In this document: one piece after another, positions 1-64,000 of the stretch | How the letters are laid out: every line of letters begins with the position of its first letter | How positions within the stretch are numbered: the stretch's first letter is position 1 | Assembly: GCA_903870015.1 (NCBI GenBank) | Contig: CAIQBE010000006.1 | Coordinates: 12,468-76,467 of the forward strand | Direction: 5' to 3' | Source: an uncultured Thiotrichales bacterium | GTDB taxonomy: Bacteria > Pseudomonadota > Gammaproteobacteria > Francisellales > CACEW01 | DNA: 64,000 bases | The notes under the pieces: model-generated | What the model was told of the DNA's origin: nothing | Seen by the model: the letters and a program-made list of their open reading frames with translations, nothing else | Database searches by the model: none | Position numbers and translations under genes: made by a program

Positions 1-442
1 ACTCGAGCGGTTTTGCAGGCATATTGGGAATAGGAAACGTAAGCTTAAGATCAGCATCCGTTAAACCATGGCTACTTGGACTTAAATCCCTTTGGGACTT
101 ACCAGGGTTTATTTTAAGCGGATCAATTTTAGCAACATAGTGACCCAAGCGACGATAGCTATTCACTAAATTCATCACTTGATTAAATTTAACAGGATCA
201 ACGCCTGAGACTGGGTTTGTAAAAACTTTAGGCTTGTGCGCAAGATCAATAAAAGCCTCACGCACCTGTGAATGTCGAGGTTCATTGGCAGCATTACCTC
301 CTGCCAAAGTATCAAAATAAGCACGCAATTGTGGGCTAATACTTTTAGGATCATCAAGATAATTTTCGTAAAGTGCTTCTAAGTATGTTGCATTCTCACC
401 TTCAAGCTGAGAGCTCTGCCATAAGTCATTCATACTATCCAT
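1..442 (-). CDS. sucA: 2-oxoglutarate dehydrogenase E1 component, N-terminal part (runs off window)
   Basis: Manual translation from ATG at 442: MDSMNDLWQSSQLEGENATYLEALYENYLDDPKS...LVNSYRRLGHYVAKIDPL, a typical SucA N-terminus; directly downstream of sdhB. Confidence 0.95.
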   Translation of the reverse strand, partial: MDSMNDLWQSSQLEGENATYLEALYENYLDDPKSISPQLRAYFDTLAGGNAANEPRHSQVREAFIDLAHKPKVFTNPVSGVDPVKFNQVMNLVNSYRRLGHYVAKIDPLKINPGKSQRDLSPSSHGLTDADLKLTFPIPNMPAKPLE

Positions 443-445
443 GAT

Positions 446-1171
446 TTACACCGCATTCTTTAACATAAGAGATCTAAGCTTACCAATAGCCTTAGTGGGA
501 TTTAAGCCCTTGGGACATACATCGACACAATTCATAATGCCACGGCAACGAAATAAACTATAGGGATCTTCGAGCTCACGTAAACGCTCGTCGGTGGCTT
601 TATCACGACTATCCACCACAAAACGATAAGCCTGCAACAATCCTGCAGGGCCAACAAATTTTTCGGGATTCCACCAAAACGAAGGACAACTCGTGGTGCA
701 ACACGCACACAAGATACACTCATACAAACCATCTAACTTGGCACGATCTGCTGGTGATTGTAAACGTTCTTTGGACGGTGCGGGTTCGGACCCTGGCTGT
801 AAATAAGGCTTAACACGTTCATAATTTTTATAAAACTGCGTCATATCTACAATTAAATCTCGAATCACAGGTAAACCAGGTAACGGCCGTAAAACAATCG
901 GAGATTTTAAAGAAATAACAGGAGTAATACAGGCTAAGCGATTTTTACCATTAATATTAATGCCATCACTACCACATACCCCTTCACCGCAAGAACGGCG
1001 CAAACTAATCGTAGGATCCTGCTCTTTCAGTTTTTCAATGGCACCCAAAACCATCATGCTGCTATGTTCGGGAATATCAAGATGATACTTTTGCATACGC
1101 GGCTTAGCATCAACCTCAGGATCATAACGATATACTTGAAATTCTATTTTTTGCATTTTCATTTCTGACAT
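446..1171 (-). CDS. sdhB: succinate dehydrogenase iron-sulfur subunit
   Basis: RRSCGEGVCGSDG, CILCACCTTSCPS and CRGIMNCVDVCPKG Fe-S motifs. Confidence 0.98.
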   Translation of the reverse strand: MSEMKMQKIEFQVYRYDPEVDAKPRMQKYHLDIPEHSSMMVLGAIEKLKEQDPTISLRRSCGEGVCGSDGININGKNRLACITPVISLKSPIVLRPLPGLPVIRDLIVDMTQFYKNYERVKPYLQPGSEPAPSKERLQSPADRAKLDGLYECILCACCTTSCPSFWWNPEKFVGPAGLLQAYRFVVDSRDKATDERLRELEDPYSLFRCRGIMNCVDVCPKGLNPTKAIGKLRSLMLKNAV

Positions 1172-1200
1172 TTCTTTTTAACTCCTTATGCGCTCAAAGT

Positions 1201-2970
1201 CTAATAAGTTCTGGCCTTGGGTTGAAATGGGGCTACTTTGGTAGGGCTCATATTAACCGCACGCGTTTTCATCTTGTCACCTTGCATAAAATACACGGTA
1301 TGCTTGAGCCAGTTTTCATCATCACGCGCTGGGAAATCTTCCCGACTGTGCGCACCACGACTCTCAGTACGATACATCGCTGCAACTGCGGTTGCCATGG
1401 CCACTGCCATGAGATTATCCATCTCCAGCGCTTCGATTTTATTGGTATTAAAAATTTTAGATTTATCGGGCAAAAACGCGTGATTTAAGCGTTCACGTAA
1501 AGCTTTTAATTTTTCCAAGCCCTGTTCCATATATTCGCCTAAACGAAACACACCAAAATCTTTTTGCATGATTGCTTTCATTTCATTACGAATAGCTTGG
1601 AAACTTTCAGTACCCGTGCTATTTTCCCAGCGATTTAAACGCGCCTGGGCCGCATCAAGATCGCTATCGACATAACCATGCTCAGGCAAATGCCCCTCAC
1701 GAATAGAGTCAATCACATGAATACCCGCGGCACGACCAAACACGACCAAATCAAGTAAAGAATTACTACCCAAACGATTCGAGCCATGGACTGACACGCT
1801 CGCACACTCACCTACGGCATAAAGCCCCGTCACGATTTTATCTTTGCCTTTGGCATCCATGGTCAAGACTTGACCGTGAACATTGGTGGGCAAACCACCC
1901 ATCATGTAATGACACGTCGGCACCACAGGAATCATTTGTTTCACCGGATCGACATGGGCAAAGGTCATCGCCAATTCACGAATGCCTGGTAAACGTTCAG
2001 AAATAATTTGCTCACCCAAATGCGTTAAATCTAACTGCAAATAGTCAATACCATCCTGTTGCAAACCACGACCTTCACGAATCTCCATCATGCTCGCGCG
2101 AGAAACCACATCTCGTGACGCTAGGTCTTTGGCATTAGGTGCATAGCGCTCCATAAAGCGCTCACCATCTTTGTTACGCAATACGCCACCTTCACCACGA
2201 CAGCCTTCGGTCACTAAAACCCCAGCACCGGCGATACCCGTGGGATGGAATTGCCAAAATTCGATATCTTGTACCGGAACCCCAGCACGTAAAGCCATAC
2301 CAATACCATCACCAGTGTTAATGTATGCATTGGTCGTCGATTGAAAAATACGTCCGGCACCGCCTGTCGCCAAAACTGTTGCACGTGCATGAAAAAAGGC
2401 CATCTCGCCCGTTTCCATACAAAGGGCCATCACCCCGACCACTTCACCATTTTGGTTTTTAACCAAATCCAAAGCATACCATTCGGTAAAAAACTGGGTT
2501 TTTGCTTTTAAGTTTGCTTGATACAAAGTATGCAACAGTGCATGCCCAGTACGATCTGATGCCGCGCATGTGCGCTGGGCCACTTTGGAAACGTCAAATT
2601 CACGTGACATACCACCAAAAGCACGCTGATAAATACGCCCATCATCTTGACGTGAAAACGGCATCCCCATATGCTCAAGCTCATATACAGCCTGAGGGGC
2701 GATTTCACACATATATTCAATCGCATCTTGATCGCCAATATAGTCAGAGCCCTTAACAGTATCATACATGTGCCAACGCCAGTCATCGGCATGAGCATTA
2801 CCCAAAGCCGCCGCCATCCCCCCCTGGGCCGATACCGTATGTGAACGTGTTGGAAACACTTTGGTAATTACTGCGGTCTTTAAACCAGAGCCCGCCATCT
2901 CAATGGCTGCACGTAAACCCGCACCACCAGCACCAATAATAATTGCATCAAATTCATACTTTGAAATCAT
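1201..2970 (-). CDS. sdhA: succinate dehydrogenase flavoprotein subunit
   Basis: GAGGAG FAD motif, [27 protein letters not shown]. Confidence 0.98.
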
Positions 2971-2973
2971 CGA

Positions 2974-3318
2974 TTAGCTCCACAAAATTGTAATGGCCCA
3001 CAAGACATAAACGATCAACAACACCGCAACCAAGGTCATTAAGGTGCCTCGGACTAATTTACAACTAACATAATCCGTCAACACCGTCCACACCCCAATC
3101 CAAGAATGCGCGGCTAATGACAAAATCGCCAATACCGTAAACACACGCATCGCATTAAAATGAAATAAATCTGACCAATCGGAATATTGCAAAGGATGAT
3201 GCCCCAAAATATAACCAAAAATCAACAAAAGATAACAGGCCAAAATGACAGCAGAAATACGCTGTACAAACCAATCTTTTAGGCCATTACGCGTCAATGT
3301 AGTAATTTGTGTTAACAT
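2974..3318 (-). CDS. sdhD: succinate dehydrogenase membrane anchor
   Basis: GLKDWFVQRISAV, HSWIGVWTVLTDY; three TM segments; operon position. Confidence 0.95.
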   Translation of the reverse strand: MLTQITTLTRNGLKDWFVQRISAVILACYLLLIFGYILGHHPLQYSDWSDLFHFNAMRVFTVLAILSLAAHSWIGVWTVLTDYVSCKLVRGTLMTLVAVLLIVYVLWAITILWS

Positions 3319-3695
3319 AGAACCCATACTCCCATTAAAATTGCACCAGCAATTCCTAAAAGCAAAACCACAATACTAGCAACACGCCCAGTGGTTTTTT
3401 CTTCAAGATGCCCCATATCCATGATTAAATGTTTAATACCCGCAAGTAAATGATAGAAAGTCGCAGAGGCAACAACCCAAACGAGCACACTCACCCACAA
3501 TGACCCCATAAAGTCCTGAACCAATAAGAACTCCTGCGGCGAAGCCAAAGAAGACCGCAACAACCACAACACAAAAGGGATCAATAAAAAAATGATCAAG
3601 CCAGAAATACGATGCAAAATACTAGCAATAGCCGCTATCGGAAAGCGATAGCGCATTATATTGGTCAAATGGATATTACGAGGTCCCTTAGTCAT
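3312..3695 (-). CDS. sdhC: succinate dehydrogenase cytochrome b556 subunit
   Basis: FPIAAIASILHRISG, YHLLAGIKHLIMD. Confidence 0.95.
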   Translation of the reverse strand: MTKGPRNIHLTNIMRYRFPIAAIASILHRISGLIIFLLIPFVLWLLRSSLASPQEFLLVQDFMGSLWVSVLVWVVASATFYHLLAGIKHLIMDMGHLEEKTTGRVASIVVLLLGIAGAILMGVWVLC

Positions 3696-3756
3696 TCGAT
3701 GCTCCTTCTTTCAGTACCGAAAGTTTAGCACAAAAATGGGGATAAAATAAAGTTTT

Positions 3757-4083
3757 TTAAGTCAAATTCACAATCTTAGCATTAGTACTGACAATCAACT
3801 CTTCGACCACATCATACAACAACATCACCAACATAAAAGCGGATTGCTCGGGCAAAATCACGACTTTTTCACCAGTTAAACTACCCGGTTCATTGACAAA
3901 ACTGACATATAACTTACGTCCAAATAAAAAGTCTGATAATAAATTGGCCTTTCTGACCAAAATGGGCATGCCACCCGCAAAAGAAAAAACCTCATCTAAC
4001 GTTAAATCTTTATTACGATACTGAAACGTCTTTTCACGCTTAGCCGCCAGTTTTGCCAATACCAAAGGAATATCAATGGCCAT
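3757..4083 (-). CDS. icmS: Dot/Icm type IVB adaptor IcmS
   Basis: DEVFS..G.MP.LVRKA..L..F.FG and LTGEKV...DVVEELI match the IcmS pattern; 108 aa; dot/icm context. Confidence 0.8.
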   Translation of the reverse strand: MAIDIPLVLAKLAAKREKTFQYRNKDLTLDEVFSFAGGMPILVRKANLLSDFLFGRKLYVSFVNEPGSLTGEKVVILPEQSAFMLVMLLYDVVEELIVSTNAKIVNLT

Positions 4084-4092
4084 GATGACTCC

Positions 4093-4764
4093 CTATTGTT
4101 GTGCCTGAGGCTGCACTTGTTGAATAATCTGCTCAATACCCAATAGTTGATGCGACGACACATTATTAACACGATCAACGACAACCGTAAGAATCACTTT
4201 TTGGGTCGTCTGAGTGCTACCTTGTTGCAAGTTAATGACCAAAGGCATCTGCACCTGCCATTTATAAACACCGCCAAACACTGCAGCACCAGTAATCACG
4301 GGCACATCGGTTGGGGTCGCACTCATAACCAACTGCTGGCTGACCAAGTTTTTTAATTGCGGACTAAAGGCATTCACAAAAGAGGTCCAACCTGCTGGCG
4401 TAAAATACGCCTGCATTTGATTCAACTGCGCACGATAATTAATAAAATCTAGTTGATAAATTTGCGGAACATTGTTACTCACCCAACTAATCACCGTAGA
4501 ATTAGAAACAACAGGCTGAGTGGTAGGATACAAAGGAATCAGCTGCCCGACATCGGTCGTGGCAAAAAAGTAGTTACCCGGCGTCTTGCTGCCCGTATAA
4601 ATCAAGCCCACGCCCAAGCCGATATTTAAGGCGATACTAATAAACAACAACCACACCAAGCGTCGAAAATTATCCCGATAAAACTCATTGCGCAAATACA
4701 CAAGCGTCAAGGGATCTTTGGCAGCGACTGCTTCTTTGCTTTCTTTATTCTCTTTTTTAGCCAT
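4093..4764 (-). CDS. dotI: Dot/Icm inner-membrane protein DotI/IcmL (VirB8-like)
   Basis: RNEFYRDNFRR, single TM, YFFATT..GQLIPL.P..QP, DFINYRAQL..YFTPAGW..F; ATG at 4764 behind AGGGTG RBS. Confidence 0.92.
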   Translation of the reverse strand: MAKKENKESKEAVAAKDPLTLVYLRNEFYRDNFRRLVWLLFISIALNIGLGVGLIYTGSKTPGNYFFATTDVGQLIPLYPTTQPVVSNSTVISWVSNNVPQIYQLDFINYRAQLNQMQAYFTPAGWTSFVNAFSPQLKNLVSQQLVMSATPTDVPVITGAAVFGGVYKWQVQMPLVINLQQGSTQTTQKVILTVVVDRVNNVSSHQLLGIEQIIQQVQPQAQQ

Positions 4765-4769
4765 AGCCA

Positions 4770-4824
4770 CACCCTAAGTTTTTTCTTATGATATTTCAAG
4801 ATCACTTGAAGCACAAGTAGTTTT
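4770..4824 (-). promoter_or_regulatory. sigma70-type promoter and RBS of dotI-icmS (copy 1 of a 55-bp module)
   Basis: TTGTGC-N17-TATCAT then AGGGTG; 45/55 identical to 12556-12610. Confidence 0.7.
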
Positions 4825-4832
4825 ATAACAAC

Positions 4833-5882
4833 CTAATTAGCAGCGGATACATCATAAGTATTTGGCTGAAAATTATTTAACCCCGATCTAACAGTATCAA
4901 CCCCTGCTTTGTTATTAACAATAATATTAATTGTATCATTTTGTATAACACTACCCTGTTGCCCTGAACCGTTATTAGCATAAGATAAGTTATCATTACC
5001 GCCATCAAGACCCCCATCCGGGCCATGAGTATTATACACGACCTGATAACACAAAGGCCCCATAGCATAATACTCAGAAGGGCATGCATCATATTTAACA
5101 CCCTGATCTCTTTGAGGTATGTTAAAAACAAATTTTATAACACCTTCATGCATCCAAAAGTCAGATGAGGGTCGATTATATGTAAATAACCAAGGACCCT
5201 CTGGAGAAGGAGCACCTACATTTCCGATAGGATATTGATGATTCCCATCATAATAACCACCATTACCATCCATAGGCAGGCTATTAACATTAGAAAACAC
5301 GGGCGCGTAATTATTAATAAAATTGGGCTGGCTTGATGACTGATAGTAAGTATGAGGATATTGCCCCATCCCCCCCATCTCAAAATAACCAGTAACACCA
5401 TCCACCGTTATAGTAAAACCAAATGTCCCTTGATCACCAGGATCACTATTTTTATTAGACCCCTCATGAAGACCATCACCCTTGGGGCCTGCACAATAAG
5501 ACGCCCCAGAGCGTACCGAAACATATTGCCCCTGAGTCAAAACAACAGAACCACTATTTGACAACGAACCACCAGCTGACAGCGAGATCTGCGTGTCTCC
5601 ATTGTGCGTTGGAAGTGCATATGCCTGATTATCACTCATCCCTACTAGATCGGTATACGCAGCCCAATTATTAGCACGATTTTGAGTCGCCACATAAACA
5701 ACCACAGGACGCGAAGTACTATTTGCAACCTTAACAATAAGCCCAGAAGTGACAGGTGTTCGTGACGACGCCAAATCAGGAGTCGTATTACAGTTAGGCC
5801 CACCATCATGACCAAAAGCCGAAGAACTATTCAACAGCAGCAACCCCGTCAGGACACCGGAAAAAACATGTTTGTAATTCAT
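4833..5882 (-). CDS. hypothetical exported protein inside the dot/icm cluster
   Basis: AGGA RBS, Sec signal MNYKHVFSGVLTGLLLLNSSSAFG, G/N/S/Y-rich beta-type sequence, 4 Cys; no recognised family. Confidence 0.75.
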   Translation of the reverse strand: MNYKHVFSGVLTGLLLLNSSSAFGHDGGPNCNTTPDLASSRTPVTSGLIVKVANSTSRPVVVYVATQNRANNWAAYTDLVGMSDNQAYALPTHNGDTQISLSAGGSLSNSGSVVLTQGQYVSVRSGASYCAGPKGDGLHEGSNKNSDPGDQGTFGFTITVDGVTGYFEMGGMGQYPHTYYQSSSQPNFINNYAPVFSNVNSLPMDGNGGYYDGNHQYPIGNVGAPSPEGPWLFTYNRPSSDFWMHEGVIKFVFNIPQRDQGVKYDACPSEYYAMGPLCYQVVYNTHGPDGGLDGGNDNLSYANNGSGQQGSVIQNDTINIIVNNKAGVDTVRSGLNNFQPNTYDVSAAN

Positions 5883-5939
5883 AATCAATCCTATATTTTT
5901 TAACTGTTTAATCTCAAAAAATATCACCCAACTTAATCA

Positions 5940-6833
5940 TCAAGTGGGCCCAACAGATGGCAAAGGTGGCGCCGAGGGGCCACCTTGGCCTTGGCTTTGC
6001 AACGGCGTCGATGGGCCGCTTTTTGGTGCCCCAACAACCTCGACTTGAAGAGGTGATTTAACCTGAGGATTCGCGGTCAGTTTAGATGCAGTCGTAGGTA
6101 TCTCAGGACCATAGGTGGCCTCTGTATAGCCCTTGGTCTCAGCAATTTGTGCCGCGCGCATTGCAATTTTATCAACAACCTCTTTAGGAGCCGGCACTCT
6201 CTGATTAGTCTGAGGGTCAATACTATAAATTTTTACCGCCGCGCCCTCACGCCCATCACGGCCAAAGAACGTTTTCGGAGCTCCCTGAGTCTCTTCCATA
6301 AAATATTTAGGGTTATTTGGACCATTAAGTTCATTAAGCGCTTGTTGAATAGAACCCTTATGGGAGTCCAAAGCAACCCCAGACATCAAAGCTTTGATCA
6401 GCCCGATAAGAATAAGCCAAGCCTTCAAATTTTTATCCTGAACATCATTATTTATATAACCCTCTAAATCGGCACTCCACTTGGAAGTAATAGGTTTAAT
6501 TACCCCACCCTCAAGCGTTTGCATATGAACATTATTACCAAACTTTTGCCTCTGAGCTTCGCTAACACTAGCCCTCAATTTGTAAGTGCGCTCAATAAAA
6601 TCCTTTGCATCAGTCATGTCACTGTGATCCCAGGCATTCTTATCCTTACCAAAAAGCTTTTGCAGCTGGGGCATTCCAGACACCCCTGCCGGACCAATAA
6701 GCTTTTCAAGCATAGCCCTCGAAGACTCGAGCGACCGGAATAATTCAGATCGATCCTGCGCATCAAGTTGAGCCCTAGTAGGGCCCGGCACTGGCTTCTC
6801 TACTGCCTGAACTCCATTCCTTGGTAACGCCAT
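5940..6833 (-). CDS. hypothetical protein with Pro-rich termini inside the dot/icm cluster
   Basis: 297-aa ORF, strong AAGGAG RBS, no signal peptide, one hydrophobic stretch. Confidence 0.75.
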   Translation of the reverse strand: MALPRNGVQAVEKPVPGPTRAQLDAQDRSELFRSLESSRAMLEKLIGPAGVSGMPQLQKLFGKDKNAWDHSDMTDAKDFIERTYKLRASVSEAQRQKFGNNVHMQTLEGGVIKPITSKWSADLEGYINNDVQDKNLKAWLILIGLIKALMSGVALDSHKGSIQQALNELNGPNNPKYFMEETQGAPKTFFGRDGREGAAVKIYSIDPQTNQRVPAPKEVVDKIAMRAAQIAETKGYTEATYGPEIPTTASKLTANPQVKSPLQVEVVGAPKSGPSTPLQSQGQGGPSAPPLPSVGPT

Positions 6834-6863
6834 TTTACTCTCTCCTTTTACGTAAGTTCAAAA

Positions 6864-7373
6864 TTATACATCACTACAAAAAGCCGACACGGCCGCCAAC
6901 GTTTCCTCAGGACTTAAATTAGCGGATTCTAAGGCTGCAAAAACCTCTTTAGCAAAATCCACATCCTTCGCAGTCACCCCAGCCCCAGTTGCATACAAAA
7001 GCGCATCAATATTGTCCGCATTTTGATCGCGGGCCGCATCACCTTTAAACCAATCCCGTACACGCTGCAGCAAAGCCTCAAAACCTGCTTGCGGGCCATA
7101 AAAAGCCTTTGCAAAGTAAGGATAAATCTTTTGCTCCCAAAACGTGGTCGCCATACCAATAAAACCACCATTATAGCCCTTAAGGTTTGCTAAATCATCA
7201 AGCTTACCTTGGGTAAGGGATGGGAGATTATGATAAGCTCTAAGCCGAGCTTTATACATCAGCGTGTTTTCATCCTCAAGAGAAGAAGCTGCGGCTTTTT
7301 CAGCACGTGACAAAACCGACACCCCCTCATTATCACCTGAGGAAACTAGGGCTACACCATCTCTATTATCCAT
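6864..7373 (-). CDS. hypothetical protein inside the dot/icm cluster
   Basis: 169-aa ORF with its own TTGTGC-N17-TATAAT promoter and AAGGG RBS. Confidence 0.7.
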   Translation of the reverse strand: MDNRDGVALVSSGDNEGVSVLSRAEKAAASSLEDENTLMYKARLRAYHNLPSLTQGKLDDLANLKGYNGGFIGMATTFWEQKIYPYFAKAFYGPQAGFEALLQRVRDWFKGDAARDQNADNIDALLYATGAGVTAKDVDFAKEVFAALESANLSPEETLAAVSAFCSDV

Positions 7374-7399
7374 AAAAACCCTTATTTTTTATCATGCAC

Positions 7400-7428
7400 A
7401 TTATACTATTTTTTTGAATTTTGCACAA
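7400..7428 (-). promoter_or_regulatory. sigma70-type promoter upstream of the 169-aa ORF
   Basis: TTGTGC (7428-7423), 17-nt spacer, TATAAT (7405-7400). Confidence 0.6.
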
Positions 7429-8767
7429 CCATCTGCTGAGCAATCTTTAGTAACGTGGCATTCATTTGCGCCTGACTGGCAACCAATTTTTCAAGCCTTT
7501 GATTTTCCGCATCAGATTCAGCCAATTGCGCTGTCTGTAATACCATCATCGTTTGCTGGTTTTGTAATTGAATGTAACGCATTTGATTGGATTCCGCCAA
7601 CAAAATAGCGATGGTTCGCAATAACTGAGGGCTCGAAGCCGTCTGTAACTGCTGGAGCCATGTCAAAGAACCATTACTCTGCGATTGCGTCATAAAAGGC
7701 GCATTGACCGCAGATTGCAGCGTGGCCATTAAACTATCCGAACCAGGAGTAACAGGCTTAGTCTGAGACAGAATCTGGCCAAGAACATAGCGCATTAACT
7801 CGGAAATTCCTGCCCCTCCAGGCTGCGAGGATCCAAGAGTAGTTAAAAATTGAAGATAAGCATTAATACCAGAATAACCAGAAAGAGAAGGAGCCTGAGC
7901 TTTACCACTTGCTGAAGGCGGTGACAAGGCTTGAGCCACATCATTTTGTGTCAACGGCATTAACAATAAAGATGTTCCGTAGTTAGCACGAATTTGAACA
8001 GCTCCTGTATTTGAGTCATTCAAAAGAGTGTATATAGCACGTTTTTGATTCGAGAGATTACTATTCATAATCACAGGCACCTGCAAAAAACTACTCAACC
8101 CTGACTGATTTAAAAGAAAAGCCTGTAAGTTTTGGGTCGTGGTAGGCACCAACTGCGCCCCCGCCCCCACTTTATTTTGATCATCTTGCTTCTTCCAGGT
8201 CACCATATTACTATTAATTGTATTTAATACTTTAAGAACACTATCACTCCCTATAACCGGAGGCTGTGAATTATTATTAGAGGGATTCAGAATAGCACCT
8301 GAACCCAACATAGGCAGAGAAGTCGCGTTAGGCACAGCGCCTGCCCCTGAAGTAAAATGATTCTGGGAAGTAACGGGATTGGAACGCGTCAGCACTGGCA
8401 CGCTATTTGGCGCACTCTTGGCAGCCGAAGGATTGGTGGGGGCAACCGGCTTTTGTGTCGCCGGGGCAACCAACTGTGCATTTTTTGCCGTAGCAGGGGC
8501 TGCCAAAGAAGGCGCTTGCACATAAGGCGATGCCGCTGCCGCCTGGGACTGCTGTGCAACGCCAGGCTGAGACGCTTGAGGCGCTGAAACTGCCTGAGGC
8601 GTTGCGGTTGGCGTCGTTGCATTTTGCGACTGCGATGCCTGATCACCCGCTGAAGCATTTTGCTGAGTATTATTTGAAGCATTAAACACATCAAAAGGAT
8701 TAAAACTCGCAAATGCATCAGTCGCCAACGACATCATTAACAATACCAACAATTTTTTCTTAAACAT
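7406..8767 (-). CDS. icmX: Dot/Icm periplasmic protein IcmX
   Basis: Signal peptide MFKKKLLVLLMMSLATDAFA; C-terminal W..QLQTASSPQLLRTIAILLAESNQMRY matches the IcmX C-terminus; adjacent to dotA. Confidence 0.75.
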   Translation of the reverse strand: MFKKKLLVLLMMSLATDAFASFNPFDVFNASNNTQQNASAGDQASQSQNATTPTATPQAVSAPQASQPGVAQQSQAAAASPYVQAPSLAAPATAKNAQLVAPATQKPVAPTNPSAAKSAPNSVPVLTRSNPVTSQNHFTSGAGAVPNATSLPMLGSGAILNPSNNNSQPPVIGSDSVLKVLNTINSNMVTWKKQDDQNKVGAGAQLVPTTTQNLQAFLLNQSGLSSFLQVPVIMNSNLSNQKRAIYTLLNDSNTGAVQIRANYGTSLLLMPLTQNDVAQALSPPSASGKAQAPSLSGYSGINAYLQFLTTLGSSQPGGAGISELMRYVLGQILSQTKPVTPGSDSLMATLQSAVNAPFMTQSQSNGSLTWLQQLQTASSPQLLRTIAILLAESNQMRYIQLQNQQTMMVLQTAQLAESDAENQRLEKLVASQAQMNATLLKIAQQMVVQNSKK

Positions 8768-8804
8768 ACACACCCCTATCTTTCGGTTATTCATCTCTAA
8801 ACAC

Positions 8805-11800
8805 CTACCCCATCATGCCCATTTTTGCAATCTCCATGACCTGTGAAAACTCTTGTTGTGTAGCATCAGCCACCGCTTTACCTTCGCCAAATGTAGTATC
8901 CATTTTTTTAGCAGCCATGTCAGTCTGACCTTTGCCCTGCTGTTCTTTCGCTTGTATACCTTTTTCCATGGTTTGACCACCGGCTTGCGCTGCACCGCTC
9001 GCTGATTTATCAGTTGCCTGTGAAACACGTTGCAAATCAGCCTCACCACCTTTAGCAGCAACACCTCCAATAAACTCAACGACTTTTTCTGGGAACGAAT
9101 AAATAGGAGAGAAACATTTTTCAAAAGCCATCACCAAGAAAGTACCATAAATAAAGAGTAGCAAACACGCCATAATCCCCTGAACATTAGCTTCCGAAGA
9201 AGGCACAGCATTTAAGATACCCGCAGCAACGATATGGAAACCTTGGGCTGAGAACGTGATCAGCACATAGGTCAACATAATACCCGTCATAAGACCAATC
9301 ACCATCAACACTGGTCTAAACATAACACCAATGAGCATCCTCACCGCCGGCGCTGAATGCCCCAGATATTCATTACCACCAGGATGAGCCAAGCCCAACA
9401 TAATTAAAGGCCCAGCAACAACAGCCTCAAGCACACCAATGAGCCAAGCAATCTCACCACCCCAAAATAAAACGTAGGGCATTAAAGGCACAAGAATAGC
9501 AAATTGAACCCCCGCAACGAAAAGGGAGGTCATGATAAACATAAATAATGGCATCCACATCAACTGCACTGAAATACTCGTCATCGTCGTAGTCACCGTC
9601 AGCATAACCTGTAAGTCTGTTTGCTGCTGGTCAAGACTCGCCATCGCACCAAACATGGGCCCCAAAAGCGGAATACCACCAAGCATAGCATTAAGAGTCG
9701 AAACCGCACCCACATTCGAATTCGCAACAAGCTGATTAACATTATTAACCATACTCTGCAAAACCGAAGTATACGCTGAAAAAACAGCCTCCATACTAGT
9801 CATACAGGCCATGATCATGCTAATACCCACAGTTTGTGCTTGCTGAATTAAGCTAAACTGGGTGGCAACAAGCCCCTTACTGGTATCAACAATACCTAAA
9901 TTATAAACTTGCTGCATGACAGTATTAACAGAACTTGAGGCCGTATTATTAATGAAACCAGAGGTATTCCTATTGTTAATATTAGCCCCTATAGTACCAG
10001 CGCCGCCAATCAACTGATTGAAAATAAAGCTAATCGATTGATTCACCGGCAAACTAGATTGCACAGGCCCCTGAGACAAAGCACCATTATATTGCAATGC
10101 ATTTAACAAGGTAACTAAATAAGGATAAATCTTAATATAACCAGCATATTTATTATCCGCTGTACCATAGTGTTGCGCAATCAGTAATAAAACTGAAATA
10201 GGCCCCTGTAAAGCAGTAGGAACATTCTCAAGCTGCTGATAAAAATAAGGCGTTGCACTTGTATCAACACTACCTACAGGACCACTAGTTCCTGAAGAAG
10301 GAGCATAGGGAGCAATCAAACTACTCCAATCAGCCGCAGGGCCAACATCATTATGATTATAATGAATATCGCGCATTACCTGCTGCGAGGCACGCACTGT
10401 ATCTAAAGCACAGCTGTAATAAATAACAACTTGCCCATCAGGCATGGTTTTTGTGTAAGTGCCACAGGGTGAGGTCCAACTAGCTGTATCGCCTGGAACA
10501 GCCAAAATCTTACCACTGCCATTGGTAATGTTATCGTTGGAATATTCCATAACCTGAACACCATACTGCAAACAAAACTCCGGCGTCATGAAACTCGTCA
10601 AATCTTGACCATTAATATCAGGATTAAAAGTGGCGGTAGGACCAGGACACTGATAGTTAAGACTACTGGTCGAACCTTGAGCCCCGCTGAATTCCTGAGA
10701 AAAAACGTTCAATTCCATTTGAATGGCCTGCGCCATCCAATACATATTCTGGCTCATCGCATTATCAACAACTAAATAGGAAGTGCCTGCAATCCACCAG
10801 CTATTATTAAGATGCAAATCAAAATACTGCTGAGAATTAATATCTGCAATCCAATAATCATTTAAATTATAGCCAAGATGCCATACAGTATTACCATTAG
10901 AATCTGTGGTTGAATATTTATAAGTATTATCGGCCAAGGCTTCTTGCTGACCTTGAGGCGCCTGTGAAGCATTGCCACAGTTTGCATCAGGAGCCGATGA
11001 TGACTTACAGGACGGACTAGAGCCGTTAGGATCCCCTTCAGCTGGAGCTGCCGCTAAAGCCATAGCCTGCGCATACACTTGTGCCGAACCAATAATATCC
11101 TGAATAGCGGCCTGCAGACCACAAACACTGACACTACCAGAGGAAGTATTAGAACCATCTAAACCCATGGCACCAAACTGACTAATACCACTAGTATTAG
11201 TCGCATTTGGATCTTTCATCGTGGACAACTGATCTACTTGAACTTGAGTATTACAACTCGTCATCAACGCCTGAGCAGAATCAGTGGTCAATAGACCCGT
11301 GCTAGCGTTACTAAACGCTGCTTTAGCCCCAGGAGTCGTGATAGCATTAGCCACAACCACCTGTAAATCAGTAATAGCATCGGTAGCGCCCTGGGCCTCG
11401 GATTGAGTTGGCCCGATATCACACATAGTACCATCTTGAGCAGGATCACTTGGATTATCAGCACAAATGATACTAGCCACAGTAGCCTGAGAAAGACGAC
11501 CGGTGTCGATAACATAAGCACCATAAACATCAGCCATACCATCTGGCGCAGCACTGCCCCAGGCAGGTGACTGAGGCATACCAGGCCCATAAGAAGTAAA
11601 CCAAGGATCTGATGCACTACCATCCCCAGTCGGCGTCTGTACATTAAGACCAATAGCCGCGGAGGATGTAAAGGCAATACTCCCAGAATTTACATCTAGC
11701 GAGGGATTGCTAGCACCCGTAACAGAACTACCCGATAAAACATCAGAAACTGCTCTCTTACAAGACGCCTGATATGGCTCCGCTGAAAACAACCCCGAAC

Positions 11801-12500
11801 AAACATTCACACCCGCATCCAAATCAATTTGGTTAACAACCCCAGCCGGCATAGCTGACACAGTTGTACTCCCTGAAGGTGGAGTGATCGCATACTGATG
11901 ATTTGGCATCGGTATTGCTTGAGTCGCCATCGCTTGAAAATTACCATTACCCGCATTGTTAGATATCAGCCCGGATTGATCGACAATCAAAGGCACTGCA
12001 ACGCTATTAAGAGCCTCTGCCAAAGCACCTTGAATATCCGCAGTCAAAAATGTTGGGGGTGGGGGCGTGTCTTGATCATTAAAAACGTCATTAATTGCGC
12101 TTTGCCAGACCACCGTCGCCAAATTAATACCCAAAAAGATAGCATACAAAATAATATACTGGCCCATACAGTAACCACTGCTAAGAGGCACCACTAATAA
12201 AATACCAAAAACCAAACGCACTGGCGTCCAAGTACTATCCCATTTTTTACCCAAAAATTGGCCATCCGCAGCACTATTCATGGTACCGATGAACAATAAG
12301 ATTGCAAATATTAATAAACCACCACCCAATAATAAATGATTAAAAACCTCCATCATGCGAGAGAAAATATGAGAATCGGCACCCGTAGACAAGTTAGAAC
12401 CCAAAATATCATTAATGACATGATTACCTAACACTTGCCCCAAATAAGTAACCGAGGCATCATTAGGCTGTGGCATCATAAACCCTGGAAATAGACTCAT
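8805..12500 (-). CDS. dotA: Dot/Icm polytopic membrane protein DotA
   Basis: D.SV.YLG, G.FLGKKW.S.W.PVR...G..L.VP..SGYC; C-terminal VPLMPY..F...IAWLI.VLEAVVAGPL..LGLAHPGG and FRPVLM.IG. Confidence 0.95.
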   Translation of the reverse strand: MSLFPGFMMPQPNDASVTYLGQVLGNHVINDILGSNLSTGADSHIFSRMMEVFNHLLLGGGLLIFAILLFIGTMNSAADGQFLGKKWDSTWTPVRLVFGILLVVPLSSGYCMGQYIILYAIFLGINLATVVWQSAINDVFNDQDTPPPPTFLTADIQGALAEALNSVAVPLIVDQSGLISNNAGNGNFQAMATQAIPMPNHQYAITPPSGSTTVSAMPAGVVNQIDLDAGVNVCSGLFSAEPYQASCKRAVSDVLSGSSVTGASNPSLDVNSGSIAFTSSAAIGLNVQTPTGDGSASDPWFTSYGPGMPQSPAWGSAAPDGMADVYGAYVIDTGRLSQATVASIICADNPSDPAQDGTMCDIGPTQSEAQGATDAITDLQVVVANAITTPGAKAAFSNASTGLLTTDSAQALMTSCNTQVQVDQLSTMKDPNATNTSGISQFGAMGLDGSNTSSGSVSVCGLQAAIQDIIGSAQVYAQAMALAAAPAEGDPNGSSPSCKSSSAPDANCGNASQAPQGQQEALADNTYKYSTTDSNGNTVWHLGYNLNDYWIADINSQQYFDLHLNNSWWIAGTSYLVVDNAMSQNMYWMAQAIQMELNVFSQEFSGAQGSTSSLNYQCPGPTATFNPDINGQDLTSFMTPEFCLQYGVQVMEYSNDNITNGSGKILAVPGDTASWTSPCGTYTKTMPDGQVVIYYSCALDTVRASQQVMRDIHYNHNDVGPAADWSSLIAPYAPSSGTSGPVGSVDTSATPYFYQQLENVPTALQGPISVLLLIAQHYGTADNKYAGYIKIYPYLVTLLNALQYNGALSQGPVQSSLPVNQSISFIFNQLIGGAGTIGANINNRNTSGFINNTASSSVNTVMQQVYNLGIVDTSKGLVATQFSLIQQAQTVGISMIMACMTSMEAVFSAYTSVLQSMVNNVNQLVANSNVGAVSTLNAMLGGIPLLGPMFGAMASLDQQQTDLQVMLTVTTTMTSISVQLMWMPLFMFIMTSLFVAGVQFAILVPLMPYVLFWGGEIAWLIGVLEAVVAGPLIMLGLAHPGGNEYLGHSAPAVRMLIGVMFRPVLMVIGLMTGIMLTYVLITFSAQGFHIVAAGILNAVPSSEANVQGIMACLLLFIYGTFLVMAFEKCFSPIYSFPEKVVEFIGGVAAKGGEADLQRVSQATDKSASGAAQAGGQTMEKGIQAKEQQGKGQTDMAAKKMDTTFGEGKAVADATQQEFSQVMEIAKMGMMG

Positions 12501-12550
12501 TTACTCCCCCTCCGTGATAATTCTTTTTCAGTTTTTGCATCTATTATCAT
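12497..12550 (-). other. 17-codon leader ORF (MIIDAKTEKELSRRGSK) overlapping the dotA start
   Basis: AGGGTG-5nt-ATG at 12550; its TGA overlaps the dotA ATG (ATGA). Confidence 0.4.
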
Positions 12551-12555
12551 AATTT

Positions 12556-12610
12556 CACCCTATATTTTTTCTTATCGTATTTCAATACAATTTCCAGCAC
12601 AAGTAGTTTT
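12556..12610 (-). promoter_or_regulatory. sigma70-type promoter of dotA-icmX (copy 2 of a 55-bp module)
   Basis: TTGTGC-N17-TACGAT then AGGGTG; 45/55 identical to 4770-4824. Confidence 0.7.
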
Positions 12611-12857
12611 CGCTCATCGCTTTATTTAACTGCGAACAGAGGCAATAATGCTTGCCAGATACCCCTTAAAAATTCTTAATTTTAACCACACATATTATAC
12701 TATTTTTTTAGATTTTATTAAATACTTTGGGGACGTATCTTTAGTAACAAGCCATCAGCTTGAACGCACCCTGCAACTATTTATGTAAGCTTTTGATTTT
12801 AAGGGCCTATCTTAAAGACCCAAGCACTACCCCCCCGACAATTTCCTGGTTTTGTAA

Positions 12858-13292
12858 CTAAATATCACCCTTCTTCTTTGATAATTCTTTGAGCGTCTCT
12901 TCTTTCCATTCCTTAAAAGTACAGCCCAATTTGCGTTTTTTAACCTGAATATACCAAAAATGATAACGAAAACATAACGCACTGATAAACAGACAAAATA
13001 GAAATATGATGACTGACTGTTCCCACATCATATGTAGCAAGGCATAAAAAAAATACAAAACACCCAGCACAAAAATAGAACCAAACAAGATCACCAAATT
13101 CCTAAACTCTCGCTCCCTTTTTTCCAAAAACGCTGCTGGTACATAAAACATTTTACCCGTAGGCTCAATTTTCTGAGTATTGTAATCATAAAAGCCTTTA
13201 GCAATCTCCTTAATATCAACATAATTATTAGTTAATTCTTTAACCCCCAAAACACGCTTCACGCCGTTTTTAGTTTTTGTAAATATTTTCAT
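12858..13292 (-). CDS. icmV: Dot/Icm protein IcmV
   Basis: Two TMs then FRYHFWY.Q.K.RKLGCTF.EW signature; upstream of dotA. Confidence 0.92.
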   Translation of the reverse strand: MKIFTKTKNGVKRVLGVKELTNNYVDIKEIAKGFYDYNTQKIEPTGKMFYVPAAFLEKREREFRNLVILFGSIFVLGVLYFFYALLHMMWEQSVIIFLFCLFISALCFRYHFWYIQVKKRKLGCTFKEWKEETLKELSKKKGDI

Positions 13293-13305
13293 AATCTCCC
13301 CTCTT

Positions 13306-15603
13306 TTATGCTGCTAACTGTGTAAATTTATTTAATAGCTCGCTTAAGTTTGCATTTTTCGTTGGCAAACAGCCCGCATAACTCGTTTGCTTTTCTAACT
13401 CATCAATAATGTCTAAAGACTCATCTTTTGCAAGACTCTCGCTCTTGCCTAACATAATATTTAAGCGCTTCACTACTTCAAATAATTTTTCTTTGGTCAA
13501 GATACTGGGCAAAAGCGTCGCCACTTCAATATCAAAAAATTTACTCGCCAAACGTTCATCCACCAGAACATGCATAAAGATCGAAGCATTATTCGATTGA
13601 TCACCAAAACTCATGACCTCTTCTTCAACACGCCCTTCAATAAATCTTTGTATCTCCTTAAGCAACAGGGGCTTATCTTTTCTTGTCTTCTCTTGTTTAA
13701 AGATACTAAACAAATCTTTCAAGGGATCGGTGTTAGGGTTAATGACATAATCCCGAAGATTAGTATTAGCCTTACGCAAAGATTTAACCATATTAGCACT
13801 ATGATCTGAAGGGGCTTTGACTTTTAAAAATTGATTGAGCTTAATCCGCGCAACTTTAGGAGGATTAGCGTAAAAAAACTTGGCACGTACAATCGTGGAT
13901 TTGAAAAAGATATGGCCCTCGCCTTCACGCTGATCTTTTAAGTCCAGCAAATCAATTCGATGACGCTTATCAAGCGTGGCTTCCATACTATCTTTATAAC
14001 TAAGAGCGCCACTTGCCCCCTGCTTGTTAAAGCTGCGCGCCACCGTCACATAAGCCTCACCTGCCGTCTCTTGGAAAAACTTCCAGGTTTCTTGAGGATC
14101 TTCTAATTTCATACACACTTTAACGTTGGTATTCGCACAAATAGATGCTGCTTCTTCTTTGGATGCTTTTTGGAACGCGGGTAAATCTTGGCCTGCGAAA
14201 ATAACCGAAAATCCTAAAGAACGCGCCTGGGCCGGCACCACCGCAAAGCCTTTAACTGCATAATAACCATATTCGTCTAACACGCATAAATACGGCGTTT
14301 TAGAATTAGTAGGTTTACGCTCAATCACATCACGATAATCACCCTCAACCTGGCTACCCAAACCACTGGCCAACATTGCCTTTAATGAGGCAATAATTAA
14401 TTTACCCAAGTTGGATAACTCTTCCGGAGATTTTTCAAGCGCAGGTAATAAAACCACCAAAATACGGCGGTTCAAAACCACATCATAAAAGTCTACTTCG
14501 GCCAAATTAGTCCGAATAATATGACCATAAACGTCAGCCAAAGATCCGAAGATACGCGTTAATTGCATAGTAATATAACCATGCTGTTCATAGGCCTTAC
14601 CACTTTGCTTACCTTTTTCGCTTTTTTGATAACCGGGCAAGGTTGCCAAATAATTATCAAGCGGATCACGAACATCAAACGGTAAAGCCTCAGGCATAAT
14701 GGTAATATTATTGCGCTGATCAATGACTTTACTATCATAAAGCAACTCTTCTAAAACATCCAAAGTAAAATATTTACGAATGACACTCGCATCCAAGAGT
14801 AAATAGCCCCGATCGCGCATCCACACCAAGGGACGCATTAACGCTTCAATAAAAGAAATCGCACGGCCTTTCCACATGTCACCATCACCACTACCCGCAC
14901 TACCACTGTCCATCATGCTGACAACAAGTTGTGATAACATGCTGGAGGAACCCATAGCAAAAGGATTCATGGTATTGGACAATACTTTTTCTTGTGGGCC
15001 AATAATGTCGACAGCACCAGTCATATAGTTAACGAGGAGCAAATCATCTTCACGCCCCATCGAACGAACCATGGAAAAGACTTTGGCAAATAAAGAGTTA
15101 TCCCCTTTACCATCCACATAAATAAAACCACTGCCTTGGGCCAAAGCATTAAAAGCAACCGACAATAAGGCTTCGGTTTTACCAGAACCTGTTGATCCAA
15201 AAATTAATGCATGGGTACGCATATCTGAATTATTAAACCATAACTGCTCTTTGGTTAAAATATCATTACCAAAATAATAGATTCCCGCAGCAGGCCCCGC
15301 TGCTTTACTGCCAGGCTTAGGATCATTGGGATCAAGCAAACCCGAAAAAATAGGTAACCGAAATGGCAAACGTATAAAACCAAACATGCTATACCAAAAC
15401 ATAATAATTGCCAGGAAAAAAAACACATCTGCAACCACTGGCAACAAATAAATACCAGGAATCAATGCGGCAATCAAAATGGCAACCCCATGACGGCTTT
15501 TGACTAAATCACGAACTTGCTGCCAAAATGGCCGTAAATCACGCATGGCATCATGCGTATGAAACTCCTGAGCTTTGGTAATCCCACGAAATTGCCGAGC
15601 CAT
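13306..15603 (-). CDS. dotL: type IVB coupling protein DotL/IcmO
   Basis: THALIFGSTGSGKTE Walker A, YVDGKGD, MWKGRAI, LDEYGYYAVKGFAVVPAQARSLGFS. Confidence 0.96.
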   Translation of the reverse strand: MARQFRGITKAQEFHTHDAMRDLRPFWQQVRDLVKSRHGVAILIAALIPGIYLLPVVADVFFFLAIIMFWYSMFGFIRLPFRLPIFSGLLDPNDPKPGSKAAGPAAGIYYFGNDILTKEQLWFNNSDMRTHALIFGSTGSGKTEALLSVAFNALAQGSGFIYVDGKGDNSLFAKVFSMVRSMGREDDLLLVNYMTGAVDIIGPQEKVLSNTMNPFAMGSSSMLSQLVVSMMDSGSAGSGDGDMWKGRAISFIEALMRPLVWMRDRGYLLLDASVIRKYFTLDVLEELLYDSKVIDQRNNITIMPEALPFDVRDPLDNYLATLPGYQKSEKGKQSGKAYEQHGYITMQLTRIFGSLADVYGHIIRTNLAEVDFYDVVLNRRILVVLLPALEKSPEELSNLGKLIIASLKAMLASGLGSQVEGDYRDVIERKPTNSKTPYLCVLDEYGYYAVKGFAVVPAQARSLGFSVIFAGQDLPAFQKASKEEAASICANTNVKVCMKLEDPQETWKFFQETAGEAYVTVARSFNKQGASGALSYKDSMEATLDKRHRIDLLDLKDQREGEGHIFFKSTIVRAKFFYANPPKVARIKLNQFLKVKAPSDHSANMVKSLRKANTNLRDYVINPNTDPLKDLFSIFKQEKTRKDKPLLLKEIQRFIEGRVEEEVMSFGDQSNNASIFMHVLVDERLASKFFDIEVATLLPSILTKEKLFEVVKRLNIMLGKSESLAKDESLDIIDELEKQTSYAGCLPTKNANLSELLNKFTQLAA

Positions 15604-15604
15604 T

Positions 15605-15862
15605 CTATTTACGCCTTATAATTATTTTGGTTGAGCCTGTGACAAAATTTCTAATAATTCTTACAGCCGCAATCAAACTAACATGATAATAATTCAAAAT
15701 ACTCAAAAACCCCAAGGAAACTACCACCATCCCAAAAGTGTACCAACTAGGACGCACTAAACACAAAAGAATGATAAAAGAACAACGCGCATCCACCGAG
15801 AAAAATACCGGAGTCAAGGCAGAATCACGCCAATGCGCATAAATATCTGGTTGACTAGCCAT
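15605..15862 (-). CDS. icmT: Dot/Icm protein IcmT
   Basis: AHWRDSA...FF.VDAR signature, hydrophobic, 85 aa. Confidence 0.92.
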   Translation of the reverse strand: MASQPDIYAHWRDSALTPVFFSVDARCSFIILLCLVRPSWYTFGMVVVSLGFLSILNYYHVSLIAAVRIIRNFVTGSTKIIIRRK

Positions 15863-16973
15863 GTCTTTGCTCCAAAAGTTGAAAACGACGATAAGCCTCT
15901 TCCGTAATCAACCCTTGATTAAATTTATTTTCAACATCTCTTAAAATAGGCTGACCATATTGCGCGATAAGCTCACGAATTTTTGGCACCAACTGCTCAA
16001 GCTCTGTCTTTGCCAACGTATCTCTAACATCATGATCAAAAACTAAAAACTCTCTCACCGCTGTTCTTTTGCCATCTGGCCTGGGCAACAAAGCTTGCCA
16101 GACAATCACTTTGACCGTTTCGATTAAGTCAAATAAGCGTGCATCACGCTCTTCACTAGGAAATATAGTCACCATACGGCGCATGGTATCGGCAACACCA
16201 TTACTATGAACCGTTGTATAAACAGGATGCCCTGTCAATGCAGCATCAATCACCGCTTCAATGGTTTCTTGATCACGCGCCTCTCCCACTAAAATTAGGC
16301 CCGGTTTACGACGCAAAGCATTACGCACCCCCGCAGCAAAACTAGGTAAATTACGCGGAATCTCCATTTGGCTTACAATTGCTGAAGTCTTTTGAACTTT
16401 ATCATAAACATATTCAATAGGCGCTTCATAAGTAAGAACTTTAATATTCGCCTCGGGATCATGACAAATATCTGCCAAAATCGATGCCAGCAAGGTACTT
16501 TTACCCGATCCTGTCGCACCACTAACCACCATGACACCTTGGGACAGCCTAATATATTCGAGTAAATTAGCCTCTAGATTTAAATCTTTTAATAAAGGCG
16601 GCTCACTCGAAATAACCCGCAAAGTAATCTGCAAGCCTTCATATCCTTCAAAATAACAAGCGGTAATATTGACACGAAAACGAAATTCCACTTTGTCTGA
16701 CTTAACGCGATAATGGGTATCAATATCATTACCCGAAAAAATCATGGCCGTAGCATTAGCACCATAAATATGCTTAATAACATCTGAAAGCTCCTGCATC
16801 GTCAAACGACGCTGCGTCATTTGAATCTGACGCCCATGAATTTCGGCAAACACAACCTCACCCGTTTGGAGAGTAATATCTGAAGCCTTATGCTCACAAC
16901 AAAATAAGAGTAACCGATCAAAATGCGGCGCCACAAAATAATTAGGCTCATTCGGCAGCAAATACTGAGCCAT
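15855..16973 (-). CDS. dotB: Dot/Icm ATPase DotB
   Basis: ASDITLQT, GATGSGKST, TYEAPIEYVYD, RNALRRKP..ILVGEARD, TGHPVYTTVH. Confidence 0.96.
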   Translation of the reverse strand: MAQYLLPNEPNYFVAPHFDRLLLFCCEHKASDITLQTGEVVFAEIHGRQIQMTQRRLTMQELSDVIKHIYGANATAMIFSGNDIDTHYRVKSDKVEFRFRVNITACYFEGYEGLQITLRVISSEPPLLKDLNLEANLLEYIRLSQGVMVVSGATGSGKSTLLASILADICHDPEANIKVLTYEAPIEYVYDKVQKTSAIVSQMEIPRNLPSFAAGVRNALRRKPGLILVGEARDQETIEAVIDAALTGHPVYTTVHSNGVADTMRRMVTIFPSEERDARLFDLIETVKVIVWQALLPRPDGKRTAVREFLVFDHDVRDTLAKTELEQLVPKIRELIAQYGQPILRDVENKFNQGLITEEAYRRFQLLEQRHG

Positions 16974-17806
16974 TATTGCGCCCCTTGAGCAGAGAGATTA
17001 CCTAAATTACCTTGTGCTCCGGGCTCAGGAGCATTGGTACTAATAGGAGCTGTTTCCCAAAGCTTACCCTTCAACTGTAATTGTGGTTGTTCGGTAATTT
17101 GCATGGTCTTATCATCAATAACCATATTATTACCACTACCTGTAATACCTTGTTCTTGTTGTGTTAAATGATATGGGCTTACCATATTTTGAGCCAACAA
17201 CTCTTTGTACAAAATCATGCCATTATAATCACGCACTAAACGAGAAAGGTTAATCTGATAAATAGAGACTGCTTGATTAATCCCCTCAGCCCAACCTAAA
17301 GCAACATTAGCCTTCCACAATTGACGCTCAGCATCATTTTGGGGCAATAAAACTTGATTAGGTAGTTCAGGAGGTGGATAAGACATCCAAATATAATCAT
17401 GCCATGTTGGTGGTGCCGTCACAAAACGCACAGGAGCAAGAATACGATACGTTGTCCCTGCAATACGAATGGTATCACCAGTTCCATTAATATTAACCTC
17501 ATTTTGCGCGCGATCTAAAACAGGAGGCAAAACATTATGTTGATACAATACTTGGTTAAAATCAAAAATTCTATTCAGCAAAACACCTTCAGACTCTAAA
17601 ACCTGGTCAATCTGAATTGATTCATAAGACAATGCCGCCTGCATTCCCAAAGCCTGCGCAGCCTCTTGAATCGCTTGTTGGCGAATCGAGCCTAAGCTGG
17701 AAGCCGCGTGCGTAGCATAATAACCAGATCCAGTAGATAAGCCTTGCAAATCAGTTAAACTATACTGACCTGCAGGTAATGCAGTGGGCGGTGTCAAAAC
17801 CATCAT
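16973..17806 (-). CDS. dotC: Dot/Icm core protein DotC
   Basis: IR..A..E.A..LG.QAAL, L..IFDF, VLPPVL, Y.I....RFVTAPPTW.DY, RL.RDY.GMILY..LL.QNMVS. Confidence 0.93.
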   Translation of the reverse strand: MMVLTPPTALPAGQYSLTDLQGLSTGSGYYATHAASSLGSIRQQAIQEAAQALGMQAALSYESIQIDQVLESEGVLLNRIFDFNQVLYQHNVLPPVLDRAQNEVNINGTGDTIRIAGTTYRILAPVRFVTAPPTWHDYIWMSYPPPELPNQVLLPQNDAERQLWKANVALGWAEGINQAVSIYQINLSRLVRDYNGMILYKELLAQNMVSPYHLTQQEQGITGSGNNMVIDDKTMQITEQPQLQLKGKLWETAPISTNAPEPGAQGNLGNLSAQGAQ

Positions 17807-18297
17807 GATCCGGGATACCTCAGGCTAATTACTTTTTCATCTTGATAAATTAAAATTTGTGCATTCAAACCCGCTTGAATATCCGCATTACGGATAATAG
17901 TTAACGCCGAAACAGGATTATCCGTATCATCAATATTCACTAAAATGGGACTAAACGGCGCTTTACCAAAGGCTTGGAATTGATACCCCGTAAGGCTGGC
18001 CATTTGGCGCAATAAAGGCTCAATGGGGCCATTCCATTTCAAAGTAACTACTACATTTAAAGCAGGGTCATTGATATTGGCCAAAGGTAAGGTATTATTT
18101 TTTTGGAAACGCGTTTTTTCAATAGAAGACAACTCAGCCAAAGACGCCTGAGTCTGTGCCGCTGACTGCACCAACGAAGCTCTGACCTGATTATTAATTT
18201 GCTCTTGAGTCATAGTATTAGGGGCAGGTGGATTTTTAGCACACGCCGCTAACAGAGCTGCGCTTAAAACAACACTCATTGCACACAAACGTTTCAT
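17803..18297 (-). CDS. dotD: Dot/Icm lipoprotein DotD
   Basis: Lipobox LAAC, L..L..IEK, W.GPIEPL, G..P..PILV, C-terminal ISLRY; heads dotDCB. Confidence 0.93.
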   Translation of the reverse strand: MKRLCAMSVVLSAALLAACAKNPPAPNTMTQEQINNQVRASLVQSAAQTQASLAELSSIEKTRFQKNNTLPLANINDPALNVVVTLKWNGPIEPLLRQMASLTGYQFQAFGKAPFSPILVNIDDTDNPVSALTIIRNADIQAGLNAQILIYQDEKVISLRYPGS

Positions 18298-18325
18298 ACA
18301 ACTCTCCCTCAATCCGATCAACTTA

Positions 18326-18368
18326 AGTTTTTACCAAATATCTGCAAAACAAAGATTTGGTAAAAACT
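18326..18368. repeat. perfect 14-bp inverted repeat upstream of dotD
   Basis: AGTTTTTACCAAAT-N15-ATTTGGTAAAAACT. Confidence 0.8.
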
Positions 18369-18371
18369 CAA

Positions 18372-18400
18372 GGAAAATGCCCCCATTAAATGAGGGCATC
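18372..18400 (-). terminator. probable intrinsic terminator after the icmD-like gene
   Basis: Minus strand ATGCCCTCAT-TTA-ATGGGGGCAT (one G-U pair) followed by TTT. Confidence 0.55.
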
Positions 18401-18418
18401 ATTCTATTAATACTGAAA

Positions 18419-18829
18419 TTATGAACCGAAGTTAACATCGGAAACATTAGTATTAAACGTCGACTCACTACCACCAAAGGTTGTTACGAACATATGCGCT
18501 AAAGGAATAGTCAGAATCAACGCTGTACCAAACGCTAAACTCGCAATACCCTTACTCATATGTTTTTCTTGACCAGAACCCGTATAGTTCTGTTTCAAAT
18601 GCACCAAGCCTTTGATAATCAAAATCAGACCTGACAAGGTTGCAATAATCATTGCAATATTAAAGGCAACACCGGCATTTTGGTTAATAACGTTCTGGAA
18701 AGCTCCCAAATTTGTCACAGTACCTTCATCATCTGCAAACGCAAAACTCATTAACCCCATAACAAGGCCTGAACCCATCATAAGTTTTTTTACAAGATTA
18801 CTAGACATCATTTTTTGTACCAATTTCAT
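18419..18829 (-). CDS. IcmD/DotP (IcmC/DotV family) pilin-like membrane protein
   Basis: Signal peptide ending AFA, two TM helices joined by a KQ-containing loop, C-terminal TTFG; strong AAGGAG RBS; next to dotD. Confidence 0.7.
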   Translation of the reverse strand: MKLVQKMMSSNLVKKLMMGSGLVMGLMSFAFADDEGTVTNLGAFQNVINQNAGVAFNIAMIIATLSGLILIIKGLVHLKQNYTGSGQEKHMSKGIASLAFGTALILTIPLAHMFVTTFGGSESTFNTNVSDVNFGS

Positions 18830-19102
18830 GTTATACTTCTCCTTTAGTTGTTAAATAAATCATTAAAAGACCTTTAATCAATACGAATATCTCTTACTGA
18901 TTTCGGGGCTATGATACAAACTTTTACATTTTATCACAATTTAATAAATGTAACGCCTGCAATATTACCTCATAAAAAAACCTGAAAAATCCATAAATTA
19001 CAAGGCTTACAGCGCTAACTACTCGGTTACAAATACCACACCAATACTCACACGATTTCATTGTTTTAATATATGAATAAAACGATAAATATACCAAAAG
19101 CA

Positions 19103-20500
19103 TCACTTTCCAATACAAAAAGTACTGAAAATAGATCCTAGCAAGTCATCAGACCTAAATTCACCGGTAATCGCACCTAAAGACACTTGAGCCAAACGAC
19201 AGTCTTCTGCCAAAAGCTCTAAAGCATGCTGCACTTGGTAATGCATTAAGCCTTTTTGCAAAAAGCCAAAAGCCTGTTGCAATGCCTCTAAATGGCGACG
19301 CCGAGCGATAAACGAATGCTCACAGTCATTACCCATACTCACATTCTTTAAAATAGCATCTTCCAAATAGGCAAGACCCTCCGCATATTTCGCAGAAAGC
19401 TGTACTAACGATACCACTTTTTCTTCAGAATTAAAATGTAATTTAACTTGGGAAAAGTGAGCCTGCGTTTTTACCAAATCAATTTTATTGACAACAATAA
19501 TGAATGGCAAGGCCTGCACAACACTTTCCATACCTTGGAAAAATTTTTTTAATTCAGCTGCGATGTATTTGTCATCTATATTTTTAACGTCCAATGCATC
19601 AATGACCCACAACACAAGATCAGTTTTTTGTAGCATAGCCAAAGCGCGCTTCATACCCTCTGCCTCAATCACATCAGCATGATCACGCAAACCCGCAGTA
19701 TCAACAATATGCACAGGCACCCCTTTAACACTAATACTTTCTTTAATCAAATCACGAGTCGTACCAGGATGCTCACTCACAATAGCCACATCATTTTGCG
19801 CCAATGCATTTAAAAGGCTTGATTTACCCGCATTAGGCTTCCCTAAAATCAGCAGCGTCAACCCCTCTTTTAAAATCACGCCCTGCTTAGCACTCTCAAT
19901 CACGCGCTCCAATTGAGATAAAATTTGCATAAGCTGCTCAATCACTTTAGCATTTTCAACAAATTCAACATCTTCTTCGGGAAAATCTAAGGTCGCCTCA
20001 ATAAAAGTACGGAGATAAATAAGCTGCACCACCAACGCATGAATAAGTTTTGAAAAATCTCCCTGCAAAGATCTCAGAGCAGATCTCGCAGCCCCAATGC
20101 TTGCAGCATCAATCAAATCGGCAATTGCCTCGGCCTGCAGCAAATCAATTTTGTCATTTAAAAACGCACGCTCCGAAAACTCCCCCGGCCTTGCCAAACG
20201 GGCACCCTGTTGCAAAATTGCTGCCAAAATAAGATCCAAAACAATAGGACTACCATGCCCCTGCAACTCAACAACATCTTCACCCGTAAATGAATGTGGG
20301 CCTGCAAAGAAAATGGCAACGCCCTCATCTAAAAGCAGATTATTTTGATCATAAAATTTAGCAAAATGTGCTTGCCTAGGCAAAAGCTCAATATGCGTAA
20401 TGCGCTGCGCAATCAAAAAAGCTTTCGGCCCAGAAATACGCACAATCCCCACACCGCCACGACCAGGAGGCGTGGCTATTGCAGCAATAGTATCAATCAT
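19103..20500 (-). CDS. mnmE: tRNA modification GTPase MnmE
   Basis: DTIAAIATPPGRGGVGIVRISG, GKPNAGKSSL, DTAGLR, NKID, C-terminal FCIGK. Confidence 0.98.
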   Translation of the reverse strand: MIDTIAAIATPPGRGGVGIVRISGPKAFLIAQRITHIELLPRQAHFAKFYDQNNLLLDEGVAIFFAGPHSFTGEDVVELQGHGSPIVLDLILAAILQQGARLARPGEFSERAFLNDKIDLLQAEAIADLIDAASIGAARSALRSLQGDFSKLIHALVVQLIYLRTFIEATLDFPEEDVEFVENAKVIEQLMQILSQLERVIESAKQGVILKEGLTLLILGKPNAGKSSLLNALAQNDVAIVSEHPGTTRDLIKESISVKGVPVHIVDTAGLRDHADVIEAEGMKRALAMLQKTDLVLWVIDALDVKNIDDKYIAAELKKFFQGMESVVQALPFIIVVNKIDLVKTQAHFSQVKLHFNSEEKVVSLVQLSAKYAEGLAYLEDAILKNVSMGNDCEHSFIARRRHLEALQQAFGFLQKGLMHYQVQHALELLAEDCRLAQVSLGAITGEFRSDDLLGSIFSTFCIGK

Positions 20501-21743
20501 GATGTTCATACACAGGCACACAATGAGTTTCAGGCAAACAACGCCAAGTAATCAGCAAGCCTAAGAATAAAACCAAAGGAATCACAATAAAGCCTAACTG
20601 ATAATCCTGGACACTATAAATATGAGTGGTCACACCTCGCGCCTGGGCATGCCCATCAATGATATATCCCATCAAAGGCTGCGACACCACACCAGTAAAT
20701 ACCGCTGCTAAATTAATCAGGCCTGAGGCTGCAACAAAGTGTTTGTGTGGAATTAAATCTTTGGCGACCCCAAAGGTTAAACTTTGCAAAGACGCTGCAA
20801 AGCCCAAAACAAATAACAAAATCGCAACAACCCATAAAGGCAAACGGGGCGCCATCATAAATAATAAACCAGCTATAATCCCCACGCTAAAGCAAAAATA
20901 AAACGGCAATTTACGTTGTTTCATCCGATCAGACCACCAGCCAACCAAAGGTGAGCCAATACCTAAACCTAACCATAATAAGACATATAGATAACCTGTG
21001 GCTTCATTACTTAAGTTATAAACTCCCATCAAATAAGGCACGCCCCAAAGCGCACCCACACCCGTCACCGTAATCCAAGATGCAAAACCAACAAGGGCAA
21101 TCCACCAAACCGCTTTAATTTTAAAGACATCCCGTAAACGCTGATCATGATACTCTACGGCAACTTTAACCTGAGGCTGACCATCTCTTAATACCGCCCA
21201 AAACAAAACTGACAAAATCAGGGTAACAAAACCAATACCAATCATAGATTCACGCCAACCCAAAGCATTTACCAAGGCAGCCATAGGCCCGCCGCCAATA
21301 ATACACCCCAAAGAAGCCCCCACCTGAACAAGACCCGCAATCAACGCAAAATATTTATGGGCAAACCAGCGCGACGCCAAAAACAAAGCGCCCAAAAATG
21401 CAAAGGGCGAACCAATCCCCATCAACAACCGCGCAAAAGCAATCTGCCAAGGCGCCTGCGCCACCCCAAAAAGCAAAGCACCCACACCACTCACGAGTAC
21501 CGCTAAACTCAATAAAGCTCTAGCACCAAAACGATCCAAAAGCATACCTGCGGGCACCTGAAAAAAAGTAGACGCTAAAAAAAATACTGCCAACAAAGAC
21601 CCTAAAGCACCGGCATCTAAATTAAACGTAGATAGTAAACTCCCTGTCATGACACTGGGCGACACTGCCAAAAAATAATCATAGACATAAAAAAACGAAC
21701 CTAAAGTACAGATAACAAAAGGGGCTATCTTCTTATAACACAT
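20493..21743 (-). CDS. MFS transporter, Pht-like (phagosomal transporter family)
   Basis: FY.Y.YFL.VSPSVM, Q.PAG.LLDRFG.R, LWGVPYL; about 12 TMs. Confidence 0.85.
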   Translation of the reverse strand: MCYKKIAPFVICTLGSFFYVYDYFLAVSPSVMTGSLLSTFNLDAGALGSLLAVFFLASTFFQVPAGMLLDRFGARALLSLAVLVSGVGALLFGVAQAPWQIAFARLLMGIGSPFAFLGALFLASRWFAHKYFALIAGLVQVGASLGCIIGGGPMAALVNALGWRESMIGIGFVTLILSVLFWAVLRDGQPQVKVAVEYHDQRLRDVFKIKAVWWIALVGFASWITVTGVGALWGVPYLMGVYNLSNEATGYLYVLLWLGLGIGSPLVGWWSDRMKQRKLPFYFCFSVGIIAGLLFMMAPRLPLWVVAILLFVLGFAASLQSLTFGVAKDLIPHKHFVAASGLINLAAVFTGVVSQPLMGYIIDGHAQARGVTTHIYSVQDYQLGFIVIPLVLFLGLLITWRCLPETHCVPVYEHHD

Positions 21744-21848
21744 AGTAAAGTCTCCTTTTCAAGAAATAAGCATGTATACCGAGTGCAACGCCAACAAACA
21801 AATGCTACAATAGGACGGTTGAATTTGAAAGAGTGAGAGTCATTTTTT

Positions 21849-24476
21849 ATGGATAATAACTTAGTACCTAACGCCCTAGGCGAAATCATCCCAGTAAACC
21901 TTGAGGATGAGCTTAAACAATCTTACTTAGCCTACGCCATGAGCGTCATCATCGGCCGGGCACTACCTGATGCACGCGATGGCTTAAAGCCCGTGCATCG
22001 CCGCGTATTATTCGCTATGCGCGAGTTAGGTAATGATTTTAACAAACCTTATAAAAAATCCGCCCGTATCGTTGGTGACGTAATCGGTAAATACCACCCT
22101 CACGGCGACACCGCGGTTTACGACACCATCGTACGTATGGCCCAGCCCTTCTCTTTACGCTACTTACTTGTAGATGGCCAGGGTAACTTTGGTTCTGTTG
22201 ACGGCGACTCCCCTGCAGCAATGCGTTATACCGAAGTGCGCATGTCTGAACTCGCTCACGCTCTCTTAGAGGACTTAGACAAAGAAACCGTAGACTTTGA
22301 ACCCAACTATGACGAAACCGAGCTCATTCCCACCGTCTTACCAACACGTGTACCCAATTTATTAATCAACGGCAGCTCGGGGATTGCAGTAGGGATGGCG
22401 ACCAATATCCCACCGCATAATCTTAATGAAGTCGTCGATGCCTGTATTGCCTTAATCGACAACCCAGAGCTTGGTGTTGACGATCTCATCAGCTTCATCC
22501 CAGGCCCAGACTTTCCCACCGCGGGCATTATCCAAGGCCGTGCTGGTATTGTGAGCGCCTATCGGACCGGTCGTGGCTCTGTCGTTATTCGCGGTCGCAC
22601 CCATATCGAAACCGACGAGCGCAGCGGCAAGGACAGCATTATCGTCACCGAGCTACCCTATCAAGTTAACAAAGCTCGCCTGATTGAAAAAATCGCCGAA
22701 CTCGTGAAAGACAAAAAAATCGAAGGCATCACCGAATTACGTGACGAATCCGACAAAGACGGTATGCGCATCGTCATCGAGGTCCGCAAAGGCGAAATGA
22801 CCGATGTCTTGCTCAATAATTTATTTATCCAAACACAAATGCAAAGCTCGTTTGGGATTAATACCGTAGCCCTCTTAAATGGCCAGCCGCGTATTTTAAA
22901 TCTGAAAGAAGTATTAGTTGCCTTCATCGAACACCGCCAAGAAGTTGTGACCCGCCGCACCATTTATGAGTTGAAAAAAGCCCGTGAACGCGCGCATTTA
23001 CTAGAGGGCCTAGGGGTTGCCTTAAGCAACATCGATGAAATGATTGCCATCATCCGCTCCTCACGCGAACCTGCCGTTGCCAAAGAAGGCTTACTAGCAC
23101 GCACCTGGAAACCCGGGAATGTACAAGCACTGCTTGAAAAAACCGGCAATGACATCGCGCGCCCGAAAGGCTTATCCGCTGAATTTGGCCTATTAAATAA
23201 TAACGAATATCGTCTCTCCGAAGCCCAAGTCGATGCCATTTTAGAATTACGCTTACAGCGTTTAACCGGCCTTGAACAAGACAAAATTTTCAATGAATAC
23301 CAAGAGTTATTAGTGGCCATTCAGGGTTATCTAGAAATCCTCGCTGACGTGAAACGCCTCATGGAAGTGATTCGAGAAGATTTAGTCATCGTAAAAGAAA
23401 AGTTCGGTGATGAGCGCCGCACGGAAATTACCGAGGGTTCCGGCGATTTATTAATGGAAGATTTAATCCCCAGAACTGACATGGTCGTAACACTATCCTC
23501 AGAAGGCTACGCCAAAGCGCAACCAGCATCTGATTACGAAGCCCAACGTCGTGGCGGTCGTGGCAAAGCAGCCACCAGCCTCAAAGAAGAAGATTATGTT
23601 GAGAAACTCGTTGCCGCCAATAGCCATGACTATCTATTATGCTTCTCCAACAAAGGCCAACTTTACTGGCTCAAGGTATACACGCTACCACAAGCCGGGC
23701 GCAATTCCCGCGGTCGCCCCATCAATAATTTACTACCACTGGAAGAAGGCGAAAAAATCACCGCACTCTTGCCTGTAGCAGAATTTGACGATGAACATTA
23801 TATTTTCATGGCAACGGCCTTTGGCGTAGTGAAAAAGACCGTACTCTCAGCCTTTGCCCGCCCCAGAACAGCAGGCATTCGCGCCGTAGAATTAGATGAA
23901 GGCGATCAACTAATTGATGCTGCAATTACCGACGGCAAACGTGAAATTATGCTATTCTCTGATGAGGGCAAGGCAGTACGCTTTAACGAAGATGACGTCC
24001 GCGCCATGGGCCGCATGTCTAGAGGCGTACGCGGCATTCGCTTACAAGAAAAACAAAGAGTCGTGTCCCTAATCGTCGTGACCGATCCCAATGTCGATAT
24101 CCTAACCGCCACCGAACACGGCTACGGCAAACGCACCCCTGTGTCTGAATACCGCTTAGTCGGCCGCGGCGCCCAAGGCGTGATGTCGATTCAAACAACA
24201 GAAAGAAACGGTAACGTCGTCAGCGCGGTTGCTGTTGTCGATATTGACGAAATTATGCTAATCACAAGCGGCGGCGTCCTAGTACGCACCCGCGCCAAAG
24301 AGATATCCACCATCGGCCGCAATACCCAAGGCGTACGCTTGATTAATCTAGGTGACAATGAAAAACTTGTCAGCTGTGAAGTGGTTGCCGCCCTCAAAGA
24401 TGAGGAAATAACAACCACAGAATCCACAACAGAACCGATGATAGAGATCGAAGGCACAGAAGATAGCAAGGAATAA
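21849..24476 (+). CDS. gyrA: DNA gyrase subunit A
   Basis: [29 protein letters not shown], GyrA box QRRGGRG. Confidence 0.99.
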
Positions 24477-24481
24477 ACATA

Positions 24482-25180
24482 ATGCCGACCCCAATCATCA
24501 CCATTGACGGCCCAGGCGGCGTTGGCAAAGGCACCATGGCGCGCATTATTGCGGGCAAACTAGGCTTTCACTTTTTAGACAGCGGCGCCCTGTATCGCGT
24601 TACAGCTTACGCCTGCCAAAAACACCATATTCCCGTCGAAGACCCAACAAAAGTTGCGGCTATAGCGTGTGCGCTTAATTTAAAATTTGAGCTTAAAGAT
24701 GACCCGATGATGGACCCTGGCGTGATTTTTGAAGATGAACAGGTCAATGAATTTATCCGTGCTGAGGCGTGCGGGACTTTAGCATCAAAAATATCCTCTT
24801 ATCCCGAACTACGCCAAGCCCTGCTTAGCTTACAGCACAGCTTTGCCAAAGAACCCGGCCTAGTGACCGATGGTCGCGATATGGGCACGATTATCTTCCC
24901 AGAGGCCCCAGCAAAATTCTTTTTAACGGCATCACCAGAGGTCCGCGCCCAAAGGCGCCAAGGACAATTGCAAGCGCAAGGAATTTGTGCTAAGATTGAC
25001 AACCTTTTAGAGGAAATAAAGGCTCGGGATCTTCGCGATCAAACGCGTAGTATCGCGCCACTAGTTCCCGCAAAGGACGCGCTCATTATCGATACGTCGA
25101 CGCTTAGTATTAACGACGTCGTAGCCCTAATGATGCAATACATTAAAAAAACCGGTGTTAAGGTGCCACAAGCACTTTAA
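24482..25180 (+). CDS. cmk: cytidylate kinase
   Basis: ITIDGPGGVGKGT, LDSGALYR, DGRDMGT. Confidence 0.97.
   Translation: MPTPIITIDGPGGVGKGTMARIIAGKLGFHFLDSGALYRVTAYACQKHHIPVEDPTKVAAIACALNLKFELKDDPMMDPGVIFEDEQVNEFIRAEACGTLASKISSYPELRQALLSLQHSFAKEPGLVTDGRDMGTIIFPEAPAKFFLTASPEVRAQRRQGQLQAQGICAKIDNLLEEIKARDLRDQTRSIAPLVPAKDALIIDTSTLSINDVVALMMQYIKKTGVKVPQAL
24968..24996 (+). promoter_or_regulatory. probable rpsA promoter inside cmk
   Basis: TTGCAA-N17-TAAGAT with extended TG; rpsA promoters lie within cmk in other gammaproteobacteria. Confidence 0.5.
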
Positions 25181-25234
25181 TTAACTTTAACTAACATCCC
25201 CCTGGTCATATCAGGGTAACAATAGGTCAAATCC

Positions 25235-26914
25235 ATGTCAGAAAATTTTGCACAGCTCCTCGAAGAAAGTTTCAAAAACCTAGAAATGCGTGAAGGCACC
25301 CTCGTTAAAGGGATTGTCATCGGCATCAACGACAAATTCGTGATCGTCGACGCTTCATTAAAATCCGAAGCTCTCATTCCTTGTGAACAATTCAAAGACT
25401 TAGCAGGTCAACTCACCGTCAAAGTGGGTGACACCATCGAAGTCGCTCTTGATGCCGTCGAAGACAGCACCGGCGAAACCAAACTATCACGTGAAAAAGC
25501 GAAACGCCTAGAAGTATGGAAACGCTTGGAAGAAGCTTGCAATAACAAAGAAACCATCGAAGGGATTATCGTTGCCCGTGTTAAGGGCGGCTTTACCGTT
25601 GAGCTTGATAGCGTTCGCGCATTCTTGCCCGCATCACTCTTAGACACACGTCCATTAAAAGAAACCGCACAACTCGAAGGCAAACCTTTAGAGTTCAAAG
25701 TCGTTAAAATCGACGCTAAACGCAATAACATCGTCGTATCTCGCCGTGCCGTTATCGAAGAAGAAGGCTCAGCAGAACGCGATACCTTATTACAAAACCT
25801 ACACGAAGGCCAACGCGTACGCGGTATTGTGAAGAACTTAACCGACTACGGTGCATTTATTGACTTAGGCGGCATCGACGGTCTCTTACACATCACCGAC
25901 ATGGCCTGGAAACGTATTAAACATCCAAGTGAAATGCTCCAAGTAGGCGACGAAATTGATGTAATGGTTCTTAAATTTGAACGTGAAAAGAACCGTGTAT
26001 CCTTAGGTATTAAACAATTAGGCGGTGACCCATGGGTTAACTTTGCTGAACGTTTCCCTGAAGGCAAAAAATTAAGAGGCGTGGTCACCAACATCGCTGA
26101 TTACGGTTGCTTTGTTGAAATCGCTGAAGGCGTTGAAGGCTTAGTACACGTATCAGAAATGGACTGGACCAACAAAAATGTTAACCCCAATAAAGTTGTC
26201 ACTTTAGGCCAAGAGGTCGATGTCATGATCTTAGATGTAGATCCAGAACGTCGTCGTATTTCCTTAGGCTTGAAACAATGTATCGACAACCCATGGGCAT
26301 CGTTTGCACAAAAATACAAGAAAGGTGACTCCGTTAGCGGCGTAATCAAATCCATCACTGACTTTGGTGTCTTCATCGGTATCGACGGCAATATCGATGG
26401 CCTGATCCACCTATCAGACCTATCTTGGACCCTAAGCGGGGAAGAAGCGGTTAAACAATACAAAAAAGGCGATCAAGTCTCTGCCATGGTACTTGCGATT
26501 GACGTAGAACGTGAGCGCGTGTCTTTAGGCATCAAACAACTCGAAAATGATCCTTTCAGCGGCTTTTTAACAGAAAATGAAAAAGGCACCCTGCTTAAAG
26601 GCACCATTAGCGATGTTGATGAAAAAGGCGCTACCGTTGATCTTATTAACGGCATGCAAGCTTACATCAAAGCCAACGACCTCTCCAATGAGCGCATCAG
26701 TGATGCACGCAAAGTAGTAAAAGTCGGCGATGAAATCGAAGCAGCGTTTGTAACCGTTGATCGTAAAAACAATCAAATTCTTTTGTCCGTACGCGCACTC
26801 CAAGAAAGTGATGCTCGCGAGACCAAAGAACGCCTACAAAACCAAGAAGAACAACCTTCGACAACATTAGGCGATTTGATCAAAGAGCAACTTGCCAATC
26901 GTGACGAAAAATAA
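25235..26914 (+). CDS. rpsA: 30S ribosomal protein S1
   Basis: [12 protein letters not shown], repeated S1 domains ([22 protein letters not shown]). Confidence 0.99.
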
Positions 26915-26982
26915 AGTGGGCTGAGTAACACCAAATCCTTTGGGTCTAACGACTCAAAGGCCCCCTCTTTAACTTAAGGATC

Positions 26983-27732
26983 ATGGCTATGGATATAAAA
27001 CCACATCATCGCTCTCATCGAGTTCTAGAAACATTAAATACCGCCGCATATCTTTATAAAAAAAGCTTTCGCCAAGTATTTCTCTTAGCCTTCATCACGG
27101 CACTCTTAAACCAGCTCTTAAGCCTATATTTCTTAAATACTTTTATTTTTGACAGCGAACACATTAATCTTAACTCACCCACAGGCTTTGGCTTGAGCTT
27201 ATTTTTGATGTTATTTGTCATCCTCTTCGGTAATTCTTTAATTTTAGTGCGCCAAAATGCCTTACTAAAACAAGAAACCATAAGCGTAAGCACTGCCTTC
27301 AACCGCGTACTCCAACGCTTCCCCGGAATTTTTGCATCCGGCATTATTTTTGCCTTGTTTAGCATCGTAGGCATTGCACTTTATGTGTTACCGGGCTTAG
27401 TGTTCATGACCTTTTTTTATGTTTATCTACCTTCATTATTATTTGCTCACAAAAAAGCCTTTGAATCCTGGATGTTCAGCTATCGCCTGATTAAGCCACA
27501 TTTTTTAGCAACCCTAGGTATTGTACTCATCAACTTAATTTTGCTCTGGATCCCCCCCGAGCTCACTGAAGTCCTCAGCATGTATTTTAACAATGACGGC
27601 TCAGTGTATGGCATAGAGGTCACCATTATTGTGTTTGCTATCGCCCTCATCCTACCAATGACTAATGCAATCACCTTATCCTGGTTCTACAAATTACAAG
27701 AACCTGCTGCCCCTAAAGTACCAACACTATAA
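26983..27732 (+). CDS. hypothetical multi-pass membrane protein (YciC-like)
   Basis: About 6 hydrophobic helices, G..L.VLPG motif, AAGGA RBS. Confidence 0.7.
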   Translation: MAMDIKPHHRSHRVLETLNTAAYLYKKSFRQVFLLAFITALLNQLLSLYFLNTFIFDSEHINLNSPTGFGLSLFLMLFVILFGNSLILVRQNALLKQETISVSTAFNRVLQRFPGIFASGIIFALFSIVGIALYVLPGLVFMTFFYVYLPSLLFAHKKAFESWMFSYRLIKPHFLATLGIVLINLILLWIPPELTEVLSMYFNNDGSVYGIEVTIIVFAIALILPMTNAITLSWFYKLQEPAAPKVPTL

Positions 27733-27799
27733 TACGGGCTTGTTATTAATTGACTCTCGTTTTAAAATCACTAATAACAACCATGAAAAGTGTTTAACG

Positions 27800-28072
27800 A
27801 TGACAAACGAAATGCCCGAAGAAGAATACCTCGAACTTTTTAGCAATGCCGCACCCAAAATCAAAGCCCCAGCGGCAGTAAACAACACAGAGAATGTCAT
27901 CGAGGATGATAGCGACAAGGACGCCACCGTGCGTAAACACATCTCCATCAAAGTACGCCAAAGCGATTTAGACTCCCTTAAAAAAGAAGCTGAAAAACGC
28001 GGGCTACGCTACCAATCGCTGATTAACAGCATTTTGCATCAATATGTCACGGGGCGATTGAGGCCCGTGTAA
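27800..28072 (+). CDS. CopG/BrnA-like ribbon-helix-helix antitoxin (orphan)
   Basis: ISIKVRQSDLDSLKKEAEKRGLRYQSLINSILHQYVTG pattern. Confidence 0.8.
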   Translation: MTNEMPEEEYLELFSNAAPKIKAPAAVNNTENVIEDDSDKDATVRKHISIKVRQSDLDSLKKEAEKRGLRYQSLINSILHQYVTGRLRPV

Positions 28073-28183
28073 TACAAGAAGGCCTGTCTAAAAATAAAGC
28101 CATTTCGGGAAAAATTGAAATACTTGCAAAAAACATCCATTATAAATTATTATATGATTTTAAATTCAAGACAAAAGGAATAT

Positions 28184-28531
28184 ATGAACAATTCATTTAC
28201 CCTTAGATGCTGTGCTTTTTTTACACAAGGCTTTAGCACCGGAGCAGGATTCCCTCCAACAATAGTTGACCCCGTAACGACATTAACTTTAAGCACAATA
28301 GCAACAAGCTTGTTCGCCACTCGCTATCCTTTTACCGAAGGGATATGCTATCAATTATCAGCATTTGCAGGGGGGCTTACCGCCCAAGTTTTTCGGAATG
28401 GTTTAACATTAGGTTTAGGTTATGATAGAACAACCAGTAACTGGTTATGCTATGGGGCTGCTGGCGCAGGGGCTTTAGTCACTAGCAAATTAATCACAGC
28501 AGCGGATCAACAACAAACAACCCCACAATAG
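28184..28531 (+). CDS. hypothetical small hydrophobic protein
   Basis: AAGGA RBS, 115 aa, Gly/Ala-rich hydrophobic helices. Confidence 0.6.
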   Translation: MNNSFTLRCCAFFTQGFSTGAGFPPTIVDPVTTLTLSTIATSLFATRYPFTEGICYQLSAFAGGLTAQVFRNGLTLGLGYDRTTSNWLCYGAAGAGALVTSKLITAADQQQTTPQ

Positions 28532-28570
28532 CAAAATTAATACATACATCCTTTACAGAAAAAATACACA

Positions 28571-28643
28571 TGAGTCACAATGAATTTTTTGAGCAGAGCA
28601 ATAGCACCGCTATTGCGAAGTGAAAAAGGTTCATTGCGGCACA
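28571..28643 (+). repeat. nested palindromic element or structured RNA
   Basis: Outer 20-bp stem with G-U pairs enclosing GCAATAGC-ACC-GCTATTGC. Confidence 0.55.
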
Positions 28644-28746
28644 ACAATAGAAGTTAAATCATCTGTTTTTAACCTGGATTTGGTAGTAACATTTGTCAAA
28701 CAAATAAAATATATGTAGAATAATCAAAAAACAAGCAGTATTTTTT

Positions 28747-29674
<928 letters not shown>

Positions 29675-29677
29675 ACC

Positions 29678-30685
29678 ATGATCGTGTTAGGCATCGAAAG
29701 CTCCTGCGATGAAAGTGCCGCGGCCCTTTATGATTCGCACAGAGGCATTTTGAGCCATGCGCTGCACACCCAAATTCCACTGCATGCACAATATGGCGGC
29801 GTGGTGCCTGAGCTTGCCTCGCGTGATCATGTGCGTAAATTATTACCCCTCGTAGATCAAGCTATCAACCAAGCCAAAATCAGCCCAAAAGAAATCGATG
29901 CCATTGCCTATACCTCAGGCCCTGGACTCATCGGCGCACTGATGACGGGCGCAGCCCTCGCTAAAAGCTTAGCCTTTGCCTGGAATAAGCCCGCATTGGC
30001 GATACATCATATGGAAGGACATTTACTCGCGCCTCTACTTGAAAGCAACAAGCCCGCCTACCCCTTCATCGCCCTATTAGTGTCGGGCGGCCATACCCAA
30101 CTTATGCGAATCAATAGCTTAGGCAATTATCAAATATTAGGGGATACGCTCGATGATGCCGCGGGCGAAGCATTTGACAAAACCGCAAAACTACTAGGCC
30201 TACCCTATCCCGGCGGCAAAGCCTTATCCATGCTTGCACAAACAGGCACCGCTCGTTTTAAACTCCCCAAGCCTATGCCCCAAAATTTAGATTTTAGCTT
30301 TAGCGGACTCAAAACTGCTGTACGATTGCTCATTGAAAAAGAACAACCGCTGACACAAGAAACCAAAGCGGACATCGCCGCTAGCTTTGAAAAAGTCATC
30401 ACCCAAAGCCTTACCGATAAAGCCATCAACGCCATACGCTTAACTGGCCTAAAACGCCTTGTCGTCTCAGGCGGCGTCAGCGCCAACAAAAGCTTGCGCG
30501 CAACACTGGATCAAGGGGCAAAAGAATATCATTTTGAAGTATTTTACCCACGCTTAGAATACTGCACAGACAACGCGGCAATGATCGCCCTGGTAGGAGC
30601 ACTACGTTTAGAACAAGGATTTCAGGATAGTGACAGCAGCATTAATACATTTGCGAGAATGCAGTTAGGACTTCACCAAACGTAA
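29678..30685 (+). CDS. tsaD: tRNA threonylcarbamoyltransferase TsaD
   Basis: [45 protein letters not shown]. Confidence 0.98.
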
Positions 30686-31087
30686 ATTACCTTTTTTAGG
30701 CTTGGTTTCAAGCACCGTATCATCCGAAGACTTAGGATCAAAATTATCACTATCACCTTCATTGATCACCATGGTAAATTCATTATCGGTTGTATAAACA
30801 CCTTGCTCCGTTTCCTCAGCATACAAGGCCAAGATACTCAACAAAGGCAAATACACGCGCATCATGTCATCATCAAAACCGGCATCAAAAGATACCCCTT
30901 GATCATCAAAATACATGTTTTCAATGGCTTCGGCGGAGGCATTTAAAATAATCTGGCCGTCTTCGACGTATTCTTTCGGAACGATAACATCTTTATGCAG
31001 GGCATTAACTAAAAAATACGGTGTATAACCATGGTCTAGTAACCATTCATAAGTCGCTTTAAGAACATAAGAACGCAAACGTGCCAT
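30665..31087 (-). CDS. sspB: ClpXP adaptor SspB
   Basis: YEWLLD...TPY, VP.EYV.DGQIILN, C-terminal LRLVK. Confidence 0.93.
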
Positions 31088-31108
31088 AAGCAGAGCCCTC
31101 GGAAAATA

Positions 31109-31753
31109 TTATTGATAATACCCAGGACGCATCTCGCGCTCAGCATCAGACAAGCTTTGCACAAAAGATTCACGTTTAAACATGCGATCCATGTATTTTA
31201 AAATCGGCTTGGCGTGATCATACTTGGTCAAATCGATCCCCATGGATGGCAAACGCCAAAGCATCGCAGCTAAACTACAATCCACTAAACTAAACTCTTC
31301 ACTTAAGAAAAATGAATAATCGCCAAACACACTGCTAATTGACAATAAACTCTCAACCAATTCTTTACGCGCCAGTTCCTGCACATCTTTTTTACCATCA
31401 AGAATACGTTTCATGGGCGCATACCAATCACGATCAATACGCAACATCATCAAACGGCTACGTGCACGGGTGACAGGATAAATAGGCATGAGTGGAGGAT
31501 GAGGAAAACGCTCTTCTAGATACTCAAGAATAATATTGGGTTCATACAAAACCAAGTCACGATCAACCAAGGTAGGTACAGTACTATAAGGATTTAACTC
31601 CAAGAGCTCTTCAGGCAAATTTTCGAGATCAACTTCGATAATCTCAGGGGTAATGCCTTTTTCAGCAAGGACAATCCGAACACGATGACACCAAGGACAT
31701 ACTTTATTACTAAATAAGGTCATTAACGAACGGCGACTACCTAAAAAAGCCAT
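31109..31753 (-). CDS. sspA: stringent starvation protein A
   Basis: HRVRIVLAEKG, NPYSTVPTLVDRDL, ERFPHPPLMP. Confidence 0.95.
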   Translation of the reverse strand: MAFLGSRRSLMTLFSNKVCPWCHRVRIVLAEKGITPEIIEVDLENLPEELLELNPYSTVPTLVDRDLVLYEPNIILEYLEERFPHPPLMPIYPVTRARSRLMMLRIDRDWYAPMKRILDGKKDVQELARKELVESLLSISSVFGDYSFFLSEEFSLVDCSLAAMLWRLPSMGIDLTKYDHAKPILKYMDRMFKRESFVQSLSDAEREMRPGYYQ

Positions 31754-31792
31754 GAGAACCCCTTGTACATTTTCTTCAATTCAAAAAAAGAA

Positions 31793-32185
31793 CTAGCGCT
31801 TGGAGTACTGAGGACGCTTACGAGCACCATGTAATCCGACTTTCTTACGCTCAACTTCACGGGCATCACGAGTAACAAAGCCTGCTTGACGCAATGCTGA
31901 TTTAAACTCATCGTTAAACTCAATCAAAGCACGGGTAATACCATGACGAATCGCACCGGCTTGGCTATTCACACCACCGCCCTTGACATTCACTTTGATA
32001 TTAAAATCTTTGATAATATCGAGCAACTCTAAAGGTTGGCGCACGATCATGCGTGAGGTTTTACGACCAAAATACTCTTCAACGGTTTTATCATTGATAG
32101 AGATTTCACCTGAACCTTTGCTTAAATAAACACGTGCGGTTGAGGTTTTACGACGACCAACACCAATATTTTGAGAAACTGCCAT
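31793..32185 (-). CDS. rpsI: 30S ribosomal protein S9
   Basis: [32 protein letters not shown]. Confidence 0.99.
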
Positions 32186-32202
32186 ATTCATATCACCTTT
32201 AA

Positions 32203-32631
32203 TTAAACTTTAAGAACTTGTGGTTGTTGAGCACTATGAGGATGATCAACACCAGGATAAACTTTTAACTTTCTATACATCTCACGACCCAAAGGATTTT
32301 TGGGCAACATGCCTTTAACCGCAAGCTCAATGACTTCTTCAGGACGGTTAGCAATTTTCTCATCAAAGCTAGCTTCTTTCATACCGCTTGGGTAGCCGCT
32401 ATAATGATAATATTTTTTATCCAAACCTTTATTACCGGTTACGGCAACTTTTGCTGCATTAATAACAACAATATAATCACCCGTATCAACGTGCGGGGTA
32501 TAAATGGGCTTATGTTTGCCACGCAAACGACTAGCAATTTGGCTAGCCAGGCGACCCAGGGTTTGACCCTCGGCGTCTATAATGAACCAGGTACGTTTTA
32601 CTTCGACAGCTTTAGCGCTTAATGTTCTCAT
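32203..32631 (-). CDS. rplM: 50S ribosomal protein L13
   Basis: [36 protein letters not shown]. Confidence 0.99.
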
Positions 32632-32836
32632 GATCTTAAACCTTTTTTAACAATTAATCTAAACTCTTTTAAGAGCAGGACATCTTAGACTATTTTGAGG
32701 CAGAGCGCAAGTATTTTTTACAGAAGGTATATTTTTCAATATACGCTCATTTTTTAGCGCTAGCGCTCCCCTTAAAAATTTGCGATAATAAGCTACGTTA
32801 TTTTACCCCTTGTAAAACTTAAGATTAACACTGAAA

Positions 32837-33436
32837 ATGCTGATATTTAAGCGCCTATTGACAGTATTAAGCCTAACCATTCTAAGCCATTGCGCTTGGG
32901 CAAACGCCTATATCGGGGCAGGCGGAGGCTTCAGCGCTCCGGAAAACGCACCAAGCTTAAATGGCGCCAATTCAAGCAATCAACAGTATACTTACAATGC
33001 CGACTTAGGCTATCAATACAATTTCGCCCCCCATTTTGCCAGCGGCATCGAAGCTGACTATATTAATTACGGACAAACCAACTACACGCCAAGCAACACG
33101 AATAGCACAAATGGCAGCTTTGCCAACTCAGCCATTCAAATTTTAGTGACCGGCACCTATTTAATGGATAACGGCGTCAACACCTTCGTCAAAGCCGGAG
33201 TTGGTCACCAAACCTCTGAGCTAAACCTAAACAACGGCTCAACCAGCCTCAGCACCTGGATTCCTGATGTTGCCGGCGGCGTAGGCTACTATGTCTTAAA
33301 AAACCTAGACCTCTATGTTCAATATCAACACAGCTTTGGTAGCAACTGGAATAACGCCAACGCCAGCAACACGCCAAGCAACCCCACCACTATGGACAGC
33401 CTGACCGCAGGCGCCACTTACCTACTCCCCATGTAA
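32837..33436 (+). CDS. outer-membrane beta-barrel protein (OmpA-like transmembrane domain)
   Basis: Signal peptide, YIGAGGG, LGYQY, GIEADY..YG, AGGVGY alternating beta pattern. Confidence 0.8.
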   Translation: MLIFKRLLTVLSLTILSHCAWANAYIGAGGGFSAPENAPSLNGANSSNQQYTYNADLGYQYNFAPHFASGIEADYINYGQTNYTPSNTNSTNGSFANSAIQILVTGTYLMDNGVNTFVKAGVGHQTSELNLNNGSTSLSTWIPDVAGGVGYYVLKNLDLYVQYQHSFGSNWNNANASNTPSNPTTMDSLTAGATYLLPM

Positions 33437-33439
33437 CCT

Positions 33440-34030
33440 ATGTTATTTAACGAAGCAACCCTACGCCAACAGAGCAAAATAGACCACCAAACCGCCATTC
33501 ACCTCTTCCCCACCATCGACTCAACCAATCGTTTTTTACTGGAGCAAGCTCCAAACTTACAGCCCGCATTTTGCCTAAGCGAAACCCAAACCGCAGGCCG
33601 TGGGCAACAAGGCAGGACCTGGGTATCACCCAAAGCTCAAAATATTTATCTCTCTTATCTAACATACTCAGAAATACCGCTACACCAACTCCAAGATGCC
33701 AGCATTAAAGTCGGCAAAGTGTTATTGAATCACCTCACCCAAGAACTCAAAATCCGAAATTTACATTTAAAATGGCCCAACGACATTCTCTTTGAACAAA
33801 AACAAAAACTTGCCGGGATTTTAGTAGAAACCAAAAGCCTAGAAAATGTATCCGCCCTTGTCATTGGCATTGGCCTTAACGTCAATATGAAAGAAAGCAC
33901 AGAAACGATTAGCCAAGCCTGGACATCATTGACTAATATTACCCACAAAACTTATGATTTAAATGATATTGCCGCAGGACTGATGGCGGCGCTAGATAAC
34001 GCCTTCGCACCAAAAAAGACCATGAATTAG
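33440..34030 (+). CDS. birA: biotin-protein ligase, catalytic domain only
   Basis: [38 protein letters not shown]; no HTH and no C-terminal domain. Confidence 0.9.
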
Positions 34031-34686
34031 GAGTCACGCCCATAATACTTAACACCAAGCTCAATCGTCGGCCTATCATTTTGCAAACGCCATTTATTAG
34101 AATCTCGCAAAGAATATACACAACCACAATACTCCTGCTGATAAAATTGCTCACGCTTTGATACCTCAATCATGCGCGCCGAGCCCCCTCCCTTACGCCA
34201 ATTAAAAGTCCAATAGCTTAAATCAGGATATTTCGCCGCCGCACGCACACCGCAATCATTGATCTGCTCCATATTTTTCCAACGCGAAATTGCGAGTGAA
34301 CTCGTAAACACAGAAAAATCATGCTCATGCGCATAGAGCGCCGTACGCTCAAAGCGCATATCAAAACACATGGTGCAACGCACGCCGCGCTCAGGCTCCC
34401 ACTCCATACCTTTAGCACGACGGAACCATTCATCACGATCATAATCAGCATCAATGAATTCGATCTGATGCTTATCGGCAAAGCGCTTATTTTCATCTTT
34501 GCGAATTTCATATTCTTTTAAAGGATGAATATTCGGATTATAAAAGAAGATAGTATAATCAATCCCCGATTGCACCAAGCGCTCCATAATATCCCCGGAG
34601 CACGGCGCACAGCAGGAATGCAACAATAACCGCTTAGCGTCATTGTCTAATACCAAAGGCTCAAGATTTAAATTATTCAGATCCAT
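34027..34686 (-). CDS. queH: epoxyqueuosine reductase QueH (DUF208)
   Basis: [33 protein letters not shown]. Confidence 0.93.
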
Positions 34687-34935
34687 AATAGCTCACCTAC
34701 ATTGTAATACCGCCATTTTAATAGGTTAGCGCAAGATTAGCAAACACCAATTTTAATTATAAAGACAAGCAACCAAACTCTATTTTTTTTCTTGAATATA
34801 ATTTAATATGCTTTTTTTAAAACTTAAAGATATAATGACCGGCTATATTATTTAAATAAAGATCAACAAGTTAAATATCGATGACTACAAAAGAAGCATA
34901 AACTAGATATTTTTAAACTAAGAGGTATAACTATA

Positions 34936-37506
34936 ATGCATCATAGAACAGCATTAGCGACCATTCTGGAAACAAACTCAGGAAGACCGGCAGCACCGCC
35001 ACAAACAACGGTCGGCGCCCACAAGGTGCGCACAACTCAAATAACCGACACCTCTCTTTTTTTCACATCACCAACAAGAGCCCAGACTTCTTGCAACAGA
35101 CTAACACTCATGGATTTTTGGAACCTAAACGTTCATCTTGGACCATTAATAAAACCAGATTTTTTAGCGCAAATAAAAAGAATTGTCAATGCAACAGAGG
35201 AAACTACAGTAAGTGACCCTAGAAGCATAGCAAAAATACTAAACCGCATGCTCGACCCAGAAAGGGTTGGAGAAGCCAAAGCATGGATAAGAAATACCGA
35301 AGCTGGCATCAGCTGCACATTTCCAATAACCGCATTTGAACATTTCAACACCCAATTAAACGCTGCTCAACTATACGGTGACACGGAGGGCGCACTAAAA
35401 GAAATACTCAAAGAAAATGACGAAATAAGATCAAGCATAGGCACCGACACCTGCGACGCTATTTTCAATTGGATACAAGGCGAAGCAGATCTTCCCATAG
35501 CAGCACTCAGAACTCTAAAAGCAAAAATAAACGAAACCCCTGAATTACTACCGAAAATAATAAAAATACTCCGCCTCAGAGAGCATGGCGCCAAAATCGA
35601 TCCTGAGCGAAAAACCATAATTCAAGAACCGCTAATAAGCGCCTGCAAAGAACGCACCGAAATACGCGAAGCGCACGCAAAAGAAATAGAGGCGCTTGAA
35701 GCAAGTGGCCACCCCACAGAAGCGACCCTCGCACATCACCGAACTAGGCTTGACGAAATCAATGAGCACATAGGCCAAATTTCCGCAGAGATAAGTCACA
35801 CAATTGAGACTGAAGAACTTCCCATGCTGTATCGAACCCTGCAAAGAAAATTCAGCGATAGCGGCATGAGCATATACATCTGGCTAACCGATGGCAGAAC
35901 AGACTCAGAATGCCCAGAAAAAGAATTAAGAGAGATCATACAAAAACTCGACTGCATACGCGCGCTAACAAAAGCAAACGGCGTCGGTGCTTTTACCATG
36001 TACTCTCCTTGGTCAAAAGACACCACTGAAAACCACTATGAAAAAGCAAGGCAACCAGACGGCACGACTTTAGTAGTACTAAAAAGACTGCCCGCACCAC
36101 TAGATCCTAATCATGAGCAATTTTATATCGACATGGGAAGAATGATATTAATGCTTAACGACAAGCTTTGCCGCCTACCCTCCGATATAGATACAATAAA
36201 AGGCACCCCAAAATTTACAGAATATGTAAACAACATGTTCCAGCAAGCTTTTGGAAGCATAGCAACGCCTGACAAAATAAAAAAATTACTTGAAAGCATA
36301 CTCAGAACTTTTAACCAACAATTTTTTTTCTATATCACCCAACTTATATGCGGACAAGATTCCAGACTTCAGAACTTAATCAAACAAATACACATCTACC
36401 CTTACGAGGATATAAGTCACGGGGGGAGCGATATAAAATTCACCATGGACATAGAGCTAGTCCTACCAGAAATTTTCTACGACGACACCCCCCTCCCCAT
36501 GGACATAGGCTTACAAATATCCTATCGACAAGCGTACGACAGCATGGGCCAACCCACATTTTCCCTACACAGCGCTGTATTCTCAGGCTATGATGAAGAA
36601 ATCGAAAAATTAATCGCAAGCTCGATTGACCCAAGACGAGAGACAGAAGCAAGTCAAACTCTACCAAGAGATGCTCATATTGGCAAATACATTGCTGATC
36701 AAAAAATCTTTATCCACGCCTTAAAAAAACGCACAGAATTACTCAAAGCACTAACTTGCTTTGTAAAAAGCGAACATACGCCCCCCCCAAAAAAATACAC
36801 ACAAGAACAAGACCTGACCGCAAAGCTAGTGCAAGATATAAGCTTATCATATTTCATGCCAGCAACATCCACACTAAGAAATATGAAACTCTCAAATGCA
36901 AAAGCCCACATCGAAAACATCAAAAGAACATGCGGAAAATGCCTGGCACAGCTGATTGAACCTATTTTCCAACATGACCCACTCACCAGCTTCGACACTA
37001 AAACAGAGAAAGCATGCAAAGCAGCAACAAAAATAGGCGAACTCATTAACGCCTTAATTAAAAGCACCGACCAAGATTTTATAGCAGGCTCAGAGAGCAC
37101 AGTGATTGGCCCGAGCTTAAGTATGGGAAAAGAAATATCCAATCTGATAGATGCGCAATGGTTAACGGGTGAAGGTAGAGAGCAAGAGATAAAAGCATTT
37201 ATTGCATATCTTCTTAATAATGATTTACTAACAAAACTCGGCTACGCTAAGCTCTGCAAAAATTTACGCGCGACTTTCAGCCCAGAATTTTGCACACAAT
37301 TTGCGATGACAATCAAAACCATTGTGTTAACTGGATACACACTAGAGGCTGAACCAGACCGATATGAGCGAAAACTATATGAACAATTTAAAAGCCGAAA
37401 CTCATGGGATCCTCGCCATAAAACCTCAGGAACATTCAGAAAATGCAATACTTATCTTGATACAGGACAAGCCCCAGAACCAGAGACAGCCACCGCTAAT
37501 ACATAG
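34936..37506 (+). CDS. large hypothetical protein, candidate Dot/Icm effector
   Basis: 856-aa ORF, GAGG RBS, AT-rich upstream region, helical, no signal peptide, no recognised family. Confidence 0.75.
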   Translation: MHHRTALATILETNSGRPAAPPQTTVGAHKVRTTQITDTSLFFTSPTRAQTSCNRLTLMDFWNLNVHLGPLIKPDFLAQIKRIVNATEETTVSDPRSIAKILNRMLDPERVGEAKAWIRNTEAGISCTFPITAFEHFNTQLNAAQLYGDTEGALKEILKENDEIRSSIGTDTCDAIFNWIQGEADLPIAALRTLKAKINETPELLPKIIKILRLREHGAKIDPERKTIIQEPLISACKERTEIREAHAKEIEALEASGHPTEATLAHHRTRLDEINEHIGQISAEISHTIETEELPMLYRTLQRKFSDSGMSIYIWLTDGRTDSECPEKELREIIQKLDCIRALTKANGVGAFTMYSPWSKDTTENHYEKARQPDGTTLVVLKRLPAPLDPNHEQFYIDMGRMILMLNDKLCRLPSDIDTIKGTPKFTEYVNNMFQQAFGSIATPDKIKKLLESILRTFNQQFFFYITQLICGQDSRLQNLIKQIHIYPYEDISHGGSDIKFTMDIELVLPEIFYDDTPLPMDIGLQISYRQAYDSMGQPTFSLHSAVFSGYDEEIEKLIASSIDPRRETEASQTLPRDAHIGKYIADQKIFIHALKKRTELLKALTCFVKSEHTPPPKKYTQEQDLTAKLVQDISLSYFMPATSTLRNMKLSNAKAHIENIKRTCGKCLAQLIEPIFQHDPLTSFDTKTEKACKAATKIGELINALIKSTDQDFIAGSESTVIGPSLSMGKEISNLIDAQWLTGEGREQEIKAFIAYLLNNDLLTKLGYAKLCKNLRATFSPEFCTQFAMTIKTIVLTGYTLEAEPDRYERKLYEQFKSRNSWDPRHKTSGTFRKCNTYLDTGQAPEPETATANT

Positions 37507-37625
37507 GAAAACCAAACCCACCTAAATCTTTTGTCGCCACGCAATAAAAAATGTAAACACTTCTTGACATCAAGTAGAAAATAAATGAAAATAACCCTGC
37601 AATTAAATAAAAGGAAGACTTTATT

Positions 37626-37748
37626 ATGAAAAAACTTATTATGATACTCATGATCGCAGGCATTGGCTTCGGCGCAACTAGCGCATTCTCAGACAGCATG
37701 GGCTCTGACCAGATGCTTGGCCACCACTGCATTGGCTTAATGTGCTAA
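37626..37748 (+). CDS. small secreted peptide (40 aa)
   Basis: AAGGAAG RBS; MKKLIMILMIAGIGFGATSAFS-DSMGSDQMLGHHCIGLMC; terminator immediately downstream. Confidence 0.7.
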   Translation: MKKLIMILMIAGIGFGATSAFSDSMGSDQMLGHHCIGLMC

Positions 37749-37762
37749 TTAACCCACTTTTT

Positions 37763-37793
37763 ATAAAAAGCCCGTTTTAACGGGCTTTTTTAT
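37763..37793. terminator. intrinsic terminator (bidirectional form)
   Basis: AAAAAGCCCG-TTTTAA-CGGGCTTTTTT. Confidence 0.85.
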
Positions 37794-37916
37794 TACTAAC
37801 ACATAAAAAAAATCATACAAATTTAATCTTAACATATTATTCCCATGATAAAACAAGTGCTTTTTTAAAAAAAAACATTATAATACCTGTCTATCACTTA
37901 CTAGCAAAAAATCACT

Positions 37917-40900
37917 ATGCAACATCCCTTACCATCAGAACACTCCTCAAGATTCCTAACAAGCGTTATCACCCCAACCCCCCAAGCCGCATCATTAAGA
38001 TCAAGACCAGAACGATTTGATATTAGCGAAACATTAAAACTAGACTTAAGAAAACGATGGCCAGCAGCAACCACACAAGAAGAAAATGAATGCGAAGAGT
38101 GGATCAAGGTAATATTCAGAATATTTGGCCAAGAACCAGAAGCATCAAATCCACAAGTGGAAATCATGGGAAAAGACTATGATCACTTCCTAAACTTTGC
38201 CGAACGACTAAAAGAACTACTGCAATTTATGACCGCCAGAATGGCTGAACAAAAAACAGAGCTAATAGCGACACTGGTAGGGCATTTTCGCACACACTGC
38301 GTGATTATAAATAACCTAGACTACAACCACGCAGCAAACGTATGCGACGCCATCGGTTTATTTTATGGCGCAATTCCGTTTAAAGCAGCAGCGCCCCCCC
38401 TGGATTTGATACCAACAGAATCAGCACAAAGCATCCGCGACCCAAGGATCAAACACGAACTCGCCCTGGAGATCATGGGAAAGATTCAACATAATACCCC
38501 TGAAATAGCAGGCGATGAGATGACAACCGACGCCAGCCTATATACCCCTATACAAACCCAGTTACTAGCATCCATTCTCTTACGCCTGCAAGTGATTGGC
38601 ACTCAAAGCACAATAGCCCATGCTAATGCACATGACACTGAATACACACTCCCAGATGAAATCAACCTATTTTTAGGAAAATTACCTGAACTTCAAGTTG
38701 GCACCTATGCAACCCTTAGCTTATGGCTCATGTATTACAATCCAACCGAATCTCTTGCAGAGTATCTCAGCAAAAAAGCAGGATTAACAATAATAGCCAC
38801 AGCAGGTGAAACAACTGCTGTGTTTTTACAAAGACTACAAGCAGCCATCCTCGAAAATTATTTAGTCGATATACAAACAAGACTAACAACAACAGAGGAA
38901 ACAGAAAGAGCAACAGCCCCCTCAGCACTTAAAGCACTATGTGAGGTAGGAGAAAGAATACTCCCACCCACAGCCCCCATCAGAAGCGGCGGAGCAGCGT
39001 CGGCAACACCTAGCAGCGCAGAAATAGGTTCTGGATTAGAGCTCCGCACGTGGAACACACCACAGGCACCTCAAACCGCTGAAGAATTACAAACGCAATT
39101 AGAACAAAATAAAATCATACAATATACGCAAATATTGAGAATAATCGCCCATGAAAAAGTCCTAAACTTCTATAATGCCCTACACGAATCCAACCCCGAA
39201 GAGGCCTCATGGCTTTTAAAAGCTTTTTTACGCCTGCAAGCTATGCAAGCCTTCGATAACCCTGCTATCAAAAAAAGCTACGAAAAGGCAACCGAACATC
39301 AAAACAAACAAAGCCTATACCACCCACAACTAGCCCCTATTTTACAAGCCTGGAAAAGCTACATAAGCACAGATGCAAGCAACCCCCTGCGATTATTATT
39401 AAGGGCACAACAAGAAAAATGGATACGCGAGGGCCTCGATAACAAGATGATTTTTAAAAAACTAGCACAACTAGTAATAGACAATCTCATACTTGCACAA
39501 GACCTAATCACACGCGAAACGTTATCAGAAAATCAACACAAAATCTACAAAGAGTTATTAAACTTTGACTTTCTAACCCCCGCGATAGTCTCTGAACAGC
39601 TGCCAGAGGGAGCCACTGCAAGACAAAATGCGATTGCCTGTTTGCGCGCCAACCCTGAATTACTGGCCGACATACACGAAATGATCAATACCATTATGAT
39701 GCCAGAGAAGGGCTTGCCAAAGCATGAACTAATGCGGGCATTTAAAGCAAACCGCGACCAAAATACTTTTCCGGAAAATACAGACATAGGGCTAAACTTA
39801 AGCTTAAGACAAAACCCGGCCTTCAGATTTCTGCAAGAACTATTGCAGATCAAACAACTACCCCCACCAGGAAGCGCTGGAGAGGAGCTATTTCGGCATT
39901 TAACCATTGAAGAATTCCAAATAAAGTCTCAATACAAAACGGGAGAGATCTTGGTAAAAGCATTTGCTCGCTATCTCGAGGACACTTTTCCAGAAAAGGC
40001 AGAGCAGATTCAAGTTATTCGCGCCTGGATACAATACTACATAAAATACATAAACTTTGCCCTCGACCAATATGAACAGCAAACCACACCAGAGCGGAGA
40101 ACCGATAACGATGAGGCAACCTATCGACCCGCCACAATATTAGAATCCAGTGATGAAAAGATCCGCAAAGCGGGTGTGCTCAGCCTATTAACCCACCTGA
40201 AAGATTCTTTGGACAGCTACGCCACTCAAAATACACCCAGAGGCAAATGCATGCTCAGCCTTCGGGTCATCACATACCTAGGCCTGTTAACAGCCTCTGG
40301 CGCCGCAGAATATTTCTCACGCAAACGCTTTATTGATGATCCAAGTGGCGATAATACCAACCGCATAGAATTAGACGCTTTAGTGGCTGGCGCGGATGCT
40401 GGTATGTTCATGATCGGCGTATTAACGATGATAGGAGTGTTGGTTTTAGCACGAAATAAATTAAACGCCATACAAATGCACGCAACTATTTCAGCGCTAA
40501 AAGGAGAACAGCACCGCCCATATAAAGCCGCTGCAATCACACTAAACGTCTTCGCAGGACTAATAACAGCAACACTGACTGCTGCCGCTTTCTACATTAT
40601 ATTCAAAATACTACCCGGATTAAATAATGAAACAACAATAAACAGTGACGACGACACCCCGCTCTCCCATCATATTGATAACGTCGTCGACACAGGACGC
40701 TACATAGTGCTCGCTGGATTATTCATGGGAGGAATCAGTGCAGTCATCACTGGCAAAGTGATACAAATGTGCCGCAAGTATGATTGGTGCTGCAGCCGAA
40801 ATAATGGCGTAGAGCAAGTGAACTCAGTGGAAGACGATGGGCTTGAACCACAAACATTCATGCCAGCAATATCCAAAAGGCGCGGATCTACAACCGCTCT

Positions 40901-41057
40901 TTTACTCGGAAGCCAAGAACCAATGGCAACTAGTCATCTACTCGAAAACAGAGGACAAGGACTCCAATCATATGGAGCGACTGGCACAACACTACACCGA
41001 GCCTCTGGCATAGTCCGGGAAAAGGTCGCTGGTGCTAATCCCGGACTCCTCACTTAA
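37917..41057 (+). CDS. large hypothetical protein with C-terminal TM segments, candidate effector
   Basis: 1046 aa; helical N-terminal ~780 aa, four hydrophobic segments, then CRKYDWCC. Confidence 0.78.
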   Translation: MQHPLPSEHSSRFLTSVITPTPQAASLRSRPERFDISETLKLDLRKRWPAATTQEENECEEWIKVIFRIFGQEPEASNPQVEIMGKDYDHFLNFAERLKELLQFMTARMAEQKTELIATLVGHFRTHCVIINNLDYNHAANVCDAIGLFYGAIPFKAAAPPLDLIPTESAQSIRDPRIKHELALEIMGKIQHNTPEIAGDEMTTDASLYTPIQTQLLASILLRLQVIGTQSTIAHANAHDTEYTLPDEINLFLGKLPELQVGTYATLSLWLMYYNPTESLAEYLSKKAGLTIIATAGETTAVFLQRLQAAILENYLVDIQTRLTTTEETERATAPSALKALCEVGERILPPTAPIRSGGAASATPSSAEIGSGLELRTWNTPQAPQTAEELQTQLEQNKIIQYTQILRIIAHEKVLNFYNALHESNPEEASWLLKAFLRLQAMQAFDNPAIKKSYEKATEHQNKQSLYHPQLAPILQAWKSYISTDASNPLRLLLRAQQEKWIREGLDNKMIFKKLAQLVIDNLILAQDLITRETLSENQHKIYKELLNFDFLTPAIVSEQLPEGATARQNAIACLRANPELLADIHEMINTIMMPEKGLPKHELMRAFKANRDQNTFPENTDIGLNLSLRQNPAFRFLQELLQIKQLPPPGSAGEELFRHLTIEEFQIKSQYKTGEILVKAFARYLEDTFPEKAEQIQVIRAWIQYYIKYINFALDQYEQQTTPERRTDNDEATYRPATILESSDEKIRKAGVLSLLTHLKDSLDSYATQNTPRGKCMLSLRVITYLGLLTASGAAEYFSRKRFIDDPSGDNTNRIELDALVAGADAGMFMIGVLTMIGVLVLARNKLNAIQMHATISALKGEQHRPYKAAAITLNVFAGLITATLTAAAFYIIFKILPGLNNETTINSDDDTPLSHHIDNVVDTGRYIVLAGLFMGGISAVITGKVIQMCRKYDWCCSRNNGVEQVNSVEDDGLEPQTFMPAISKRRGSTTALLLGSQEPMATSHLLENRGQGLQSYGATGTTLHRASGIVREKVAGANPGLLT

Positions 41058-41104
41058 GCAGTGGTGATGATGATGCACCACCAAAATAGTACTATTTAGA
41101 AATA

Positions 41105-41131
41105 CCCCGCACCCAAAACCAAAGTGCGGGG
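41105..41131 (+). terminator. GC-rich hairpin, possible terminator
   Basis: CCCCGCAC-N11-GTGCGGGG after the 1046-aa ORF; weak U-tract. Confidence 0.45.
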
Positions 41132-41196
41132 CACAGTTTCAATAAAACCGACATTGTAGTAAACTAGCCACATCTGCAAAAAACCAACAAAAAACC

Positions 41197-43212
41197 ATGG
41201 CACTAAAGACGAATCATAGTTTTAAAGTCGATATTTTATTGATTTTCATTCCGCTATTCATTATCACTTTTTTGGGCATACGTTTTTATAGCCACTATGA
41301 ATACACCCAAGATGTGCTGAGCATCACGCACACATTCCCCTCGCTCACCAACGATAGCGCTATGAGCGATGTCAATGATTACCTAAAGCCTGCTGGCGTT
41401 ACCAAAATTACCGCAGAATTACTGCAAAACCAAAAACTTGATCTGAGCGCCCCTGATTTACAAAGTGATTTGCACACTATGCTCGACACCTATCCACAAT
41501 TGACGAGTATTTATATTACTGACAGCAATGGTAACTTCACAAAACAAGTGCGGATTAATGATCCCTCACAAGACTTAAGCTATATGCCGAATTTACCGAG
41601 CAATGCCACGTTTGCAGTTGAAACCATCAATGTCAAAAAATCTTCCACACTCTGGGCCTATTTTGACAACAACGGCCAACTCATCAACAACGACAAAAGC
41701 GAACCCCAAAGCGATGCAAGAAGCCTGCCCTCCTATCAAGGTGCCATTAGCAATCAAGGCTATTGGATGAATATGTTCGATGCCCAAAACAATAATGTCG
41801 GCATTAGTGTCAGTTACCCGATTATCAACAGCGATGGCAAGATCTTAGGCGTCGTTGGCGTGGACTTTAATGCCACAGCAATCAGCAACTATCTGTTGCA
41901 ATTACAACAAAGCCTGAACAGCACACTCTTTATCGTCAACGACCAAGGCATGATTATCAAAGCTAATCCTAACGACCCATCGAACAATTTAATCGATGGC
42001 GCTTTGACCGAAGAAACGCTAACGAGCAAATATCCCACGACCTTTAAAATCAATAATGTCAGCTATATTATCGATATGACTAGCTACCCTACAGACTACG
42101 GCACCCAATGGCGCTTTGGTACGATTATTCCGCTACAAGCCGTGCTGGGCAAGATCAACCAAACTGATCAAATAATTTTGTACTTTACAATTGCCATGCT
42201 CTGCATCACGATCTTATTTGCCCTACTGATTGCGGGGCGCTTATCCAGCCCCCTCAAACGCCTTGCCCGCGAAACTTTAAAATTTAAGCAACTGGAGTTT
42301 AATCAAATAAAATGGCCCAGATCGAGCATCTCTGAAGTAAACAATTTAACCCAGGCGCTCAAATCATCACAAAAAACCCTAATCACCGCCACGCGCTATT
42401 TGCCAAAAACTTTAGTGAAACAATTACTAAGAACAGAAAGCTTAGAAGCAGAACAACATACGCTAGCACTCTTATCAAGCAACATTAATAACTTTCATGC
42501 CCTGCTTGAAACCAACGATCCCGAAGCGCTCACCACCCAACTATCACAATATCTTGAACAGCTCACACAAAGTGCGCTCTTAACAAGCGGACTCGTAGAT
42601 CACTACGTTAACAATAGCTTCATCGCTTTTTGGGGCGCACCGATTAAAGATGAACAACAGGCACAACATGCTGCAATTAGCGCCTTGCACGCTCGCCAAA
42701 GCATTCAAAATTTAAATCATATTTGGCAAGAAAATGGCCAACCCACTTATCAAACTTATTTTGGCCTACACCTAGGCAAAGTGATTACAGGTCATATTGG
42801 ATCCTCAGATTGCATGAACTACACCATGATTGGTGAAAGCGTGAACTTTGTAAAATACTTACCACAAATCAATGCTACCTACGGGACCAAAATTATTGCC
42901 AGCCACTCGTTTTATAAAACGCTGCAAAATGAGTTTTTATTCCGCCCCGTTGATTTCATCAAAATACCAGGCCGCCAGAATGCCATCCCTGTGTATGAAT
43001 TAGTAGCCGCCCTAAACACAGGAGCCCCCGAAGAACTCCAAGCCAATCCTCAACAGATGAGACTCTGCGAGCTCACCCGCCAAGCCTTTTCTGCCTATGA
43101 TCAACAAGATTTTAAACTAGCCTTGCACCTCTACACCGAAATACATGAGCAATACCCCCATGACACCATTGCATCGATTTTTATGGAACGCTGTCAGAAT
43201 CAGGACCAATAA
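41197..43212 (+). CDS. Cache-HAMP-class III adenylate/guanylate cyclase-like membrane protein, degenerate active site
   Basis: TM-periplasmic Cache-like domain-TM-HAMP (SPLKRLA); AFWGAP, GLHLG.V..G.IGS...MNYT.IG.SVN; TPR-like tail. Confidence 0.88.
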   Translation: MALKTNHSFKVDILLIFIPLFIITFLGIRFYSHYEYTQDVLSITHTFPSLTNDSAMSDVNDYLKPAGVTKITAELLQNQKLDLSAPDLQSDLHTMLDTYPQLTSIYITDSNGNFTKQVRINDPSQDLSYMPNLPSNATFAVETINVKKSSTLWAYFDNNGQLINNDKSEPQSDARSLPSYQGAISNQGYWMNMFDAQNNNVGISVSYPIINSDGKILGVVGVDFNATAISNYLLQLQQSLNSTLFIVNDQGMIIKANPNDPSNNLIDGALTEETLTSKYPTTFKINNVSYIIDMTSYPTDYGTQWRFGTIIPLQAVLGKINQTDQIILYFTIAMLCITILFALLIAGRLSSPLKRLARETLKFKQLEFNQIKWPRSSISEVNNLTQALKSSQKTLITATRYLPKTLVKQLLRTESLEAEQHTLALLSSNINNFHALLETNDPEALTTQLSQYLEQLTQSALLTSGLVDHYVNNSFIAFWGAPIKDEQQAQHAAISALHARQSIQNLNHIWQENGQPTYQTYFGLHLGKVITGHIGSSDCMNYTMIGESVNFVKYLPQINATYGTKIIASHSFYKTLQNEFLFRPVDFIKIPGRQNAIPVYELVAALNTGAPEELQANPQQMRLCELTRQAFSAYDQQDFKLALHLYTEIHEQYPHDTIASIFMERCQNQDQ

Positions 43213-43321
43213 AATAAAGGAAAGCTAATTGGATCCTGGATCCAGTTTTTAATAGCATACAACGTAGCTGCATTCTATTCATAAATAATTAATGCCTAAC
43301 GCGCCGAGCTTGGCACGGCGA

Positions 43322-44536
43322 TCAAGACGACGATTTTTTTTGCCACCGAAACAATTTCAACCAAAAATCCCGATTCTCCAAAGCTCTCGCCAAATAACAG
43401 CTCAGCACATTAATCACTACAAACAACACCAAAAATAAAATCGTAAAATCAACCCAATTAAAAGTCAAAATACGCGTCCCTAACAATGAAAATGCCAGCA
43501 ACATCAAAGGAAAGTGAACCAGATACAACGTATAAGTATAAAAACTCCCACGTGCGAGTGTACGCAAAATCCGCGGCGGTGTTTTTTTAAATTTAAAATT
43601 CACCAAAAACAGCATCAAAAAGCCCGCCACCACACCGCCACAAAGCTCTACACCCACATCACCCAAATGCCATGCAAACGGATAAATGCCAATGAAAACC
43701 AATCCTGAAATGATCAGGCTGAGACGAGGGCTTAACACCCGCTTATGCGTCAAATATACATAAGCAATCCCCACCCCCCAAAGCCATACCAAACCCAAAG
43801 CCCATACTTTCAGATACATAACAATATACTGATGATTCAAACACATAAAGAGCAAAGGCAGTAATAACACATAACCGGACAAACACATCAACTGCTTGCG
43901 GCTTTTATTCACGTAAACCACAAAAACCATGGCAAACAAAGCATAATAATAAAACTCGTAAGACAATGACCATAAGGCCATATCCATATTAAGCTCAGTA
44001 TCACCAGGCACCAACAACAAAACTTTAAGCACTTCCAATACAGTCAAAGAAGCCTTGGGCGTCAACACATACAAATCATCCGTCAAAAAATAACTTTCAC
44101 TGCCAAAAAGATGTAAACCTCGAATAACCACACAAACAATAAGCGTCAACACCACAGCAAAATACAACGGCGGTACAATTCTTAAAATTCTTTTTTTAAG
44201 ATAAGCCCAAACATCAAAACGCTGCGTGGCATGAACTTCCGAAAAAACCTGACTGCCAATTAAAAACCCACTCATGACAAAAAACACCATGACCGCAATG
44301 GCATGGGAAAAGAAATAACCCGCACTCACAACAACATTAGGATGATAAAAAGTCCGATCTAAACCATAAATACGTACAATAAAAATAAATAAAAAATGCC
44401 CAACAAAAACACTTACACAAGCCAAATAGCGAACCACATCCAACAACAAATAAGCATGAGGGTCCATTTTACGATGCGACAGTAGACTCAAGAGATAAAC
44501 CAATTTTTTGGATATCGCCATTGTACTCCAAAACAT
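43322..44536 (-). CDS. acyltransferase family 3 (OafA-like) membrane protein
   Basis: LD.VR..A...VF.GH, AV.VFFVMSGFLI, KR..RI.PP, WSL.YE..YY, YTLYLVHFP. Confidence 0.9.
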   Translation of the reverse strand: MFWSTMAISKKLVYLLSLLSHRKMDPHAYLLLDVVRYLACVSVFVGHFLFIFIVRIYGLDRTFYHPNVVVSAGYFFSHAIAVMVFFVMSGFLIGSQVFSEVHATQRFDVWAYLKKRILRIVPPLYFAVVLTLIVCVVIRGLHLFGSESYFLTDDLYVLTPKASLTVLEVLKVLLLVPGDTELNMDMALWSLSYEFYYYALFAMVFVVYVNKSRKQLMCLSGYVLLLPLLFMCLNHQYIVMYLKVWALGLVWLWGVGIAYVYLTHKRVLSPRLSLIISGLVFIGIYPFAWHLGDVGVELCGGVVAGFLMLFLVNFKFKKTPPRILRTLARGSFYTYTLYLVHFPLMLLAFSLLGTRILTFNWVDFTILFLVLFVVINVLSCYLARALENRDFWLKLFRWQKKSSS

Positions 44537-44579
44537 GAGGCATGATATAATGCCAATTATTTAACGAAAGGACCCTCCC

Positions 44580-45593
44580 ATGAGCACGAACAAAAAACGC
44601 ATCAAAGTCACCATCACAGGCGCCGCCGGCCAGATTGGCTACGCCCTCATTTTCAGAATTGCGTCCGGCCAAGTGTTTGGGCCCAATACTGAAGTTGAAT
44701 TACAACTTTTAGAAATAGAACCCGCACTACCATCTCTTATGGGCGTAGGGATGGAGCTTGATGATTGCGCCTTTCCTTTACTCAAAAAAATCGTATGCAC
44801 CGCTGACCCCAAAGTCGCTTTTGCTGGCACTAACTGGTGTTTCCTCGTAGGCTCAGTGCCCAGAAAACTCGGCATGGAACGTGCCGATCTTTTAAAAATA
44901 AATGGTAATATTTTTGTAGGCCAAGGCCAAGCCATTAACGATAATGCCGCCGATGACGTGCAAGTATTTGTGGTCGGCAATCCTTGCAACACAAACTGCT
45001 TAATCGCACAGCACAATGCACCTGATGTCCCCGCAGAACGTTTTTTTGCTATGACCGCCCTCGATGAAAATCGTGCCAAAGCACAACTAGCTCAAAAAGC
45101 CAATGTCTCAGTCACTGATATTACCAATATGACCATCTGGGGCAATCACTCACAGAATCAATTCCCTGACTTTTTCAATGCCAAAATTAAAGGCACACCC
45201 GTCGTTGACGTCATCAAGGATCTTAACTGGCTCAAAAACGAATTCGTCCCCGCAGTACAACAACGCGGCACAACCGTGATTAAAGCCCGCGGTTCATCTT
45301 CAGCCGCATCAGCCGCCAATGCCGCTATTGATGGCGTGGTACGCTTAATTACGACAACCAATGCCAATGATAGCTTTTCAGCAGGCTGTGTCTCTCATGG
45401 TGAATACGGCGTTGACGAAGGCCTAATCTTCTCATACCCATTGCATGTCGACAGCAACCACCATATCAGCGTCGTCCCACACTTTGACCTAAGCGACAGC
45501 TTCAGCCAAGAAAAATTCAAAACCGTACTCGAGGAATTAAGACAAGAGCGCGATATTGTAAAATCGCTTGGATTAATTAAACAAGAGACCTAA
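44580..45593 (+). CDS. mdh: malate dehydrogenase (MDH type 2)
   Basis: [46 protein letters not shown]. Confidence 0.97.
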
Positions 45594-45646
45594 AGCGCTA
45601 GCCGCCCTGAACTGCCTTGCGCGGCACGCGAAGATCTCAAAAAAAC

Positions 45647-45680
45647 CGTTGTCCTGTGAGCGTCGTGCGCAGGACGACGA
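45647..45680. repeat. REP/RPE-like palindrome between convergent genes
   Basis: CGTTGTCCTGTG...CGCAGGACGACG hairpin; related to 54956-54987. Confidence 0.5.
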
Positions 45681-45683
45681 CTG

Positions 45684-46352
45684 CTATTGCAAGCTATTAT
45701 GCGCCGATGAATACTGCAACGCTTGTTGCACCCATTGTTGAGCGAGGAGCGCAAATTCATCTGCTGTATTGACACGATTACGGAACTGCTCGCCATGAAT
45801 TGTGGTGACTGTTTCGCGCAATAATTGCCCCGTCATACTATCCACAAATTTTAACTCAACCACCAAGACCGGTGTCTTCTCATTTAAATCTGTAGCGGTT
45901 GAAGCTAATTTAATTGCTGCAGAAATCGGGATCAAATTTCTAGCATGTAACCCATCACCCTCAAGCGCAGCACCAGTGATCGCAACATTCAACTGCGCCA
46001 CACCCGGCCCACGATTATTCGCCACTGTGATCGATTGACCTACAATTTTACGCAAACCATTTTGAATATTATCGCGCGCCGCATCAATTTGCGGCTGAGT
46101 CACGCCATTAGTCGTAGCAGTTTGATATAAAACGACTGGCGCAATAAACACGGCATTATAATCGCTACGCTTTGCTGCTGGATTTTGATAGGTATAAACT
46201 TGAATACCTGCGGGACTAGGCACAGGTTTTAACAAACTATAATCCGGCAAAAATCCAGACGCTTTAGGCAAACTACTTTGCGAAGCACAGCCCGCAAGCC
46301 CTAAAGCTAACCCCACCGCCAATACTCCCGCTACAATCCTATTCTTTTTCAT
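45684..46352 (-). CDS. DUF3313 family lipoprotein
   Basis: Lipobox LAGC, SGFLPDYSLLKP, AITG, E.K..DS.TG.LL. Confidence 0.85.
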   Translation of the reverse strand: MKKNRIVAGVLAVGLALGLAGCASQSSLPKASGFLPDYSLLKPVPSPAGIQVYTYQNPAAKRSDYNAVFIAPVVLYQTATTNGVTQPQIDAARDNIQNGLRKIVGQSITVANNRGPGVAQLNVAITGAALEGDGLHARNLIPISAAIKLASTATDLNEKTPVLVVELKFVDSMTGQLLRETVTTIHGEQFRNRVNTADEFALLAQQWVQQALQYSSAHNSLQ

Positions 46353-46463
46353 GAGCCGCACCCTCGTTAATTATGATAAGCTTATTCACCATTATACCTA
46401 AATTTCTACATTCACCTAATACCGTGTAGAATAAGCAGCTACATCGCAAAAATAGTAAAACTC

Positions 46464-47117
46464 ATGAAACCAGAACTCTGCACCCAATGCCAAAAAGCCC
46501 CCGAACTTTGTATCTGCAGCGACATAACGCCCAAAGACTCAAAACTCCATGTCTTAATCCTACAACATCCTCAAGAGCCTGATCATGAGATTGGCAGCGC
46601 ACGCTTAACGCATTTAGCCCTCCCCAATTCAACTCTAAAAATCGGACTATCCTGGCGTAACCTCGCCGCAGTATTAGGAAGAAAAGAAGCCGACCCCACC
46701 CGCTGGGCAGTTTTATATTTAGGCTCTGGCGTTAAAGGTGAAGATATTGAAAAAATTCCACTACAATTCGTCTCCAAAAAAGGCACACCGATTGATGAAC
46801 CAGATAACCTTGAAGGCATCATCATATTAGATGGCACCTGGAGCCAAGCCAAAGCCCTTTGGTGGCGCAACGCCTGGTTATTAAAATCACGCCGCATTAT
46901 CCTAACACCACAACAAAAATCGCTCTACAAAGAATTGCGCAAAGAACCACGGCGCGAATGCTTATCCACGATCGAGTCAGTGGCAGAGGTGTTAGAATTG
47001 TTAGGCGAAAAACCCGAAGTAAGTCAACACTTAAGAGAATTATTTGGCAAGTTACTCGATAAACGCCGCGAACTTTTAAAACAAGCCAAAACCCAACATG
47101 TTGCCAAAACGATCTAA
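46464..47117 (+). CDS. tapT: DTW-domain tRNA-uridine aminocarboxypropyltransferase
   Basis: C..C.K...LCIC, ILQHPQE, LDGTWSQAK, LSTIES. Confidence 0.85.
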   Translation: MKPELCTQCQKAPELCICSDITPKDSKLHVLILQHPQEPDHEIGSARLTHLALPNSTLKIGLSWRNLAAVLGRKEADPTRWAVLYLGSGVKGEDIEKIPLQFVSKKGTPIDEPDNLEGIIILDGTWSQAKALWWRNAWLLKSRRIILTPQQKSLYKELRKEPRRECLSTIESVAEVLELLGEKPEVSQHLRELFGKLLDKRRELLKQAKTQHVAKTI

Positions 47118-48366
47118 AACCGACATTAAAACCCTAGTCATTGCATCACTAGGCAGCAGTTTAGAGTTTTATGATTTTGTCATTTATGTGTTTTTTGCAC
47201 AAATGATCGCAACGATTTTTTTCAATACCACCTCGACAATAAGCGGCTTGCTCATCTCATTTTCAGTCTTTGCCAGCGGCTATGTCGCGCGCTTTGTCGG
47301 CGGAATTATTTTCAGCCACTTTGGTGATAAACGCGGCCGCAAAAACGCTTTTGCCACAACCATTTTACTCATGGCCGCACCCACCTTCATGATCGGCCTC
47401 TTACCAACTTATTCACAAGCCGGCTTATTGGCATCATTATTATTAATCAGCTGCCGCATCATCCAGGGCCTCGCCATCGGTGGTGAAATCCCTGGCGCCA
47501 TTACCTTTGTTTACGAACACGTGCTGAAATCAAAACGAGGCTTAGCCTGTGGTATTTTATTTTGTGGCACCACCATCGGGACATTTTTAGGATCAAGCGT
47601 TGCCGCGCTTTGTTTCGCCTTTATGTCGAGCAGCACTTTACACAGCTGGGGCTGGAGAATCCCTTTTTTAATCGGCGGCGTATTAGGATGGATTAGCGCC
47701 TATATACGACGCTACTTAAAAGAAACGCCACTGTTCCTTAATTTGAGAAAAGAACATATCAAATACCCCGCACTCAACATCATCAAAGCACATAAATATA
47801 AATGGCTCCAATCCGCAAGCGCCATCTGGGCCATCGCCGTTGCCATCAGCATTTACTTGTTGTTTTTACCCACTTACTTACATGTCTATGATCAATTTGA
47901 CTCAAAGAAAATTTTAATGATGAACTCATTGGCGGTGTTAATGAATGCCTTTTTAATCATGGGCGCTGGCAAACTCTCAGATATAATAGGCGCGCGCAAG
48001 ATGCTCAATATCAGCCTAATCATCCTCATCATAGGCTCATACCCCATCTTTGCGAATTTCGCACCAGGGAATTATACCGCAATCTACCTCTGCTACCTGT
48101 TTATCGGCATCGCCAATGCAGCAGGCGCCGCCAGCGGCATTGTATTACTCGCTGCCTCCTTCCCCACTAAGATTCGTTATTCAGGCGTAGCCTTGGGCTA
48201 TAACTTAGCATTAGGTGTATTGGGCGGCTTCACCCCATTGATCGTCACTGCACTCATCCAGTACACCGGACAAAAAACCGCACCGGCTTTTTATATGATG
48301 CTTGTCGCAAGCATCGCGCTAATATTGAGCCTATTGCATAAAAAAGGCAGCGATGCTCTGCATTAA
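47098..48366 (+). CDS. MFS metabolite:H+ symporter (ProP-like)
   Basis: LEFYDFVIY, HFGDKRGRK, IGLLPTY, QGLAIGGE.PGA, WGWRIPF. Confidence 0.92.
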   Translation: MLPKRSKTDIKTLVIASLGSSLEFYDFVIYVFFAQMIATIFFNTTSTISGLLISFSVFASGYVARFVGGIIFSHFGDKRGRKNAFATTILLMAAPTFMIGLLPTYSQAGLLASLLLISCRIIQGLAIGGEIPGAITFVYEHVLKSKRGLACGILFCGTTIGTFLGSSVAALCFAFMSSSTLHSWGWRIPFLIGGVLGWISAYIRRYLKETPLFLNLRKEHIKYPALNIIKAHKYKWLQSASAIWAIAVAISIYLLFLPTYLHVYDQFDSKKILMMNSLAVLMNAFLIMGAGKLSDIIGARKMLNISLIILIIGSYPIFANFAPGNYTAIYLCYLFIGIANAAGAASGIVLLAASFPTKIRYSGVALGYNLALGVLGGFTPLIVTALIQYTGQKTAPAFYMMLVASIALILSLLHKKGSDALH

Positions 48367-49013
48367 ATGAGCCCCCATCCTTGAAGATTCTTGAGCAAAG
48401 CAGTCGAGTTAGGCATAAGAGCACTGAACAGAGTCAAGGCCAAACAAGGAGCAGATGAAGCCTCACTCATTGCAGCAGGCGCCACTGAAACAACTACAGA
48501 GGGCTGTGATGGCAATGCTAGCAAAAGAGAATCGCAAGAAATATAACTATGAAAAAGCCCATGCTTCTTGGAGTAGGATGATTCAATAAGCTGGCTCGAC
48601 ACACACCCACCCTGATAGTGAACCCTAAGAAATTCAGTTAATTTCTGTATGAGACCCGAAGCATCTCGGTCATCATATTGATGACAACGCCCCAAGCACG
48701 CAACCCACTCAATAAAGTCCTCTGTCAATAAATCCTGGGGATAAGGACTAGCCAAGATCCTTAAGCGCAAAGCATGCATACAATCACGAGAATCCTTTTC
48801 TGATAAGAAATGTTTAGCGTAGCCGCGTATGTATAATAGAATATGTTGATCAGACAAAGCTACAGAAGGCTTTAGAGGGAATTGATTCTGCAAACAACTT
48901 TCAAAATATATAAGACTCCTTGGACGCTCGCCTTTAGGAAGCTCAATGCTGACTAACTGGGCAATAAGAGCCTTTTGCATAGGTGAAAGTGCCACAGATG
49001 CTGATAATGCCAT
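48363..49013 (-). CDS. hypothetical protein, paralogue of 50565-51689
   Basis: Shares SRDCM..LRLRILA.P....LLT..FI.WV..LG..H......AS..I..L..FL with the 374-aa ORF. Confidence 0.72.
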   Translation of the reverse strand: MALSASVALSPMQKALIAQLVSIELPKGERPRSLIYFESCLQNQFPLKPSVALSDQHILLYIRGYAKHFLSEKDSRDCMHALRLRILASPYPQDLLTEDFIEWVACLGRCHQYDDRDASGLIQKLTEFLRVHYQGGCVSSQLIESSYSKKHGLFHSYISCDSLLLALPSQPSVVVSVAPAAMSEASSAPCLALTLFSALMPNSTALLKNLQGWGLI

Positions 49014-49199
49014 AAATACAGACCACTGATAATTTATGGTAAAATTATACATCAATAAATTATAAATTCAAAGTTAAATACATATAAAATATTTAATTAA
49101 AAATAAAAAAATGGAATGATACTCAGCATGAATAAAGCTATTTTTTAAGATAGAATGATCTAATACAGCTAAGAATATTTACCATTAAGGAATTTACTT

Positions 49200-50540
49200 A
49201 TGTTTGGCTCACAAGAAACTCACGCTCAAACGACTAAAAAAGCGTTAGCAAAAATATTTCCAACGCTTGCAACAAGCATCACAGATGAAGAAACTTTAGA
49301 AGCTATTACCATGGCTGATGTCAGAGGCGCTGCACCGACAAGATTTCCCAAAGACATGAATGAACTGCAAAAATTAGGCGATGCCGCCCTAGATTACCAT
49401 ATGCTACGAATACTCAGAAAAAAAGGATTTAACGGTAGTTTTGAAGCAGAAAAAGCCCGCCTGCTTGGCAACGAGGCAACACAACCACTCAATCAATTAT
49501 TTGATCGCTTTGGACTAAAAGACCTGATTTTAAGCCTAAGCCCAACGGATTCTTTATCACCACATCAAAAAGCTGACGCTGTTGAAGCTATATTTGGATT
49601 GCTGGAGATTCACAATCTACTGAGCGATGCCATCATCGAAGGTGTGTTTAAAGATTTTTTACCCACAGTAGAAAAACTAGCGGCCCCAGCCCCACGAAGA
49701 GATCTCACAACCGCAGAAGTCTGCTCACTGCCCTCAAGCGTTTTACCCGTACTCATCAAAACCGAGCCACAGAGAGTAGAACGATTAGCCGATGAAGTAT
49801 TAGCTGCAATTGTAAAAGACTTTGCAAGCAAACCCTCAATCGAGAAAGAAATGCTCGCTCGAGCCAATATCATTGTAAAAGAATATAAAAAGCATCAACG
49901 CTTTTTTGAGCTCTGCCTAAACGACGACACCCTAAGCCCCGAAAAATTTAAACAACTATATCCCAAACAAGCAGCCTCATATGTGTACCCAGACCCAAGG
50001 CGCCCAATACATGCACGAAAAGTAGCACCCTTTCTAGATGTACTGGCCAAACAAAGATTAGCTGGGGAATTAATCCGCGAGCTGGCAACACAACCACCCG
50101 CTAACGCCCCTCAATTTGCCACAGCACTACTTGAGGTGACCAACCAATTAAGACCCTGCGAATTTTTAATTGAAGACTTTAATAATTTACCCGAAGGTAA
50201 ACAAGCATTGCTACCCGGACTACACCCACTTAAACACTTCAAAAGACCTGAGCGTAGCAGCATGATGGTCGATGTGAAAATATTAAGCTTAGAACTAACC
50301 GAATTTAAAGCCTGCGTGGCAATGCTAGATCCCTCTGGAATACGCGCCCAACAAATTAAAACTGAGATTGAACACCGAATGAAAGGCACTGACATAAAAG
50401 CAAAAACACTGGCTCACTATCAAGAATATCTTGACTGCCTAAGACCACCAGCACCCGCTGCTGCATCAACAACCCCCATGGAGGCACATCACAGAGCCAC
50501 TGGAGCAGCTAGCAGCACCAGTACAATGACACTGCGTTAA
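49200..50540 (+). CDS. RNase III-domain protein with a long unrecognised C-terminal region, candidate effector
   Basis: EAITM, NELQKLGDAAL, KARLLGNE, FGLKDLI, ADAVEAIFG in RNase III order and spacing; AAGGA RBS. Confidence 0.75.
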   Translation: MFGSQETHAQTTKKALAKIFPTLATSITDEETLEAITMADVRGAAPTRFPKDMNELQKLGDAALDYHMLRILRKKGFNGSFEAEKARLLGNEATQPLNQLFDRFGLKDLILSLSPTDSLSPHQKADAVEAIFGLLEIHNLLSDAIIEGVFKDFLPTVEKLAAPAPRRDLTTAEVCSLPSSVLPVLIKTEPQRVERLADEVLAAIVKDFASKPSIEKEMLARANIIVKEYKKHQRFFELCLNDDTLSPEKFKQLYPKQAASYVYPDPRRPIHARKVAPFLDVLAKQRLAGELIRELATQPPANAPQFATALLEVTNQLRPCEFLIEDFNNLPEGKQALLPGLHPLKHFKRPERSSMMVDVKILSLELTEFKACVAMLDPSGIRAQQIKTEIEHRMKGTDIKAKTLAHYQEYLDCLRPPAPAAASTTPMEAHHRATGAASSTSTMTLR

Positions 50541-50564
50541 GCCTCTGCCAATCGTGGCCTTGGG

Positions 50565-51689
50565 CTATAGCTTCGGCGCCGAATCAGCAACCCCCGCACC
50601 CACGGCCGCACCAACCTCCATGAAAGCAAGAGAAGCAACCGACGCAGCAGGCACTACAGGAGGTGGTGGCAACTGGATATTTGGGGTAACGCTTCCTGCG
50701 AACGAGTGCAGCTCCTGAATAATATACACGCAATTTCTGGCTGCCGCAGCCTTCTGAATAGTCTTAAAAAGCCGTGCCGCGTCAACAAAATATAAACCTT
50801 CAGAATGACCGGGATTTGCAAGATTTTGAGCAAAAGGATAAGAATAAGTATCAACCCCCAAAAGATCTAGAACACAATTTAGGGTTTTTGCTACCCACGT
50901 ATTGCGAGGACAGGTCAATAGATGTAAAATCCTGCTATGACCAGAAGGCACAACGTGATAATAAGATAATTTATGCAACTCAGCCAAAAAGTTGTAATGT
51001 TCATATTTAAATGATTGCAATGCAACGCCCCGCTCCTTTAAGTAATCGACACAGCTAACCCCCTTCTTCAAACCAGCTTTATAATCTTCGGACAAAGCTA
51101 ACGCCATAAAAAATGGCTCTTTACGTATCTCAGGATTAAATTCTAAATAACTCGTTAAAAGATCAAATTGACGAGCTTTGAGAAACTCCTCATGCAAAGG
51201 CTTACCATTATAAGTACAAAGAAATCGAGCTAATTCTGATATGCGAGCAGAAGCACTGGGATTACTTTGATTATGTCCAAGTCCAAGTTTAATAACCCAG
51301 GGAATAAATGAGGGTGTCAATAAAGCGTCAGAATGAGGATTAGCTAAAATTCTTAAACGCAAAGTTTGCATACAATCACGAGACCATATGATGCGACGTA
51401 AGCGATCAGCGGCCATACCTTGTACATCTCGTAAATTACCCTCTGGTGCCATAGAAGCTACAGACACCCCTACAGAAACAGGATCAGGAGATTCAGACGA
51501 AGATGATGCACTAGATGCAGATAGACCTAAACGACTCCGAAAACTTGCAAGACTCGCAGGAATAGCGTCTAGAGGAAGCCGATGATCAAGTAAGCTCTTA
51601 ACAAGATCTATTTGATCAGGCGTGTAAGTAGTCGCAGGCGTTGATAATGGTGCTGATGCATGATGCATGATGCATGATGCATGATGCAT
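50565..51689 (-). CDS. hypothetical protein, paralogue of 48363-49013, starting in a heptamer repeat
   Basis: 374-aa ORF, AGGGG RBS 8 nt before ATG 51689, Ser-rich linker, Ala/Gly-rich tail. Confidence 0.75.
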   Translation of the reverse strand: MHHASCIMHHASAPLSTPATTYTPDQIDLVKSLLDHRLPLDAIPASLASFRSRLGLSASSASSSSESPDPVSVGVSVASMAPEGNLRDVQGMAADRLRRIIWSRDCMQTLRLRILANPHSDALLTPSFIPWVIKLGLGHNQSNPSASARISELARFLCTYNGKPLHEEFLKARQFDLLTSYLEFNPEIRKEPFFMALALSEDYKAGLKKGVSCVDYLKERGVALQSFKYEHYNFLAELHKLSYYHVVPSGHSRILHLLTCPRNTWVAKTLNCVLDLLGVDTYSYPFAQNLANPGHSEGLYFVDAARLFKTIQKAAAARNCVYIIQELHSFAGSVTPNIQLPPPPVVPAASVASLAFMEVGAAVGAGVADSAPKL

Positions 51690-51692
51690 GAT
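51654..51692. repeat. tandem heptamer (TGATGCA)5 + TGAT
   Basis: Read directly from the sequence; covers the first codons of the minus-strand ORF. Confidence 0.95.
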
Positions 51693-51838
51693 ATATACCC
51701 CTAATGATTAGTTAACGTTAAACCCACGACAAATCATATATTAATATTTTATTAATGTCAGAAATTATTAAATAATCATTTAAATATATAAACATCCTTG
51801 CGACAGCCATAATACCGCAATACCAAGAATACCCACCC

Positions 51839-53854
51839 TTAATCTACCTGTGCCATCTTAAGATCTGCGGGACTATCGACAAAAATAACCTCTTTTAAAT
51901 AGGCGCCCTGCCAATGGCTGCGGGGCAATAGCACTTGGGTAAACGTAACGCCTTCCAGCTCAGCATCGGTAAACTTCGCCTCTGATAAATCTGTATGCAT
52001 GACGCTAACGCCAATCCAACGCGCCGCACGCCATTCCGATTTAGCAAAATTAGACTCTTTCAAAATGGTATTTTTAAAATTACTTTGCAAAAAGTTAGCC
52101 GCGAGCACCTGGCAATCAGAAAAACAACAATCATCAAAACGGGTATTCGCCCCACTAACATCGAGTTTATCTGCCATCATCTTACTAAAATGAACATGAT
52201 CAAAAACCACATTATTAAAATACACATCTTTAAGTTGTGCATAAGGCAAATCTAAATATCGCCAAAAACCATCGATAAATTGACTTGAAAAGATCAAAAC
52301 ATTAACAGCCTTATTTTTAACCCAATCAGATTGAATAAACACATTTTCACGCAAACAGGCATGCGCAAAATTAACCTCAAAAAACACAACGCTCACAAAT
52401 TGCGACGAAGCAATATGTGCAAAATCAAATCTTGTCAAATTAAATTCAGATTTATTAAAAACGCACTGCTCAATTTTAGACTGCATTAATTTAGCAGAAC
52501 ATAAATTGGAATGATTAAAATTAACACATTGCAATTTTGCATTCACAAAAAAAGTATTAGACAAATCTGCTCCAGAAAAATCAATTCGCAATAAAGTTTT
52601 TTCAGAAAAATCAACACCCATCAAATCATAGCCACTAAAATCCAAATCATGAAGCACCGATAACTCTTGCAGCATAAGGCGTTGTGAGGATGATAAAGAT
52701 TTAAGCATTGGCTTAGTATTAGATTTTATTAAAGCAGGTGACCTCTGCAAGGCCCGTGTTTTTTCGATCGCCGCCAAAGAAGATTTTGCATCTATGCCTG
52801 GCAATAATCCAGCATGCGCAAATTGATAAAGATGCCGATCAACCCCCGTTAAATCTGCAAAAGACCGATAATAATACTGAATAGATTCCGACTTATTTAC
52901 ATCCTCCAGCGACAGCATAAGCATATCAATCGCATTAGCACTCCAGCCCTCAACCTCAAATTTAGATCTGTATGTTATAACACCAATATTATGATTTGGC
53001 AAAAACCATAACGTATCTGCGCGCACATTTAATTCATGAAAACGCCCCGTCGCCGTTCGCAAAAACACGCGTAAATTTAAATTAGGCAAATGACCCGAAA
53101 TCGCATTAAATCCCATACCTTCAAGACGAAAAATCGCATTAGGCTTAAACGCTTCCTCCTGACATTGATCTAATGATGCCTGCTGAAAAAACAAAGGATC
53201 AAGATCCTCAGGCAAAGCCGGATAAGCCTTGGCCCAAGTCTTTGCATTGACATAGCGCCAACGCAAAGGCGCCAGCATATTCAAAGGCGCGAACGCCGCA
53301 GGCAAAACCTCACCTTGCTTAGGAAAAGGATGCGTGAGCAAATAATCTGGATGCTCAATCAAAGGCAAGGGCACACGCAAAGATTCATCATAAAGCTGGC
53401 TTTTATTTTTAATCGCACCCATACCATCTGGATTAAGCGCACCCCCATAAGCACCCTGCCAACTCAATGACACATTGTGATAAACAGGCTCTGGCGCATA
53501 AGGCAAAAACTGATTAAGCTTCGGCGCCGGATACCAATAACGCTGTGGGAATACATAAAGGGTTTTATCAATACTCGCAACCTGGACACGCACATAAGGC
53601 TGCGCAGGAAGCTGATCAGGCACAACAAAATCCCCCAAGACCAAGACCTCACTTAACGCTTTCGGCAAATGCTCATCTAAAGGCTGATCACCCGCAACTA
53701 CTTTCCAAATTTTCAGCCATTCATGTTCGGTAATTAAAGTTGCGCTGTCATCTAACTTAAACGCAATAGACCCTGTGATAATTTTGATAAATTTATTTTG
53801 ATAAAACTGGGTTTGATTCCCATGAATAATATAATCGGATTTAAGCACTTCCAT
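51839..53854 (-). CDS. DUF2169 T6SS accessory protein with pentapeptide repeats (TagA/TagB-like)
   Basis: PK..SEVLV.G, DKTL.VF..R.W, W..AYGG..NP.G.G, P.D.D..FFQ.A..DQ, DTLWFLP; C-terminal DFSGADLS-type repeats. Confidence 0.9.
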   Translation of the reverse strand: MEVLKSDYIIHGNQTQFYQNKFIKIITGSIAFKLDDSATLITEHEWLKIWKVVAGDQPLDEHLPKALSEVLVLGDFVVPDQLPAQPYVRVQVASIDKTLYVFPQRYWYPAPKLNQFLPYAPEPVYHNVSLSWQGAYGGALNPDGMGAIKNKSQLYDESLRVPLPLIEHPDYLLTHPFPKQGEVLPAAFAPLNMLAPLRWRYVNAKTWAKAYPALPEDLDPLFFQQASLDQCQEEAFKPNAIFRLEGMGFNAISGHLPNLNLRVFLRTATGRFHELNVRADTLWFLPNHNIGVITYRSKFEVEGWSANAIDMLMLSLEDVNKSESIQYYYRSFADLTGVDRHLYQFAHAGLLPGIDAKSSLAAIEKTRALQRSPALIKSNTKPMLKSLSSSQRLMLQELSVLHDLDFSGYDLMGVDFSEKTLLRIDFSGADLSNTFFVNAKLQCVNFNHSNLCSAKLMQSKIEQCVFNKSEFNLTRFDFAHIASSQFVSVVFFEVNFAHACLRENVFIQSDWVKNKAVNVLIFSSQFIDGFWRYLDLPYAQLKDVYFNNVVFDHVHFSKMMADKLDVSGANTRFDDCCFSDCQVLAANFLQSNFKNTILKESNFAKSEWRAARWIGVSVMHTDLSEAKFTDAELEGVTFTQVLLPRSHWQGAYLKEVIFVDSPADLKMAQVD

Positions 53855-53866
53855 GAAAAATCCGCC

Positions 53867-54316
53867 CTAACTATTTAGCGTAAAATTCTGCGCGTTGATA
53901 TGATAGCGATCGGCTTTTTGGATCAGCACGGGTGTTTCTAAAATCTTTGCAGTCGTAGCTACTTCATACGCAACATCTGCTTTCACACTCAAATGCCCAA
54001 TGTCCTGAGTCATGGCATCAGCATGCACATGGAAGGAATTAGTGGCAAGCGTAAGCTTTGCCATATCAAGCATCTGTGCCTCAGGCTGGCGCTGCATAAC
54101 AATATGCGTTAGATAAAATTGCCGGGACACATTCAGGATAATCACCGTATCCCCTGGCATCGGCTGGAGCAAACAACTGGCACAACGCCACGCTAACAAA
54201 CGCTGACCTTCTACAACAATTTGATAATATCGATCCTGCATGGGCGCATCTACGACGCCGATAAAATAAGGATCAGAAAATTCCGCCCTGGGAAAAAAAA
54301 GCGTTTTTGCCATCAT
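53867..54316 (-). CDS. DUF3540 protein (TagC-like)
   Basis: A.RCASCLLQP..GD.V signature; beta-rich tail ...HINAQNFTLN. Confidence 0.8.
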   Translation of the reverse strand: MMAKTLFFPRAEFSDPYFIGVVDAPMQDRYYQIVVEGQRLLAWRCASCLLQPMPGDTVIILNVSRQFYLTHIVMQRQPEAQMLDMAKLTLATNSFHVHADAMTQDIGHLSVKADVAYEVATTAKILETPVLIQKADRYHINAQNFTLNS

Positions 54317-54750
54317 ACACACCCCGGCAACTTGGCAAAACGCGCCCCCGAGGAATTGGCATTACCACCATGATTAACATTATAAACACCCTGATTAGCG
54401 GTTGCGCTGACCATCGGCGCAATCGGACAATTACCGGTATTCAAATATTTTTTTGTCGCACTTGTAAGCACACACTTGCCATGCACCTGCATAATTTTAG
54501 AATAATCACTCACAACCTGCCCCGGACCATGAATAGTACCAATGATTGCGCCTGGGGCATTGGGCACTGGAATTGAAGCCGGATGAATGGTATCGGTCGT
54601 ATCAATCGCATGACCCTCACAAGTAAAATCAGCATGACCCAAAATAATTTCCTGAGGACTAGATACAAAGCCAGGAACCACAGCTCCATTAACAATCACC
54701 GGCTGAATCGAAGCATACAAACCATTTTTCTGGGTATTAAGCAAAGCCAT
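54313..54750 (-). CDS. divergent DUF4150 PAAR-like spike tip protein (TagD-like)
   Basis: NTQ..G start, G...GT..GP, S....V.GK, N..NCP; operon with DUF3540 and DUF2169. Confidence 0.7.
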   Translation of the reverse strand: MALLNTQKNGLYASIQPVIVNGAVVPGFVSSPQEIILGHADFTCEGHAIDTTDTIHPASIPVPNAPGAIIGTIHGPGQVVSDYSKIMQVHGKCVLTSATKKYLNTGNCPIAPMVSATANQGVYNVNHGGNANSSGARFAKLPGCV

Positions 54751-54778
54751 GAGAAATTACAAATGATTAACTTATAGA

Positions 54779-54808
54779 CATTATATAAAATTTGATCAAC
54801 AATGCAAG
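54779..54808 (-). promoter_or_regulatory. promoter of the DUF4150-DUF3540-DUF2169 operon
   Basis: TTGCAT-N16-TATAAT; 22/30 identical to 60460-60489. Confidence 0.6.
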
Positions 54809-54864
54809 CTGTTTTTTTAACAACCAATATTTTTATCTTAAAGCCCTCAGCCACCCCCTCTACG

Positions 54865-54987
54865 GCGTCATCCTTCGAATTTTTCGAAGAAAAATTGCGG
54901 AGGACCCAATTGCATGCAGAATCGCTGACCCCCTTAAATGTGGCTACGCCACAGGCTGGATCCTGTGGAGCACCCACAGGACGATGC
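54865..54987. repeat. composite REP/RPE-like palindromic element
   Basis: Ends GCGTCATCCT...AGGACGATGC; internal hairpin TCCTGTGG-AGCAC-CCACAGGA. Confidence 0.5.
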
Positions 54988-54994
54988 TCTAATA

Positions 54995-56068
54995 TTACCT
55001 CAAAGTTCTCAACCAATCTTTGATTTGATCAATCTTCATAAACGCCCGCATATCAGACTCAAGCCCACGCAGCTGGCGTTTTAACTGGGCTACTTCATGA
55101 TTTAACAAACCCAAGACTTGATCGGGCGCCCTTCGAGCATCAACAGGCATTTGCATCTGTGCCACAAAAGGCATCGTAACACCCTCAACCTGCTTTTTTA
55201 AATCGGCCAATTGCTGGCGCAAAATTTTATTATAATTTTGCAAACGCTCATCATTCATGGCCTGCAGCGCTGCCTGATCGATTTGAGCAATTTCTACTTG
55301 CAACTCAAACAGCGTTAACAAATCACCTGCTTCATAAGCTGCATTCACCCGCTGCATCAACGCATTTTTACGTTCACGCTCAAGCGGATCTTGCTCACGA
55401 TCTGGATGCAAATCTTGGACAAGCTTGCGAAACACCTCGCGCAAAGAGCGCTGCATTTGTGCCTCAGCATCTTCCGCCGCCAAAACCTTAGCTGATTTCT
55501 TTTTATGAAGCTTACGCTCATCTTGAGCCGCCAATTCTTCCTCAGCCAATGCCTTCATCTTTTTGCGCATAAATGCAAGCACATCCTCTGGCGAGTCGAA
55601 TTGTTCCTCATCACTAAATTCATAATCAAAATCCTGGGAAAATCTGGCCTTCAACAGCTCCACTTGCTCTTGATTTTCTTCATCATAATCTTGCGGATTA
55701 TGGCGATTATAAATTTCCTTCAGCTCATCCAGCATATCGAACTGCAGCAACTCTTCAGCGACATCACAAATCACCGCAGAAAGCTTAACCTTTTCATTTT
55801 TAGTAAAATGCTGCTGCAAATAAAGATGATCCATTTGCCGCAACCACGCCAATTTATGCTCGCGAATTTGATCAAGCAAAGGCTTTAAATCACGAAGATA
55901 TTTTTGCTGATACATCGGAATGACGGCATTCCAAGCCTCTAAACGCTCACGCTCACGTTGGATCTTTTGAATCAACTGATTAAACGTTTTTTGCCCGGGT
56001 GACAAATTAGCACGCTCTTGTTGCGTTGGCATAATTTGCACTTCAAAAATCTTTGCCGTCATGACCAT
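54995..56068 (-). CDS. J-domain-containing coiled-coil protein
   Basis: REVFRKLVQDLHPDRE...LMQRVNAAY..GDL with HPD motif. Confidence 0.88.
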   Translation of the reverse strand: MVMTAKIFEVQIMPTQQERANLSPGQKTFNQLIQKIQRERERLEAWNAVIPMYQQKYLRDLKPLLDQIREHKLAWLRQMDHLYLQQHFTKNEKVKLSAVICDVAEELLQFDMLDELKEIYNRHNPQDYDEENQEQVELLKARFSQDFDYEFSDEEQFDSPEDVLAFMRKKMKALAEEELAAQDERKLHKKKSAKVLAAEDAEAQMQRSLREVFRKLVQDLHPDREQDPLERERKNALMQRVNAAYEAGDLLTLFELQVEIAQIDQAALQAMNDERLQNYNKILRQQLADLKKQVEGVTMPFVAQMQMPVDARRAPDQVLGLLNHEVAQLKRQLRGLESDMRAFMKIDQIKDWLRTLR

Positions 56069-56137
56069 AAATGCATCGTTGAAAAAAGCATTATAGCAAA
56101 TGCAAGTCTAGCAGGGTATTACAAAAAATGGGGAAAA

Positions 56138-56491
56138 TCACACCCGATCATACCGCGCCACATCGGAACCTAACAGAGGCAGAGTGGGGTTATTATTGGA
56201 TTGACGAACAACCAAGGCTGCCCTTGATAATAAACGTCTTTCTCTAACAGCGGATACATTCGGCGCATCTCGAAGACACCCTCCAACACAACCACCCACA
56301 ATAGCCGCCGTAACAACAAGCGCCAGAACCACTCCAGCCGCAACCGCCTGCTCAGCATCACTTTGATCACGAATTACAGACTGATTAACGAAAACCCAAA
56401 TACCAGATCCAAAACTTGCAAGAAAAGCACCGGCTATCACACCATAAGCCGAGCGCTCAAAACGACTCAAATTATCACAAAATCCTGGCAT
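56138..56491 (-). CDS. hypothetical two-TM protein
   Basis: GAGG RBS, two hydrophobic helices, GGCVGGC then basic tail. Confidence 0.6.
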   Translation of the reverse strand: MPGFCDNLSRFERSAYGVIAGAFLASFGSGIWVFVNQSVIRDQSDAEQAVAAGVVLALVVTAAIVGGCVGGCLRDAPNVSAVRERRLLSRAALVVRQSNNNPTLPLLGSDVARYDRV

Positions 56492-56646
56492 TAAAAAACC
56501 TCAACTTAATTTATTTACACAACCTATATATTAACACAAAATATCAAAAAAATAAAAAATTACGACTTTTTAAGCAAAAAAATAGCCCCTTTGATTATGT
56601 AAAGGGGCCATGCTATGATTCCCGCTCTCTTCATGATAAATACACC

Positions 56647-58707
56647 ATGAATCTCACCGACGCCATTGCCAAACTCACAGCCATAGGCTATCAAGAGCGC
56701 GTGCAGCAAACTGAAATGATGACGCTGATTGAGCAAACTCTAGCGCAAAAATCGATCGCAGTGATTGAGGGCGGCACGGGCATTGGCAAAACCTTTGGCT
56801 ATTTGATTCCACTGTTACTCAAAGCCAAAGATGATACTTATATCGTCATCGCTACCGCTACCGTTAATTTACAAGCACAATTAGCTGAAATCGACATTCC
56901 GCAACTACAAAAAATCTTAGGCCGCCCCATTCACGCAGAAATCGCCAAAGGCCGACGCCGCTACGTGTGCTTAAGCCGCCTCTATCAAAAAGATACAAGC
57001 CAAGGCGAGTTGCTGATGGAGCAAGTGCCGTTACAAATTGAAACCCTGATTGAAAACTTTGAGACCAGAAAATGGGATGGCGACAAAGATACTCTAGCGA
57101 CCTTTGTACACCCACAACTATGGCAACAACTGACGACTGATGCGGTCGGGTGCACCAATCGGCGCTGCGCCTTTTTTGAAGACTGCCCTTACTTCAAGGC
57201 CCGAAAACGCTTAACCGATGCCGATATTATCATCGCCAATCATGATCTATTGCTCTCCGACATCATGATGGGCACGGGCAGTATTTTGCCCGCCGCCGAA
57301 AAAACCACTTATGTAATTGATGAAGCCCACCATTTTCCACAAAAAGCGGTGCAGCATTTTAGTAGCGCGCTTAGCCTACACAACGCGCAAGAATGGCTGG
57401 ATACCATGATCAAAGGTACGCAAAGTATTTTTGCGCTCACCGAAGATAACTCAAGCCTCGCCTACACTTCTTTTGTCGAAACTTGCCAAGTAGTGAAAGC
57501 ACAACTGGGACCGATTTTTGAATGGGTCGACACCCATTTTGAACAACAGCAACAAAACCAAACCTGGTTACTATCCGAAAACCCAAAAACCCTGATCGAA
57601 GTCATCCATCCATTGATATTAGACTGCAAAAAAATCTTCAGCAAATGCTCAGAAGTACGCGCAAAACTCATGGAGATCAATGACATCAATCCGATTGCCA
57701 ATATTGATCAGCATCTTGCAGGCTTGGGTTATCACATTCATCACAGTGAACTGTTATATCGCACATTTGAACTCTTTTGTTATGAAGAACAGGGCGATGA
57801 ACCACCAATTGCCCGCTGGTTTGCCATAGCACCTGACACCCTCCAAAAAAGTAAACGCCCCAATTATATCTGTCACGCCGCCAGAATTTCCGCAGCACCC
57901 GTGTTAGCCGCACAATTTTGGAATCGCACCGAACAAGCGGTGATTCTGTGCTCGGCAACGCTCAGATCCCTGGGCAAGTTTGACGATTTTTTGCAAAAAG
58001 CCGGACTAGAATTTTTTACGAAAGTAAAAACTGCCGCCTTCTTATCACCCTTCGACTATCAAAAATCACGCTTACATATTCCCTTCATGAAGACGACACC
58101 CCAAGGCGAATCATCCGCCGCGCATACCGAAGAACTCTGCGAGATTTTACCCGGGATATTGGCACAACAAACCCACGGGGTTTTAGTATTATTCACAAGT
58201 CAACGCGTCATGAGCACTGTATACGAAGCCATGCCGCTCGAGATTAAGCAACATATCTTTTTACAAGGCGCCCTACCCAAATCCAAACTCATGCAACACC
58301 ACAAAGCCCAAGTCGACCAAGAACACTTAAGCATTATCTTCGGCCTACAATCCTTCGCCGAAGGCGTCGACCTACCCGGACGTTATTGCCATCACGTGAT
58401 CATCACCAAGTTACCTTTTTCCGTACCCTCAACCCCCATTGAAAAAACCTGGGTAAAATGGCTCGAGCGCCTAGGCAAAAACAGCTTTAAACATCATGTC
58501 TTGCCAGACACAGCCCTACGCCTAACCCAATACGCCGGCCGCCTCATTCGCACCCAAGAAGATATCGGAACCTTAACGATTTTAGATCGACGTATTGTGA
58601 GCAAATTTTACGGCAAGCAATTACTAGCAAGCTTGCCACCGTTTAGGATTGAGGTGGATGCTAATCCCACACAATTAACTGTTGAAATAAAAAACAAAAT
58701 CATTTAA
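56647..58707 (+). CDS. dinG: ATP-dependent DNA helicase DinG
   Basis: EGGTGIGKT, KGRRRYVC, Fe-S cysteines, DEAH, SATL, SFAEGVDLPG, Q.AGRLIR; promoter TTGATT-N17-TATGAT. Confidence 0.93.
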   Translation: MNLTDAIAKLTAIGYQERVQQTEMMTLIEQTLAQKSIAVIEGGTGIGKTFGYLIPLLLKAKDDTYIVIATATVNLQAQLAEIDIPQLQKILGRPIHAEIAKGRRRYVCLSRLYQKDTSQGELLMEQVPLQIETLIENFETRKWDGDKDTLATFVHPQLWQQLTTDAVGCTNRRCAFFEDCPYFKARKRLTDADIIIANHDLLLSDIMMGTGSILPAAEKTTYVIDEAHHFPQKAVQHFSSALSLHNAQEWLDTMIKGTQSIFALTEDNSSLAYTSFVETCQVVKAQLGPIFEWVDTHFEQQQQNQTWLLSENPKTLIEVIHPLILDCKKIFSKCSEVRAKLMEINDINPIANIDQHLAGLGYHIHHSELLYRTFELFCYEEQGDEPPIARWFAIAPDTLQKSKRPNYICHAARISAAPVLAAQFWNRTEQAVILCSATLRSLGKFDDFLQKAGLEFFTKVKTAAFLSPFDYQKSRLHIPFMKTTPQGESSAAHTEELCEILPGILAQQTHGVLVLFTSQRVMSTVYEAMPLEIKQHIFLQGALPKSKLMQHHKAQVDQEHLSIIFGLQSFAEGVDLPGRYCHHVIITKLPFSVPSTPIEKTWVKWLERLGKNSFKHHVLPDTALRLTQYAGRLIRTQEDIGTLTILDRRIVSKFYGKQLLASLPPFRIEVDANPTQLTVEIKNKII

Positions 58708-58722
58708 AATTCCAACCAAGAA

Positions 58723-58743
58723 TTGTAACCACATTGGTAACAA
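58723..58743. promoter_or_regulatory. HigA-type operator palindrome
   Basis: TTGTAACCA-CAT-TGGTAACAA (one mismatch) just upstream of the higB remnant and higA. Confidence 0.55.
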
Positions 58744-58744
58744 C

Positions 58745-58780
58745 GAAGTATTGGACGTAAACTATGAAGACTACCATTAA
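58745..58780 (+). pseudogene. higB: 3' remnant of a HigB toxin gene
   Basis: Translates [11 protein letters not shown], a characteristic HigB C-terminus, 4 nt before the higA ATG. Confidence 0.75.
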
Positions 58781-58784
58781 AAAA

Positions 58785-59087
58785 ATGCACAACCCACCTC
58801 ACCCTGGTGAAAGTATTCGCATGCTCTGTTTTGAGCCCTTAGGCATATCCATCACCGAGGCAGCAAAAGCTTTAGGTGTATCACGCAAAATGCTATCGCA
58901 AGTGATTAATGGCCGAGCGCGCGTAACGCCGAATTTAGCAGTGCGCTTAGCCAAGGCATTTAAGACCACTCCCGAAAGTTGGCTCAATCAGCAGATACAT
59001 TATGATCTGTGGCAAGAAGCCCAAAATTGCGACCTTCGCCTGGTACAGTGTTTAGTACAAAATGAAAAACCTGAATCAACTCGTTAA
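58785..59087 (+). CDS. higA: HigA family antitoxin (HTH)
   Basis: [42 protein letters not shown]. Confidence 0.92.
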
Positions 59088-60143
59088 CTTAGGATAATCA
59101 TTATACCCATGATCCCCTCCCACATAAAAAGTACTGGGATCGGGTGTATTCAAAGGCGCACCTAGTAACAAGCGTTTAGGCAAATCCGGATTCGCGATAA
59201 ACAGCTTGCCAAAACTAACAGCGTCAGCGTGGCCATCAATAATCAATTGCTCCGCGTCTTCCGGGGTCAGACCTTGGTTAGCAATGTAAACGCCGTTACC
59301 AAATGCCTGCTTCAACTGATCGCCAATATAGCCATCGCCCTGACCGGCACGAGCAAACACAAAGGCAATCTGGCGCTGACCCAGCGCTCTCATGACATAG
59401 CTAAAAGTAGCAAGCGGATCAGAATCGCCCATATCATGGGAATCACCACGAGGGGCAAGATGCACGCCCACACGCTGACTGCCCCACACAGAAATCACCG
59501 CATCAACAACTTCAAGTAACAAGCGTGCGCGATTCTCAATGCTGCCACCATATTGGTCTTGGCGCTTGTTGGTACTGTCCTGTAAAAATTGATCGAACAA
59601 ATAGCCATTGGCTGCATGAAGCTCAACACCATCAAAGCCTGCTTTTTTAGCATTCTCAGCCGCTTGACGAAAAGCCTCAACAACCCCAGGAATCTCATCA
59701 AGATTTAAAGCTCGAGGGGTCACATATGGCTTTTCAGGCCGCACTAAACTCACATGACCTTTGGGCGCAATCGCACTGGGCGCCACTGGCAACTGCCCAC
59801 CAAGAAACATTGGATCAGACATCCTCCCCACATGCCACAATTGTAGGAAAATGCGCCCACCTTCTTGATGCACAGCCTCAGTCACCAATTTCCATCCTTG
59901 CACTTGCGCATCAGACCAAATACCTGGCGTATCGGCATAACCGACCCCCATAGGACAAACCGAAGTCGCCTCAGTAACAATCAAACCAGCACTCGCGCGA
60001 TCACGATAATATTGCGCCATCATCGCATTGGGAAGACGCTCGACTCCGGCTCTTGCACGCGTCAAGGGCGCCATAATAATTCGGTTGGGCAAGGTTAAGT
60101 CACCGAGTTGTAACGCAGTAAAAAGCACTGAAGTATTTTGCAT
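59076..60143 (-). CDS. old yellow enzyme / alkene reductase (NemA-like)
   Basis: [51 protein letters not shown]. Confidence 0.95.
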
Positions 60144-60269
60144 GATGATCCAAGATGATTTTTGAGGGGGAAATTATACCATTCGCAAATAATTATGACT
60201 AATTGCGCCAAACTCGTAACCTGAATGAATCTCAAAAAAAAGCTGGCTTGCCGAGCCGAAGCCCAAAGC

Positions 60270-60434
60270 ATGGCCATCGGCTACCGCGTCCGCTCACACC
60301 GCGGCACACAATTTCGCAAATGAGCGACAGAACAACTCAAAACCTACCTGACCCAAGGCTTCCTATTAGATGATGAGCGCTTCAAGCGCGGAGAGGATGA
60401 CGGCTATTTGAAAAACCTATTAGCACGCATTCGT
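60270..60434 (+). pseudogene. RhuM-family fragment
   Basis: AIGYRVRSHRGTQFRK*ATEQLKTYLTQGFLLDDERFK...LLARIR; conserved Trp replaced by TGA at 60321. Confidence 0.8.
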
Positions 60435-60459
60435 GTAACAATTAGACATCAATCCACCA

Positions 60460-60489
60460 CTTGCATTACTGTACAAAAAGCATATAATG
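60460..60489 (+). promoter_or_regulatory. promoter of the hydrolase-lipoprotein pair
   Basis: TTGCAT-N16-TATAAT; 22/30 identical to 54779-54808 (minus strand). Confidence 0.6.
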
Positions 60490-60527
60490 CTTAATAAACA
60501 CTCATCAAAAAATAGCTATGAATAGCC

Positions 60528-63434
60528 ATGAATGCCCCAAATGCTCCCGCCTATAGCAAACTCATCAATAACGACACCCTCACTGAAGCTCACAATATTC
60601 CCACCACCAAAAACATTCTGGCGCATGAAGATACTTGGCAAACGCATAATCCAGAAACCGCAAGCCTTGCTGACACTCATCTCTTGGCCGTTAAAAGCGC
60701 GATCAGTCAGAATGCTGGCGCTTATGTCAATCAGCATGATCTTAGCCAGCATGATAATTATTTAGACTATGCTGCCACGCGCGATAAAGGCTTTAGTGCT
60801 GGGCCAAACACCGATGTCACCTGGAATAAAACCCATGAAGGCAATCACCACACTATGCATGCGGGCACCATGACGCAAACGCGTAAGGTACAAAATGACA
60901 CCTGCGCGATTCACGCACCCGACATTCACTACCAATATAGCCAACGCGATACCACCATGAGTGGCAACACCTTCAGCCACTCAAGCGTTCATGCCGCCAT
61001 CACCACAGGCAATGAACAATCATTTATCAACAAAGCCCTTGAAAGTGCCCCGACCCATCAAGAAACCCTGGGCCAGAGCAATGAGCGTTATGGCACGCAA
61101 AACTTTAATTACAATACAATGAGCACCATCGCCAGTCAATTCACTCATAATGGCCCACTTGTGATCAGGGCTAAGCAGTTTGATTTAGCCAATTTGACCG
61201 CGAACACGATTAATCCACATCCCCAAAACCCAGGGCCTGCCACTAACTCAAGGACTAGCATCCAAATTGTGATTGGCGACCAAAGCAATATTCAAAGCCC
61301 AACTACTACCCCTAAACTTCATGATTATTTACAAGGCATTAGCGCTAATTTTGTTGTGATCAAGCAAGATGGCTCAGAATTAGCTTTTGGTGGTGCTGCG
61401 GCAAGCCTAAGTGATTCCGTGTATGCGATCGCTCAGGTGCTTCCCAATTCAACGAATCAAAGCAACTCTTTTGATATTAAAGCGGTGCAAGTGACTTTAT
61501 CGCATAATGGCTGCAACGACACTGATACGAATCTTGCTGTCAACATCATTGCCCAAAATACTCAAGCGATCTTTCCAACAAATACGCTTACCATCCCCCA
61601 AAGTACTTGGGAGCAAAATAAGCACGTCGATCAACAGGGCAATGTGGCTTACATTCTCTATGTAAATGTGCTGGCTCCGGCTCTAATATTTAACTTTAGA
61701 CATGATTATTGGGAGGATCAACTCACGGGAGATGATAAGGATAATTACGCCGTGCTCAAACACTATTTTAACAAAGCGCCTTATACAGGCGTCGTTCGCA
61801 CCACGCCACTTTGCGCACAAGAGCTCGATTTCTTTGCAGCCATGGGCAAGAATGTGACCCTATTCATCCACGGCTATAATGTTGGCTTTGGTACATGGCC
61901 CATGGGTTTAAGCCCCACCGAAACCACCATTGGGGATCAAAAAACTTTTACCCTGACACCCGCAAACCCCTCGGTTTCATTATGCCGTGATGATGATTAC
62001 TGCAAAACGGCTTACCCACAAGTGCCATCGAGCGCTTTAAATCTGCTAAATCTTGAGCAAAGATATGGCAGCAATGCGCATAAATGGCTGTTGTGCATGG
62101 AGCACTCTCTTAACAAAGCCGCGGGCTTTGATGGGCAAGATTACTCTAAATATACCCGCTTGATTGGTATTTCTTGGCAAGGGGATCCTGCCAGCCCCTT
62201 GGATTATAGTGTTGCCAATAGCACCACGCTCTTCCCTGCTGAAAAAATCTTTGCGCTTGTGCAACAATTGCATCAGCATGGCATCAAAATTAACCTCATG
62301 GCCCACTCCTTAGGCAATGGCGTATTAATGCGGGTCTTGGATCAATGTGGCGCCAATGGCATTCAGATTGACCATGCCTTTATGTGGGATGCCGCCATTC
62401 CCAATAGTGTTTTTGATGATAATTCCCAGAAAAAGTTTATGCCCCTGATGTTAAGCAATCCCATGACCGGCAAGGCACAACAAATCCCCTACGAATTTAA
62501 CTTCCCCAATGCCGCCAAAGGCGTCAAGTTAGTTTCAATCCTTTATAGCCAACAAGACACCGTGCTAGGCGCCATTCCCTCAGGCGATGGCACCTGGAAT
62601 GTCCTACATCAAACCACCGATGACCCAGGCGCAGGTCTTGCCCTTGCCCTCACCGCAGGCGGCACTCAAACTCTAAGCGATGTTTTAGCCGTCGGTGGTG
62701 TTAAGCGCCCATTAAATAGCGTTTACTATATCTCGAACCTATTCACCTATCCACTTTCATTCTTCACGAGCGGCGCTCAAAATCTTTTAGAGAATTACTA
62801 TCAAAGCTTTTGTGATACCTATGCTCAAGCCCCCGCCACTACTCCATACTGGCAAGATAAAAATGGCACCATCATTAATTTCGCCACAGATCTTAAGACA
62901 CAAAGAGCCATGATCGCATCCAAATACCCAAGATTATTTAATCTTATCTCCAATGGTGCACTCATAGGCGATAAAGATTCTACCGCCACCAAAGCCAGTT
63001 ATAATGATTTAAGCGATAAAGAAAAGGCCACCGCTGCAGCGCTTGATGCCTTGCACCTCCTAACGCCACTTGCTGGCAAAGCATTCGCCACAGGCGACTC
63101 ACTCACCCCACAAGGCGAACATGCCAATGATGTGGCAACGATTATTCTGTCAGGGCTGCTATGTATGGAAGCGCAACCGGATCAGGCGCTTGGGTATATG
63201 GGGATTTCAGCCTCACAACCATCGTACAGTTTAATCAATGCTGGCAAAATATTTCAATCAGGCCAAACTAAACCAGGGACGCAGCCTACGGATACAGATC
63301 ACTACTTATGCATGGATCATAATGCGATGCTCTTTCCAACGCCGGATTTTATGACCTATATCTACAAGGGAGTTTTGCTTAATGCACAGACTAATATAAA
63401 ATTTCAATTCTTTGGCAAATGGAAGCCTGCATGA
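60528..63434 (+). CDS. alpha/beta-hydrolase (DUF900/Tle-like) toxin with a needle-like N-terminal extension
   Basis: LFIHGYN, MAHSLGN nucleophile elbow, candidate D677 and H931; Thr/His/Asn-rich beta N-terminus ending VIRAKQFDLAN. Confidence 0.8.
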   Translation: MNAPNAPAYSKLINNDTLTEAHNIPTTKNILAHEDTWQTHNPETASLADTHLLAVKSAISQNAGAYVNQHDLSQHDNYLDYAATRDKGFSAGPNTDVTWNKTHEGNHHTMHAGTMTQTRKVQNDTCAIHAPDIHYQYSQRDTTMSGNTFSHSSVHAAITTGNEQSFINKALESAPTHQETLGQSNERYGTQNFNYNTMSTIASQFTHNGPLVIRAKQFDLANLTANTINPHPQNPGPATNSRTSIQIVIGDQSNIQSPTTTPKLHDYLQGISANFVVIKQDGSELAFGGAAASLSDSVYAIAQVLPNSTNQSNSFDIKAVQVTLSHNGCNDTDTNLAVNIIAQNTQAIFPTNTLTIPQSTWEQNKHVDQQGNVAYILYVNVLAPALIFNFRHDYWEDQLTGDDKDNYAVLKHYFNKAPYTGVVRTTPLCAQELDFFAAMGKNVTLFIHGYNVGFGTWPMGLSPTETTIGDQKTFTLTPANPSVSLCRDDDYCKTAYPQVPSSALNLLNLEQRYGSNAHKWLLCMEHSLNKAAGFDGQDYSKYTRLIGISWQGDPASPLDYSVANSTTLFPAEKIFALVQQLHQHGIKINLMAHSLGNGVLMRVLDQCGANGIQIDHAFMWDAAIPNSVFDDNSQKKFMPLMLSNPMTGKAQQIPYEFNFPNAAKGVKLVSILYSQQDTVLGAIPSGDGTWNVLHQTTDDPGAGLALALTAGGTQTLSDVLAVGGVKRPLNSVYYISNLFTYPLSFFTSGAQNLLENYYQSFCDTYAQAPATTPYWQDKNGTIINFATDLKTQRAMIASKYPRLFNLISNGALIGDKDSTATKASYNDLSDKEKATAAALDALHLLTPLAGKAFATGDSLTPQGEHANDVATIILSGLLCMEAQPDQALGYMGISASQPSYSLINAGKIFQSGQTKPGTQPTDTDHYLCMDHNAMLFPTPDFMTYIYKGVLLNAQTNIKFQFFGKWKPA

Positions 63435-64000
63435 AGAAGCGAATTCAGAAAATCATTTTAACTGGCTTTTCGTGCTTATCCCTAACTGCTTGCGGGGACC
63501 CTAATCGAGGCCCTTCAGATTTAAACATGGTCATCAGCGCTTCTAGTAATGGACACTATGCCATTGCTACGAACACCAACCAGCAAGCTATTCTATGGAA
63601 TTTACAAAAACATAGTTATAAAATTATTTGGAAAGACGCGAATATTTATAGCGCTTACTTCATTAAAAATACTGATGACCTCATGTTTCAAGATGATAAG
63701 ACTAATGATGTTTACATTGAAGATGTTAATGGAAATATAATCAAAAAATTTAATCCAGGCATTGCTACCTTCGGAGAACTTGCAACGTCAGATTTAAAAA
63801 ATTACTTTGCCTCTGATCGTTGGTTTCAGTTGCATAAAACCAACTTAACCACAGATCAGACCAAACAATTTTATTACTACTATTGCGGACCTAATTACAA
63901 GGATGGTGTCATTCCACCTGCTGGCATGCCATATGCCTGCGATGAATTTATCGGAACGGGACAACTATTCAACTTAAGCTTAGCACCTGATAATAGCAAA
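63431..64000 (+). CDS. lipoprotein with beta-propeller-like sequence, candidate immunity protein (runs off window)
   Basis: ATGA overlap with the hydrolase stop; MKKRIQKIILTGFSCLSLTAC lipobox; SASSNGHYAI...AILWNL WD40-like blade; frame open to window end. Confidence 0.8.
   Translation, partial: MKKRIQKIILTGFSCLSLTACGDPNRGPSDLNMVISASSNGHYAIATNTNQQAILWNLQKHSYKIIWKDANIYSAYFIKNTDDLMFQDDKTNDVYIEDVNGNIIKKFNPGIATFGELATSDLKNYFASDRWFQLHKTNLTTDQTKQFYYYYCGPNYKDGVIPPAGMPYACDEFIGTGQLFNLSLAPDNSK

Follow-up and report, generated by a model that had tools for sequence, protein, structure and literature searches.

The type VI lipase effector-immunity pairs known as Tle/Tli (Tle1-Tle5), reportedly described by Russell and colleagues in 2013, are among the closest described counterparts of the locus analysed here. 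Its toxin (P0001) resembles the Tle proteins in being an alpha/beta hydrolase with a nucleophile motif of the G-x-S-x-G type (AHSLG), in lacking a signal peptide and in having relatives that are fused to or associated with VgrG; directly downstream lies the gene for a lipoprotein, a candidate for periplasm-facing immunity. P0001 differs from them in that its hydrolase belongs to DUF900 (PF05990), no other Pfam family being matched at E≤0.01, and is matched by no solved structure at the sequence level, while the candidate immunity protein appears to be a WD40-like beta-propeller. Specialised ('evolved') VgrGs provide a second comparison. From residue 226 onwards, P0001 is homologous to the C-terminal extensions of such proteins (P0005, P0006, P0007, G011:C3 and G001:C76); unlike them, it has no gp27 hub, OB-fold or detectable VgrG shaft, and carries in their place an unrelated domain, here called module B. 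A third comparison is with N-terminal domains that mark or load polymorphic T6SS effectors (MIX, FIX, RIX, PIX). Module B shares with these a conserved N-terminal position in front of varied C-terminal toxins, as well as genes that are frequently remote from the T6SS cluster. In contrast to them, module B, together with the module A that precedes it elsewhere, has no Pfam model, is also fused behind a complete VgrG and was found in this order of bacteria only (in none of 398 sampled genomes from the other orders of the class).

Spike proteins without a hub have been described as well. The short VgrG of the Francisella type ii T6SS is presented in passages of one article as a spike protein that, like P0001, has no gp27-like domain (PMC8632748). 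However, the Francisella protein serves as the structural spike in a T6SS of a distinct type, where PdpA supplies the hub, whereas the T6SS of the present genome is canonical and has four full-length VgrGs. TvpC, a DUF3540 protein, is characterized in excerpts of Monlezun et al. (EMBO J 2026, PMC13373197) as a hub-less VgrG mimic predicted to form a trimer that combines an OB-fold with a beta-prism. According to the same excerpts it is an assembly placeholder without a toxin, which sets it apart from P0001, and the class III Tvp set comprises a DUF2169 protein with a pentapeptide-repeat extension, a DUF3540 protein, a DUF4150 PAAR-like protein and a cognate VgrG. An operon in the window, that is, in the whole 64,000-nucleotide stretch of DNA analysed, is like this TvpC/TagC system in carrying DUF3540, DUF2169 and pentapeptide repeats, as in class III. 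No similarity of module B to TvpC was established.

Results

Toxin gene and its borders

The toxin gene (60528-63434, + strand) is an intact open reading frame of 968 codons, in which the hydrolase, Pro-rich linker, beta domain and HGYN and AHSLG motifs of the original prediction were all recovered. Module B, a rare unannotated N-terminal domain, comprises residues 1-221 (60528..61190, +) and terminates in PLVIRAKQFDLAN. It is followed by the Pro-rich linker (residues 222-242; 61191..61253, +), of sequence INPHPQNPGPATNS, by the beta domain (residues 243-420; 61254..61787, +) and by the DUF900-type alpha/beta hydrolase (residues 421-968; 61788..63434, +). An in-frame stop lies three codons 5' of the toxin ATG. 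The start of the gene is covered without differences by contigs of four sequencing runs from one study, two of which may be the source of this DNA: contigs X1 and X2 span 59000/59030 through the toxin gene, and X3 and X4 bridge 60528. Given this agreement, the 5' end is not an artefact of one assembly. Simple scans showed neither a strong Shine-Dalgarno sequence before the ATG nor a plus-strand promoter-like site between 59800 and 64000. Immediately 5' of the toxin gene is a RhuM-family pseudogene fragment with an in-frame TGA (60267..60446, +; PF13310, E 4.5e-19, profile positions 30-88 of 252), which marks past mobile-DNA activity at this boundary. No remnant of vgrG or of module A was found upstream in any frame. 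A search of the whole genome for Phage_GPD, the gp27-like hub domain, returned four matches, all in VgrGs, with none on the toxin contig (C6) and none in P0001 itself. The toxin had been predicted to be hub-less, with the caveat that a frameshifted vgrG upstream would point to simple truncation, and these searches bear the prediction out.

Hydrolase and its relatives

P0001 matched the DUF900 profile with an E value of 2.4e-6 and 27.6 bits (cut-off 20.5); the match spans residues 440-623 and takes in profile positions 18-122 of 232, so that the model is covered only in part. HGYN is situated at residues 448-451 and AHSLG at 592-596. S594, D677 and H931 are identical in all homologues of a 14-sequence alignment (14/14), and I447-H448-G449, the IHG oxyanion motif, is identical in 13/13, which makes Ser594-Asp677-His931 the candidate catalytic triad. 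The Pfam domains specific to the Tle1-Tle3 families are DUF2235, Lipase_3 and DUF3274, none of which was found in P0001 in the scan at E≤0.01. The beta domain has no Pfam match; it always accompanies the hydrolase, in VgrG-fused, A-B-fused and carrier-less homologues. A sequence search of the PDB with P0001 gave no match, and a profile of the toxin family that included the N-terminal parts of its members matched VgrG structures only (E down to 5.8e-26), via the VgrG parts of its rows. A single-sequence structure model of residues 1-430 had a mean pLDDT of 29.8, too low for use. The C-terminal ...FG.W/Y motif is conserved in VgrG-fused forms too, and is therefore part of the fold and not a lineage-specific export signal. 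DUF900 hydrolases are listed as being of unknown function in part of a 2024 survey, and an excerpt of a 2026 preprint reports that an archaeal phospholipase is bactericidal and that its homologues mostly carry DUF900; the literature passages that name both DUF900 and type VI secretion describe no DUF900 T6SS effector.

The relationship to VgrG is direct. Residues 226-965 of P0001 align with residues 585-1294 of P0005 at 47% identity (BLASTP), and P0005 is a 1296-residue protein with Phage_GPD at its N-terminus. Other VgrG-DUF900 fusions are P0006, P0007, G011:C3 (1588 aa) and G001:C76 (1332 aa), and at least five toxin homologues are fused to Phage_GPD VgrGs; the Pro-rich linker is the junction at which homology to these fused toxins starts. 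Four carrier states of the toxin cassette were seen, with fusion to VgrG, to A-B or to module B alone in three of them and no carrier in the fourth, the bare state. Bare homologues were found in two genomes, G007 (99% complete) and G014 (95% complete), with no same-strand open reading frame of at least 90 aa listed just downstream. TssC was not found in either genome, so that the existence of the toxin unit is not tied to a T6SS context. In the present genome, contig C40 carries a full T6SS cluster, with genes for TssA, B, C, E, F, G, J, K and L, ClpV, a VgrG and a DUF4280 PAAR-like protein. The VgrG on contig C12, of 582 aa, ends where its relative in G001 (58.6% identical) continues into a toxin, and is followed by an integrase fragment. 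That the toxin of P0001 might be the lost C-terminal part of this VgrG was considered and rejected, as the toxin is only 29% identical to that of the syntenic fusion G001:C76, against 58.6% for the VgrG parts.

Candidate immunity gene

The gene for the candidate immunity lipoprotein (63431..64000, +, running past the window end) is translationally coupled to the toxin gene by an ATGA overlap, its ATG occupying 63431-63433 and the toxin TGA 63432-63434. Read from this overlapping ATG, the protein begins MKKRIQKIILTGFSCLSLTAC, with a lipobox judged by eye; the full open reading frame, from an upstream ATG at 63419, encodes 404 aa. Weak matches to WD40 and beta-propeller families were obtained. 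Homologues lie directly downstream on the same strand at four of the 11 other toxin loci (tblastn), with identities of 45% (G003:C50), 38% (G011:C3), 51% (G019:C18) and 30% (G011:C11); none was found at the other seven, several of which end at contig ends. The conserved catalytic residues, the lipoprotein conserved downstream and the VgrG-fused relatives uphold the earlier proposal of a lipase-type toxin with a coupled lipoprotein in a Tle/Tli-like arrangement.

Modules A and B

The N-terminus had been described as rich in Thr, His, Asn and Gln. Compared with the hydrolase part, residues 1-221 are indeed enriched in T (12.7% vs 8.0%), N (10.0% vs 5.7%) and H (7.2% vs 2.2%), but not in Q (6.3% vs 5.9%). 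Eight matches to module B, each covering residues ~1-225, were present among 1.84 billion representatives, and phmmer comparison with seven other proteins gave E values from 1e-85 to 9e-8. There was no Pfam match to module B and no PDB match to the A-B profile. The proposed likeness to a gp5/VgrG needle could not be detected by sequence, with an hhalign probability of 0.3%, a domain E value of 0.022 when a VgrG needle was searched with the module B profile, and a BLASTP E value of 0.44. A structure model from a 12-row alignment (mean pLDDT 43.2, pTM 0.24) was too low in confidence to judge the fold. Such low-confidence models are rich in beta-hairpins, and the nearest neighbours of an ESM Atlas model (pLDDT 0.45) include beta-solenoid families at TM 0.40-0.44, which is taken as a lead only, all scores being below 0.9 and TM at most 0.44. 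No obvious repeat period was seen among the conserved residues when the alignment was inspected by eye.

Elsewhere, module B is preceded by module A, of ~200 aa, for which ESM Atlas returned Ig-like neighbours, again a lead only. Module A is not present in P0001, P0003 or P0008, and the best hmmsearch match in this genome, over all six-frame open reading frames of at least 50 aa, had an E value of 0.4. A complete VgrG precedes the A-B unit in one clean case, a single uninterrupted open reading frame in G063 (contig C219), and probably in one gapped case (G003); otherwise the unit heads other toxins. On these sequences, the position of the module behind a complete VgrG appears to hold. P0009, P0010, P0013 and P0014 have differing C-terminal regions beyond A-B, one with a weak match to a cell-wall hydrolase (E 0.022, below cut-off), and G011:C11 encodes A-B-DUF900 followed by a beta-propeller protein. 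The N-terminus is thus swappable, as had been anticipated, in that it also stands at the head of proteins whose C-terminal domains differ. Scans of genome contigs gave no relative with P0001 and only an already known sister-genus contig with the A-B-family alignment, and three known members were all that a word-indexed search for homologues yielded with the A-B alignment. In metagenome contigs, the A-B-family alignment found a single locus (L037), where an IS21-type element splits module A. TssC is present in six of the seven genomes with credible A/B matches, compared with 48 of 65 in the order; these genomes are not independent, and the co-occurrence is not informative. A weak A/B match in a further genome (G062) was dropped, as it sits in a histidine kinase.

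P0003 is 86% identical to P0001 overall, and P0008 is 61% identical over module B. Both begin at the same position as P0001, from which it follows that the form without module A is old. Between P0001 and P0003, identity is 88.2% in module B, 86.9% in the hydrolase and 71.4% in the linker, the least conserved part, and the 14 family-invariant columns of module B are all retained in the proteins without module A. Judged from these alignments, module B has evidently stayed under sequence constraint after the loss of module A.

Discussion

The VgrG-fused relatives of the toxin, the lipoprotein homologues at four of 11 loci and the T6SS cluster with four VgrGs argue that P0001 and its neighbour are an effector-immunity pair, which we regard as very probable. 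The whole statement, in which the pair comprises a lipase effector of the T6SS, loaded by module B, and the matching immunity protein, is given a probability of roughly 0.55. On this reading, the 968-aa protein, which has no signal peptide, would be made in the cytoplasm, mounted on the T6SS spike and injected into the periplasm of Gram-negative neighbours; there its predicted DUF900-type alpha/beta hydrolase triad, Ser594-Asp677-His931, would hydrolyse membrane lipids. The co-translated lipoprotein, as an outer-face WD40-like beta-propeller in the producer's own periplasm, would block toxin arriving from sister cells. Module B, a candidate T6SS carrier or spike-docking module, is most likely a rare front domain not described before, whose place in relatives is the end of the secretion spike. 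It would serve as the delivery part, a lineage-restricted carrier that in relatives appears either to be tied covalently, by way of module A, to the C-terminus of a complete VgrG, or to head free polymorphic toxins. Here, it would most likely dock the toxin non-covalently on one of the four VgrG spikes of the genome.

It is conceivable, though unlikely, that P0001 is instead a 5'-truncated relic, in which an A-B-toxin or VgrG-A-B-toxin gene lost its front through insertion and deletion of mobile DNA; the remaining B-toxin would still be an active lipase with an immunity gene, but could no longer be loaded on a spike and would be heading for decay or some other use. Six of the seven other module B proteins carry module A in front. 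Since module A separates VgrG from B in fused relatives and takes the N-terminal place in free ones, it may be the true docking part, and as it was not found in this genome, P0001 may be undeliverable. The RhuM fragment that abuts the gene points to a 5' boundary shaped by mobile-DNA decay, genes of the family have been struck by mobile elements elsewhere (the IS21-type element in module A of L037), and the C12 VgrG stops where its G001 relative goes on into a toxin, with the integrase fragment next. On the other hand, the reading frame is intact across 968 codons and no trace of module A or vgrG precedes it in any frame; the start position shared with P0003 and P0008 speaks for an old A-less form, and module B is conserved like the hydrolase (88.2% vs 86.9%) and clearly above the linker (71.4%), with 14/14 family-invariant columns kept. 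A broader proposal, which we consider rather unlikely, is that modules A and B together are a detachable spike extension, forming the VgrG end in some genomes and a separate, post-translationally assembling protein in others. Such a two-gene 'evolved VgrG' would leave toxin heads exchangeable and the hub untouched, and the B-only form would be its minimal plug-in unit, which may fit the C12 VgrG.

In its most specific version, which strikes us as decidedly unlikely, a module B trimer would be a beta-prism-like shaft stacked end to end with a VgrG that is short and blunt, such as the C12 protein of 582 aa that lost its fused toxin, so that an 'evolved VgrG' is rebuilt from two genes. In its favour, the place of module B corresponds exactly to the point at which the VgrG shaft of the fused relatives ends, residue 226 being the first with homology to P0005. 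In G063 the A-B unit prolongs a complete VgrG, and the break in the C12 VgrG falls where relatives go on into toxin; the low-confidence models are rich in beta-hairpins, the beta-solenoid neighbours (TM 0.40-0.44) are a lead only, and a hub-less VgrG mimic, TvpC (DUF3540), is described in excerpts of PMC13373197. However, no sequence similarity of module B to VgrG was detected, its conserved residues have no repeat period obvious by eye, and module A lies between VgrG and B in the fused forms, so that B is not directly continuous with the shaft. Moreover, a PAAR-type protein normally sits on the tip of a VgrG. Export by another route, in which P0001 would be a host-directed lipase released by Dot/Icm type IVB secretion or otherwise and the role of the lipoprotein would be unrelated, seems highly improbable. 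It would accord with the Dot/Icm components encoded in the window and with the carrier-less homologues of genomes where TssC was not found and no same-strand reading frame of at least 90 aa is listed downstream; yet the toxin's closest relatives are covalent VgrG fusions, the lipoprotein accompanies the toxin at four other loci, and the ...FG.W/Y end motif belongs to the fold and is shared with the VgrG-fused forms.

If the effector-immunity reading with loading by module B is true, DUF900 hydrolases would be assigned a function, that of T6SS lipase toxins for which a beta-propeller lipoprotein serves as antidote, and a new carrier domain would join the short list of N-terminal markers for finding T6SS effectors in genomes. 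The four carrier states would form a natural series for defining the minimal requirement for spike loading. An active bacterial-warfare kit would also be present in a small-genome, Dot/Icm-bearing lake bacterium, of a kind usually considered an intracellular specialist.

The original prediction had further joined the toxin to a DUF4150/3540/2169 operon in a split-spike system, a link that found no support in synteny. The operon (51839-54322) encodes DUF2169 with pentapeptide repeats (E 5.7e-41) and DUF3540 (E 9.1e-8). DUF4150 was not detected: the 145-aa open reading frame at 54313-54750 has no Pfam match at E≤1, and the best match of a genome-wide PF13665 search (E 0.27) is on another contig. 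No VgrG lies beside the operon and no synteny connects it with module B genes, G011 and G001 carrying DUF2169 on a contig other than that of their A-B genes. By its domain content, the operon appears to match the class III Tvp/TagABCD accessory set as outlined in the published excerpts. The window also encodes components of a Dot/Icm system, namely DotI/IcmL, DotD, a TraI-type DotC, a DotB-like ATPase and a coupling protein.

P0001 and its catalytic domain

The gene of P0001 is a single open frame of 968 codons at positions 60528–63434 (+) of the window, with an in-frame stop three codons 5′ of its ATG. Residues 1–221 of the product (module B), in which Thr, Asn and His are abundant, end in PLVIRAKQFDLAN and are followed by a Pro-rich linker (residues 222–242), a beta-type domain that has no Pfam match (243–420) and a DUF900 alpha/beta hydrolase that matches Pfam above the cut-off (421–968). 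Four sequencing runs from a single study of lake water gave contigs that cover the gene start with no differences, and two of the runs may be the source of this very DNA; given this agreement, the hub-less start is not an artefact of a single assembly.

When the hydrolase part was aligned across 14 homologues, all 14 had Ser594 (in AHSLG), Asp677 and His931, and IHG, which likely forms the oxyanion loop, was identical in 13 of 13. DUF900 is given as a domain of unknown function in a 2024 survey, and a 2026 preprint describes an archaeal phospholipase that is bactericidal, with DUF900 in most of that enzyme's homologues.

The downstream lipoprotein

The start of the next gene overlaps the P0001 stop codon as ATGA. 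Its product, 404 aa when read to completion from the contig, bears a lipobox (…SLTAC) and matches WD40 and other beta-propeller profiles weakly. At four of the 11 other loci that carry the toxin, the gene directly 3′ of it, in the same orientation, encodes a homologue of this protein: contigs 50 of genome G003 (45% identity), 18 of G019 (51%), and 3 and 11 of G011 (38% and 30%, respectively). Of the remaining seven, two were inspected, in genomes G007 (contig 19) and G014 (contig 81), and several others are truncated by contig ends. At the two inspected loci, no same-strand ORF of at least 90 aa is listed just 3′ of the toxin homologue. These two homologues consist of the beta domain and DUF900 with no carrier (601 aa, locus L014 1459–3264, and 657 aa, locus L016 649–2622, respectively). 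TssC, a component of type VI secretion systems (T6SS), was not found in either genome (99% and 95% complete, respectively), and the toxin may be put to other use there.

A narrowly distributed A–B module

A HMMER search with residues 1–240 against 1.84 billion representative proteins returned eight matches, one of them a fragment of P0001 itself. The other seven proteins mark out residues 1–221 as a discrete domain, preceded in six of the seven by a further domain of ~200 aa (module A). After A–B, differing C-terminal regions follow in P0009, P0010, P0013 and P0014 (the cell-wall-hydrolase match of the last is weak, E 0.022, below the cut-off), while P0011 and P0012 are A–B alone. Genomes of the order add an A–B–DUF900 protein of 932 aa on contig 11 of G011, followed by a beta-propeller protein, and, on contig 219 of G063, one ORF free of N that runs from a complete VgrG through A–B into further sequence. 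Contig 102 of G003 likewise has VgrG and then A–B, but with a 10-N scaffold gap at the junction, so that a single ORF is only probable. A screen of 398 genomes sampled from other orders of the class did not turn up the A–B module; the sole match there concerned a toxin-like C-terminal region only.

Three side observations concern these loci. The last ~40 bases of the G063 contig (locus L031) translate as LSLIHISEPTR, which resembles a sequencing adapter, so the end of this ORF does not reflect biology. A metagenome contig (L037, 157–4661) carries an A–B-type gene close to that of P0010, split inside module A by an IS21-type element with transposition genes of 506 and 277 aa. In the sister genome (G001, contig 44), a separate Abhydrolase_3 esterase/lipase gene (E 3e-37; L019 2268–3431), with a low-complexity N-terminus, lies ~100 bases after the A–B-only P0011, and carrier and hydrolase may here be split over two genes.

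Type VI secretion and the origin of the hub-less start

From residue 226 onward, P0001 shares 47% identity with the last 710 residues of P0005, which has 1296 aa in all and starts with a VgrG bearing the hub domain Phage_GPD. The same VgrG–toxin build is found in P0006, P0007 and proteins of G011 (contig 3, 1588 aa) and G001 (contig 76, 1332 aa); the fragment on contig 18 of G019 starts with the end of a VgrG, and a profile including the fusions matches solved VgrG structures. The genome of the window (1.79 Mb, 50 contigs) has four VgrG genes (contigs 12, 23, 40 and 42) and, on contig 40, a canonical T6SS cluster with TssA, B, C, E, F, G, J, K, L, ClpV, VgrG and a DUF4280 PAAR-like gene; TssC was found in 48 of the 65 genomes scored from the order. 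We read P0001 as a lipase effector of the T6SS and the lipoprotein as the immunity protein to it, with a probability of about 0.8. Residues 1–221 we read as a carrier domain belonging to a new family of narrow distribution, and we consider it slightly more likely than not that they still mediate loading here.

Among the alternatives, the foremost is that P0001 is a truncated relic. A 59-residue RhuM-family gene fragment with an in-frame stop lies upstream of it (60267–60446), so the 5′ boundary has been touched by mobile DNA. Yet the start position is kept in P0003 (966 aa, 86% identical) and in P0008, which is module B alone (61% identical to P0001 over B); identity between P0001 and P0003 is 88.2% in module B and 86.9% in the hydrolase, against 71.4% in the linker; and all 14 family-invariant columns are kept in the proteins that lack A. 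The condition originally named as refuting, a frameshifted vgrG upstream, did not occur: Phage_GPD had no matches on the window's contig; tblastn with residues 1–620 of P0005 as query matched only the linker there; and a module A profile matched nothing in any frame of 59900–60700 or elsewhere in the genome. We regard a relic as unlikely.

Somewhat less probable still is that module B is an end-on extension of the spike. Its end coincides exactly with the point at which the VgrG shaft of relatives gives way to toxin, and a VgrG can continue covalently into A–B. The proposed needle likeness of the N-terminus survives in this position only; by sequence it was not detectable: the module B profile gave a domain E of 0.022 against the G011 VgrG shaft, BLASTP of residues 1–291 against that VgrG aligned the corresponding position at E 0.44, and when modules A and B were compared by hhalign with nine aligned VgrGs, the probabilities were 0.2–0.3%. 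Given the VgrG-fused relatives of its toxin part, that P0001 is a substrate of some non-T6SS system seems very improbable. The kind of system is already known, a polymorphic T6SS effector with an immunity protein; what appears new, as far as a search of paper texts reaches, is DUF900 as a type of toxin, a beta-propeller as the immunity protein, and the A–B carrier with its four architectures.

The neighbouring Tvp/Tag-like operon

A TagABCD-like (Tvp) operon lies at 50565–56068 (−), including flanking ORFs of 357 and 374 aa of no assigned family. Its DUF2169 gene with pentapeptide repeats (51839–53854, −) and DUF3540 gene (53867–54322, −), both assigned by Pfam, would correspond to TvpAB and TvpC of the class III Tvp system, known in Burkholderia as TagAB and TagC; TvpC is there a predicted hub-less VgrG mimic and assembly placeholder (PMC13373197). 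According to a published analysis, DUF2169 strictly co-occurs with VgrG and DUF4150 genes. No vgrG adjoins the DUF2169/DUF3540 operon, and the DUF4150 gene once assigned to it is not confirmed by Pfam, the candidate being a 145-aa ORF (54313–54750, −) that looks PAAR-like by eye. The suggested partnership of operon and toxin found no evidence: they lie on opposite strands with a helicase, an HTH protein and an oxidoreductase gene between them, and in G011 and G001 the DUF2169 and A–B genes are on different contigs.

Other secretion genes of the genome

Dot/Icm type IVB genes (DotI/IcmL, DotD, a TraI-type DotC, a T2SSE-type ATPase and a coupling protein) occupy 4093–18321 (−) of the window and share the contig with the T6SS effector; both systems are thus present in this bacterium. 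On contig 22, a second, partial T6SS cluster (L039 4250–13151; TssB, C, E, F, G) stops at an integrase of phage type, and next comes a protein of 809 aa that has an OTU cysteine-protease domain. An orphan VgrG of 582 aa on contig 12 (84012–86675; L035 4013–6676) shares 58.6% identity with residues 1–571 of the VgrG–DUF900 fusion (1332 aa) at the syntenic locus of G001; it ends ~15 residues past the point where relatives run on into toxin, with an integrase fragment after it at the contig end, and for these reasons appears to have lost its toxin head. The fourth VgrG (1181 aa, contig 42; L036 6737–11071) runs on into a long C-terminal extension that matches no Pfam family and is followed by a 256-aa protein of no assigned family; the two may be a further case of a specialised VgrG plus immunity protein.
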